NCBI RefSeq assembly: GCF_037042905.1
Contig: NC_087251.1
Coordinates: forward strand, 31,250,001-31,314,000
Direction of reading: 5' to 3'
Source: Lytechinus pictus
Taxonomy: Eukaryota
DNA length: 64,000 nucleotides
In this document: positions 1 to 64,000 of the stretch, piece after piece
Layout: the number at the start of each line of letters is the position of its first letter
Numbering within the stretch: the stretch's first letter is position 1
Made by a program: the position numbers and the translations under genes
Notes under the pieces: model-generated
Seen by the model: the letters and a program-made list of their open reading frames with translations, nothing else
What the model was told of the DNA's origin: nothing
The model's database searches: none

Positions 1-154
1 CAATCAGATGTAAGGATTTGTTAGCTTATACTGAAAACAAAGAACTATCACAATTTATCACTTTTCCAGTTTACTTGGAGAATATTTCATGAAACAAATA
101 TTCAGTGATTTTCATCAATTATGAAAAGTTCCCGATATGAATAGATGAACATAC

Positions 155-298
155 CTTCTCAGGGAAGGTGTCAAAGGTCGTCCTGACAGGATCCCTGCAA
201 CCAAACCTAGACGACTTGAAACGTCTGATGATATCTTGAAGAGACGCAGTCACCATGAAGTATTCCTGCTTCAAACGCAACTCCTTACCTTCACAGAC
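155..298 (-). CDS. PYG: Glycogen phosphorylase exon 8 ([48 protein letters not shown]); gene continues beyond the window
   Basis: ttag acceptor, AAG|GTATG donor, 144 nt, [12 protein letters not shown] motif. Confidence 0.96.
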
Positions 299-971
299 CT
301 AACATAAAGGCAAAAAATTACATTTTTTATTTCAAGGGCTACTTTTCACAACTTACTACCCGAATATGCAACACTGGATAAGCTTTCAAATGACAACGAA
401 TTGGGATTTTCCAGGCTCTTTCTTTGGGGGTGAAATGGAACCATGCCCCCGTGTAATTTTTTCACTGCCAGCATAACAAACTCAGCCAATACAATTCAGG
501 CAAAAGCTAAAAAAAAGGCCTTAATATCTCAATACCACCAAACCTGCTTTTAGTAACCACCTGTATAGAAGGATCGCCTGTCTTTAAAGAACACATAGTT
601 GGTTTCCCTTGGATAGATTACCCCATAGAAATATGTATCAAAGGAACTTGCCTATAGAGACCAACTGATCTTTCACTGTAATTTGTTATAAACATCTAAA
701 TCTATCAACTAAAAACAAGTATTAACATACTATATAAATGACATAATTGTGCAATAGATATGTGCAATATATATATCATAAAATTACATTTAAAAATAGA
801 TAAAAAGGCATATTAAAAAGTTAAGATGAAACAAAATGAATTCTCACAATTTTATCAGCTTGTGATTTATAGATCAAGTTTCAAAGGTGATTTTATGTAG
901 GACCATTAAAATTTTCATAGCAAGTTTAGAAAATTGTAAAATTAATGATGATATGAGGATCGGGGGGGGGG

Positions 972-1180
972 GGGGTGTTTCACAAAGAAATCAGTATGAC
1001 TTAGAGTCGCACTTAAATTCCAAGTTGCACATGGTATAAAGGGCATTACCACACTGATCGAATTCATGCTAAGAGAATGCGCGCAACTGCATTTTAATCA
1101 ATAAGGTTGCATGTAACATATTGTGTGCGCATTGGGACTTGAGCATAACTTAAGTCACACTTAACTCTGTGTCACACCCC
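972..1180. mobile_element. MITE with GGGTGTTTCACAAAG-type TIRs (PIF/Harbinger-like)
   Basis: Degenerate TIRs; same family as the interrupted copy at 6794-7984. Confidence 0.6.
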
Positions 1181-1194
1181 ACTGGAAGACTTAC

Positions 1195-1277
1195 ATTGTC
1201 ATTAGGATAGAGTACACGGGTGATGTTTTCTGCTATATTCCTATCAAGTACAGCCTGAACATAGTCACCATCATTGA
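1195..1277 (-). CDS. PYG: Glycogen phosphorylase exon 7 ([28 protein letters not shown])
   Basis: tag acceptor, AAT|GTAAGT donor, 83 nt, [13 protein letters not shown] motif. Confidence 0.97.
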
Positions 1278-2086
1278 CTACACAGAGGATAAAAAGAAAT
1301 GAAAACGAAATCTGAAACCTTCTTAATTTCGTATACAATAAATATAAAACTTAATATATTTTAAACATTACTCCTATGTGTCTGTTAAAGACGATCCTAA
1401 CATATCTTCTAATAAGAACCATCAGCACTTCAAAGAATTCTTCTAGCTTTGCACCCATTTACATTACATGTCTCGAGCATGGCAAATATCAGTATCGGAT
1501 CCAGCCGGATGAGACAATTGGACCACTGTGCACAAACAATATGGCCTGTGAAATTTTATTGTGCCAAACCCTTGCCACTGAATATATTTATTGATAAATA
1601 TTTCTCCAAATGATATTAGAGTGGAGTCAGGATTCTCAACCATATGGATACATGATTGATTGATTACTCAATTTGGTCATAAATTTTCTACATTGAAGGA
1701 TTTCTGATGAGCTGAAACATCTAAATCGTCATTTAGGGCCTCAAATATACACTGTAAGCACAGGCTGCTTTTCAGAGGTCCTGGCTCATTCATATGTAGG
1801 CTATCTGGTTTTTTACTTTGTAACTTCTTGATTGTGTTTTGTTGGAATATAAATTGAAATGAATTAAATCTTCATCATATTCTATTCTAATATAACAAAC
1901 TAAATGTCACAACAGATATATAGAAGCCACAATACTCCTTCAGTGTCAGTTATAATTTGTGTCAACATTGTAGACAGAATAACAACCAATATGAAGGTAA
2001 GAAGTTCTTGCAACTACAAAAAGAGATTCATTGAAAAATATAGTTAGCCTATTGAAATCATGCAATTACTGGACATCAATACTTAC

Positions 2087-2198
2087 AGTAGGCCATATCA
2101 AAGCTATTCTTGGACTTGGCAGACCACAATCTCATGGTATTGACTGTATTGTTCTTGTACCCGGGTGTAGGGCTGTCATATGGCATGGCAAACACAAC
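2087..2198 (-). CDS. PYG: Glycogen phosphorylase exon 6 ([37 protein letters not shown])
   Basis: AAG acceptor, T|GTAAGT donor, 112 nt, [17 protein letters not shown] motif. Confidence 0.97.
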
Positions 2199-2651
2199 CT
2201 TAGGACAAAAGAAAGGCACATGTATGGAAATAAAATTGATTGGATAGATCATCAGGTGCTGCATTATATTCTACAACACATGCTCAAACAATATCTTTCA
2301 AACTAATAGCAAAATTTCTAAAACAAATACTGCAAACACTTCATTAAAATGAGTTGAATAAGACCTTACAAAGAATTTGAAATGATACTCCTCCCCTAAC
2401 ACTCATTTAGCATTCATGGGTGCCTCATTATTTCTGCCAATCAGTAACTAATAAATTTCTAATACCCATCAAAAGCCCAATTTTTCATGTAAAAAAGAAC
2501 ACTTGATCTTGCTATAAAAGAGATTAAGGACAAAATTTAAGGATTAAAACTATGTACTGAAGTGATGGGGAAGTTTCACATGTGTGCCATCACAGATCTT
2601 GTTCGCATTGTATGTTATTCGCATACAGCTCTCCAATATTAGTGAACCTAC

Positions 2652-2783
2652 CTTTGTGTCAACCCATTTGACCTTGCCATTATGCGACTCGGTACGTCCA
2701 TAGAAGTTGACCGGTATGGTGTACTCTGGCCTTGCTTTCTCCCACGGATTACCATATCTCAGCCAGTCATCGGGTTCCTCAAT
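2652..2783 (-). CDS. PYG: Glycogen phosphorylase exon 5 ([21 protein letters not shown]...KWVDTK)
   Basis: AAG acceptor, AAG|GTAGGT donor, 132 nt, [11 protein letters not shown] motif. Confidence 0.97.
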
Positions 2784-2888
2784 CTTCAAACAAGACATTA
2801 GAAGATTAGCATCAGAGGGGGATGTTTCATAAAAGTATATACTTTCACTCACAAATGTCGTTTATAGCACTGTAGCTTATGACACATA

Positions 2889-3818
2889 CCGTATTTTCCG
2901 GTGTATTAACCGCACCTTTTTTCCCGCTTTATAATCTTAAAAAATCGGGTGCGGTTTATACAAAGAAACAACAAAATTTCATCAGAAAACTGACTGTGTT
3001 TCTTCAGTATTTTAGATTATTAAATGACCGAGAATTATTTAGAATATTTAATGTATAATTATATGTTGGTTACTGAAAATAGAGAGTATATTTTGCAGAA
3101 TTTTCTTTTAAAATCTTCTTTGTAAAGGTTGTTTTATATTATTTATTTAATTACTATCAATTTAATAATGTTTTCCTAAAAATAACCTGATCGTTTTGTG
3201 ATGAAAACTTTTTTTTCCAGCTAAAATTGCATGGAAAATGCGCTTCAATAGGCATGTAATCGTAATCGATCGTAATCGTAATCGGTTATTAAAAAAGGCA
3301 ATAAATAATGTCCTTAATTCTTTATTTCTCTCTGTTTTCTCTCAATATTTAAAAAAAAAATCCCCTTTTTATACCATAATTTTGATATTCGAAAATGCCA
3401 TTTTATGGTCTCCTTTTCGTTAAAAAAACCCTGGCTGCCTTGTAATGAAAACTTATTTTTTTACACCTAAAAAATGCATGGAAAATGCTTTACAATAGGC
3501 ATCTAATCGTAATCGATCGTAATCGTAATTGGTTAGAAAACAGGCAATAAATAATGTCCTCTATTCTTCGTTTTTTTTACCTCAGTTTCTCTCAACATTT
3601 TTTTTTCTTTTTCCGTCTTTAGACTATACGTTTGATATACAATACTGCCATTTCATGGTCTTTTTTTTCTTTATTCTACAAAGAAATAGTTTATATTTGA
3701 AAAATAAAGTTAAAGAATAAAGTAACCATTTTTTAAAATACAAAAATTAGTAATATATGTTTTGGTCTTTTAATTAGTTGGTAGTGAAAATACCCCAAAT
3801 GCCAACATCTCAATGTGC

Positions 3819-3855
<37 letters not shown>

Positions 3856-3915
3856 GCTCCCGATTTTGGGGGTGCGGTTAATACACGGCCGCGGTTTATA
3901 TACCGAAAAATACGG
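2889..3915. mobile_element. Non-autonomous Tc1/mariner-superfamily element (Tc2/pogo-like termini)
   Basis: TA|CCGTATTTTCCGGTGTATTAACCGC ... GCGGTTTATATACCGAAAAATACGG|TA. TA TSD and an internal duplication of about 250 bp. Confidence 0.85.
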
Positions 3916-4454
3916 TAGTCGATGAAAATCACTGATATTTATTTCATGAAAGGCTCCCCAGTTGTGGTAGCAAAAGACATAAAAACTGGGTTCCATGACA
4001 TTTGCTCTGGCGACGATTACTCCGGTGAAAAATATGCACGTTAAGCAAAACATAAAATCTAACCTCTAGAACTAAATAAACCCTAAACTTTATCTTCACA
4101 TAATTCTGAACCTAAAACTCTATTACAATCCTAACTCTAACCCTATGCCACCCAAGATATTTAGACCGGAGCAAGTGTCGCAGGAGCAAATCAAATGTCA
4201 TGACACCAAAAACTGACCTTGGGCCCATTGAGGGAAGAGTTGCATTTAAATGCAAGTCAAAGAAATCAAGTGCAAGTCCCGAAAGCAAGTTTTTGAGTGG
4301 TTAAAAATCATGTTGCAACTCTTTCTGGAATGGGCCCCAGAGAATTAAAGTTGTCCAAAGATATTGTCCCTGTTAGAGGAGGGTGGTTGGATTCACTTCA
4401 CACTCGTGACATTTACCCTTACCCCCTTCCTCCACTTTACCGGATTCAGTGCAT

Positions 4455-6138
4455 CCTCCATCTATCTTCAACCCAACCCTCCATCCATCCTCAACCCAAC
4501 CCTCCATCCATCCTCAACCCAACCCTCCATCCATCCTCAACCCAACCCTCCATCCATCCTCAACCCAACCCTCCATCCATCCTCAACCCAACCCTCCATC
4601 CATCCTCAACCCAACCCTCCATCCATCCTCAACCCAACCCTCCATCCATCCTCAACCCAACCCTCCATCCATCCTCAACCCAACCCTCCATCCATCCTCA
4701 ACCCAACCCTCCATCCATCCTCAACCCAACCCTCCATCCATCCTCAACCCAACCCTCCATCCATCTTCAACCCAACCCTCCATCCATCCTCAACCCAACC
4801 CTCCATCCATCCTCAACCCAACCCTCCATCCATCTTCAACCCAACCCTCCATCCATCCTCAACCCAACCCTCCATCCATCCTCAACCCAACCCTCCATCC
4901 ATCCTCAACCCAACCCTCCATCCATCCTCAACCCAACCCTCCATCCATCCTCAACCCAACCCTCCATCCATCCTCAACCCAACCCTCCATCCATCCTCAA
5001 CCCAACCCTCCATCTATCTTCAACCCAACCCTCCATCCATCCTCAACCCAACCCTCCATCCATCCTCAACCCAACCCTCCATCCATCCTCAACCCAACCC
5101 TCCATCCATCCTCAACCCAACCCTCCATCCATCCTCAACCCAACCCTCCATCCATCTTCAACCCAACCCTCCATCCATCCTCAACCCAACCCTCCATCCA
5201 TCCTCAACCCAACCCTCCATCCATCCTCAACCCAACCCTCCATCCATCCTCAACCCAACCCTCCATCCATCCTCAACCCAACCCTCCATCCATCCTCAAC
5301 CCAACCCTCCATCCATCCTCAACCCAACCCTCCATCCATCCTCAACCCAACCCTCCATCCATCCTCAACCCAACCCTCCATCCATCCTCAACCCAACCCT
5401 CCATCCATCCTCAACCCAACCCTCCATCCATCCTCAACCCAACCCTCCATCCATCCTCAACCCAACCCTCCATCCATCCTCAACCCAACCCTCCATCTAT
5501 CTTCAACCCAACCCTCCATCCATCCTCAACCCAACCCTCCATCCATCCTCAACCCAACCCTCCATCCATCCTCAACCCAACCCTCCATCCATCCTCAACC
5601 CAACCCTCCATCCATCCTCAACCCAACCCTCCATCCATCCTCAACCCAACCCTCCATCCATCCTCAACCCAACCCTCCATCTATCTTCAACCCAACCCTC
5701 CATCCATCCTCAACCCAACCCTCCATCCATCCTCAACCCAACCCTCCATCCATCCTCAACCCAACCCTCCATCCATCCTCAACCCAACCCTCCATCCATC
5801 CTCAACCCAACCCTCCATCCATCCTCAACCCAACCCTCCATCCATCCTCAACCCAACCCTCCATCCATCCTCAACCCAACCCTCCATCCATCCTCAACCC
5901 AACCCTCCATCCATCCTCAACCCAACCCTCCATCCATCCTCAACCCAACCCTCCATCCATCCTCAACCCAACCCTCCATCCATCCTCAACCCAACCCTCC
6001 ATCCATCCTCAACCCAACCCTCCATCCATCCTCAACCCAACCCTCCATCTATCTTCAACCCAACCCTCCATCCATCCTCAACCCAACCCTCCATCCATCC
6101 TCAACCCAACCCTCCATCCATCCTCAACCCAACCCTCC
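4455..6138. repeat. 23-bp minisatellite (CCATCCATCCTCAACCCAACCCT)n, about 73 units, in phosphorylase intron 4
   Basis: Strict 23-nt period, no G on the + strand, only two recurrent C>T variant units. Confidence 0.98.
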
Positions 6139-6483
6139 TACCATCATACTGTCCATCTGACACAATTAAAAAAAAATAACTGAACAACTCTTAACATGAA
6201 TGTTAATAAGTTTACAATATATACTGGTAATCAAATACTTAATTCATACTTAGGGTATGAAATAGATTTGCTTTTTGATAAAGTACATCAAAAACTACAA
6301 AGTAATTTCATCTGCCAACTAATGTTTCTGTGACAACAGAAATATACAGTACATGTACAAATGTGCATCCAATCACTTTCACTCAAAGCGAGAAAATCAA
6401 TCATACAAAATATCTGATAGTGATATACATGTAGAGTAGCATCTCTAAAGAATGTATAAAAAATATTAACATTAAAAATTTAC

Positions 6484-6587
6484 CTGGCGGCCATCTTTTA
6501 TTTTCTGAGTGAAGATACCGTAGTCATAGCGTATACCATAACCATAGGCAGCCAAACCAAGTGTTGCCATGGAATCCAAGAAACATG
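6484..6587 (-). CDS. PYG: Glycogen phosphorylase exon 4 ([35 protein letters not shown])
   Basis: tttcag acceptor, CAG|GTA donor, 104 nt, phase-compatible with exon 3. Confidence 0.97.
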
Positions 6588-7030
6588 CTGAAAGAAAAAA
6601 AAAGCATATACTCAAATCATTGGAATACTTTCTCTTTTTTTTTTTAACCATGAAGACAAAAAAATAATATCTAAAGAAGATGGTAATTTGGTATGGACCC
6701 AGAGTAAATTGTACAAATATATTTTTTTACATCAGTAGAGTATTTCATCAATATTTCTGACAACTTGTCAGGCTTTTTTCATGAAACACTCTAGGGGGTG
6801 GTGTTTCACAAAGAGTTATTAAAGTGTGACTAATGGGGTGTTGCAAGAAACTTGCGATCAATAGCAAGTCAATTTTTGGTCCCTAAATCAATCGTATGTC
6901 TTGCAATTCAATTCAATTGCAAATTAGTGATTGATTGATAATTTGCTCCTTGAAACAAGAAGTTTAATCTGATTTGCTACAGCTAAGGTTGACCTATCAG
7001 TTGTAAATTTGCAACTGAATATTTGCAATT

Positions 7031-7781
7031 CTCGCTACCCCAAATAGGAACAAAAATCTCATAATGCGCGAGACGAGATAATTTTCACTCCGTCGGGTCG
7101 TCATCACCACTTCCGGTTCAGAGTCATGCATGCTCGCGCGAGGTTCGCGATACTGAGTTTTCCGCCACGCTGAAATCGATGCCAATCAGCGTAATATGTA
7201 CAGATTATAATACTTTTTATTTAATTTGGTCAGTTTTGATTCCATTTGAATTATAAATAAAATTAGAAAATATATTTCACGTGAAAATAATTTTTATTCA
7301 TGTTTTTATTTGGTAATAAAAAAATAAAACAAAAAATGAATATCTTAAAATTTTGCATTTAGCGACCCGCCTGACATCACGATCGTATTCGACTAGACGC
7401 TAAATATATACACTATGTACAGCATTCATTGCGTTCAATTTTTCGTCGACCACAAAATGGATAAAAAATCAGTTTCGGAACTTAAAAAAATCTTAACTGA
7501 CAGAGGAATACCGTGCAATGGAAAGCGTCGGGCAGAATTAGTGACTTTAGCAGAAAAGGCCGTTAAACTGTATCGTGAAAGAGAGGGTTGTGATCATGAA
7601 CTTTCCAAGCGAAAGCGAAGTTGTGTTGTTGTGGACGACGGCACTGTTGGTCTGAATGGCAAAACAGTGCATTGGACTTCCGAACAGGAAGTTGTAATAC
7701 CGAAAAGCTATCCCATTATGCAATGCGCGTTACAGGGATTTTTTCCCGGATCTCGGCGAAACCGCTATTTGGGGTAGCGAC
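7031..7781 (+). mobile_element. Unclassified 751-bp TIR element with AATT TSD carrying a SAP-domain-like ORF
   Basis: AATT|CTCGCTACCCCAAATAG ... CTATTTGGGGTAGCGAC|AATT, CpG-rich interior. Confidence 0.8.
7457..7777 (+). pseudogene. Truncated element-encoded ORF with an N-terminal SAP-like domain (MDKKSVSELKKILTDRGIPCNGKRRAELVTLA)
   Basis: Fits the SAP pattern V.ELK..L..RG+...G.+.EL+. The stop falls inside the right TIR, suggesting internal deletion. Confidence 0.65.
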
Positions 7782-9865
7782 AATTGATCGCAAATATTTT
7801 CTTGCAACACCCCGTTAGAGTCAGACTATGCAATGCGCAATCAATATGCAGAACTTGTGTGTCCTCTTGGCATGATCTTTTATACCACACGCAACTAGGC
7901 ATTTAAGAGTGACTCATACTTAACTTAAGTGTGACCCATACTTACTTAACTGTAAGTCATACTTAACTCTTTGTGAAATACCCCACAGAACACCTTTTTT
8001 TGGTAACATGGGTCCATTTCTTTTGCCGATAATACACACTTTAAGCTTGTACAATTGTCTTTAAATCAAAATCAGCTTTAATGACTATTACAGATGAAGC
8101 GACTGAAAACTACAGCGGTACTTTATTTTTATACATGCACAATATGTTTTATTATTTTTTTGTTCAACATGTCTGGTGCATGTCATATGTATTTGAAATA
8201 AGAATAATTTAAAAAAATGCATTGAACATTACACAATTTCCCTTAAACAATGTTGATTATGATCTTATTACAATACCACAGCCGATCACTTATGTTTATT
8301 ACCCTACAATATGAAATGCACTGATGTAGTTTACAAAATATTGTTGAAGAATGTAAATCCACTGTAATGTTATTACTGTACATGCACCTTATTCATAATT
8401 ACAGTATCATAATCAAATAACTTTGACATTTCATATTCAAGCAGACTTCATGTACTGTAGTTGAAACTCTCAATTTCTCTCTTAAATTTCTATAAAATAA
8501 TGTACACACAATACAGGTATATATTAAACATGATTTTTTTTTAAACAGAAAATCAGTTATCATCTTGTACTATTTAACAACAAGAAACTCTGTTTCTTTT
8601 TTGTTGTACATGAAAATCCAGCATGAACATAATTTCTCTACAGGGTAGTTGTCAATAAATGGCGAACCCATTTTAATCACTCCTGCAGAAATGGATACAT
8701 GTGTGTGCCAAGACATCATTGACCTTTTCAAGTGAGAAACTTGACCCGACCATGGATCCTGTTTAGCTCACTTCTTAGACTAGTCCAAATGCCAAAATGC
8801 AGTGTTTATATCATTTGACCAACAGACACTTCAAATGTTGATTTTATATTGGAGTAGCAGGAAATAACATCAACTTGTCTTTTCCAAGTGAAATCCCCCC
8901 CCCCCAAGAAAAAAATATTGTGAACTGATTCATATCCAGGTTCCTTACGGCATGGTGAGTGGAGTGGATTCTGGATTGGCATTTTGATCAGTACAGTATA
9001 CACGGGTTTAGCACGTGCATAATGGTGTCATGCCCTTGCCCTTGTCATAATGTCATGTCATAATGCTTAAAAATGTAAACTAGGCCTTAATGGGGAAAAA
9101 ATATCCTGAATGCCCTTATCGAGCAATGGTCCCGATCTTTGTTTAAATTGTAGCTGAAGTTTCAATTAATACATGTAGATAGATAACAAGTGAATATACC
9201 CAAATAAATTCTTTTTTAACATATAAGTAAATGTTTCTTGTAAGAACCAAAAAAAAAAAGGATATACATGGGACATAAAACCTGCTCTTTGCTTTTTCTC
9301 AGGTCATGTATCACCTTCAAACTTTGAAATATCACTCACTCATGTTCATGAGCCTTTGCTTTAATAATAGGAAAGTGACACCAGTTGGAGTGTAAACGGG
9401 GTGATAAGTATACAGGGTGATAAGTATACATGCCTACATAATTGAGACATTTGCAGGCATCGAGCATCAAGTTACTGAAATTAAAGGACCAGCAAACGTT
9501 TGCAGCACAGGAATCTATGTACACTACAGGCTATATAAAATGTATCCAACCTGACATTTAAAAAAATATGCAAAATAATTATATAATTCATTTACACTAC
9601 ACTATGTCATTGAAGCAAAATTCTGTAAATGGAAGAAGGAAGTGAACAGCAAGTCAGTGGAAATATGAGTAAATTATATGTGTAAAAAAAACATTAAAAT
9701 GTCATGAATTTTGAAAATTTGTTAATCAAAACATTTTAGATTTTCTAATAACTAAAAATGGAGTAAGCATATTAGTTATGGCTTAAAGTTAAAGGGGTAC
9801 CCTAGGTTGAAAATAATATGATTTGATCAGATAAAGAAAAATCAGACAAACATTACACTTAAAAT

Positions 9866-10780
9866 TTGATGAACATTGGACAAGGAATAAAGTTTTGAGA
9901 TGTTTTGAACATTTGCATTGAGAGAAGATACATTCATGAATATTTAATGAGCAAATTGATGATGTCATATCCCCACTTTAAGTCCAAGAATTATAAAACT
10001 TGGACTGACAAATGATCGAATGCATTATATATTCATTGCTGCAACTTATTTTATTATAAGGGAGACATAGGCCTATACATTGTAAGTCTCATACACAAAT
10101 AGTATGAAAAAACTTGATGAACATTGGACAAGGAATAACAAAGTTTTTAAGATATTTTGAAGATTTGCATTATTTCGGTGAAACAATGAGATACATGTAC
10201 ATTCCTAAATATTTAATGAGCAAATGGATGATGTCATATCCCCACTATGGCCTGAATTCACAAAGGTGGTTTTGAAAACCAACGGTTGAGTCCATGGTTT
10301 ATGCAGATTTCCTGTATAAATTACGCTTAATTTAGCGCGTATCGGGCGCGTGTATAAAAATGTCAAATTCTGATGCGTGCTTTTGTCAGTGCGCCAAATT
10401 GACGCCTGTTACCATGGTTAGGTACGCTATTTTATTCATGAGTCCACTGTAAAAGAGTGAACTCATGAATAAAATAGCGTATCTAACCATGGTAACAGGC
10501 GTCAATTTGGCGCACTGTGACAAAAGCGCGCATCAGAATTTGACATTTTTATACACGCGCCAGATACGCGCTAAATTAAGCGCAATTTATACAGGAAATC
10601 TGCATAAACCATGGACTCAACCGTGGGTTTTCAAAACCACCTTTGTGAATTCGAGCCTTTAAGTCCAAGAATGATAAAACTTGGATTGACAAATGATCGA
10701 ATGCATATAGATATTCATTGCTGCAACTTATTTCATTATAAGGGAAACATATATGTCTCATACACAAATAGTATGAAAAT
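9866..10780. repeat. Tandem duplication of about 250 bp inside a TTAAAGG-type MITE; second copy interrupted by a foldback element
   Basis: TGATGAACATTGGACAAGGAATAA at about 9867 and 10115. Colinear similarity resumes at 10658. Confidence 0.85.
10249..10657. mobile_element. 409-bp foldback MITE (arms of about 200 bp, 7-nt loop), 3-bp TSD, PIF/Harbinger-like
   Basis: GGCCTGAATTCACAAAGGTGG...CCACCTTTGTGAATTCGAGCC. Flanks TAT/TTT versus a single TTT in the empty paralogous site (about 9977). Confidence 0.92.
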
Positions 10781-11423
10781 ATGAAGTAGTTCATGTCATA
10801 ACGTAAGAAAAGGGGAAAGTGGGGCATGACATCATCAGTTCACCTATTAAATATTCAAGATGACGTGCATATACATGCAACCGTCTTCACAAATATTGTC
10901 AAACTTTCAAATCTAAAAACTTTGTTATAATTTCTTACTAGATTTTGATGAAATTTTCAGCATTTTGCTTGGTGAATTTTACTATATTTATTAACTATTT
11001 AGAAATAATTATCCCGGGGGGGATGGGGGGATATATCCCCCCCACTTTTCGAGGAGGGGGGGATGGCCTGTACAAACATCCCCCTCACTTTTTACGAAAG
11101 AAATGAAAAAAAAATCACAAGAGATAATTGTTTTATTGGTGAAAAATCCTTCCTAAAATACCGCTTAACAAATAAAACAATATTATTGAATTATAAAATG
11201 CAAATAAAGAGCCAGTTCACCATTTCCAAACGAAATACTTATGTCCTTATTATATCATTGAAGAGAAACCCCCGTTTCTTCCAATTCATCAATGTTGGGG
11301 TCTTTGGGAAGGGATTAAGATGGAATGTCAAATTTTTTTAAATGTAATCTCTAATAAAACCATTAAACCATCATGGGGTAAAAAAGATAATAATATTGGA
11401 GGGGTATTTGCCATATGGACATA

Positions 11424-12359
11424 CAGTGGCGTAACTACGGGGGGCATGGGGGGCACATCCCCCCCATCGGCTGACAAAAAAAAAAAAACGGGGAAAGGGG
11501 AAAAGGAGAAAAGAGGGAGAAAGGAAGAGAAACGTAGTGGGAAAGAAGAAAAGATTATTTATTATAATGTTATATATTATAATTATGTTATGTTACATTA
11601 CATAAGAAACATATTTATCATAACTTTATGAAACATAATTTGCCCAGGGCCTACGTCGTCATTGTTCCTGGTGCTCGCATTGTCTGTTTAACGTGATATA
11701 TATTCCTGTTGTACTAAAACATCCCGTTTTCAAGTCAATATAAACCAAATATATTTCCTAGCACTTGAGTTATCATTGTTTTATGTAGTGACATATATGC
11801 TTCTTTTTCACGACTCAAAAAGTGATTGCCCCATGTTAAGGTCTTCGTATATATATGAAACATTTCCTGTCCGTGATTACGTTCGCATTAGTGGATTGGT
11901 GAGATATGTCTGCTTTTCATTAAAATTCCTAAAATCAGTCCTTAAAATGTCCCTTCTGATCTGAATATCAAAAAATTTTAGCTCGCGCTTCACGCTCACA
12001 TCATTTGGTTAATGAAATACGTATGGTCCTAGTTAATTCTTACAAAAAAAACCTTAGAATGCCCCACTTCAGGTCTGAATTATCTAAATTTTCAGCTCGC
12101 GCTTCGCGCTCGCATTGTTTAGCGAGACAGATACCTATCATGATTACACAAATTTGATTATAATGTCCCTTTTTAGGTGTGAATATAAAAAAATTTCAGC
12201 TCGTCAGTGAGATACATATCAGTTTAATGACATTGTCCTTAAAATATCTCTATTAGGTCAGTATAACTGGCAACTGAGCGCGCTCACTAGCGCACTCACT
12301 CAGTGATTCCAAATTTTTGCTGGTGCCCCCCCCATGCCGTGACCCACGGTACGCCACTG
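11424..12359 (+). mobile_element. hAT-like non-autonomous element (CAGTGGCGTA family), copy 1, 936 bp
   Basis: TIR CAGTGGCGTA/TACGCCACTG, perfect 8-bp TSD TGGACATA, nested in an older related element (about 11010-12470). Confidence 0.93.
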
Positions 12360-12962
12360 TGGACATATCAATGGCAATTCCTTGCATATCTAAAAACATG
12401 ATTGCAAAAAAAAATGCCAAAATATTTCAGTCATCCCCCCCCCCACCCATCAACACGGATTTACGCCAGTGGTGTTAACATACTGTAAAGTTATAGTTTC
12501 ATGAGCTAATTTTAATGCCTTGAATTGTATGTCCATGGAGAGTAATATCATAGAATGACAATCTTATCTCATGTTTGGAAACAATATCCAATCCACTAGA
12601 TTCATCCAATTGTGAATTTTACAATACTTTCTGGTGAGAATAGATATTCTTTCTCAGAATCTATATTTGTTAAACCCATCAAGTGTCAATCAATTTGTTG
12701 TTGGCTCCTCTTTTTCAGTAAATATAAAAGCTAGTTGATCTATATATACATATTCCGTCTTTGACTTGAGTTTTGCAATTATATGCACACAAAGCCATGT
12801 AGTGATACCATCACTAATATGTTATGGATTTAATCTACAACATTGCGGTTGATGACCCAAATTACAATACAAGAACTTCTATACAAAGTACATACATACA
12901 TGTATGAAGATTGGTGCTGGGAAATTTCTTTATCCCTTTTTTATCACGATTTTATTGTTAAA

Positions 12963-14139
12963 AACAAGTGGAACGCCTCTGGCAGTCTCGCCTGCATTAC
13001 GCAATTTAATATAGCAGCAGTGCTAACTTTGAAAACTACTATAAAATAATCATTCACAAAAACACCATTCATATAATGACATAATACCACGTTCATTGAC
13101 CATAAATGACATTTGAACGGAGACTTAAGACTGTCAACTACACCCATGTCCACATTTCATTCACTCTATCCATAAACTTTCAAAGTTATGATGGCACTTC
13201 AACAATTACCCCAACATGGCCTAAGTTTATTGACCTTAACTGACCTTTGACTTGGTTTTGTGACCTGAAACTCACAGGGGATGTTCAGTGATGCTTGATT
13301 ACTCTTATATCCCAAGTTTTATGAACTAGATCCATAAACTTTCAGAGTTAGGACGGTAATTCAACAAATACCCCCAACACGGCCAAAGTTAATTGACCTT
13401 TAATGACCTTTGACCATGGTCATGTGACCTGAAACTCGCACAGAATATTCAGTGGTACTTGATTAACCTAATGTCCAAGTTTCATGAACTAAATCCATAA
13501 ATTTTCAAAGTTATGATGGTAATTCAACAAATACCCCCAACTTGGCCAAAGTTCATTGACCCTAAATGACCTTTGACCTTGGTCATATGACCTGAAACTC
13601 AGGCAGGATGTTCACTAATACTTGATTAACCTTATGTCCAAGTTTCATGGACTAGATCCATAAATTTTCAAAGTTATGATAGTAATTCAACAAATACCCC
13701 CAACTTGACCAAAGTTCATTGACCCTAAATGACCTTTGACCTTGGTCATGTGACCTGAAACTCAGGCAGGATGTTCAGTAATACTTGATTAACCTTATGC
13801 ACAAGTTTCATGAACTAGGTCCATATACTTTCTAAGTTATGATGTCATTTCAAAATCTTAACCTTCGGTTAAGATTTTGAAAATAATTTTCCCAACATGG
13901 TCTAAGTTCATTGACCCTAAATGACCTTTGACCTTGGTCATGTGACCTGAAACTCAGGCAGGATGTTCAGTAATACTTGATTAACATTATGTCCAAGTTT
14001 CATGAACTAGGTCCATATACTTTCTAAGTTATGATGTCATTTCAAAACCTTAACCTTAGGTTAAGATTTGATGTTGACGCCGCCGCCGCCGTCGGAAAAG
14101 CGGCGCCTATAGTCTCGCTCTGCTATGCAGGCGAGACAA
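12963..14139 (-). mobile_element. Helentron-associated (HINE/DINE-1-like) non-autonomous element, copy 1
   Basis: Subterminal IRs GTCTCGCCTGCAT/ATGCAGGCGAGAC, extra internal IR, (GCC)n microsatellite, about five 163-bp core repeats, A/T-run insertion site without a clear TSD. Confidence 0.8.
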
Positions 14140-14427
14140 TACATGGCAGTCGGCAGAACATACATTTTCAAAAACATACAGAATATTATCTTTTATAAAT
14201 AGCAAAAAAAAAATTGTATCTTGGGTCTATTCTTTGAAAATTATATCTATATCAGGGCCTCTTGCAAACTTAATTTTGCAATCCAATGGTAACTTCCCTG
14301 AAATCCTTGATTCTGATTGATTGATTGATTAGTATTGTTACCATGGTATACCATTGAATGGCTAAACTTACTATGATAGTAACTTTTATTGAAACGGGAC
14401 CCTGAATTCAATAGGATTCATACTAAC

Positions 14428-14506
14428 CTGCCAGTCGACCCAAACCACCGTTTCCAAGACCAGCATCCTCCTCCAGCTCTTCCAACTCCTCAATATTCAG
14501 ACCAAG
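14428..14506 (-). CDS. PYG: Glycogen phosphorylase exon 3 (LGLNIEELEELEEDAGLGNGGLGRLA)
   Basis: tag acceptor, G|GTTAGT donor, 79 nt, EDAGLGNGGLGRLAA signature. Not in the ORF track; read manually. Confidence 0.97.
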
Positions 14507-15332
14507 CTATTACATAAGAAAGAACAAATGAAAAAATGATGAAATTAAAAATAATTTATTCATTTAAAAGTTAACTGTGAATAATAGATGCATAACTGAC
14601 TGACTTCATACAAAGGTAAGTTTATTCACGACAGGATGGCCAATGACAGTTGAGATGGCATTTCCGATGGGGTCCTTCAAATAAACATAAAAATTAAGAG
14701 TTAATACTGAAATGGATTGAAATGAAATCAACCATTTTTGGTGACTTAATTCTGATACTGCTGTATTAAAAGGATAGGAAGAATAACACATTATGTAAAA
14801 ATAAAAATGAAAATGAAATAGCATAATAATTTTTTTTATTCTTTACAGTTTTGTACATTATACAAGAAATTCATAAGAGTCTTTCAAATACTACAGGCAA
14901 TTTTTCTTGGGATTAATTTTAAAGATTTTTTTCATAGCTGACTGACTACAATCAGAGAGCTTTTCATTATGTTTATTCTTTTCCCTGCTTTATTAAAGTA
15001 CATACATGTATATGACTATATCTCATATATAATGAAAAGAAATTTAAGTCCATGGTTTCCAACATTATCCAATCATATACAAGGAAACATGAAATGTAAA
15101 GAATATAAAAGGCATGTTATGTTTATTCATATTTTCGTATCATATTTCCAGATTGATCAGCATGCTCTTTTTTTCCAACATGGAAGTACAAAATGTAAAT
15201 GTACAGTACAGTCACAATTGGAAATGTAGATGTCCGATAATAGATCTGTCTCAAATGTAATGTCATCTACATACACATATCAAACCCACTAAAAATGCAT
15301 GCACTCATACTGTATGAAATCTGAATACTTAA

Positions 15333-15538
15333 AGGTAAAGTCCACCCCAGTCTCCTCATTTGCATAAAAACAGGATGTGCATATATACACTATAACTGTT
15401 TTGTGAAATTAAGCATAACTTTACATGTCCTAACTTTCTATATTTTACATCAAATTTTGATGAAATTTTCAGTGTTACGCTTGTTGGGTTTTTCTCTTTT
15501 TATTCAAATCAACTATTTGTTGGGGTGGACTTGTCCTT
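15333..15538. mobile_element. Internally deleted TTAA-flanked MITE (Kolobok-like AGG termini)
   Basis: TTAA|AGGTAAAGTCCACCCC ... GGGGTGGACTTGTCCT|TTAA. A 5' fragment of the family is at about 40381. Confidence 0.7.
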
Positions 15539-18282
15539 TAAAGAAGTACACTGGTGTTCATTCAGACTTTGCACTAACCTCAGACAAGACAAAGCACAAG
15601 AAAGGAAAATAAGTTGGTGTACGATCAAACAAAAATGGGAAAGCAAATGTTGACTGACTACAATCACTTAGCTAGTGATTGTCTACATGTATATTTCATC
15701 TTTTTCTATCAAAACACCAATGTCAAAGTACCCACATGTAGAATGAAAAATAAATGTTACAAGGGGCTCGTTTGTGCATGAGCTTTTGCCAATTGGGTGC
15801 AACTGCAATCATCCCTAGACATTCCATGCACTTTCCTGCAATTATGTTAGAACATCCCATTTATCCCTGTAAATTGTCTTTGAAGTATTTTACAGGGCAA
15901 TTAGTAGGTACAAAAATGAATCTCAATACTGCAAACTACATTTTCAATTGAATTTTAAGATTGTCAATTAACATAAATCTTGTAGAGAAATTTCTCCTTA
16001 ATACCAGAGCTATACCTGCGAAAAATGTGAATGCACACATATCCTGAATAAATGACAGAAAATGAGGACATACATGTATTTATTTATTTATACAATTGAT
16101 GTCAACAGCCTGGAAGACTTCATCAATTAATGAATATAAGAAGTCACCCGCCAGGCCTTGATCCTGTTGAAATCATACAGGGTATAGTATATCACGTTGA
16201 TAATAAGCAAGAACGACCGGACGCACACTCGCACAGTCACATTTTAAATGATGGTATTCAGGGCATGAACCTGCTATTACAGGCATGTACATGTACTGTA
16301 GCTACGTGCAAGGATGGCAAAGGAGCTTCAAACTTGGTACATGTGTATACTGTAGCCAAGGTGCATCAAACACAGACACACAAGGAAGCGGGATAAAGAG
16401 TTCTGACTTCTGAGTTTAGCAAGGGAATGCTTCAAGGAGATTAAAATTGATGCGATTGAGAATGAGACTGCATGGGTCACCAGGGAATGAGCATTAAATT
16501 ATCAGGTGAATTCTGAACAAAGATCAACCTTTCTGTTTTTGTCATAACTCACAAGCAGATCTATACAAAATAAAGATACAGTCAGAAGAAAGACTAAGAG
16601 ATCATGGTATCGCCATCAATCAAGCTTCGTTATTTTTCTGATTAATGGTATAATTTCAAATCAACTGATATCTCATTGGCTCAATGGAAACCAAAACCCA
16701 ATTAGAGTATCAACCCCAGGAAAGAGTAGAATACTGTAAGGGTGTGTTCAATTTAAATTTTAAATTTCAACAGCAACATAAATCGTGATTGGAAATGCAA
16801 TTACAAATCAAAGAAAACACAAGCATGATCAGGGGTGCACTGTTCAGTTTCGAAAATTATAAAGCTGATATGTCGGTTATACCCTCTCGTTAATGCAGCT
16901 TACTGCGGAGTTTGACCCATCACAAGAAAGGCCAATTCCAGCACATGCTCTTGTAGGCTTCCACTGCGAGAGCAAATAAGACGTTTCAACAAGACTCAAT
17001 CGCATTCAGCATTGCATTCCCGATGCTGAAGGTTGTAAAATTTGGGCTGATTGCATTTCCACATGTATGTTTTTCGGCGTTAAAACTTTCCTATGAATTG
17101 TGATCTGAAAGACGTTTAAAGACCAGGAATGGGGGACACAGAACACACCCTTTTGTTTCTGATTGTGTATATCCATGATGAAGCAATTGTCATGGGAAAA
17201 CATAATTCACACCACATATGTTGATGTCAGGCAAAAATAATCAGAATTATGTAAAATTAAGAAAGAAATCTGAAAATTTGTGTACAAAATAAATGGAGAA
17301 TTGTCCACGAAATCAACTACTTTGAAGTATGTTTGCCAATTTGGGATCCCCATGCATGATGCAAATTGCAAAGGCTTTTTAAACAACCAAAACTCTATTT
17401 TATCTTATAACCGATTTAGATGAAACATGTTGTCAATTGAGTAAGTCATTTAAACTTGGTTTTCTTTAAACTACATGAGTAAGAATGCATGTGAGCATAA
17501 TCAAATCAAAGTCAAACTTTAGTATTCATGCATATTCACATGCACTTTGTTCAAATAAACTTTTCTCCCGGGTGGACTTGACATTAAATCAATTTATGTA
17601 CTTTACAATGAAAGAATAACATTAAGAACTTTGAAAGAGTCATGTGAATTAAGAAGTATACAAGCTAGCATAGTTATACATCATCACATCTCCATCAACT
17701 GGTGACACCCAGTAATAAATGCAGTGGGTAAAAGGGCATGCAGGTGGATGAGGGTAACTAAATCTCCAAGGCAGTGGAAAGGGTCCACTCTACTCGTGAA
17801 GGACAGCTCACTTGAGCTGATCCAAGGGAACACTAAAGGCTTGTATTGAGTTGTTTTCCTTTCAATCAAGAAAGGTTCACCATGATTCGGTCAGCTCTTG
17901 AAATCTTCGGTGAGAAACAAGCCTTGGATAATATTAGGCCATGTACATACATGTACTAGATAACACATATCAAATCAGTTACATCTTTTTATCTCTGTCA
18001 CACTTGGGAAATGGAGGTTGCTTCAATAGAAAAATTAACATGAATATGTGATTTAATTAATTGAAAAAACAAGGTTTTCATAAAATCTTAAAATGCACTT
18101 TTCTTCTTTTGACAGGTTGCATATGGATTCATATATTTCAGCACTTGACTGATCATGTCTGTTCTATGAATCAGGACATTTAAGACCTCATTTGTCTTGC
18201 CAATACTTAGACCTTTGCTGTATTCTATCTGGCAATAACAATGTTTTATTAAACAGACGGCTATAAAGCTAGGTAAACTCAC

Positions 18283-18384
18283 CTGGTAAAGTGCCTCATC
18301 ACATTGGCCCTGTATACCAAGATTGACCATGGTATTGGTCAAGGTACGTCCAATATAGTATTCCAATGAGAGGTAGTACACACG
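18283..18384 (-). CDS. PYG: Glycogen phosphorylase exon 2 ([34 protein letters not shown])
   Basis: tttcag acceptor, CAG|GTGAG donor, 102 nt, phase 0/0, YLSLE motif. Confidence 0.97.
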
Positions 18385-19219
18385 CTGAAAAGAGAAGGAA
18401 AAACTTGCTTTTTAGTATTAAGGCCTTTATTTGTACAACGAACAAAATTGACATTTTCATGAATTATAAATATATGTACACAGTTAATCATAGAGTATTT
18501 TACATTATTTTCTCAACGTTGTCTACATGTACATGACAATAGCAAAGCCACAATATGTTGTATTAATACTTTTAATCCCAACTGAGATTAATAAATATGG
18601 AGAGAATGATCTAATAGAATGTGGCCAATATTCTCAAAAGATTATTGTACCATGGTACAAAACCATGGATTATGCAGATTTTTTGTATTATTGTACTTCC
18701 CTTTAAGCGCCCTCTGCATTTAATTGGATTTTTATTTTTGTCCGCGATGAAATTCAAGTTTAATTATATACAAAATCTGCACAGTCCATAGTTTTTTTAA
18801 AAACCTCTTTGGAGAATACACGCCTGTACTTGTATGTTTTAAATCATCATTTAAAATAAAAGCCTATAAGATTAGCAGCAACCTGAATGGTAAAGTAATA
18901 AGCAAACCCCTTCATTATTATCACATACATGTATACCGGTAATATCACTCAATTTTTAACTTTTGTCAACTAAAGCAGAAATTGCACTGTGTTCTTACAG
19001 AAAGGCATCTATGTAACTGTTCAGTTGAAAAGTTGGGTACAATATGTAAATTAATGATTAAAGTATTCTTCAGAAAACTTTTTGCTTTTTTAAATGTATC
19101 ATCTCTTTATTATAGGCCTATTGATTGATATTCACAATACAGATTACAACTATCACGCTCATTCTAATAAATTGGTTCCATGATGTTGGTTCCAGCGACA
19201 ATTGATGCGATGGAAAACA

Positions 19220-19799
19220 GGGAATGAAACCTTTGGAAAAAGTGGGCTTGTGTGAAACGGAAAATTCAAAGAATATAAAGAGAAAAGAAAGTTTGAGAAA
19301 AATTGGACAAATAATGAAAAAGATATGAGCTCTTATATATTGCGTTCACTAATGCTACACGTATGGATATCCTCCCATTAGCAATGCGACCAATATGTGT
19401 GATGTCACATATGAACAACTTTCCCTTTGATGGACAATAAAATACCCCAAAAATGTCTCTTTTTGCTTTCTTATAGTGATACAAATTCTTCATGGATATT
19501 GTATTCCTTGAAAATCTGTATTACATGCCCTCCTATAGGAAGAATACATGATCTACTGATAAATGTGATAAAAGAGGCGGTTTAAGTGAAATATATACAA
19601 AAGTAATGGGAAAGTTGTTCAAATGTGACGTCACACACCTTGGTCGCATTCCCAATACATGTAGTAGGATTTACATTACAATATAATGATCTAAACTTCA
19701 AATGCTCATAACCTTTCTTATCATTTATTCAATTTTCTAAAACTTTCGTTAATCTGTTTCTGTTTTCGTACGAGCTAACTTATTCCAATTTTCCTTTAA
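19220..19799 (-). mobile_element. Degenerate copy of the 63025-63608 TTAA MITE, opposite orientation
   Basis: Central region is the reverse complement of about 63230-63420; long eroded TIRs. Confidence 0.8.
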
Positions 19800-21213
19800 G
19801 GCAAACATACAGTTCAACTCCAAAACTAAATAAACCCCAATCCTTATCTTGACATCATTCTGAACCAAAAACTCTATTTTAATTCTAAACCCTTTATCTC
19901 CTGACATATCAAGACCGGAGCAATTGTCACAAGAGTAAATGTTGTGTCACCCAATGTTAATGACAGTATTGGATCAGTCTATGGGGGCATTAGCATCACC
20001 ACTGTGAAACATGTAGGCGTGAGCCCGGGGCGTGAGGACATGCACACAATCTTCATTATGTATAATGCATCGCGCGCCCTCAGGCCCATTATTCAACAAT
20101 ACACACAGGTCTCTCTTCAAATAACAGATTGCTTTCTCGATGAACAATTGGACAAGTAGAATCAGTATCACCGTACATACACCTAAATACAGACAAGTAT
20201 TAAAATATGAAGGGCAAAGTTAACTGGTCAGTAATTATCTTGTCTTTCTGTTGATGCCCACAATCAAAGGGTTGATTATTCATAGGCTAATAAATAAATT
20301 CATGATGTCAACAAATAAAATTTGTTTACATCATACATTGAACACAAATAAAAACACTCATGCACGACTTGAATTAGGCTACAGATCTGCCATTTGTAAT
20401 TTGGGAGCTTGCACGTACAGTGTAGTCTCACAGAATGAACTGTGATTATGAATGCATCCACCTTGTTCTGATGGTATACACACATGTGATGTATCCTCCT
20501 GCATCAATGCCATCCACCGTAACACCATGATGCTAGGCAAGAGAAATGCAACCCCATATGCTGCTTGGCCGACCCACATGGCGCACTAAACAAATTTGTT
20601 GAAGATGGTTAATATGAAATATCAGTATGAAGATGGAATTTCTCTTAATCCTGGTACAATAAACTTAGAGGGATGTTTGATCAACGAGAGTAATAGGTTT
20701 AAATTTATTACACCCCTACTGACCCCAGGGTCTGTCCAATCATGGACCTACTAGTCCATGGTCCAATTCAGAAAGAGTATAGTAATATTTGAATGAGATA
20801 AGAGGCCTTACAAAATGAGTGTATGAAAGCATTAATAGGTCCTAAATGAAATTCTACATCCAATCAAATAAGGTAAACTGCATGTCAAAGGGGGGGGGGT
20901 TATCCACATTAAAAGCAAGAGATGATTAAATGCTTTTGAGTGAATCCTCCAATTTCAACAGATCTCAATTTACATACAGTGTAGGCCTATGTATGTTTAT
21001 TTTTAATATTTTTAAATCACTTTTTAGATAAAAATAAATAAGAGTAATCCAGCATGTTCATACACTATTTGTCTAGTCTCTGTTATATATGTATACCAAA
21101 ATGTAAACTACAGTGTATGCAAAGATATTGTATTACTTGTCTGTTACATGGATATGAAATTGAATAATTTATGCTAAGTATAGGATAAGAAAATACAGCT
21201 TACAAGAAAAATA

Positions 21214-21631
21214 GACCCTGTTCTCATTATGCTTTCTAAAACTAGTTTACTGGAAAACGGTTCAGGAACCAGTTTGGACGATCGCTTTTCTAGCGTTCCC
21301 ATTTGTGGTTTTCAATTCACGTAAAGCAATCTTGTTGCTATGGGAATGCCCTCAGTGGGGTGACATGTTTTGCACGAAATTAGAAACCGCAGCGTAGGCA
21401 TTCTACACACAGTGTGTGGAGTAGCGCGCTCAAAATGTGCAAAGATCGCTTCCCGAAGAACGGTTGTGTCCTCACTTACGCTAAAACCAGTTTAACGAGG
21501 CTTAACGATCTTAAAAACTACATCGCGAGGTGGTTTTATGAACCGGTTTGGAAGATCGCTTCGACCGTTCTCATTACACATTAAACTAGTTTCCACTAAA
21601 CTAGTTTTAGAAAGGTAGTGAGAACGGTGTC
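21214..21631. mobile_element. MITE with 3-bp ATA TSD (PIF/Harbinger-like)
   Basis: ATA|GACCCTGTTCTCATTATGCTTTCTAAAACTAGTTTA ... TAAACTAGTTTTAGAAAGGTAGTGAGAACGGTGTC|ATA. Confidence 0.8.
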
Positions 21632-22561
21632 ATAAACAGTCAGTCTGCAGTTCCTACTCCCTCTGCCATATAATGAGCAAATGAGCAAGATTTATCCAAG
21701 TCCTCTCATGGCTGAATTCATATCCCTGCAAAATCTTGTGAATTCAAAGTGAGACTTTAACCACTTTCTCCTCAAGTAAAATTGATTATTTTGATACCAT
21801 ACATGTGTAGTAAAGAGTAAATGCTACTCTTTTATATTGGTAATTTCTTTTGAATAAAATATTTTGATAAATAAGCGAATTTCAGGCCTGAAAAGATGCC
21901 TTTTCTTTCTTTAATTTCTCTTGCAAATTGTGTTAAACTTTTTGATTTGGGCACAAATGCTATCTATATCATCAGAAAGCTCAAACTCTAATTTCTCTTG
22001 CAAATTGTGTAAAACTTTTTGTTTTGGGCACAAATACTATTTATATCATCAGAAAGCTCAAACTCAATACTTTCTTACAATGTCACTCTTGATATCTGGC
22101 ACCTTTTAGATGGGTCAGCAGCCAACTTTTCCCATCAAGAAACAAGATAAGATTTTTGAAAATTCTGAGTAGCAAGTAATCCAAAGTTCTGATTGGCTGG
22201 ATAATGTTTCAGAACAACAGCCGCAGGTAATTTGAAGAGATTACCACATGGTGATCATTTCAATCATCATTTCGAATATGAATATCACTTGGATTAAAGA
22301 AGCTACTTTTTGTGGACCTGCCGACTGACTGATAAAATTTAAATCTGTCAAAGCAAAATCCACTGTGATGTGAAGTTGGTTTTGTGACAGTTTGGCAAAA
22401 TTCCACCAAAGAGTGTCATGTACATGTTCATGTGCATTAATGTATTTAAAAAAAAATTATATCAAATGTGAGCAGCACCCCATTTGTCATGATAAAAAAA
22501 GTTCACATTATTTTACATGTATTTCAAGGTTTAAGATTAATATAAGTCATATTCCATAAGC

Positions 22562-22860
22562 AATAATAATAATAATGATACCAACATGCTTTAAATATAC
22601 AGCGCATATCACTGCCAAATGTGTCCCTATGCACTTTAATAATAAGATATTATTACCCTGGCTTTAGCCCCGCAGCCTTTTATAGCGCGGTGGCATTTCA
22701 AGAAATAAATTCCTGCCAGGTACCCATTTACCTCGCCTGGGTCGAGTGCAGCTCAATGTGGATAAATTTCTTGCCGAAGAAAATTACGCCATGGCTGGTA
22801 TTCGAAACCACGACCCTCTGTTTCAAAGTCCGAATACTAATCCACTGGCCACAACGCTCC
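22562..22860 (-). mobile_element. tRNA-derived SINE
   Basis: Minus strand: GGAGCGTTGTGGCCAGTGG A box, GGTTTCGAATACC B-box-like motif, CACTCGACCCAGG...AATGGGTACC core, LINE-like tail ending in (ATT)n. A tail fragment also occurs at about 62715-62755. Confidence 0.85.
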
Positions 22861-23372
22861 ACATAGCAATATCATTATTAATCATCAAAATAACAAATTT
22901 GTGGAGTTTATAGTAGCACACAACATTGACATGGTATATAGAAGAGTAAGCATAAAAAATCCAAACTTTGACAATTTATAACTAGTTTTTTTTTAAAGAC
23001 TTTTTTAGAGTGGACTTTCGTCAATTTTTTTTTCAATTTCGATTAAATGTAGGCCTACATGTAATGTCAGGATTAATTACCCTTTAAAGTCAACCACAAG
23101 ATTATGACAGTGGTTTAAATTAAAAGTAGAGAACTCCACCCTAAAGTTGATATATGAATAAAGGACAATTAAAAAAGAGCATAGTTCACCAAAAATTTCG
23201 TCAAAATCAAATGTATAATACGGGTATATATATATTTTCATTTATATCTACACACATACACATGTAATTACTATGCACATCCTGGATCCATGTTTCATAC
23301 TTGTAGTACTGTAATGGTATCATTACATATACAGCAACTTTCATGGTAAGAGTGCTCAGCAGTACTTACATG

Positions 23373-26102
23373 TAGTGCTGCCACCAAACGGATAACATTT
23401 TTCATTTTTCTGGTTCGGGTATCCGTGGACACTGATTCACCACTTTCCTGTCACAAAAACTCATTGAATTTAGTAAGACTCACCAACAAAATTTATAAGT
23501 TTTAATCGCCAATATAATCACCAATATCAATTAATCTTCTTCGGTAATATATTCCCGCCGAAAACCATCGTTTTTATATCAGTTTTGAAACATGACCTTA
23601 TATCAGTTTTGGAGCATGACCGTCTGTGAATGGAGTAAAGTTCCGTTCTGACAACGATGGCGATTTTACTATGGTGTCGCTTAAGATTGTTTTCTTTCCC
23701 GTCTTATGTTTTGATGATTTCAAATGCGTAACTCATCGTATATTTTCTTACCTCGACTTTCAATGCGAGTGAAGAATGAAGATAATTTGAAACCATTTGA
23801 GCGTCAAATAAATGTTGATCCGGTTACTCGGGTGTGTCATGTTGTTTCTTGTAATTTATTCATCAAATGCAAAACGAATTCTACTTTTTCTCACACCAAT
23901 GAAGATGATTATTTTTGAAACTATGAAAAGTTGAAAACGTCGAATGAATGTTGATTGCGTGTGTCATGTTGTTTCTTGTAATTTATTCATCAAATGTTAA
24001 TGTGAAATCAACTTTAACGATTAAATCTTAACCATGTAAAACTTCCAGTTGTGTAGCATTTTAAAGATTGACGTCATATCTTTTTGACATTTATTTTTTC
24101 TTTATATTTTCATTTTCGCTATTAGGATTTTATTAGATTATTTAAAAAAAACATATCTTTCCAACAGAGGCGGAGGTGAAAAGGGGCATGTGTCATGGCC
24201 ACCTTCATTTTCCAGTTGTTCCAGATTGATACTTTAAACTAGTCCTAACTTTAAACTAAAATTAAGTTCACCGTAAAAATGCTGTTTTACATTTGAAGCA
24301 AAGCTGTTTGGGCCCGTCATGTATTTTTTTAAATACATTTTTTAAACATCTTGTTTGAACAGTTTAAACGATAGTTGTTAGAATGAAGGGATTAAACATT
24401 TAAAGTTTAAACAGCGTCATTTTCGCTATTAGGATTTTATTTGATTATTTAAAAAATCATATCTTTCCAACAGAGGCGGAGGTGAAAAGGGGCATGTGTC
24501 ATGGCTACCTTCATTTTCCAGTTATTCCAGATTGATACTTTCAACTAAAATTACGTTCACCGTAAATATGCTGTTTTACGTTTGAAGCAAAGCTGTTTGG
24601 GCCCGTCATGTATTTTTAAACAATTGTTTGAACTTTTTAAAACATTTTTTGAACAGTTTAAACGATAGTTGTTTAATAGAATGAAGGGATTAAATCATTA
24701 AAGTAGATTAAACGTTTAAACAGCGTTATTTTAAAGTTAAAAGTGTGGAGGAAAACTTGAGAACGTATTTCCCTCCTATCAAAATATCCTTGACTGGCAA
24801 GAAGTTGACCTAGAAATAAATTTTTAAATGCCTGTTAATCGAGGCATCTGTTCAGCTCACCAACTCAATTTCATTTCTACTTCTGTTTTAATGTGTACTG
24901 TCAATTATTATGATACTGATTTACTGGTGATTATGATAATGGCGGACTTTGTGATGAATGATAATGAGAGTGAAACTGAAATGAATGACGATGATGATGA
25001 GTGATATCTAGTGAAAATGATTTTAAATGATTATCAAGATTGGTGAAGATGATAGCGATGAATGATGATGAGAATTATGAAAGAATGATAATTGTCAATT
25101 GAAAATCTCTTTCATGAATTAATATTTAATATATAAATTACAAAACACACATTTTCCTTTATTTCAGTTTAAATGGCATATGCACTATAAATTTTGATAT
25201 CCATCATCACGTAAACAACAATACTTAAAAGGCGGTATCGTGCCAGAAAGGTTTATGATGTGCGCCCGCCGAGTATGTGGTCGGTTGTGAATCAACGTGT
25301 TTTGCAGTAAAACTTACTGGTGATGAATGTAAGTGATTAGTTACTGTTAATGTGATTTAATCTTGTCTTGAATCTTTGTTAGAAGTGTGATTATGTTTCA
25401 GAAGTTGAGAAATGAGAAGCTTGGCTATAATTTGGGGAATGGGGAGAAACCCGACATGAAAATGAAAATATTCCAAGTACGATCCCATTTGAAGGTTTAG
25501 CGAGTGTAATGTGACCAAATATATATCGGACGATTCACTCCAGACACGTTCAGACAGGACAGCACATGCGTGAGCTGAATGATGTAGGCCTGTCTTGTTT
25601 TAGACTTTTAGTAATAGTAGACTCGCACTTACACTCGCCTCGGTCAAATTCATTGCATCTTATTTCGTTTGATCGGAACTAAAAAATAAACACACATACT
25701 ATCCCAACCATTAAAATGGGATCGTAACTAGGCCCGACTTGTATAACTCAAGTAATAGTCATTTACTAATAGCTCACACAGTCATACGATCTACATTTGT
25801 AGCCGTAGCCTCACGCTAACTCACATTAGTCAAATCCGATTGCAAAACAGATTCAACCCAAAATATTCAGCTTCTCGTAATTTCGTGGTTTTCAGAAATA
25901 TTTTAATTAGCGCACGCTGACTCTCGCCATCATCGGATAGGTTCAAAACTCAAATATAACTGAAAATCTTATATATAACTCAAATAAGTGCAAATGGATA
26001 TTATTTTTTATATTTCAGGATAAAATTTCGGATACCCCTCCGCCGTCCGGTTTTCAGTGTCGGGTATCCGAATATTGAAATATCCGTTTCAAGTCAGGCC
26101 TA
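23373..26102. mobile_element. 2.7-kb hAT-like non-autonomous element
   Basis: Degenerate TIRs TAGTGCTGCCACCAAACGGATA / TATCCGTTTCAAGTCAGGCCTA, subterminal CGGGTATCCG repeats, CTCAGCAG at 23355-23362 and 26103-26110 (TSD), internal tandem duplication of about 308 bp (24110-24720). Confidence 0.7.
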
Positions 26103-27408
26103 CTCAGCAGCTAATCACTAAAAAGTTTCCAAACTTTCCATGGTATATAATGGCAAAGTTCCCATATAACCAAAGTACTGTACATGTAAATGTACCTGAT
26201 TTGCAATTAGTACGAACATTTCAATTCAATTTGATTTGGATCCATGGACCCATGTTTCCAAAGGTAAAGTCCAGTTGAGATCATGATAATAGTTGCATCT
26301 AGCATAAATAAAAATTCCAACTAAACCTGTTTCTACATGTAGGTTTAAAAAAAAAAAAAAAAAAAAAAAAAAGTTGGAGTCAATACTGTACATGTACATG
26401 TACATGTATATTGAGGCTATTGGCCAAATCATACAATCTATATCTTCAGAATTTTTTTTTTATCCCACTATAACAAATCTGGTATCAAACATAGACCATA
26501 ATTCTTTTTTTTTTTTTAATGTTTAAGTATTTGTTAATGTGATTTTCTTTTATTGTTTACGCACAATTCCTCACCAAGGTCTTTCCATATTTGATTTTTG
26601 GGTTTAATTTAGATAAATGGAACAAGTACATGTATTACTGATAAGATGTTAAGTACTGTAATCTTATTTTTCATAAAACAATGAACAAGATGATAAAAAA
26701 TTACATTAATATTCACAACATTGTTGTTGGGATAACAGAAATATTTTTAGATAAAGAAGATATTTATATTACAACAATATCCATATTTTTAGGGATTGAA
26801 TTTTCCAGGTGTAAAGGTAAATGGACTAGGGTATCAAAAGTCTGCAGATGCACTACCATAGTCAAATGATAATAGGCCTAATTAACACTTTGATTGTGGG
26901 CATCAATGAAAACATGATACAACACGATACAACAAACACAAAAGTATCTAGAAAGAGACAGATTAGCATGATGCAACATTCTTTTTTCAAGTCCAACCTT
27001 CATTTTCCTCTATCAATCTTTTTAATAATTCACTTTGAAATGCTCGAAGTATAGTTGAGAGCATTACACATGGACACTACGTCGGCCGAGAATCTTGTAC
27101 TAGCACAATTAGCTATGCGTGCGCATCAATTCTCTCCATATTTACCTGCACGTACATACGTCATCACGATCGAGTCAAGGTCATGTTATTGTGTTAACAT
27201 GTGGAAACTGCAAACATGGGAACCTTCTGGTGAGAAAATTTCGAACTTTCCCCTTTTCTATTTGTTCTTTTTTTAAGGCAATTGCGTACATTTCGAGTAT
27301 AAGCTTATGAATTGGAAATATTATATGTTTTTCCAAAAATTATTGTGGCAAAGGATTTCCTATGGAAATCCATCTTTGTTTTGATGTCTCTGTGACGTAG
27401 ACTATGTA

Positions 27409-30400
27409 CAGTGCGTTCAAAAAAACCTATACACTTTTGAAATGGCTGCCAAATGAAAAATATATCACTTTGGGGGAATACACTTACATATATGAAAGCC
27501 AATAAAGTCAACTTTCAAATTACACCAAAAAGTTGGAAAACTATTCATGCTTGAGCGAGCACTGCCAACTGAAACAAAGGGTTACAAGGGTATGAAAATT
27601 ATGATGGGCCGGAATAAGCCATCCAATTTCTGTCAGTTTTTGAGAGGCAAATGGAACTTGGAAATTTAAGGGTGTTGTGATTAATTAATGATCAACCGTG
27701 AACAGTTTTGGTTGTTTAAGCAAGTTTCATAAATTATTAAATTGAACTTTAATGCATGAGTGAACACAAATTACACATTTTGTGCAGCATTTTAACTTTA
27801 TCATGTGGATCTCAGCAATGTGTTCATGGGAGTCGAGTGAAAAGGGGATGAAATAGGACTTAAGTGGGAGAAGAAGGTTGATGGAATAAGGGTCAACAGA
27901 ACATTTAGCCCCCCCCCCCTCCCTCTCTCCCCTCCTGTTGAGTGACTGATTGCTATTGTCATGTACGCATGAAGTCCAGAGCAGAATATTGATTTAATGA
28001 TAAATTCCGAATTGAGGCATCAACTTTTTCCTCAATCATTTAATCAACAATTTATCAATCAATCAACTATTTCGATTTGCAATGTGGTCAATCAAACATT
28101 CAGTTTTTCAATAAATTATTTCATATATCATCATAATCAGTCAATTTCTTGGTAATTCATTCAATAAAACAAAATGACCATCAGCCACCAGTCAATTGGC
28201 AGTTAAGCTTTGAATAAGCTACAATCCAGGAAGTGAGGGAGAGAGAGAGCCTGGAAAATGGAGGTGGAGAGGGGATACATATGAATTTTAATTTGTATAA
28301 GGACTAAAAGAAGAGGAATGCCCAAGTCATACCATATCTTGCCCTCTTGCTTGTACAGGTACCATCACATTACTCTGACTCTCACGAACACACTGCTGAG
28401 GTCCACAAGATGAATATGCTAAACTAAAATTACAATTCCTGTTCACTCATGCACTAAATTTCAATTTCAATTTTCAAATAAATTTGCCTAAGAAACCAAA
28501 ACTTATCTCACTCATTAATTTAGCATTTCACCTTAGCTTTGCAAGTTCCAAATGACTAACCATTCAAAAAACTGTAAGGCTTATTCCTTCCCAGCCTAGC
28601 CGAGCTTAGTCTCTCAGGAGGAGAGAAGTGGGCGGGAGGGGGGTAGAGATGGAAGGAGGGGTTGCTCAATGTTCTGTTGACCTTAATCCAATCAACGTTC
28701 TTAACTTTATACTTAAGTCCTATCTTACCCCCTATTCTTCTGACTCTCATGAACACATTGTTGAGATCCACATGATAAAGTCAAAATGCTGCACTAAAAA
28801 TTGCAATTCATGATCGCTCATGCATTAAGTTTCAATTTAATAACGCATGAAATTTTCTCAAACAACAAACTGATCACAAGTGATGATTAATTCATCACAA
28901 AACCTTCAACTTTGCAAGTTCCAAACAAAACAACCTGAAAGAAATTGAAAGGATAATTCCAGCCCAGCAGGCCTCTACAAAAAAATTTTTCGGGCAAGTG
29001 ATGAAAAAATTTCCTTGCCCGATAGAAAAAACTGCTTGCCCTATTTGTTTTATTTTATTTTTTTATTGTGACGGCACTACTCTTATCTTTACGGTCATAC
29101 AAAATAGCAACAATTGAGAATCATGTACAGTATAAAAGAACACACATTTAAAGTTTATTTTCAGCAACGTAGGCCTGAGTCATTACGTTTATTTTGATTT
29201 ATTTTTCGCTATTTAGAAATGGGGCTTAATTTAAGGTTTAAAAAAAACCTTCACCAAAAGTTGCTAAAATTTCATATTTTGCATCTTTAAATCCACGAAA
29301 TGGTTATCTGTTTGCCATATTTCCTTAGAATTGTTTTGATTTAGTTGGAAACTATAAAGAAAGCCAGTGAAAAATTTTCAGCTCTTTATTGACTCTGAAA
29401 AAGATTGTTTTATGATGTAAAACAAATATATCTAAAGTGGAGTGGCTAAAATTTCACATTTTGCATCTTTAAATCCATGAAATGGTCATTTATTTTCCAT
29501 ATTTCCGTGAATTTTTTAAATAAGTTGGAAACTATCAAGAAAATTAAGAATATTCACCTCTCTCTTGTCTTTTCTTCATCATTTTATGATGTTACACTCG
29601 GTCAATATTTTGTTATTGTAGTCCCGCATGTAGACTTTCATGGGTTTTTTTTCACGGAGTTGCAGCATTGATCGTTGACCGTATCGTTTGATCGTTTTAC
29701 ACTTGGTCAACATGTAAGTCTACATGTGGGACCACAATAATAAAAAACATTTACCGAGTGTAGAAAGAGAGTCATGAAAGAGCTGAATATTCTTCATTTT
29801 TTCAGTAGTTTCCAACTACATCAAAACAATTTCAAGGTAATATGGAAAATAGATGGCCATTTTATGGATTTTTGCAAAATGTGAAATTTTAGCCAATTTT
29901 TTTGAGTTTTTTGGGGTTTTTTTGGTGTGCATCGGCAAATTGCTCAAGTAGCGCATGCGCAGTCATTGCACACATAGAACGTAAGATGCGATCGATGGCA
30001 CGGTTTTTCGAACAAGGTATCTGGTGATAAATAATTGGTAATTGGCGCTGATTTTACATCAGTTTCCACTTTTTTTTTTTACTGGTTTGACATAATCTGA
30101 GATAAAGTTGTGATTATCCAAAAGATATTGAAATTTAGAGGGTCTACTGATTTTTTTTTCCAAAACAACCAATTGCCCGATCAATTGACTTTGAGAAATG
30201 CTTGCCCGCACGTCATTTTCACTTGCCCTGGGCAAGCGGGTTTGTCGCGCCCTGCGGCCCAGCCTAATTTTCATACCCTTTGTTTCAGTGGGCAGTGCTC
30301 GCTTAAGCATGAAAAGTTCCAATATTTTTGTGTCAATTGAAAGTCCCCAAAAGTGATATATTTTTTATTTGGCAGCCATTTCAAAAGAGAATAGTTTTTT

Positions 30401-30412
30401 TTTGACGCACTG
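27409..30412. mobile_element. Tc1/mariner-like element with very long (about 500-bp) inverted arms; right arm interrupted
   Basis: TA|CAGTGCGTTCAAAAAAA ... TTTTTTTGACGCACTG|TA. About 27640-27900 is the reverse complement of about 28690-28960. Confidence 0.85.
28968..30254. mobile_element. hAT-like element inserted into the Tc1-like arm
   Basis: TIRs CAGGCCTCTACAAA / TTTGTCGCGCCCTG, 8-bp TSD CAGCCCAG/CGGCCCAG (7/8), subterminal GGGCAAG motifs. Confidence 0.8.
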
Positions 30413-31445
30413 TAGATCTAGATGTCAAATTATATTTAAAAAGTTCATCATCACGGAGTCTTCTAGGCTAAGTGGAGCCTACACAAACCATCGCCCGAGG
30501 TACACTAGATCTAGACTAGGACCACCCATGGGTTCATCACATATCGCATGCGAAGGAATATCAAATGCACGCGACACATGCAACGCTTTCATTGGACTTT
30601 GCCCCATTAAAAGATTCTAACACTAAAATAAAAATTTCACATTGTGCTACAATACCAAACCATATCGATCCCTTTGCTGACTTCTCTTTCCATTTGGTTA
30701 AAAAAAAATGTATTTTTGTCTTGATTTTCATGTAGATGCCCTTAGATCAGTGACAAAATAATTTTTTCCCCTTAAGAGCGCGTGCGATTTATCTTCATAT
30801 CAAAGACACTACATAGAAAAGACTAGGCACAAAAACTATTTACACGTAAATCGATGCAAAGCGTTACGCGAAGTCGGCAAAGTGTCCAATCATTTTATTG
30901 TAAAGACTTTGGTGGAGTGTTCGTTGACAAACAAACGGTAGCACTGCTGGCTTCGTTCAAGGCACGTAGAATTTTCTATTCTTTTGTTTAATTTGTCATC
31001 GCTTTGAATGTTTTCCAAAAAATATATTCGTCAGCAAAAGTGATCTAAAAAGTATGTTTTTTAAGTTATTGCATTTCTTGGCATCTATATTTTATCAAAC
31101 AATCATGGGAATTTCGCATACAATGAATTTAGACTTTATCTAGTTATAAAATACTGACGAGCTGAATTAAGGTTGCGAATTGTATTAGCGCCACCAACGA
31201 CCTTCCTTTTATTTCCGTGGAAGAGACAGGCGAAGTCACTTTCCCAGCCGAGGTAAGCGATTTTGCTCTTTTTTATGTGATTTTTATATTTTAAAAATAT
31301 ATAAAAATTTAACGCCCATCACCTGAAAAAACCCTGGTGAGTAGCGGAATGAGATTCGGCTACCATTGTTCCCGTTATGAAGCAAATGTTAACCGACAAA
31401 TAAAATATCCACTGCGTAGACTCGTTCGTAGTGCGAGGTTAGAAT

Positions 31446-31979
31446 AGTATGGTAGGGGTTCCTAAAGCTGCGCGGGTCCTAAAGCTACGCACCACTCCAT
31501 TGGGCATGCAATTTCAATGGGAAAATAAATGCACACTCGAGCTCTGTGTGTGAAGCTGTGACTGCAGAGTGACGAACGATCCTATTCAATTTTTCTGCAG
31601 AGGCTGCAATAAATTCTTGAATGCAGAGAAAACCAGCAAATGTTTGGAATTTTTTATTTATGTTCACTTTAATTTCATATTTCCCTATAATAATACAAAC
31701 ATATTTTAGAAATTGAGGCACAGGAAATACTCTTTCTTTGCATGATAAATCGAGTGCGTAGCTTTAGGACCCTTCTACATCAGACGGCGAAATTAAGAGG
31801 TGTTCGGAAAACACGGTGGGATTTTCGTATTAGTGAATTCTGTGATATTTTCTTCTTGGTTAAGGATTATTAGAATATTAATTACAAATTAGTGAAAGAC
31901 AAATTGTTCAAATATTATAATTGGCATAGTTTTTATCGTTTAAAAACAAAGTGCGTAGCTTTAGGTCCCCCCATCACTA
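31446..31979. mobile_element. Probable MITE with repeated GGTCCTAAAGCTACGCAC motifs
   Basis: Motif occurs twice forward (31456-31491) and twice inverted (about 31754 and 31951); termini degenerate. Confidence 0.55.
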
Positions 31980-32288
31980 ACCTCGGCCTCGCAATACATG
32001 TGAGTGGACTAGGCCTAACTGTTAGATTCTATAGATCCATTTTCATTTTTTTATGAATGTCAAAACTCAAGTCAAACAAAAATAGGTCTTCTAATAAAAT
32101 ATTAATTTAAGATTAATTAATAAATTCAAGCATCAACGTAAATCTTAAATTAAAAATCTTAACCTAAAGTAAAAATTTAAAATTTAAATAGAAATACTCA
32201 AAAGTTAGTTATACTTATATGGTCCATTAGTAAGAGTTTAGGTTTAAAATTTTAGTATTTAGGCGAAATTAGGCCTACAGTACCATAC

Positions 32289-32525
32289 CTTTGGATCAGT
32301 TTCATAATAATACTGCTGAGTACGGATCCAACGGCCAACGAGATGATCACGGACCGAGTGGGCAAGGGCGATGTAGTAGTCACGTTGAGTAGCTACATTC
32401 CTGTCTTTCACCAAGGTGAAATGAAGATGCCGATTAAAACTCGCTTTGAAGTTTGCAACATCCTCAATACCGGGAATCCCACGCACACTAATCTGCTTCC
32501 TCTTCTCCTGGTCACTTTGAGCCAT
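32289..32525 (-). CDS. PYG: Glycogen phosphorylase, coding exon 1 ([16 protein letters not shown]...[14 protein letters not shown], 79 codons)
   Basis: ATG at 32525. RKQISVRG phosphorylase-kinase (Ser14) motif, [17 protein letters not shown] and RWIRTQQ motifs. Ends AAG|GTATGG, phase 0. Confidence 0.97.
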
Positions 32526-32559
32526 TCTGATGGTCAAGAGGTAGAAAAGAAATGTTCAA

Positions 32560-32790
32560 ATCGTCAGATTTCCGTATCGACTGCTCTTCCACTGTCTCTG
32601 GCAGCAAAACTCACGACTCGACTGACCTGGATCATCGATGCATGTACCGGAGCGGCGCGGCGCGGCGCGGAGGGCCGACCGGGGCCGCGGCGGGTGGATT
32701 TGCATCTCAGTCTACGTGTACGTGCAATTCAGGGTACCGCAATTCAGTCAGCTGGGATGGGCTGGCCTCGGAAAAACATGCACATCATCG
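32560..32790 (-). promoter_or_regulatory. GC/CpG-rich putative promoter and 5' UTR of the phosphorylase gene
   Basis: Sharp GC/CpG-rich patch (GCGGCGCGGCGCGGCGCGG, GC-box-like) just upstream of the ATG in AT-rich surroundings. TSS not determined. Confidence 0.55.
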
Positions 32791-32823
32791 AACGGATAGA
32801 GGGCGTTAACACTTTGTTGTTTG

Positions 32824-33278
32824 AAGGGGGAGTTCCTGAATAAAAGTTTGTTGTAAAAAAAATGTAAAAGAGAAAAGTTGTTAGAATTGTAAGTTTTGAT
32901 ATGTGACATCATATACGAGCAGCTACCCATATGTTATGTAATATAAAATGCATACATTTCATTTTTTTTATGTTTCGTGATGACTATATATTTTTATTTC
33001 AGAAAAGGTATGATTAATGTGATATATCTTAGAGATAATCTCCATGGTTGATACTGAAGGTACAATTAAGGTCTCTTTTTTTTATAAAGTTTTGTAGGGA
33101 ATGACATTTCATTGATTTTTTTTACTACAAAAAAATATGAGATGCTCGCATATGAAGTCACAAATCAAAAAATAAAATTATGATAATTTGTTTTATCTTT
33201 TATTTTCCTCTAGCCTTCTCCCATATTGTTTATTTTTCTGCTAGTTTTACAATAAACTTTTTGTCAGGGTGAACTTCC
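32824..33278. mobile_element. Degenerate AGGGAAGTTCACCC-family MITE just upstream of the phosphorylase promoter
   Basis: Eroded TIRs; related copies at about 45360-45830 and 60750-61228. Confidence 0.6.
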
Positions 33279-34053
33279 GATTGAACTGTTGACGCCGTCT
33301 ACCGTCTTTGACGCACATACTGTAAACATGTGGATACTAGACACCACCCCCCCAAAAAAAAGGATAATAAAAGTGAAATATCCTTGCATGGTCTGGGAAG
33401 TGGGAATGATATTAAAAATCCTGTTTATGTTAGGATCTACTAAACAATGTTCCTCTTCCGTTTTTAGCTCGTATTATTTTCTTTACATTTTATTCCTGTT
33501 TACTCTGGGGATATGCAGTCGCGGATCTGGGGAGGCCGGGGTTCAGGGGGCGCTGTAGTTGGCCAGCAAATAAATTAATATAAATCAAAATGAAAAAGTG
33601 AAAAGGGAGAAGGAGAAGAAAGGGAAGAGAAAGCCAAGGCAATTCTAATCAAACGAAAAGGGGTATATATAAAGGACAGAAGAAAGGAAGAAAGAGGCTT
33701 TGCCAACATGACCCTTATTCAACTTTTTTTCTTGACAGGTATAGTGCAAGTCCACGTCAGTCTATATGGGTGACCCCCCCGGAAACCTCTTTTAATTAAA
33801 CGACCTAATCCCCACGCTGATGTCAGTGAATGATATCTTCATAAAATGCCTAGTTCTTGTCGTGATCTTTAAACATTTCAGCTCGCATATTCCTTTACTG
33901 TCATACGCATTATTTTGTTCCAGGAAAATTTTGACAAGCAAGCAATAAAAAAAAAGGCCCTCACTTGCCATACATAACTTGTTCCAATTAAAACTATTTT
34001 GGCTGCCTCTCAAGGGGAAGGGGCACGGACCGGATGTGCCCCCACCCCTGGAT

Positions 34054-34087
34054 CACTGAACTAGAAATACGTATTTCTAGTTCAGTG
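34054..34087. repeat. Perfect 34-bp loopless palindrome
   Basis: CACTGAACTAGAAATAC|GTATTTCTAGTTCAGTG. Confidence 0.95.
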
Positions 34088-34246
34088 CCCTCAGCTCAAG
34101 AGAAATCTTCATGAAAAAAAACCCAGCCACCTCAAAGTTACACAATGCTCAAAGTTAGACAATGCTGGCCCCTGATATTGTTTAGCAGGTCTGAATATCA
34201 ACCATTTTCTGATCGCGCTCGCATTATCTATTTTGATATATAAGTT

Positions 34247-35756
34247 CAGTGGCGTAACTACGGGGGGGGGGCATGGGGGGCACGTGCCCCCCAATCGTCT
34301 GGCAAAAAAAAAAAAACGGGAAAAGGGAAAAGGGAAAAGGGAGAAAAAGAGGGAGAAAGGAAGAGAAACGTAGTGGGAAAGAAGAAATTATTGTTCATTA
34401 TAATGTTATATTATATTATGTTCAGTTATATTACATAAGAAGTTTTTTTTCATAACTTTATGAAACATTATTTTGCTCAGGGCATGTGTCTTCATTGTTC
34501 CTGGTGCTCGCATAGACAGTTTAACGAGATAGATAATCCTGTTGTACTAAAACCTCCCGTTTTCAAGTCAATATACACCAAATATGTTTCCTCGCAATTT
34601 CGAGTTATCATTGTTTTAGGTAATAGTGATAATACTACGCTTCTTTTTCATGACTACTAAAAGGTCTTAGTATAAAACATTTCCTGTTCGTGGTTACGTT
34701 CGCATTAGTTGAATGGTGAGGTGTCTGCTCTTCATGAATTCCTAAAATCAGTCCTTAAAATGTCAATTTTTCTGATCTGAATAATAAAAAATTTCAGCTC
34801 GCACTTCGCGTTCGCATCATTTGGTTAGTGAAATACTTACGGTCTTAGTGAATTCCTACAAACAAGCCTTAGAATGCCCCTCTTTAGGTCTGAATTTCCT
34901 AAATTTTCAGCTCGCGTTTAGCGCTCGCAATTCGATTAGTGAGATGCGTATGATAATCATGATTACAATGATTACAAAAAGTGCTTCATGTGTTTAGATG
35001 TAATTCTAACAAAATCAGCGAAGCAGCCGCACTTGACACTCGCAGTAGATGTCTATGGTGAAATATGTATACTCTTAATGGATTCCTAAAAAATGGTCCT
35101 TAAAATGTCCATGTTTGAGTTCAATATATACAAAAATTTCAGCTCGAGCTTCGCGCTCGCATCATTTGGTTAGTGACATACGTTCATGAATTCCTACAAA
35201 CAAGCCTTAGAATGCTCCATTTCAGGTCTTAATTTCCTAAATTTTCATCTCGCATTTCGCGCTCGCAATAATTGATTAGTGAGATGCGTATGTTAATCAT
35301 GATTACAATTACTTCATGTGTTGAGATGTAATTCTAATAAAATCAGCAAAGCATGGCACTAGCATTAGATGACTATGGTGAGATATTTATGCTTTAAATG
35401 GATTCCAAAAAAATAGTCCTTAAAATGTCCCTGTTTGGTGTCAATATAATTATACAAAAATTTCAGCTCGCGCTTCGCGCTCGCATTGTTTGTTTAGGGA
35501 TCCGGTACGTATCATGATTACAAAAAAAAATGCTTATAATGTCACTTTTTAGGTCTAAAAATTTTCAGCTCGCGCTTCGCGCTCGCATTATTTAATTAGT
35601 GAGATACATATCCGTTTAATGGCACTGCATGTCCTTAAAATGTCTCTATTAGGTCAGTATACCTGGCAACTGAGCGCGCTTCGCGCGCTCACTAAGTGAC
35701 TCGAAATTTTTGCTGGTGCCCCCCCCCCCAATGCCGTGACCCACGGTACGCCACTG
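34247..35756 (+). mobile_element. hAT-like CAGTGGCGTA family, copy 2, 1510 bp
   Basis: Same TIRs, perfect 8-bp TSD TATAAGTT. Confidence 0.93.
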
Positions 35757-38297
35757 TATAAGTTGATGATATAAGTTAGAGTGAATAAATGGAAAGATTT
35801 ATTCATTTGGTGAGATGTAAATGTAAAATCAGATGGTTTGAGATAAGAAGTAAAAAGATTCGATATGAGATGAAATGATAATAATAGAATTCGTTCATTG
35901 TTTTATTGAAAGTGAAAAGATTCAATTTGACAGTATAAGTATAAAGAGTCGAAAAGTGAAAAGATTCAGTGTGAGATGATAATGGTAATAATGTATTCGT
36001 TATTATAGTAAATTTAAATTCGATGGTAGAGTCTAAACGTGAAAAATATTTGAAAAGTGAAAAGATTCGAATTAAGATGAATATGGTAGTGATAGATTTG
36101 TTGACAAGAATGTACATGGAATATTCATCCTCCTCCTCCCCTCCCCCTGCCTATAATTTTTTTTCTAATATTATGCGAGGAAGCGTAAAAAAACAACATA
36201 TTCAAATGCTATGTATAACAAACATCAGGACCTGATGGGTGTCATCCCGGGATGTTATGTAGATGAGGGCAATTTAATGATAAGGGGGGGGGGACAGGAC
36301 TGGTTATCAGAATAATGGGTTTATGCAGTTACTCAACATAAGATTGGCAGGAAATGGGATTTTAATGTCAATGACACCCCTTAAAAATATTACAAGGGTA
36401 TAGGGACCAGGGAGACAATTTTCGAAGTAAAACCTAGCATTTGGAGCTCTTTATAATATGAACTTCATAATGAATGTATACTTCTGTAACATCTTTAAAT
36501 TACTGAATGGGATATTCAACATGCATGCAGGTTGCAAAAGACATGACCCAATGATCGCGGTCCTGTATAACTCATAAATATACACAATGGAGAATCAAAT
36601 CCTTCCAGGGACGGCGATCCTGAAGCACTGACAAAGTGCCCTTTTTACGCATGAAAAATGCACCTCACGAACGTGTTCGGTGCCCCTTTCACCTGGGAAG
36701 GACCCGTTTTATGTGTGAGCAAGTGCCCCTTGCCTTCTTGTAAGTGCCCTTTCTTGGATCAGTGCCCCTTTTTACCCAAGAAAAGTGCCCCTCACGAACG
36801 TGTTCAGTGCCCCTCTCGCATGAAAAGGACCAGTTTTATGTGGGGGGGGGGAGAAAAAATGTTCACCCACATTTTTGCCGAACGGCTGCACAAAGTTTAT
36901 TTTTGCTCGTTCCTTGAAGGGGTAGTCGGAGTGGATAGTCCTAACAGTTACTTCTTAGCTAAATTCTTATAAAGCAACATAAATAATTATAATTATAACT
37001 ATCTCGTAAGCCCTATTTGGATATAGTGCGAGTGCGAAGCGCGAGCTAATTGTTTGGAAATTTCATGTAGTTTATCCTAAAAATTGAACATTCTGGGCAA
37101 TATTTGTGATTCTAGAGAAAATACGTACAGTATGTAACTATATAATTAGATATCTAAACAATGCGAGCGCTAAGCATGAGCGAAAAAATGAGATTTAGAC
37201 CTAAAAACGGGACCCTCTATTCGTATTTTGTAAATCATGATTAGGATGAGTATCTCCCGGCCTACATTAATAATGCGAGCGCGAAGCGCGAGCAGAATTT
37301 TTTTTATATTCTGATCTGAAACTGGATAATTTAGGCATGTTTGAAATAACGAACATGTTGCGTATCTCAATAAACATGTGTGGGCGTGTTTTGGATTTAG
37401 ATCTAGAATCTGGGCATTCTAAATACATTTTTATCATGAAAATCAACAATGGGAGCGCGAAGCGCGAGCTGAAGATATTTGATATTCCGATTTGAAAAAT
37501 TGTCAATTTACGCACTAATTCAAGCACTGTGTAAAAAAATTGTGAAGAGGATATCGATCACACGTAATGAATGATTCGAGCGCGAAGCGCGAGCATATAT
37601 TTTTATTATTATTAATTTGACCTAGGACCAGGACATTCTAAGGACATTTTGTCATTATATGAAAGTGATGACTATCTCATATTCCTATTCCTAAACGCCT
37701 GACAAATTTAATTATTAGGAATTCATGAAAATGTTATCTTATTTATTAATCTAATAAGCCTAATGAGAGCGCGAAATCTGTTAATGTTAAGGCCTGAAAA
37801 CTGGACATTTTAAGCACTTTTGTAATTGTGAATAGGGTGCATGGGTTAATAATTTTTTACAATTAATGCGAGCGCAAAGAAAGGAAAGAAAAAGAAAGAG
37901 TGATGGGTGAAATATGATATGGTTTTCTGAATATTATGTAAAAATCTATCACAAAATTTGATTTTCATTATAAAAGAGTCTAAATTTTTTCTTGATTGCT
38001 TCGCTCGCTCGCTCGCAACTTGTTATAAATTCAACGTGATACGATTATCTAGCCGCCTCAAAATTTTGGTTCATTACACCACTGTAAATAAGTCATTTGT
38101 TTTGAGATAGTTCCCCTTTCGAAAAAAAAATGTCAGGCGGCGATCGTGTTGAAAATATTGAGAATGCGGCAAACATACTGATTTATTTTGACAAATTGAA
38201 AAATTTATAATATCCAATGCAAAAATGTGCTTAAAACGCATCTGAAAGCTCTATAAAGTCAGCAAACTTGACATAAAAATGCTATTAAACATACACA

Positions 38298-39788
38298 CAG
38301 TGGCGTACCGTGGGTCACGGCATTGGGGGGGCACCAGCAAAAAATTTGAGTCACCTAGTGAGCGCGCTTCGCGCGCTCAGTTGCTAGGTATGCTGACCTA
38401 ATAGAGACATTTAAGGACAGTGTCATTAAACGGATATGTATGTCACTGATCACATAATGCGAGCGCGAAGCGCGAGCTTAAAATTTTTGATATTCAGACC
38501 TAAAAAAGGGACATTATAAGCAAATTTTTGTAATCGTGATGTGTACCTGTCTCGCTAAACAAACAATGCGAGCGCGAAGCGCGAGCTGAAATTTTTGTAT
38601 ATATTGACACCAAACGGACATTTTAAGGACTATATTTTAGGAATCTATTAAGAGTATACATATCTCACCATAGTAATCTAATGCGAGTGCCAAGCGCTTG
38701 CTGATTTTGTTAGAATTATATGCATCCAAACACATAAAGCACGTGTAGTCATTGTAATCATGATTAACATGCGCATCTCACTAATCAAATATTGCGAGCG
38801 TGAAGCGCGAGCTGAAAATTTAGGAAATTCAGACCTGAATACATGGAATAGGGACATTTTAAGGCTTGTTTGTAGGAATTCACGAAGACCATACGAATTT
38901 TAATTAACCAAATGATGCGAGCGCGAAGCGCGAGCTAAAATTTTTGTATATATTGACCCCAAACATGGATATTTTAATGACTATTTTTTAAAAGAATCCA
39001 TTAAGAGTACACATATCTCACCATAGTCATCTAATGCGAGTGCCAAGCGCATGCTGATTTTGTTAGAATTACACCTAAAGACATACTTTTTGTAGTCATT
39101 GTAGTCATGATTATCATACGCATCTCAATAGTCAAATATTGCGAGCGCGAAGCGCGAGGAGAAAAATTTTGAAATTCACACCTGAAGAGGGGCATTCTAA
39201 GGCTTGTTTGTAGGAATTCAAGTAGACCATGCGTATTTCACTAACCAAATGATGCGAGCGCACGCTGTAATTTTTGATATGCAGATCAGAAAAAGGGACA
39301 TTTTAAGGACTGATTTTAGGAATTCATGAAAAGCAGACATATTTCACTAATCCACTAATGCGAACGTAAGCACGGACGGGAAATGTTTTATATTAAGACC
39401 TTAAAATGATATTTTACTACATAAAACAATAATAATTCGAAGTGCGAGGAAATATATTTGGTGTATATTGACTTGAAAACGGGAGGTTTTAGTACAACAG
39501 GATTATATATCTCGTTAAACAGACAATGCGAGCATCAGGAACAATGAAGACATAGGCCCTGAGCAAATTATGTTTCATAAAGTTATGATTTTTTTATTTT
39601 AATGTAATATAACATAACATAATTATAATATAATATAACATAATTAACAATGAGTTCTTCCTTCCCACTACGTTTCTCTCACTTTCTCCCTCTTTTTCTC
39701 TTTCTCCCCGTTTTTTTTTTTTTTTTTTTTTGCCAGCCGATGGGGGGGCACGTGCCCCCCCCCATGCCCCCCCGTAGTTACGCCACTG
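38298..39788 (-). mobile_element. hAT-like CAGTGGCGTA family, copy 3 (inverted), 1491 bp
   Basis: Same TIRs, perfect 8-bp TSD CATACACA. Confidence 0.93.
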
Positions 39789-41665
39789 CATACACAATTA
39801 TTATTTTCGGTGTGCTTCATGTTGTCACCCCTTCCCCCCATCCGAAACATGGATCGACACCCTGACTCTAAATCATTATGTTTTAAATAACTTTAGCCTC
39901 GTTCAGGGAGAATATAGCGACAGAGCCATTAAACAATTTCTCAAATAATGACCAAAATTCGGAGCACTTTTGAGGGGCGTGTTGCGACCGAGCGAGAATT
40001 TTTTTTAATTTGTGTAGTAAAAGCTTGATTTCAGAGCACTATCTACGACATGAATAGAATAATGCAATTTTCAATACCTACATTTTTTTTTACTTTGTAA
40101 TCGATTTTTTTTAGGGGGAGGGCTTCAACCCCAAAGGCCCCTCCTAAAACCGCGCCTGCCCCCCTAATAAAAAAAGGGGTGAGGAAAAGGGAGAAAGGAA
40201 GGAACGAAGAGGGGGGGGGGGGGAGAGAAGAAAGGGAAGGGGTCAAATTCACATTATACATGTACGCACAGACACAAAGAAATCAAAACTAGTGTGATTT
40301 TCGCCCAAATCTATGCAAATGCAAGAGATGGGCTAAATGGGTTCCAAACGACCATAACTAAGGCCAGTGTGTGTGTTTTATTAAAGGACAAGTCCACCCC
40401 AACAAAAAGTTGATTTGAATAAAAAGAGAAAAATCCAACAAGCATAACACTGAAAAAATCGGATGTAAACTAAGAAAGTTATGACATTTTATTTAAGTTA
40501 CGAGGGACTTTAAGAACGACTGGTATCCTTTCTTACGAGCTTTATCAACGCCAAAGAAATTTCGGTGCGTATAATTTACCACAAGATAAGATTACCAGTC
40601 ATATAAATATGCCATGAACACAATCATTATATATGACCTAAAAGAGTATGTTCTCCTAAGTAATTTGATACCATATATGTGGTATGTATATGTGTTAACG
40701 CTTGGATGGTCAGGAGGTATTCTTTGCAGTGATGTAAATATTGATTTGCGCCAAAGTAAGACATGACTGCAATGAATGAATCCAGATGTCAATGTCATAA
40801 TCCTACAAGGGTTGCATTAAAATCGATTTCAAAACACTTTTTTTTTTCAGTAATTCACTTTATAAACACGCCCCCCCCCCCATTAGCGGAGAAAAAAATA
40901 AGAAAAAAAAGGGAAAAGAGAGGAGAAAAAGAAAAGGAAAATAAATGGATGAAGACGAGTGAATAAAATAAGTTGAGGGAAAGAATAGGGAAAAAAAACT
41001 TTCATGTCATTATATAAAATTTTCGCCCGCGCTTCGCGCTCGCATTGCCTATTGAATGAGATACATATCTTGCTCAATAGGCTGATATAGAACTTAGAAT
41101 ATGAAGTTGGAAGTCAATATACATAACATATTTCAGCTCGGGCATCTAGTTTTCATTATTTTGTTTGATTTACAAATTGTTTTTTCAGCGCTCTATAATA
41201 TCCGTTTGACGGTCAGAATATCGACATTTTCACTCAGCTCGCGCTGCGCGCTCTCAGTATTTGATTTGTCAAGAAACTATTCTCTTCGTGTATTCCATAA
41301 AATTCTCAAAATTTTCCTGTTCAGATCTGATTGTCAAAACGTATCATGAGTAGCGCTGCGTGTTCGCATTTTGAGTGGTGAGTTATGCTTACCTCAATAT
41401 CAATTTTATAACAAACTACTAAAAAAAATCCTATTTTTATGACAGTTTATCAAAAACTTCGGCTCGCGATTTGCGCTTGCCTTTTTTCAAAATAAATTAA
41501 ACCATGCATCCTATTCATAATTACAAACCGCTTAAAATATCCAGTTTTCAGGCCTTAATATCAACAAATTCGCGCTCTCATTATATGCTTATTAGATTAA
41601 TAAATAAGATAGATAAGATTTTTGATACTATTTTTCAGAATGGAATATCGAAAAGTTTCAGATTT

Positions 41666-43155
41666 CAGGGGCGGATCCAGCCTTCGCCAACAGGGGGGGG
41701 GCCCGGATTTTTTTTTCAACCATATTTTCCTCGATCGGCCACTCGAAGATGATTTTTGGCTTTTTTGAAGGGGTAGTCCTAAAAGTCACTTTTTAGCTTT
41801 ATTCTTATTAATCAACATAAATATATAATTTAATCTTTATTTATATATAATGCGAGCGCGAAGCGCAAGCTGAAAATTTTTGACATTTCTACATAAAGAA
41901 TGGAAACTTTTAATCAATTTTTATAATCGTGAACAACAGTGGCGGACCGTGACCCGGAGGAGACAAGGCATTGGAGGGGCACAGCATTGTTCACAAACAA
42001 TACAGTGCCCCTCTAATGCTTTGTCTCCTCCGGGTCATCACGGTCCGCCACTGGTGAACAAGATAGCTATATAACTAAACAATTGATGCGAGCGCGAAGC
42101 GCGAGCGGAAAAAATCGAGATTTAGACCTAAAAATGGGACACTCTATTCATGTTTTGTAAATCATGAAAAGAATGAGTAATAGGGGATCTTTCTACATTA
42201 ATAATGAGAGAACAAAGCGCGAGCAGAAATTTTTTGATATTGTGATCTGAAACTGGATAATGATAATGTCCTTAGGACATGTCATCATATGAAAATGAAG
42301 ACTGCCTTCATATTCCTCTTGGTAAGCTCGAGATGAAACAAAATGGACAATTCAATTATTAAATTAATATCTTATTCATTAATTCCTAATGAGGGCGCGA
42401 AATATGATGATATGATGGCCTGAAAACTGGACATTTCAATCACTTTTGTAATTATAACTAGGATACATCAGTTAATATATTATTAACCATTAATGCGAGC
42501 GCAAATTGCGAGCCTATTTTTTTTTATACATTGTCATGAAAAGGGGATTTTAAGTAGTTTATTGTATAATCAATATTGAGACATACATAACTCGCCAATC
42601 AAAATGCGAGCGTGCAGCGCTGGCTGATACGTTTGACAATCAGACCTGAAAAGGGATATTTTGAAAACTTTAGGGAATATACGAAAATAATAGGTACCTG
42701 ATAAAACAAAATTTGCAAGCGCGCAGCGCGAGCAGAAAATGTTCATATTCAGACCATAAAACTGACGTTTTTACAAAGCACTTTTTAAAAATCAATATGT
42801 AAATCACACAATATAATGAAAGTTCGATTTCCGAGATGAAATATGTTTGTATATTATATATTGATATTTAAACTCCATATTGAACAAGATATGTAAATCA
42901 CCTAACATGCAATGCGAGCGCGAAGCGCGAGCGAAAATTTAATTTAGTGACATAAAAGATTTTCTTAATTATTTTCCAAGTCTTCCCTTCATCTTATTTT
43001 ATTCACTCGTCTTCTTCCTCTTTTGTTTCCCCTTCTTTTTTCTCCTCTCTCTTCCCTTCTTTTTCTTTTTTTCTTTCTTTCCCTCTTTTTTTTGTGCTCC
43101 GCCAATAGGGGGGGGGGGGGGCGGGCCCCTCGGGCCCCCCGTGGATCCGCCTATG
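41666..43155. mobile_element. CAGGGGCGGATCCA-type element (hAT-like), nested in an older related repeat
   Basis: TIRs CAGGGGCGGATCCA / TGGATCCGCCTATG, many GCGAGCGCGAAGCGCGAGC motifs. No clean TSD. Confidence 0.7.
41937..42053. mobile_element. 117-bp hairpin MITE, hAT-like
   Basis: CAGTGGCGGACCGTG...CACGGTCCGCCACTG, almost fully self-complementary, perfect 8-bp TSD GTGAACAA. Confidence 0.92.
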
Positions 43156-46100
43156 AGATTCTATATAGGTTAATCTAAACCACGCACACGCATGTTAATT
43201 GAGATACGCAGCTTGTTCTTTATTTAAAACGTGCTTACATTATCCAGTTTCAGATCAGAATATCAAAAAATTTCTGCTCGCGCTTCGCGCTCGCATTATC
43301 AATGTAGGAAGATATCCAATTATCCACCCTTTTCAATCTATTTTTTCCGCTCGCGATTCGCACTCGCATCAATTATTTATAGTTTATCTACCCTGTTCAT
43401 GATTGCAAAAAAAGTGCTTAGAATATCCAGTGTTTTGGTCGGATTGTCACAAAATTTTCAGCTTGTGTCCCACACTCGCATTATTTGATTGTTATAAATG
43501 TATCGTCTTCATGGGTAACTGCAAACATACCTTAGCAGGTCCCTTTTCGATCAGGCTAAAACGTGTATTAAAAAATCTCTGCTCGCGTTTCGCGCTCGCA
43601 GCAAACATCTAGTTAAATACGCATTTTGTTCAGGATCACAAAACATTGCCCAGTATGTTCAATTTTTCAGAACAAATAGATGAATTAATAAAAATTAGTC
43701 CGTGCTTCGCTCTCGCACTATATTTAATTCTTGGCTAATGAGATTAGTATAATATGGATAAAGCTAAGAAGTGACTATCAGGACTATCCCTTCAAAGAGA
43801 GAAAAAAATCAACTTTTAGCGGCCGATCAGGGAAAATATGGGTGAACAATTTTCGCCCCCCCCCCTCCCCACTGGCGAAAACTGGATGCAGAGGGGAGAG
43901 AGAGGGGAGTGGCTGAGATCGTAAAGAGGAGTCGAGCTTGGGCTAGGGACCATGCAGTTCGTAGATAACTCATGGGCAATTTTGTGCAATTCTATATAGC
44001 GCTTCACACAAAAGTTTCAAAGCAATTTCATATAGGATAGGTAAATTTCAAAAGCAAGATATTATGTATGCCTATATACCTTACAGCAGGATGCAGAAAT
44101 TGCGTACTTTACGGCAAAGGACATTTAATGAAGGTATTTGTTGCATTTGTACTTTGAATGCAGCATGTAATTGCTATATGTACTCGGTCAAATAAATACC
44201 AGTCGCTCATGGACTCATTGTTGCTTCCAGTGGATATAACGAAAAGCACAATTCAAAAAAATATTATGAATAATCAAGATATCAAAGTTGGTGCTTATAC
44301 CATTCAATATTAAACCATCATGACATTATTTTGAGTTCAAATGACCCTTTTCTGATCTTGTGCAGAATGGAGTCAAGCTAGAAGGACCAATTCCGGGGAC
44401 CAAGTCAACAAGTTGCCATCTATTATATATATATATATATATAATTCATGGGGTCAATTTTTCCAAAGTTCGAGAGATAATTCCTATTTGGTACTAGATA
44501 AAACATAAAAGATGTGCATGAAGTCAATGGTAGCACCATTTTAATCTACCCGCGTAGCTATGATGAAGTCTCCGCCCCCTCCTAAAAAATGGGTTCGAGA
44601 GCAGAGTAATATCTGCATATTGACTTATAATGGGATATTTAAAGCGATTTTTTATCCTCTTGAGCAAATTAATATCTTACTCATTAGGCGATGCGAGCGC
44701 GGGCGAAATTCAGTTTTATATTACATTAAAATATTTCTTCCCCTCTCATTATTTCATTCACCTTTTCTTCTCCTTCTTATGATTTATTCGGTCAAAATTA
44801 TATACTATTTACAATTATATGTTTTTTTTCTTATAAAAACATTTAATGTAAATGCGAAACTAAATGAGTCTCTCCTTCTCCTTTTTTGGCTTTTTTTTTC
44901 ATGGAGCCCATGAGGGCTATACCCCTACCCCGTAGATCCGCCACTCGGAAAATCAAATACCGAGTTCCCCTCGGGCCTCGGGGATCACATACAGCTAGTT
45001 CTCCTCGACCGAAAGTTTTGACTACGCGTCTTGCTTCACTACAACAAAGTGTTTCTTCCACTCTGTCGTACCATGGGAAGAGGGGATGCTGCGTGTATTT
45101 TTTTTCTCCATATGCAGCACCCCCTGGAATTCTGGAAGGTGTGAAAAAATCAGTGGAAATAAATATAATCCAAAAGACCTTCATTTTGTAGTGATAACTT
45201 TTTTTTTTTTGCTTTTCGAATTTCTTGGGGCCAATTAATTATGATGACTTCCATTTTGTAGTGATAACATTTTTTTTTTCAAAGACATCAGCACCCCCAC
45301 TCAAAAAAAAAATAATTCCCTGGGCCCTAGCTCTGTACATGTCCCGTAAAAAACCATTAAAAGGGAATTTCACCCTGACGACAAGTTTGTTGTAAACTTG
45401 TGATATGATACCAGAAAAATAAAAGAAATGGGCCTATTGGTGGAATGGTGAAGGTTTGAGGAAAATCCGTTCAAGATTAAGGAAGTTATTATAATATTAA
45501 GGTTTTTTTTATTTGTAACGTCATTAGCCGCACAACATATTATGTGATATAAAATGCATCATGGTCACTGAAAAAATTCTTCTCTCAGGAGTGGGTGTGA
45601 AGTAATTTGTCTGTTGATATGTATATATCGGGGACTATAAGAATAAATCCTATTTTCATTTTTTGAAGAAAATAACATTTAATTGAATTCACGATACATG
45701 GGAAGGTACTCGCATGTGACGAATAAAAGTAAAAATTATAATAACTATAAATCTTTGATAGATTTTCCTCAGGACTTGACCTTCACGAATATTTGTTATC
45801 ATCTTTTTAGCTATTTTGAAACTTGTTTCATTGTATTATAATTCTTGATTTTTTTTTTAAAGTATAAAACATTTTCATAATCATATAGGTCTAAATTTGT
45901 TAATTTCTTACCGTGAAAAATACCTCAGCAATCCGCTTGTTTGGTCTCCAAGAGAGAATTCTTGAAATATCATACACTCATGATTGCATCGCAGTTTCAG
46001 AGAAATAGTTAAAACAGAGAGATATAGGCCTATACTAATAACGCAAATTAGTAATATATCTTTATGAGTTAAAAACACATTTTTTATTATATATATAAAT

Positions 46101-46244
46101 TTATATATGAAACGGGATCGGGAGGGCCAATATACTATAGCCCACCACGCTGCGCGCGAGATGACTAGCCGTCTGTGTAGGACGAGAGAGTAAAAATCAT
46201 ATGGTAAAAATAAGGAAACATGTTCAAAACTACTCCAAACCAGC

Positions 46245-47814
46245 CAGCGGCGTAACAGGGGTCGGTGGCCAGGGGGGGCAAGAGCCAAAAATTTCCCGGT
46301 CATATCATGGCGTCATAAGGCAAAAATTTTGAGGGGGCGATATGGCGCATCGGGCAAATATATATATATAAAGCGAGCGAGCGAAGCGAGCGAGCAAAAA
46401 ATTTTGACATTTATTTGCAAAAATCCAATTTTGTGATAGATTTTGACATAATGTTAAAAAGATGATATCATATTTCACCCTCCTTTCCTACCTTTTTTCT
46501 CTCTTTTTTTTGTACGCCACGGTGAACAGTATTTTTGTTATGATTGTGAGCATCAGGGCGAAGCTCTATATGCTCGAGGGGGGCGAGTATGGCGCTTCTG
46601 GCAAGAAGTAGCTTAATATAGGTCCCGAGCGAGCGAAGCGAGCGAGATTAAAAAATCACCTTTTCATGAGAATCTAACATGAAGATAGATTTTAACGTGA
46701 TATTCAGAAATATATAATACACTTTCCTTTCTTTCCTCTTTTTTTTTTGTTTGGTTGTAGAACTTTTGGGGGCCATGGTCCAAACTCATCCATATAACAG
46801 TGCTGTATGGGTGGGGTCCAGGCCAGAGCCCCGGAACCTCTTGATATCAAAGCCATTTTAAACCTGACAGATGGCCACTAATTTTAATCAAATTGCGTGT
46901 ATATTTATATAGCTTTAACACAACACATAAATTCAATGCAGTTGTGTATCGTAACCATCCAAATATTGTGAGGGGCACACCATAGCAAATGTGTGAAAAT
47001 TTGTAAAAAGTCGCCAGCGAGCGAAGCGAGCCAGAAAAAAAATGGCCTGTTAAAATGAAATTCTAATTATGTGATAGATTTTTACATCATTATAGCAAAT
47101 ATCATGTCATATATTATTTTTTTCATTCATCTCATTTCGCTGCCTCTTTTATTTTCTATTATGCCCTCTTGGCTGTGGAACCACCCCCCGGTACGCCAGT
47201 GCTTCAACGTAAAGCTTAATGCAGGAAGGGTCCATATAGGGGCCCGTTATAGAACCCATTAAAGGTTACAGATGAAGAGCCCCAACTGCACGGGGTCTTG
47301 ACTCTTGGACAGAGCCTTTGGAGATTTAGCAAGTTTATGATAGACTTTCATACGACATTATGCTATGTACCATCCATTTTTCTTCCCGCTCCTTATCTCA
47401 ATCCTCGGCAGCCCGGTAGTGTACGTTATCTTGTCCCTATTCTTTAATTTCCAATTTAGATTTTGGCTAATTCCATTCTGCATTTATTTCCCGCTTTTGT
47501 TTGCCTTTTTGTTATCTTTAATTTATTTCCCTGTCTTACTAATCATGCTAATGTATTTGTATATCGGGGCGAATTGTTCTTTCTCACTTGTTCTTTTTTC
47601 CTTCCTTTTCCCGTTATCTTTCCGTTTTCCCTTTTTTATGTTTTTTCTTAGTTTTCTTTTCCCTTTTCCTTCCCCTTTCCCCTTTTTTCTTTCCTTTACC
47701 TTTCCCTTTCTTCCCCCCTTTTTTTTTCTTTTTCCCGTTTCTTTTTTATTTTCCCGGTGAGCTCCGCCAGGGGGGGCAGCTTGCCCCCCCTGCCCCCCGC
47801 CTGTTACGCCACTG
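46245..47814. mobile_element. 1570-bp composite hAT-like element
   Basis: TIR CAGCGGCGTAACAGG / CCTGTTACGCCACTG, perfect 8-bp TSD AAACCAGC. Confidence 0.88.
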
Positions 47815-48216
47815 AAACCAGCTAGGCCATGGACTGTCTAAAAAAAACCCCTCTGCAGCTCATGTGCTCCACGCATGCAGCGGTCTCATGCCGCCCATGC
47901 CACCGGGAAGTGCGGCGGAAGAATGAGTCACTATTTCACTCGGTCCGGCTCGTTTCTATCGACCCGTATTCAAAGCTCGCGCGACATCACTTTTCTGACA
48001 GGTGGTGGCGTAATATTTTGTACAGCTGTCACAATTACTGAAATTAATAATATTCTACATCAGAGGTTTTAAATGCTGCTAGTTTATTAACGAAATCCCT
48101 CTTGTTAACAATGTTAAAAGTTTGAACGAAAAGGAAAAGGTTCTAGCAGCCGCCACAGGCTATCACGATCTGGAGCTGAGGATCGGGTCGATAGCGATAC
48201 CTAGCGTTTCTATCGA

Positions 48217-48298
48217 GGTAGCGTGGCCGAGCGGTCTAAGGCGCTGGTTTTAGGCACCAGTCATTTCGATGGCGTGGGTTCGAATCCCACCGCTGCCA
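48217..48298 (+). tRNA. tRNA-Leu-TAG: tRNA-Leu(TAG), 82 nt, intronless
   Basis: GGTAGCG/CGCTGCC acceptor stem, TGGCCGAGCGG A box, CTGGT-TTTAGGC-ACCAG anticodon arm, long variable arm, GGTTCGAATCC B box, discriminator A. Confidence 0.96.
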
Positions 48299-48302
48299 AT
48301 AC

Positions 48303-48307
48303 TTTTT
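48303..48307 (+). terminator. Pol III terminator (T5)
   Basis: TTTTT 5 nt after the tRNA 3' end. Confidence 0.75.
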
Positions 48308-48555
48308 AATTGATTTTTCTTAATGTCTTCCGATTCGAATTCATTGTCGTTTGCTTGTGAACAAATTACTCGCCAATGGACTGTTGACTTCATTATGTTT
48401 TCTAACTTATGAATTAGTTGTAGCCCATTGTTATTACACATATTGGCCTAAGTTCATGCACACAAGGTATGGGCCAGACAAAGATTCCATGAAGTCCAGT
48501 GTGGCTGTCATTAACTTTGATTTAATTTTTTTCTCTTCTAAATCATTCTTTATAT

Positions 48556-48618
48556 GAAGAGATAGCTCAATTGGCAGAGCATCAGACTGTCATCTGAAGA
48601 TGACATTCAAACTGTTTT
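48556..48618 (+). pseudogene. Degenerate tRNA-like relic
   Basis: TAGCTCAATTGGCAGAGC D-arm/A box and TCAGA-CTGTCA-TCTGA stem-loop (6-nt loop). T arm and acceptor stem have decayed. Confidence 0.55.
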
Positions 48619-49802
48619 ATATATATGTCCATGGTTATAAATATGATGTTCATATAGCCTTTTTTAACTTTTGTATTTATGTTTTTAATAAGAATCAGAT
48701 CAAATTTTATTTAAAGTTATTCAAGCTTTGCTTTTTAGTGGGATCCTCCATTATCACAAACCTTTACACATGATTATTTTGTATGTAACTTTCTTATAAC
48801 ATGTCTTTTTCAAGTTGATTCAATGACCTTGGTATATTTTTTTATTATGTTGACTTGTTATGATTGTATATTTTATTGGATTTATATTTTGTTGAAAATG
48901 AAATAAATGAAATGAAGGAGATTAAGGAAATAGTGATCACAACATTTGCAAAGACTGGAAATAATTGCGGAAGAAAAAGGAAAAAAGGAGGGAGAAAATA
49001 AGGTTATAAAACATAATCTGTACCCCTTAAACAGTACCAATGTAAACTTTATCATGGGTACGTGACATATGCGCATCAGTTAGATGATCATTTGAGGGGG
49101 CCAAATATGGCTGATGGAGCAAAAGTTTTAAAAAGATAGGAGTGAACAAAAAACAAGTAAGCAAAAAAATTCTGACCTTTTTTTTTTTTACAAAAATTGA
49201 AAACTAGTAGACTTTGACATAATATTAGGAAAGTAATATATAGTAACAGGACAGTAATATATTTTAATCTTGGTCATGCAACTTTTTTTCTTTTGGGGAG
49301 GGGCATGGCCCTGTATCTTTACACCATGGACATCATAGAGAAGATTGTAAATTGATGCTAGTCTAAAACTGTTGTCAAGTCTGTAGTATTGTTTCTTAAT
49401 AATACAAATGTGTGTTCAGTTTGAGGGTGGCTGCATGTGGCACTTATGAATGCATGATATCCAATAATGATTTGTTTTACAAATGGAGGTAACTGAGGAG
49501 CAATGTCATATAACTGCATATGCAAAAGGCAATTATATAACATATTTTAATTCATTGAATTTATTCTTTGTAGGGGGGGGGGGAGGGGGTGGTTTCCCTG
49601 CCATTGTGTTATAGTGCCTGACATTAGTTTTTTATTACACCATTTTCTTTCACAAATATTTCCTTAATTGTAATTCAGAAATCCTACAGGTAGTCCATAC
49701 TTATTTTTTATTGCATTTCTCACATAAACATTGATGTTTATTCTGAAATCCTACACATACATGTAGTCCATATGTATCAATTATTTTTATTGCACGATTT
49801 AA

Positions 49803-52089
49803 GGACGTTCCACAGTTAAAATGAAGTCCATGTCATTTTCACCAAATTTTGCAGAGAGTTACTCTGGTATTTATGCATTATGAAAATGCAAAAAATAATA
49901 TAGGTTCATGTGCTTATTTTTTTTCTACGGGTCTTCAAAGTCGCCGTATTTGAATGATATGCAATCTTGCGCAATTTAAGAGAATTTTGCCTCTCTTAGA
50001 CCTCACGAATTCACCAAATGAGTTTAAATCATCTTCACTCAGCGGATATCGCATCAAACTTCATCAAATTTTCAAGATATATAACAAAGTGTATACCAAA
50101 GTAAGAGAAAGCCTTTTAATTGGTAAAACTATATCTATCTGGAGTCAGCAGCGCCCTCATTTGGCAAGAATGGTGCAAAAACTCGGAAAAAGCAAATCTT
50201 CAAAGACGTGAATCTACTCAAAAATTTAAAAAGTATTTTGTAAGCTGCACTTTTTTCAAAATCCATGTCATTTTCATCAAATTCTGCTAATTTGTAGAGG
50301 AATGCATATCAAAGGTGTAGGGAAGTTAAAAATATGGGGTCCATGTGCTCGTTTTTTAACTATGAGTGTCCAAAGTGATGCGAGTTGGCATCGAAATCGC
50401 CGAAAATGCGCCCAAAACGTGCAAAAGTCTAATAATATCGTCTAAAATGCGAATGGTTCCGTAGTTTTGCTCCCAAACACTCAAAATCCATGTCATTTTC
50501 ATCATACTCTCTAGATTTTTAGAAGAATATATTCTGAAGACATTAAAATATCAAAAATATGGGGTCTATGTGCTCGTTTTTAAACTATCAGTGTCCAAAT
50601 TGTTGCGAGTTGGCTTGAAAATATTGAAATGCACCTAAAATGCGCCGAAAACGTGCAAAAGTCTATACCCTCTAAAATGCAAATGGTTCCGTAGTTTTGC
50701 TCCCTAACATTCAAAATCCATGTCATTTTCATCATACTCTCTAGATTTGTAGAGGAATATATTCTAAAGACATTAGAATATTAAAAATATGGGGTCCATG
50801 TGCTCGTTTTTAAACTATCAGTGTCTAAACTGTTGCGAGTTGGCTTGAAACAGCCCAAAATGCGCCGAAAACAAGTAAAAGTCAGATAATACCATCCAAA
50901 ATGTCTAAAATACGAATGGTTCCGTAGTTCTGCTCCTAAACATTCAAAATCCATGTCATTTTCATCATACTCTCTAGATTTGTAGAGGAATATATTCTGA
51001 AGAAGTTAAGATATTTAAACTATGGGGTCCATGTCCTCATTTTCAAATTATCAGTGTCCAAAGCATTGCGGGTTGGCTTGAAACAGCCCAAAATGCGCCG
51101 AAAACAAGCAAAAGTCTGATAATACCGTCTAAAATGCGAATGGTTCTGTAGTCTTGCTCCCAAACATTGAAAATCCATGTCATTTTCATTATACTTTGCA
51201 CATAGATACTTTAGCACCTGAATATTTCAAATATACAAAAAGTTACATGGGTCCATGTGCTTGATTTTTTGCTATAGAGCTTCAAAGTTAACCCAAAATG
51301 GATGATGTTCTTAATAATTGCGCATCCAAAAGAATTCGGCATTTTTAGACCTCACGAGATCACAACAATGAGTTTAAAGCTCTATTAATCAGTCAAAATC
51401 TATAAAGATTTCATCAAATTTTGCAATATGATTAATAATTGTATCCGTAAGATTGATAATTGATTTATATTGCTGTCAATTGTTTGCTCATTGAAGTTTA
51501 ACAACACTCTCAGTTCTTAGAAATTGCGGGAAAGATACTCAACCTCAAAAATTTCAAATTTCAATAACAAACTTGAGAAGTAAAAGAAATGCTGCACTTT
51601 AGTCAAAACCCATGTCATTTTCACAAAACTTTGCAAAGTTGTAAAGGAAGGTATATCTAAGAGGTGCAAACATTTAAAAATATGGGTTAATGTGCTTGTT
51701 TTCAAAGTAACTATCAGCACTCTTATTAGAGCAAATTTGCTTCTTAAAACACCCGAAAACGCGCCAAAAGCTTTGTATATAATTATGTGAGGAAAAATTC
51801 CGAACCACTTTTCCATTTATTCAAACTCGGGGTCATATTCATGATACTTTGCGGCACTTCAGAGAAACTATTTTGAAATTGTAGAGGAATAAAAAAAATG
51901 GTCCATGGAATAATTCAAGTTTATTAGCTTCATAAAATAACACATCGGATCTGCAGTTAGTAAAGATAAGGAGAAAAATCAGCTCATAGTACAGCTGATT
52001 AATCATCAGTTCATCCATTGTGACGTCAGCGCGCAGAGTGTAAAATATGCGCAGATCATGATGCGCACAAACATAACTGTGGAACGTCC
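49803..52089. mobile_element. 2.3-kb TTAA-targeting non-autonomous element (Kolobok-like purine termini) with internal tandem repeats of about 228 bp
   Basis: TTAA|GGACGTTCCACAGTTA ... TAACTGTGGAACGTCC|TTAA. ATCCATGTCATTTTCAT recurs at 50261, 50486, 50716, 50949 and 51173. Confidence 0.9.
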
Positions 52090-53110
52090 TTAAGAAATTT
52101 ATTTGATCGTAATTCAGAAATCCTGCAGATGGTTCATTATCTAAGATTGTAGTATCCAATGACGGGTTGTTAAAACTGACACTTGACCCCACAAAGAGCA
52201 GTTTTTAAGGAAACATAATTTTGGAACTGAATAAAACTTATTTTGTATTTCAAATAAGTACCAATGACCTTATATGAGTGTGAAGATGGAATGTTGATTT
52301 ATAAGAGGATGTCTTCTAAAATTACATATTTTCATGCATTACAGTTAATGAAAATAGAGAATAAGAACACTTCATGCGAAAGATGCTGTTTTGAAGACAA
52401 TTTAATGATTTAATCATATTTTTTAAAATCTTCATTTGCATGACATAATTATATTTGTTTGTAACGGATGCTTACATTTAAGCCTGTATTTAGCTTTGGT
52501 AAATCCCCAAAAATGTAGTAATGACTATTACAATTCATTGCTAGATTATATGATTGCGTATTCCCTATAACAGGTATGATATTGGAGGATAAGATATTAA
52601 AATGTATTTTACATGATAAATATATTGCGATTATACATGAAATGTAATCTGAGCGGGTGACCAATCAAAAATAAAATAACGGCATGTTTTTTTTCTATTT
52701 GATATAAAACCTATTCCAAAGAATGTAATAGGTCAAAAATTTCAGCATAATTATAATCTTTCTGTGTAGCTTCTACATATCAATTCCCTTGAATTTGTAA
52801 GATAAATGTTCAAAGAGCCCTTTAGAAGGAAAACAAAAATATTGCCAATGGTGGGAGCTACACAGAGAATCAGCAGTTGAAAAGGGAAAAAAGGGCTACA
52901 AAAAGTTTATATAAGATTGGAATGTTTGATAATACTCAAGTACATTTCAAACAATAGACCCTTTATCAAAGTTGAAGACAGGCAGGGGGGGGGGGGAGGT
53001 CTTTTTCAAGTATTTCATCCATACGATCATGAAAGTGACTACATGGGTAGTAAAGTATCATTTTCTTAAAATGAATCCTGAAAAAGGGATTCGGGGTAAA
53101 CACATACCAG

Positions 53111-53381
53111 GGGCCCGTCTTACAAATAGTTGTGATTGATCCGATCAATCACAACTATGGACGGCCAGCAACGTCAACATCTAAAATGCATGACTATTCA
53201 AAATGCTTTCTAGATATGACGTAAATTACGGAAATTCATTTTTTTCTTGACAATTTGGTGTGTTTGTCTTTGTTTACAAAGGACATTTTGAAAATTTTAT
53301 GTAGAAAAAATTATGACACTGATGGATTTCCATAGAGTTGCGACTGATTGGATCGATCGTAACTTTTTGTAAGACGGGGCC
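53111..53381. mobile_element. MITE with CAG TSD (PHIS/Harbinger group, CWG-targeting)
   Basis: CAG|GGGCCCGTCTTACAAA ... TTTGTAAGACGGGGCC|CAG. Confidence 0.85.
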
Positions 53382-55495
53382 CAGGAATATACATGTATAC
53401 CAAAGATATGAAAATAGAAGAAACAGAAGTAATAATGTTCACATACGTCACACATGCACAATAATGGAAGCAGAAACATTGTTTCTTCATTTAATATGCC
53501 TGAAATCCTTTTCATAGAATTCAAAGTATACATCACTTACTAGAAATAAAATGTAAAACACGAAATGGAGAACACCATTTTCAATCAAACAAATATCATT
53601 TCTTGATTGTAAAAGCAAAACAAATACAATATTACGACAATAATCATAATAATTACTCAATAAAGCACATTTCCATTAGGATACAATGCCTATAATGCTG
53701 TTATACTTCATTTAAAAAGACACAAAAAGAATCATATTTCCTTATGTGATGATATTGCAAACCCTGATTTATGTCATAAACCTCGCTATCATATAACAAA
53801 TGTTATATTGTTTTACTTTTTACAAATTAACTTATATTCATGGTCTATCTATTTATCGAACAAATAAAAAATACTAGTATATCTATACAAAAGAATATAG
53901 AAAGGACTTGAGCAGAAAATGTTATGTTTAATGAACCGATGTATATATATCACTATATTTAAGATAATATTTTGAAGGATTAAGACACAGTTGAATATTA
54001 GTGTTTGTACACTATACATTAACAATGTAAATAGAGATCATGAATGATGTGGGGAAAAAAATCCCAATCTGGCAGTAATAAATTCTAATGAATGGTATAT
54101 CATATGAAATAGAAAAAGTATAGCCTTTATTTTACACCTACTGTAGCTTCAAATTGTGATCAGTGATGCATGAATGATTATGATTCATTTTATGCAATAG
54201 TGCATAATTTCAGACCTTGCTGTGAATATTAAAGCATATCATGCAATTCTTCAATGATCATGACATATTTCTTTTTTTTTTCTGAGAGATGAGATTAAAT
54301 GTTCTCAGTTGATGTACAATTCTTTGTATTGTCTGTATTACGCATTTCTTTAACGATTTTAGACGAAAGACTTATGATTGCTGTTACATCATTGAGTTTT
54401 TTACAGGGGTGCAGTCAGATTAATTTTTCATATTTCATTTTCTGTCAAAATTAAAAGTATTCAAAATTCCACATTAACAACGACGTCATGATCACTGAAG
54501 CATTGCGAATTACACCTCAATAATCACATAATGGTCTGAAAATATGCATTATCTCACATAGTACTTCATAATCATTCAAGCATGACCAATCACAACTTGC
54601 AACTAGGTGAAAAACAAAGGCTATATTTTTTTCCTTCATATGATATACAATTCATTAGACTTCTGTAGTAGCCAGGTTATGAATTTTGGACTTCCATTAT
54701 AGTTTATCTGATCCTTTTACCATGTTGTCAGTTTATATTGTACAAATTATTTATTATATTGTACAAATTATTCATTATATACTGTACATGGAAGATGAAA
54801 CAAATCAAAGATAAGTATATAATTACAATTCACATACATGTATTCTTGAATGAGCTTGTCCGGCTCCCCGCAAGATGCTCAATTTCAGAAAATATTATTA
54901 TGATGTTTTTTATTCATAGCAATGATCCACCACAAGTATGAGCACAATAATAAAACAAAATTTAAAGAGAGTAGTATCCAAACCTTCATCAAGGCACATT
55001 AGTACTGATTTTCATAGTATTACTGTAGACTAATAACATTATTTCTGATAAACACAGTAAGCAAAATATATTTCAATTGAGTAATTTCTAGTGATAGTGC
55101 AATAGAATATCCACCTGGGCCTACTTACACTAAGCTTATCAATCGATCACAAAGTAGATTTGAATGACTGATTGCTCATAACAAAACCAATACAACCAAT
55201 AGCAAAATCAGCCCAATAACCAGGCTATATATGTCTATATATATATACTAAAGCATGTTGATAATATGACTACAAACTGGCTTCTTGCCCAACCATAAAC
55301 CCAATACCATGAAACATGGTTTGGGATGGATTTTGAGAGGCAAGGAAATTCGCATACTAAGAGAGAAAAATGTTGGTAAATCTATCTCAGTAGAGCAAGA
55401 CGTGTGGTAGAACTATAATGAATATGACCCAACAATAAAGTGTATGAATGTTTCTTTCATAAAAGATCCATTATTTGTTTATGATTGTAGATTAA

Positions 55496-55576
55496 TCATT
55501 CCATCTCTTGGGACTGTGCTTCTCCAGTCAGATCGGTAGGAATAGACTCCTTCAGAAGCGGGAAGACATAGTACAT
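55496..55576 (-). CDS. THADA: THADA-like terminal coding exon (MYYVFPLLKESIPTDLTGEAQSQEME*)
   Basis: tttttttatacctag acceptor, phase 0, TGA at 55498-55496, followed by AT-rich UTR-like DNA. Confidence 0.62.
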   Translation of the reverse strand: MYYVFPLLKESIPTDLTGEAQSQEME

Positions 55577-56597
55577 CTAGGTATAAAAAAATATGAGACA
55601 AAATATGAGAAAAAAATTGACATTTCAACACTTGATAATCATAAAAGACTGCTTTTTATATCATAGCACCAAACAATCAGCGATGCATGTAGAGGATACT
55701 ACCCTGATGAACGTATATATAGGAGGGCTCAATTGTGTCTCAAATCACACAATGGTAAAGGCAAACAATTTTATACTGTGTTGTTTTGCAAATTTTCAAT
55801 GTACTGTGTATATCAAACACCATAATCTCAAATAAGGGGAAAATATTTCTGTCAAAATTAAGTGTTGTCATGACATTAATTCAATACAAATACTAGTATT
55901 CAATCAATATTTCATGCACTGTTTTAATGTGTAAATATAATAATATTATATTGGATGGCTCAGCATGGGATACCAGAATATTCTACAGGTGAAGACATAC
56001 TGCACAAGTCGTAGATGAGGGCAAAACTGGCCCTAACGAGTTCAATATTTCGGGCATACCACAAAGGAAAATCATCCAACATAATTATATCTTTAAAAGA
56101 TCATCACTGATTAACCTTACAATTCGGCATGATACTGTCACAGCAAGTTTGTATCTGGGCATCTTGCAATATGCTCTGACATTTCAAAGACGAATCATGC
56201 AGATGAAAATACAACAAGCAGGAATGCTTTTATCTTTGACAGTTCAAATGATTTATAAAACCAACCACCATTGGCCTCTAAATTTTTTTTACAACGGCTG
56301 ACTGATGGAGAAGGCATGACTTACATACAGACCAGTGACTGCATGAGTAACCAGAGAAGGATAGAACATAGTCCAAGAGAGGTGGAGAGATGGGGGAAAA
56401 GTGATATCCGTGGTATATGGTGTTATATAAAATTCAATTGTCCCCCCCCAAAAAAAAAAAAAAAAAAAAAACACTTATGAATTTGTAATGTTGTTGTTGG
56501 TATACATTACATAAATCAGTGAAAACACAAATATAATTTTTGCATATACAAATGAAATAATCTCACCAAGTACAAATTTTCCACAAAAATCAAACTG

Positions 56598-56724
56598 GGT
56601 CCCTTAACACAAAGGTTAGCAGTTAATAGTACGCTTGATTTTCATGATTAATTGTACATTGTAGTCAATGCAATCAATAGTAATTTTTTTCTTCTAAAAT
56701 TGCTTCACTCTGTGTTACGGGCCC
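56598..56724. mobile_element. 127-bp CWG-flanked MITE about 10 nt inside a THADA-like intron
   Basis: CTG|GGTCCCTTAACACAAAG ... CTCTGTGTTACGGGCCC|CAG. Confidence 0.7.
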
Positions 56725-56734
56725 CAGGTATTAC

Positions 56735-56904
56735 CTTTTGCATTGATTTCAGGTACCCCTCTATCTTTTGTTTAACCTCTAGGACTCCCTCTATTGGTGG
56801 TTTGATGAGAATGGACGCTGTCTGGAGAAGCCATACATACATGAGTAGTCTATAAAGAGCCTGGTATGGTTTACTATGGCCTGTCCCTGCATAGAAACTA
56901 TTGG
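56735..56904 (-). CDS. THADA: THADA-like exon (ANSFYAGTGHSKPYQALYRLLMYVW...YLKSMQK)
   Basis: Polypyrimidine tract plus cag acceptor, AAG|GTAAT donor, phase 1/0. Confidence 0.7.
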
Positions 56905-57322
56905 CTGTAGTGATAAAAAAGGTGTGAAATACTATGTCAATATTCAAGACAATACCAAACTTTGAGATATTATTTCAAGGTCTCGGTATCATAAAATGAT
57001 CACACAATGCACCACTTAAAATAATAAGAAAGCAACATATTAAATCTTTTGCGCATTTGAGCACAGTCACATTTTTTTTTTCATGTGGTTAAAGATTTGC
57101 TGTAAACAATATTCAAATTTGTTAATAGGTTTTTCTCTAATTGCCAGTATTCAGGTTTTTACAATATTGCTTCCAGTTGCAGAAGGGGCACAAGAGTCCA
57201 GTGTCCCCTTTATATCTTGAGAATCACCCATTGGCCATACATATTAATCAAGCTAAATCTAGGGAAACTGTATAAGAACTGCTATATAAGATTTATACAA
57301 AGATAGCACAGATACAAATAAT

Positions 57323-58220
57323 AACAAGTGGAATGCCTCTGGCCGTCTCACCTGCATCACGCGATTCAATATAGCAGCAGTGCTGATTTTGAAAACTACT
57401 ATAACTCGCACAAGATGTTCAGTGATACTTGGTTACTCTTATTTCCATGTTTTATGAACTAGACCAATACACTTATAGAGATATGATGGCAATTCAACAA
57501 ATACCCCCAACGTGGCCAAAGTTCTTTGACCTTACATGACCTTTGACCTTGATCATGTGACCTGAAACTCGCACAGGATGTTCAGTGATACTTGATTACT
57601 ATTATGTCCAAGTTTTATGAACTAGACCAACACACTTTCAAATTTATGGCTGTAATTCAACAAATACCCCAATTTGGCCAAAGTTCATTGACCCTAAATG
57701 ACCTTTGACCTTGATCATGTGACCTGAAACTTGCACAGGATGTTCAGTAATACTTGATTACTATTATGTCCAAGTTTCATGAATCAGATCCATAAACTTT
57801 CAAAGTTATGATGGTAATTCAACAGATACCCCCATTCGGCCAAAGTTCATTGACCCTAAATGACCTTTGACCTTGGTCATGTGATGTGAAACTCATGCAG
57901 GATGTTCAGTGATACTTGATTAACCTTATGTATAAGTTTCATGAACTAGGTCCATATATTTTCTAAGTTATGATGACATTTCAAAAACTTAACCTTAGGT
58001 TAAGATTTTGATGTTGATTCCCCCAACATGGTCTAAGTTCATTGACCCTAAATGACCTTTGACCTTGGTCATGTGACATGAAACTCAGGCAGGATGTTCA
58101 GTAATACTTGATTAACCTTATGGCCAAGTTTCATGAACTAGGTCCATATACTTTCTAAGTTATGCTGTCATTTCAAAAACTTAACCTCAGGTTAAGATTT
58201 GGTGTTGACGCCGCCGTCGC

Positions 58221-58251
<31 letters not shown>

Positions 58252-58318
58252 GCCGCCGTCGCCGTCGCCGTCGGAAAAGCGGCGCCTATAGTCTCACTCT
58301 GCTATGCAGGTGAGACAA
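57323..58318 (-). mobile_element. Helentron-associated element, copy 2
   Basis: Same architecture, 162-bp core repeats, expanded (GCC/GTC)n at about 58209-58272. Confidence 0.8.
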
Positions 58319-58346
58319 AAATAGAGAACCGTCTAATAATTTATAC

Positions 58347-58473
58347 CGGCAACAGGGTGCTTGTCTAGGTATTTGATAAGAGAAGCCATGTTGAATTCTA
58401 TGAAGTGCCATCTGTCCTTTATCCATTCTCTCATGATGTCTGCTTTATGCTCCACTAAGACACTCATAGCATC
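58347..58473 (-). CDS. THADA: THADA-like exon (DAMSVLVEHKADIMREWIKDRWHFIEFNMASLIKYLDKHPVA)
   Basis: ttag acceptor, G|GTATAA donor, phase 0/1, open frame. Confidence 0.68.
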
Positions 58474-59156
58474 CTAATATAATAAAAGGATTAAAAGCCA
58501 TATGCACACTTTAGGAAACCAGTATTCAATTAAAAAAAAAATTAAACATCTAGTTTATTGACGTTGAAATAAGCTTATTTAGTAAAGATTTACTTAGTTG
58601 TAGACAACATATTTTGAGAAGTATGATAACCTACTGTTGTTTTCAAGCAGAGCTCATTCAATTTGTTGAGTTCCAATATAAAATAAAGTAAATAGTTATT
58701 AAATTATACTTTTGAAATATTTTATATTCAGGTAGCATAAAAAATATGAATTTTTCAAAGTATAAAGAGAATAATATAAATGTAATAGTGGAAATATTCT
58801 GTTTTTCTTTATACTATTTTACGTACATATACTTGCATTTGATGCAACTGAATACAAGTATTTATATATACAATGCTAAAGAGTGGAATTGGTACATTCA
58901 ATTTGCAAGGATGTTTTTCAAGCTAATACACACTGCTCCCTCAAAATGAATGAAATCAAAACAAAAAATAGTAAGAAATAATTTTCCCTGTTGTTTGTAA
59001 GCTTTCATTTGAAAGGCTGTAAGCTTCATTAGACCTTCAAAAACAAGTAAAATTTCTTCATTGTGGGAAAGGAATGTTTTCTAATGTCATCATAATGTAT
59101 TAATTATATTGTAGATTGAGAAATAAAAGTTGAAATAGCCAACAATGTGAGCTTAC

Positions 59157-59241
59157 CGTGAGGGCATGAAACACAAGGTTAGCCTCCATAACCCCTTCGG
59201 CATACATGTTCACGCTTTCTTGCTCAAAGAGATTCAAAGAA
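59157..59241 (-). CDS. THADA: THADA-like exon (SLNLFEQESVNMYAEGVMEANLVFHALT)
   Basis: ttcag acceptor, ACG|GTAAGC donor, phase 2/0. LFE.E.VN.+AE motif typical of THADA/Trm732 C-termini. Confidence 0.78.
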
Positions 59242-60281
59242 CTGAACAGGAATTAAAAGTACAAGCACCGTTAACTTGCCATAGAAGTCAACCCCATATG
59301 AGTTGAATAATCGTCAAAGTAAATTTTCAAGCTACTGACTTGTTGCATAACTTAGCCATCCAATGACAACTACAATGTTCAACAACAAAATATAGGTTTA
59401 CATACAAGATACCATTGGATAGCTATATCATAATAATAGTAATTTTATTCTGTTTTAAATTGAATTGAATTACAGGGCCTAGGTTATGCAGAAAAAAATC
59501 TGTGCTTTAGAACTTTTTCACTAAAATGTCATCTGAGTTGAAAAGGTTTTTGAGGTTCCAAGAGATTTCAGCTTCAAGTTACCTGTACATGTATGAATAC
59601 TGTACTCCCAATTCAATCTCCAAAGTTACTACTCATAACATTTACATTGTCATAGCAATCAATATGAAAAAAAGTATAAACAAAAAGAGTTGAACAACAA
59701 GGGGAAAAATCAAGAAGTATAGGGAATGGAATAAGACAGAGATGAAAAGAAACACCTTCTTTTTAAAGGCATTTGTCTAAAATCTTCACTAAAGAGAAGT
59801 CAAATTCTCTCTCAGTCAATCATTTTACTATTCTATTAATCTCTCTGGGCTGGTATGAAAAATAGTATCATGATGTCTTTCATCAAATTCTAATTCTAAT
59901 TGTCATAGCAACCAAACATGGGTTACATCACTGCCTATCATAGCACACCTTTGACCTGCCTGAATACACATGACAAATCAAGCATGGTTCAAACCAATCA
60001 TAAACATACCTTTTATTTCTCTTTGGTGACAAATTGCAGGAATGGGGATACATATATTCTGATGACATATACGTACTATATTTTGTGACAAAAAGCAAGA
60101 GAGGAGGGAAATGTATTTCTTTTACAATAATGGCCCCTAATTCTTGGAGAGTGGTTGAGGGATAAATAATGTTGAAAGGCCCCTATCCAAGGACATCTTT
60201 CTCCTTCGATTTTTTTTGGTAGATCAGAATTAATATATGGTTGATATATTCAATGGAACCCTTCCATTCAGTTCAACTTAC

Positions 60282-60406
60282 TCTCTGTGAGTCTCTTCAT
60301 AAATAAGATCTTCAACTATGAAAGCATCACCGATGAGAAGACTTATAACAGTATCCAAGAAGTTTATATTGACGCAGAACTTGGCACATACAGAGTCTAA
60401 TAAAAT
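60282..60406 (-). CDS. THADA: THADA-like exon (ILLDSVCAKFCVNINFLDTVISLLIGDAFIVEDLIYEETHR)
   Basis: ttcag acceptor, GA|GTAAGT donor, phase 0/2, in frame with neighbours. Confidence 0.72.
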
Positions 60407-61284
60407 CTGAAGAAAATACAGACAAATAACAACTAAATGTAATCTAGTTGGAAAATTACTTAACATCATTTAAATAAAATGAACTGCTTTTCTGAATAAA
60501 AAAAAAAACTTTCTCAATAAGGAAAAGAAAAATGACATACAGCTAAAATTGCTTATGACAATTCATAAAATACACTTAGTAAAATTTAGCTAAAATTCTG
60601 AATAAACGAATATATTTTGACATCGATGTCTGTCATTGATTTAAGACATTCAACTCAAGTGAATGTTTGAGATAATTAATGTGATTTACATCAAGTTAGT
60701 TTAGAGAATAGTTGCTTAATAAAAAAAACTTGATTAACTTTTAATTAATTAAAGGGAAGTTCACCCAGACAAAACTATTATTGTAAGAATAGAAGAAAAT
60801 AATAAATGAAATATTGGTGAAGATTTGCAGAAAATCAATCGAAGATTAGAAAAGTTTTTATAATTTATTATCTTTTTTATTTATGACATCATATGTGAGC
60901 AGCTCCCCAATATATTGTGTAGTAAAAATAAATGAAATGTCATTTTTATAAAAAAGAAATGAAAATGGTGTTAATTGTACTCTTCATGGTATCAACAGAC
61001 TAATTATTTCATACCTGCTCCTGAAAGTAAAATAAAAATAGACATCATGAACCATTAAAAATTCATGCATTTTATATTGTAAACATAAAATAGAGGCAGT
61101 TTAAAATATTTGAAATTCTCATGACTTTCTTAATCTTTGATGGATTTCCATCACACCTCATCAGAATTTACAAATATATTTTCAAGTATTTTAACAACAA
61201 ACTTTTCTCGAAGGTGAACTTCCCCTTTCATGTAATTTGGTTTTAAAAAAAGAATGGTGTAATATTAATGTCTCTCATTATTAC

Positions 61285-61432
61285 CTTCAAACCAGTACTA
61301 CAATGGAGATGATTTCCATGAACATCATTCAGTAGAGCTCCCTCTCTTGGTATCAAGGATGCAAATCTAGCAGCTTCCTCTCGGATTTCAGGCTGCTCAT
61401 CTTGTAGCAGTAACATTCCTGCTTTCATTATC
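61285..61432 (-). CDS. THADA: THADA-like exon (IMKAGMLLLQDEQPEIREEAARFASL...STGLK)
   Basis: tag acceptor, AAG|GTAAT donor, phase 2/0. LLQDE..+R..AA HEAT motif as in the THADA C-terminus. Confidence 0.75.
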
Positions 61433-62307
61433 CTATCAATCATAATATCAATATAATTAATATTTTGAACATATTTTACAGGGTTCTTTATTGTATTTTA
61501 AGGGCCCTATGAAAGTGAAATTGGGGAGAGATTGCAAGAAAATGTCATAATTCAGAATGCATACAGTAGTCTAAAATCGGAATCCCAAAGAGTAAACATC
61601 ATTGCACATTAACATGTATAAAGCTCTTGATGATTTGCTCTATTCTTAACTGTACAAACTAATTTTACCGTTCCTGAGATTTTCAACACCAACATTAACA
61701 AAACACCGAACTTGAAATCACAATATTTCCTGGAGGATGGTGGTGATGATGATGGCAAAATTACACCTACATCATCAACACCACCCACAAGAGATTGGTT
61801 CAGTAGACAACATTCAATATCAGTGCTCAACACCAACTACCGGTAATGCATCATATTAATTGCAACACCAGCCTCATTTCAAGTATGTTGTTGGGCTGGT
61901 GTTGGCATTGCAACTACACCACCAACAGATTCTAACATCATACTTGAAATCATCCAATGTCAAAACAGGTTCAAAATAATACCTACCAAACATCAAGATT
62001 TATATCAGGCATCGACGGAATGAATATAAAAAAAGAATTCAATTAACAGCAGAGCCGCCAACCTCAACAAGAACATTTCAGTATTTTTAAAGTAGAAAAT
62101 CATTATTATGGTGAGGAAATCAGTATTTTCAATGAAGTACCAAAGGAGAACAGATGAAACTTAAATCAGTATTTTGCATGAAACCATCAGTATTCTTCTC
62201 ATTTTTGTTTATACTAAATACTGAAAATCAGTACTAGTTTGCAGGTCCGTAATAGCATTAACCAACATTAAAATAATACGAGCATAACAAGCATGAAAGT
62301 GACTTAC

Positions 62308-62478
62308 ATAAAGGCAAAATCACAATGTGTGATGTTGCTAGGATCACATGTGTTCAGAGCCTGAACTCCACTATGCTTCAATGACTTTGCTGCAGACAGA
62401 CGCACGGTCTCACATTGGGAGGGGTCACTGCACTTTAGAACCAGGTCACACCAATGTGAGGTCATCTCTAGATTCATA
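62308..62478 (-). CDS. THADA: THADA/Trm732-like HEAT-repeat protein, internal exon (MNLEMTSHWCDLVLKCSDPSQCETVRLSAAKSL...)
   Basis: cag acceptor, AT|GTAAGT donor, 171 nt, phase 2/2. Resembles the W..L+....D......RL segment recalled from the THADA C-terminal region. Confidence 0.7.
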
Positions 62479-63024
62479 CTGACGGAGGGGGGGGGGAATA
62501 GTAAACATGAGAACAAGCAATGTAAACCACATTTTCATTTTCTCATAATTTTAGCACATGTTTTAATTTTTTTCTTTTACATCTCTATTATTTGATTTAT
62601 AAATACACATATATACATGATTTGAAAGTCCAAGGCCCAAATATGAACCTGTTTGAATACAATAATCATATTATAATCAAAAATGAAAGCAAAATAATTC
62701 AAAATAAACTAGCATAATAATAATAATAATATACAATTCTTGTATAGCGCATATCCAGGGAAAAAATACTTTTTTTTTACAGGAGCCATTTTTCTCACTG
62801 GTCACAAATTTATGGGAGCCATTTTTCAATTTCCAAGAGCCATTTTTTAATTTGCTAGAGCCATTTTTTAAATAACAAAAGGAAACATATCATTTGTAAT
62901 TATTATCATTTTAGACATGTTAAATTTGAAGTATTGTTTGTTGTATTTTAATGTGCCATGCGTAATATTTCTTTATTTCTTTTACCAACAAAAGTAATGA
63001 TTGCAATAATGCCATTTGATTTAA

Positions 63025-63608
63025 AGGAGAATGAAACCTTTGGAACAAGATAGCTTGTGTGAAAACAGAAAAATCAAAGAAACAGATCAACGAAAGTTTG
63101 AGAAAAATCGGACAAATAATGAGATAGTTATGAGCATTTGAATATTGCGATCACTAATGCTATAGAGATCCTCAAATTGGCACTGTGACAAATATGTGTG
63201 ATGTCACTTGTGAACAACTCTCCCCATTACTTTAGTATATATTCCCCTTAAATTGCCTCTTTTATCACATCTATCAGTAGATCATGTGTTCTTTCTAGAG
63301 GAGGGCATGTAATACAGATTTTTGAAGAATAAATCATGGATAAAGAGTTTGTATCACCATAAGAAAAAGCAAAAAGAGACATTTGGAGGGTATTTTATAG
63401 TCCATCAAAGGAAAAGTTGTTCACATGTGACATCACACATCCTTGTCGCATTGCCAATTAGAGGATCTCCATAGCATTAGTGATTGCAATATTCAAATGC
63501 TCATAACTTTCTCTAATTTGTCTGATTTTTCTCAAACTTTCTTTGTTCTTATTCTTTGATTTTTCTGTTTTGACACAAGCCTACTTGTTCCAAAGGTTTC
63601 ATTTCCCT
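63025..63608 (+). mobile_element. TTAA-flanked MITE with TIRs of about 200 bp (Kolobok-like)
   Basis: TTAA|AGGAGAATGAAACCTTTGGAACAAG ... CTTGTTCCAAAGGTTTCATTTCCCT|TTAA. Confidence 0.88.
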
Positions 63609-64000
63609 TTAATGTGCCATCTCTACTATTTTTTTTTACTAATAAAGGTAATGAATGATTTACTTAGATATATATTGCCATTTGTCTTTATTCAGTGCTA
63701 TTGTAGAAAAATCTGATTATCAAATTTTTAATGTGGCTGTGTGAGTGATCCTGAAACTTGAAAGAAGAGATAAAGAGAGGTTACTATACAACTGTAAAAT
63801 AATACATGAAAGGCTGGTATTCAATATGTTTTGTACAGTATCCAATAGAATAGAGTACACTTCTCATGGATTTTGATTAGTAAATAAGCATAATTTGGTA
63901 TGCAGTTTCCTTAGGAACAAATGCTTAATGCTCATAATAAATGAGGAACGAGGTATGCCTCATAGCTGAATGCTTTTTCACGTGACTAGAGCCTGAAAAG

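Follow-up and report, generated by a model that had tools for sequence, protein, structure and literature searches.

Short words enriched at TA dinucleotides in a 64-kb animal genomic window: probable excision scars of Tc1/mariner-type transposons

When a cut-and-paste transposon excises, there is normally no trace that can be counted in an assembly, and excision rates are therefore hard to measure. The Tc1-family element Minos leaves a fixed six-base footprint at TA, in which four bases of one element end are kept. For Tc1/mariner elements in general, the accessible part of PMC8151067 describes transposases whose cut in the non-transferred strand falls a few bases within the element, after which end joining yields a footprint. 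Sleeping Beauty (SB) leaves TACAGTA/TACTGTA together with six shorter forms via NHEJ, according to the available text of 10.1101/659086. In C. elegans, 78% of the somatic Tc1 scars belong to the +4 class TATGTA/TACATA (excerpt of PMC12632400), and the accessible sections of PMC3520976, citing Eide & Anderson 1988, describe TACATGTA as rare among Tc1 footprints. The sequence-only reading of the DNA studied here had taken TA-CATG-TA for a standard Tc1 footprint, a view that these partial sources contradict. TACATGTA is also 'motif-1', the most abundant promoter motif of Phytophthora (PMC3520976 and PMC11134190, as far as their available text goes). In the accessible sections of PMC3520976 the authors weigh a footprint origin and dismiss it because the motif is abundant and conserved; a paralogue test of the motif was not found there. 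Judged by the titles in the partial texts matched, whole-word occurrences of TACATGTA concern oomycete and fungal gene regulation and those of TACAGTA/TACTGTA concern SB work only; TAGGCCTA does not occur as a whole word among the matches listed.

The window analysed here is one stretch of 64 kb of animal-like DNA (35% GC, CpG o/e 0.66). Its host gene is glycogen phosphorylase on the minus strand (137 to 32516, the left end lying beyond the window edge), for which tblastn placed seven coding exons: 32516-32289, 18387-18274, 6594-6481, 2786-2649, 2201-2094, 1278-1195 and 292-137. Exon 1 (32516-32289) matches muscle glycogen phosphorylase with an E value of 2.5e-38, and Pfam PF00343 was found in three further exons. 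A small candidate extra exon at approximately 14430-14510 (minus strand) was seen by eye and missed by tblastn, and a Pfam scan of 44-64 kb returned no gene. Within a phosphorylase intron, inverted repeats at 6831-7817 enclose a 126-aa open frame on the plus strand (7397-7774) with a SAP domain (PF02037, E 5.8e-7), which is probably a transposon remnant. An intronic minisatellite at 4455-6145 (23-bp unit, 73.5 copies, 98% identity) was masked for the Markov expectations given below. Two copies of one element, at 13146-14094 and 57403-58225, contain internal tandem units of 163/192 bp ending in (CGCCGY)n runs.

Word counts obtained on the window show a strong excess of a few words that start and end with TA. 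TACATGTA occurs 27 times, whereas an order-2 Markov model with the minisatellite masked predicts 2.5, and 200 dinucleotide shuffles gave a mean of 1.6 with a maximum of 5. The by-eye estimate of more than 20 copies against a rough expectation of 2-3 was thus accurate, and TACAGTA/TACTGTA (TACWGTA), which had also been called frequent, are found 26 times against 9.1, a 2.9-fold excess. TAGGCCTA occurs 8 times in the window against 0.35 under the same order-2 model. Among the +7 words a clear rise is restricted to those whose third base agrees with a CAG end: TACAGTGTA/TACACTGTA yield 4 against 0.6, and TACAATGTA/TACATTGTA show no enrichment in the window (2 against 1.3). The +4 words TACATA/TATGTA have no excess in the window (73 against 73.9), their background being high. 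Both TACATGTA and TAGGCCTA are perfect palindromes. When all 16 palindromes of the form TA-xy-y'x'-TA are tested, only these two and the TATATATA microsatellite lie far above expectation, with weaker signals in the window for TACCGGTA (2 against 0.22) and TAGATCTA (3 against 0.64). By hand sum the excess amounts to about 52 words or roughly 0.5% of the window sequence. Read as scars, the words would come to roughly one per 0.5 kb of these introns.

Enriched words might also be substitution products, arising mainly where methylated gene bodies lose the CpGs of TACGCGTA/TACACGTA, supplemented by slippage. Motif density is negatively correlated with CpG o/e (Spearman -0.40, p=0.024, 2-kb bins), a related arm at 10192 holds a similar word at equal length, a tandem run at 26389 may be slippage, and in the listed metagenome loci introduced below two TACTGTA align to same-length variants with one mismatch. 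Decay should, however, lift the sibling words equally, and these have no excess in the window: TATGCATA is found 0 times against 2.9 expected, and TACACATA/TATGTGTA 6 times against 5.0. Moreover, CpG decay cannot yield TAGGCCTA, TACWGTA, the length differences between paralogues or the mixed chains. We consider an origin by substitution very improbable, and within the window it is largely refuted. CpG decay and a lack of enrichment were among the outcomes that the sequence-only reading had named as speaking against excision scars; with flat siblings and strongly enriched words, neither does so in the window. The words behave like insertions at TA, unlike substitution products.

The mixed chains are seen where neighbouring words have a TA in common. 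Among 67 motif words there are 9 such pairs against 0.87 expected, and since 7 of the 9 join different words, slippage does not account for them. The tandem run of TACATGTA noted earlier at about 26389-26408 was confirmed and is preceded by TACTG at 26384; the resulting chain of TACTGTA and three TACATGTA with shared TAs (26384-26408) may reflect serial hits or slippage of a 6-bp unit. A mixed chain of TAGGCCTA and TACATGTA around a common TA lies at 23050-23063, and others have word positions 6345, 16288, 20975, 26176 and 32270. TACATA is chained to TACATGTA in the same way at 12897, 15003 and 17948 (3 against 0.76 expected), which hints weakly at +4 scars hidden in the background.

To what extent the words are insertions can be judged from paralogues within the window. 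For every TA-N3-5-TA word (n=1481) we determined whether a site-spanning paralogue fits the word or plain TA. With a loose filter plain TA fits 8 of 8 motif words and 49 of 388 other words (24 ties). A strict gap-free filter gives 5 of 5 against 14 of 224 controls (Fisher p=2.3e-6), where the five include one ambiguous site (49758) and one motif class that was added post hoc, once its gap had appeared (TACACGTA); the motif list as a whole was drawn up with the enrichment already in view. Three words of the duplication at 9861-10779, discussed below, are absent from the strict set because of neighbouring gaps. Clean cases are TACACGTA at 19356-19363 (+6 compared to plain TA in two paralogous arms at 63.1 kb and 63.5 kb), TACAGTA at 37126-37132 (+5, paralogue at 43.6 kb) and TACTGTA at 54139-54145 (+5, opposite arm of the element that carries it). 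With TACATGTA itself, each of the three testable sites has a flaw. Its copy at 10192 is ambiguous. The copy at 19656-19663 had been described as interrupting a MITE arm; it does have six extra bases compared to three related arms, but these read TG/TT and lack the TA. The copy at 49758 was downgraded as an empty/filled pair, the paralogue reading TACAGGTA so that the gap can be placed elsewhere. Insertion at TA is therefore established for the class of words, less firmly for TACATGTA. At 23367, the terminus of a hAT-like element, neither a paralogue nor a second end of the element was found within the window. A hand count of gaps of 3-30 nt in the alignments of intronic repeats assigns 3 of 20 distinct gaps to the scar type. 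Such gaps are a notable minority of the small intronic gaps, and the count does not establish the earlier suggestion that excision is a major source of small intronic insertions.

Insertions of this kind need not involve a transposon: templated or snap-back synthesis during end joining at TA breaks could add short palindromes as well. The perfect palindromy of TACATGTA and TAGGCCTA would suit this explanation, as would the TACA that the paralogue already contains at 10192 and 49758, the rarity of the dominant +6 form among studied transposases and the fact that no GG-ended TA element was identified in the window (one GGT candidate exists in the listed metagenome loci). Templated insertions should follow the flank, yet strong enrichment is seen for only 2 of the 16 palindromes plus the TATATATA microsatellite. 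The extra bases at 10068, 19356, 37126 and 54139 do not copy the flank of the empty site, and those at 10068, 37126 and 54139 are missing from that site. We therefore regard break repair without a transposon as unlikely, though less so than substitution.

The locus that first drew attention is a duplication of about 250 bp in the phosphorylase intron with exons 18387-18274 and 6594-6481 on either side. It was confirmed as two plus-strand copies, 9861-10110 and 10109-10779, that mismatch at 16 of 237 aligned bases (6.8%). Copy 1 lies within a larger decayed inverted-repeat element (about 9789-11000), and copy 2 is interrupted by a nested MITE at 10249-10657. This MITE of 409 bp has GGC ends, is palindromic throughout and forms a near-perfect hairpin (96-97% complementary, 7-nt loop). 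It is flanked by a 3-bp target duplication (TAT/TTT against empty TTT) with the empty site present in copy 1, and was inserted later than the duplication event. Other local tandem duplications of 80-310 bp, at 3177-3667, 21909-22075 and 24110-24732, resemble the one at 9861-10779.

The two copies had been said to differ by insertions exactly at TA, and this stands for one of the two sites only. At 10068-10084 copy 1 reads TAGGCCTA-TACATTGTA, 13 bases more than copy 2, which has TATA at 10750-10753; a single optimal alignment places a clean 13-bp gap at this TATA. The insert parses as two adjacent scars, +GGCCTA (+6) and +CATTGTA (+7), if copy 2 is taken as the empty state; the second word (TACATTGTA) is not among the enriched ones. 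A third copy covering the site was sought and none was found, and a 20-base stretch of the duplicated element had 0 matches in metagenome contigs. The same layout recurs at 18926-18941, where TACATGTA and TACCGGTA abut, at a place without paralogue. The other site, TACATGTA at 10192-10199 in copy 2 with its counterpart TA at 9929 in copy 1, is not a clean insertion. Neither MAFFT nor four gap models opened a 6-nt gap at TA. The interval between shared anchors measures 12 nt in copy 1, 29 nt in copy 2 and 33 nt in the host element's opposite arm, where a similar word occupies this position. Copy 1 is thus net 17 nt shorter than copy 2, and since a deletion in copy 1 fits the anchor lengths at least as well, the site was rejected as a 6-nt insertion and as evidence. 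The duplication contributes paired empty and filled copies, and one of its two examples fails.

A distance of 170 bp separates the GGC-ended MITE from the TAGGCCTA within the duplication, which raises the question whether elements that have GGC ends and duplicate a 3-bp target (TWA) gave rise to TAGGCCTA. Such an origin seems highly improbable. The empty site of 10068 reads ACATATATG, without TTA/TAA, and T is not raised before TAGGCCTA, with 3 of 16 in the window and 49 of 310 against 89.9 expected in the listed metagenome loci. The MITE's own duplication is TTT-like; it is not TA-targeting, and is therefore not the source of TAGGCCTA.

More suitable candidate sources are TA-flanked inverted-repeat elements, of which four in the window were judged true, two of them with CA...TG ends. 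These two are an inverted-repeat element with CAG...CTG ends (27407-30414) and a MITE with CAC...GTG ends (29593-29762). The others have CCG...CGG ends (2887-3917) and, again a MITE, CGA...TCG ends (25478-25726). As a rule for the expected scar we placed the first two and last two bases of an element between two TAs. This rule predicts TACATGTA from both 27407-30414 and 29593-29762, whose CA...TG ends match its inner bases. Judging by its termini, 27407-30414 is the kind of element whose ends would yield CATG/CAG/CTG scars. For 2887-3917 the predicted +6 scar TACCGGTA is weakly represented (2 against 0.22), and for 25478-25726 the predicted +6 scar TACGCGTA occurs 0 times against 0.33, its forms with a single CpG decay 3 times against 0.83, which is again weak. 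No TA-flanked GG...CC element was found in the 64-kb window, and no transposase domain in 132 ORF pieces of 44-64 kb or 25 of 26.6-30.4 kb.

Taken together we think it likely that the words are end-joining scars of TA-targeting elements of the Tc1/mariner type, with two bases of each end kept. A cut-and-paste element, now gone from the scar site, would have inserted at TA and duplicated it; upon excision its transposase would cut two or three bases within each end, and the host would join the broken ends with no trimming. Joining of two 2-base stubs tip to tip would give TA+CA+TG+TA, the +6 word and presumably the main product here. Overlap or a 3-base stub could lead by a minor route to TACAGTA/TACTGTA (+5), and joining of a 3-base and a 2-base stub to TACAGTGTA/TACACTGTA (+7). 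Some of the +5 and +7 words may also have arisen by decay of +6 words. TAGGCCTA may be the equivalent +6 product of a second, putative family with GG...CC ends. Since a scar has two TAs, either could receive a further insertion, and mixed chains would arise in this way.

The flanks and the distribution of TACATGTA provide further information. T is depleted beside the word (4 of 54 against 17.6 expected, p=5e-4), as a target preference would give. At the symmetrised position -1 the counts are A24 C10 G16 T4 against 20.0/7.4/9.0/17.6, hence T is avoided and G raised. This favouring of G besides A is unlike ATATATAT, the palindromic AT-rich target preference of SB/ZB given in the available part of PMC7913693. 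Of the 27 copies, 22 lie inside the phosphorylase gene (p=7.5e-4 by TA count), and none in the 13.6 kb from 26628 to 40256, comprising the first coding exon and upstream sequence. That interval has a CpG o/e of 0.75-1.08 and dense nested repeats. The bias towards the gene could equally well reflect preferential insertion into transcribed or methylated DNA or the greater age of that DNA.

A concentration inside the gene is also what one might expect if TACATGTA were retained by selection as a transcription-factor site, either for an Irx-type homeodomain or along the lines of the Phytophthora proposal; the accessible sections of PMC3520976 treat TACATGTA as a Phytophthora binding site and cite it as the preferred Irx site. 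Against this, copies are located within decayed MITE arms, are absent from paralogues and are chained to unrelated words, and the word is missing at 26.6-40.2 kb around the first coding exon. Selection could retain some copies, yet it leaves their origin unexplained, and as an account of the words we give it hardly any credence.

The same words are also found in unrelated DNA. Metagenome contigs were scanned for a triple chain of TACATGTA/TAGGCCTA, which returned at least 120 loci; according to BLAST none of those listed resembles the window. An ORF of 250 aa is present in 5 of 55 listed loci of at least 2 kb, and with so few long ORFs the loci are mostly non-coding and presumably eukaryotic. 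Counts were made on 113 non-redundant loci (7 repeats of the same place dropped; 267 kb) with the match masked and, the loci having been chosen for carrying the words, they reflect existence and not prevalence. TAGGCCTA occurs 159 times outside the matched word against 3.1 expected (52-fold), TAGGCTA/TAGCCTA 99 times against 26.4, TAGGCCCTA/TAGGGCCTA 18 times against 1.3, and TACATGTA 45 times against 6.4. TATGCATA has no excess in these loci (3 against 6.4), and TACWGTA yields only 71 against 50.6. Chains outside the query number 17 against 8.4, only a 2-fold increase.

Where TAGGCCTA has a paralogue in the listed loci, all three cases are +6 insertions at TA. Outside the query, the rows comprise five clean empty-type cases (three TAGGCCTA, two TAGGCTA), one doubtful (L014, poor alignment) and four filled, against a background of 14 of 235. 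The filled rows include two same-length variants and one word common to two repeat copies. The Fisher test on these loci was left unused, because most filled rows (24 of 28) and one of the 7 empty rows were self-matches of the query or sites seen twice. A search for TA-flanked inverted repeats in 114 listed loci, a small sample of 277 kb, gave one candidate starting with GG: a 140-bp element in L052 (2380-2523) with GGT...ACC ends and internal TAACCC repeats. Deriving the third base of a GG-ended element from the +5/+7 series was tried and rejected, because a 1-base overlap or GG/CC slippage gives the same words.

Combining window and metagenome loci allows a wider but tentative reading, which we put forward as quite possible rather than probable. 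Tip-to-tip joining in the germline of several invertebrate-like genomes would leave a fixed barcode for each TA-targeting family, and word counts would then serve as a ledger of excisions. TAGGCCTA would mark an abundant undescribed family with GG(C/G)...(C/G)CC ends, and scars may account for some 'TACATGTA regulatory motifs' in the literature. In the window this ledger would show an excess of about 52 scars, while 4 TA-flanked elements are still resident. If the reading is true, fixed scars would allow excisions to be counted for each family and dated from the decay of the scars, they would expose the repair route used in the germline, and TAGGCCTA would point to a transposon family known by its scar alone. 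It would also be a warning that motif searches may return an enriched palindrome which is a scar and not a binding site.

How do these scars compare to described systems? With Minos they have a fixed +6 scar at TA in common, but the corresponding Minos word TACGAGTA/TACTCGTA is absent in the window (0 against 0.76). As with SB, the extra bases between the two TAs equal the terminal bases of the element, as far as the accessible text of 10.1101/659086 and PMC8151067 describes them; unlike SB, the main word here is +6, and TACATGTA is not among the eight footprints listed in the available part of 10.1101/659086. Footprints of SB moreover come from an assay, whereas those reported here come from a natural genome assembly. 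Phytophthora motif-1 is the same 8-letter word and likewise very abundant, but it is treated as a binding site in the accessible sections of PMC3520976, and paralogues show insertion-type differences in the present data. Among the literature matches listed (footprints, populations, superfamily termini and sea-urchin transposons, with few subscription papers covered) there is no report of fixed TA scars at genome scale, and the available part of the Repbase paper (PMC4455052) holds no list of element termini. With Tc1/Tc3, as described in the available portions of PMC12632400 and PMC3520976, they share a duplicated TA that encloses 2-base stubs from CA...TG ends. The usual +4 class of Tc1 is, however, not enriched here, and its rare +6 class dominates. 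The footprint mechanism is textbook; no printed account was found of its scale, of the predominance of +6 or of a GG class. The feature is real, and is best read as an unusual, high-density variant of the Tc1/mariner footprint that is dominated by +6 scars and accompanied by a second class.
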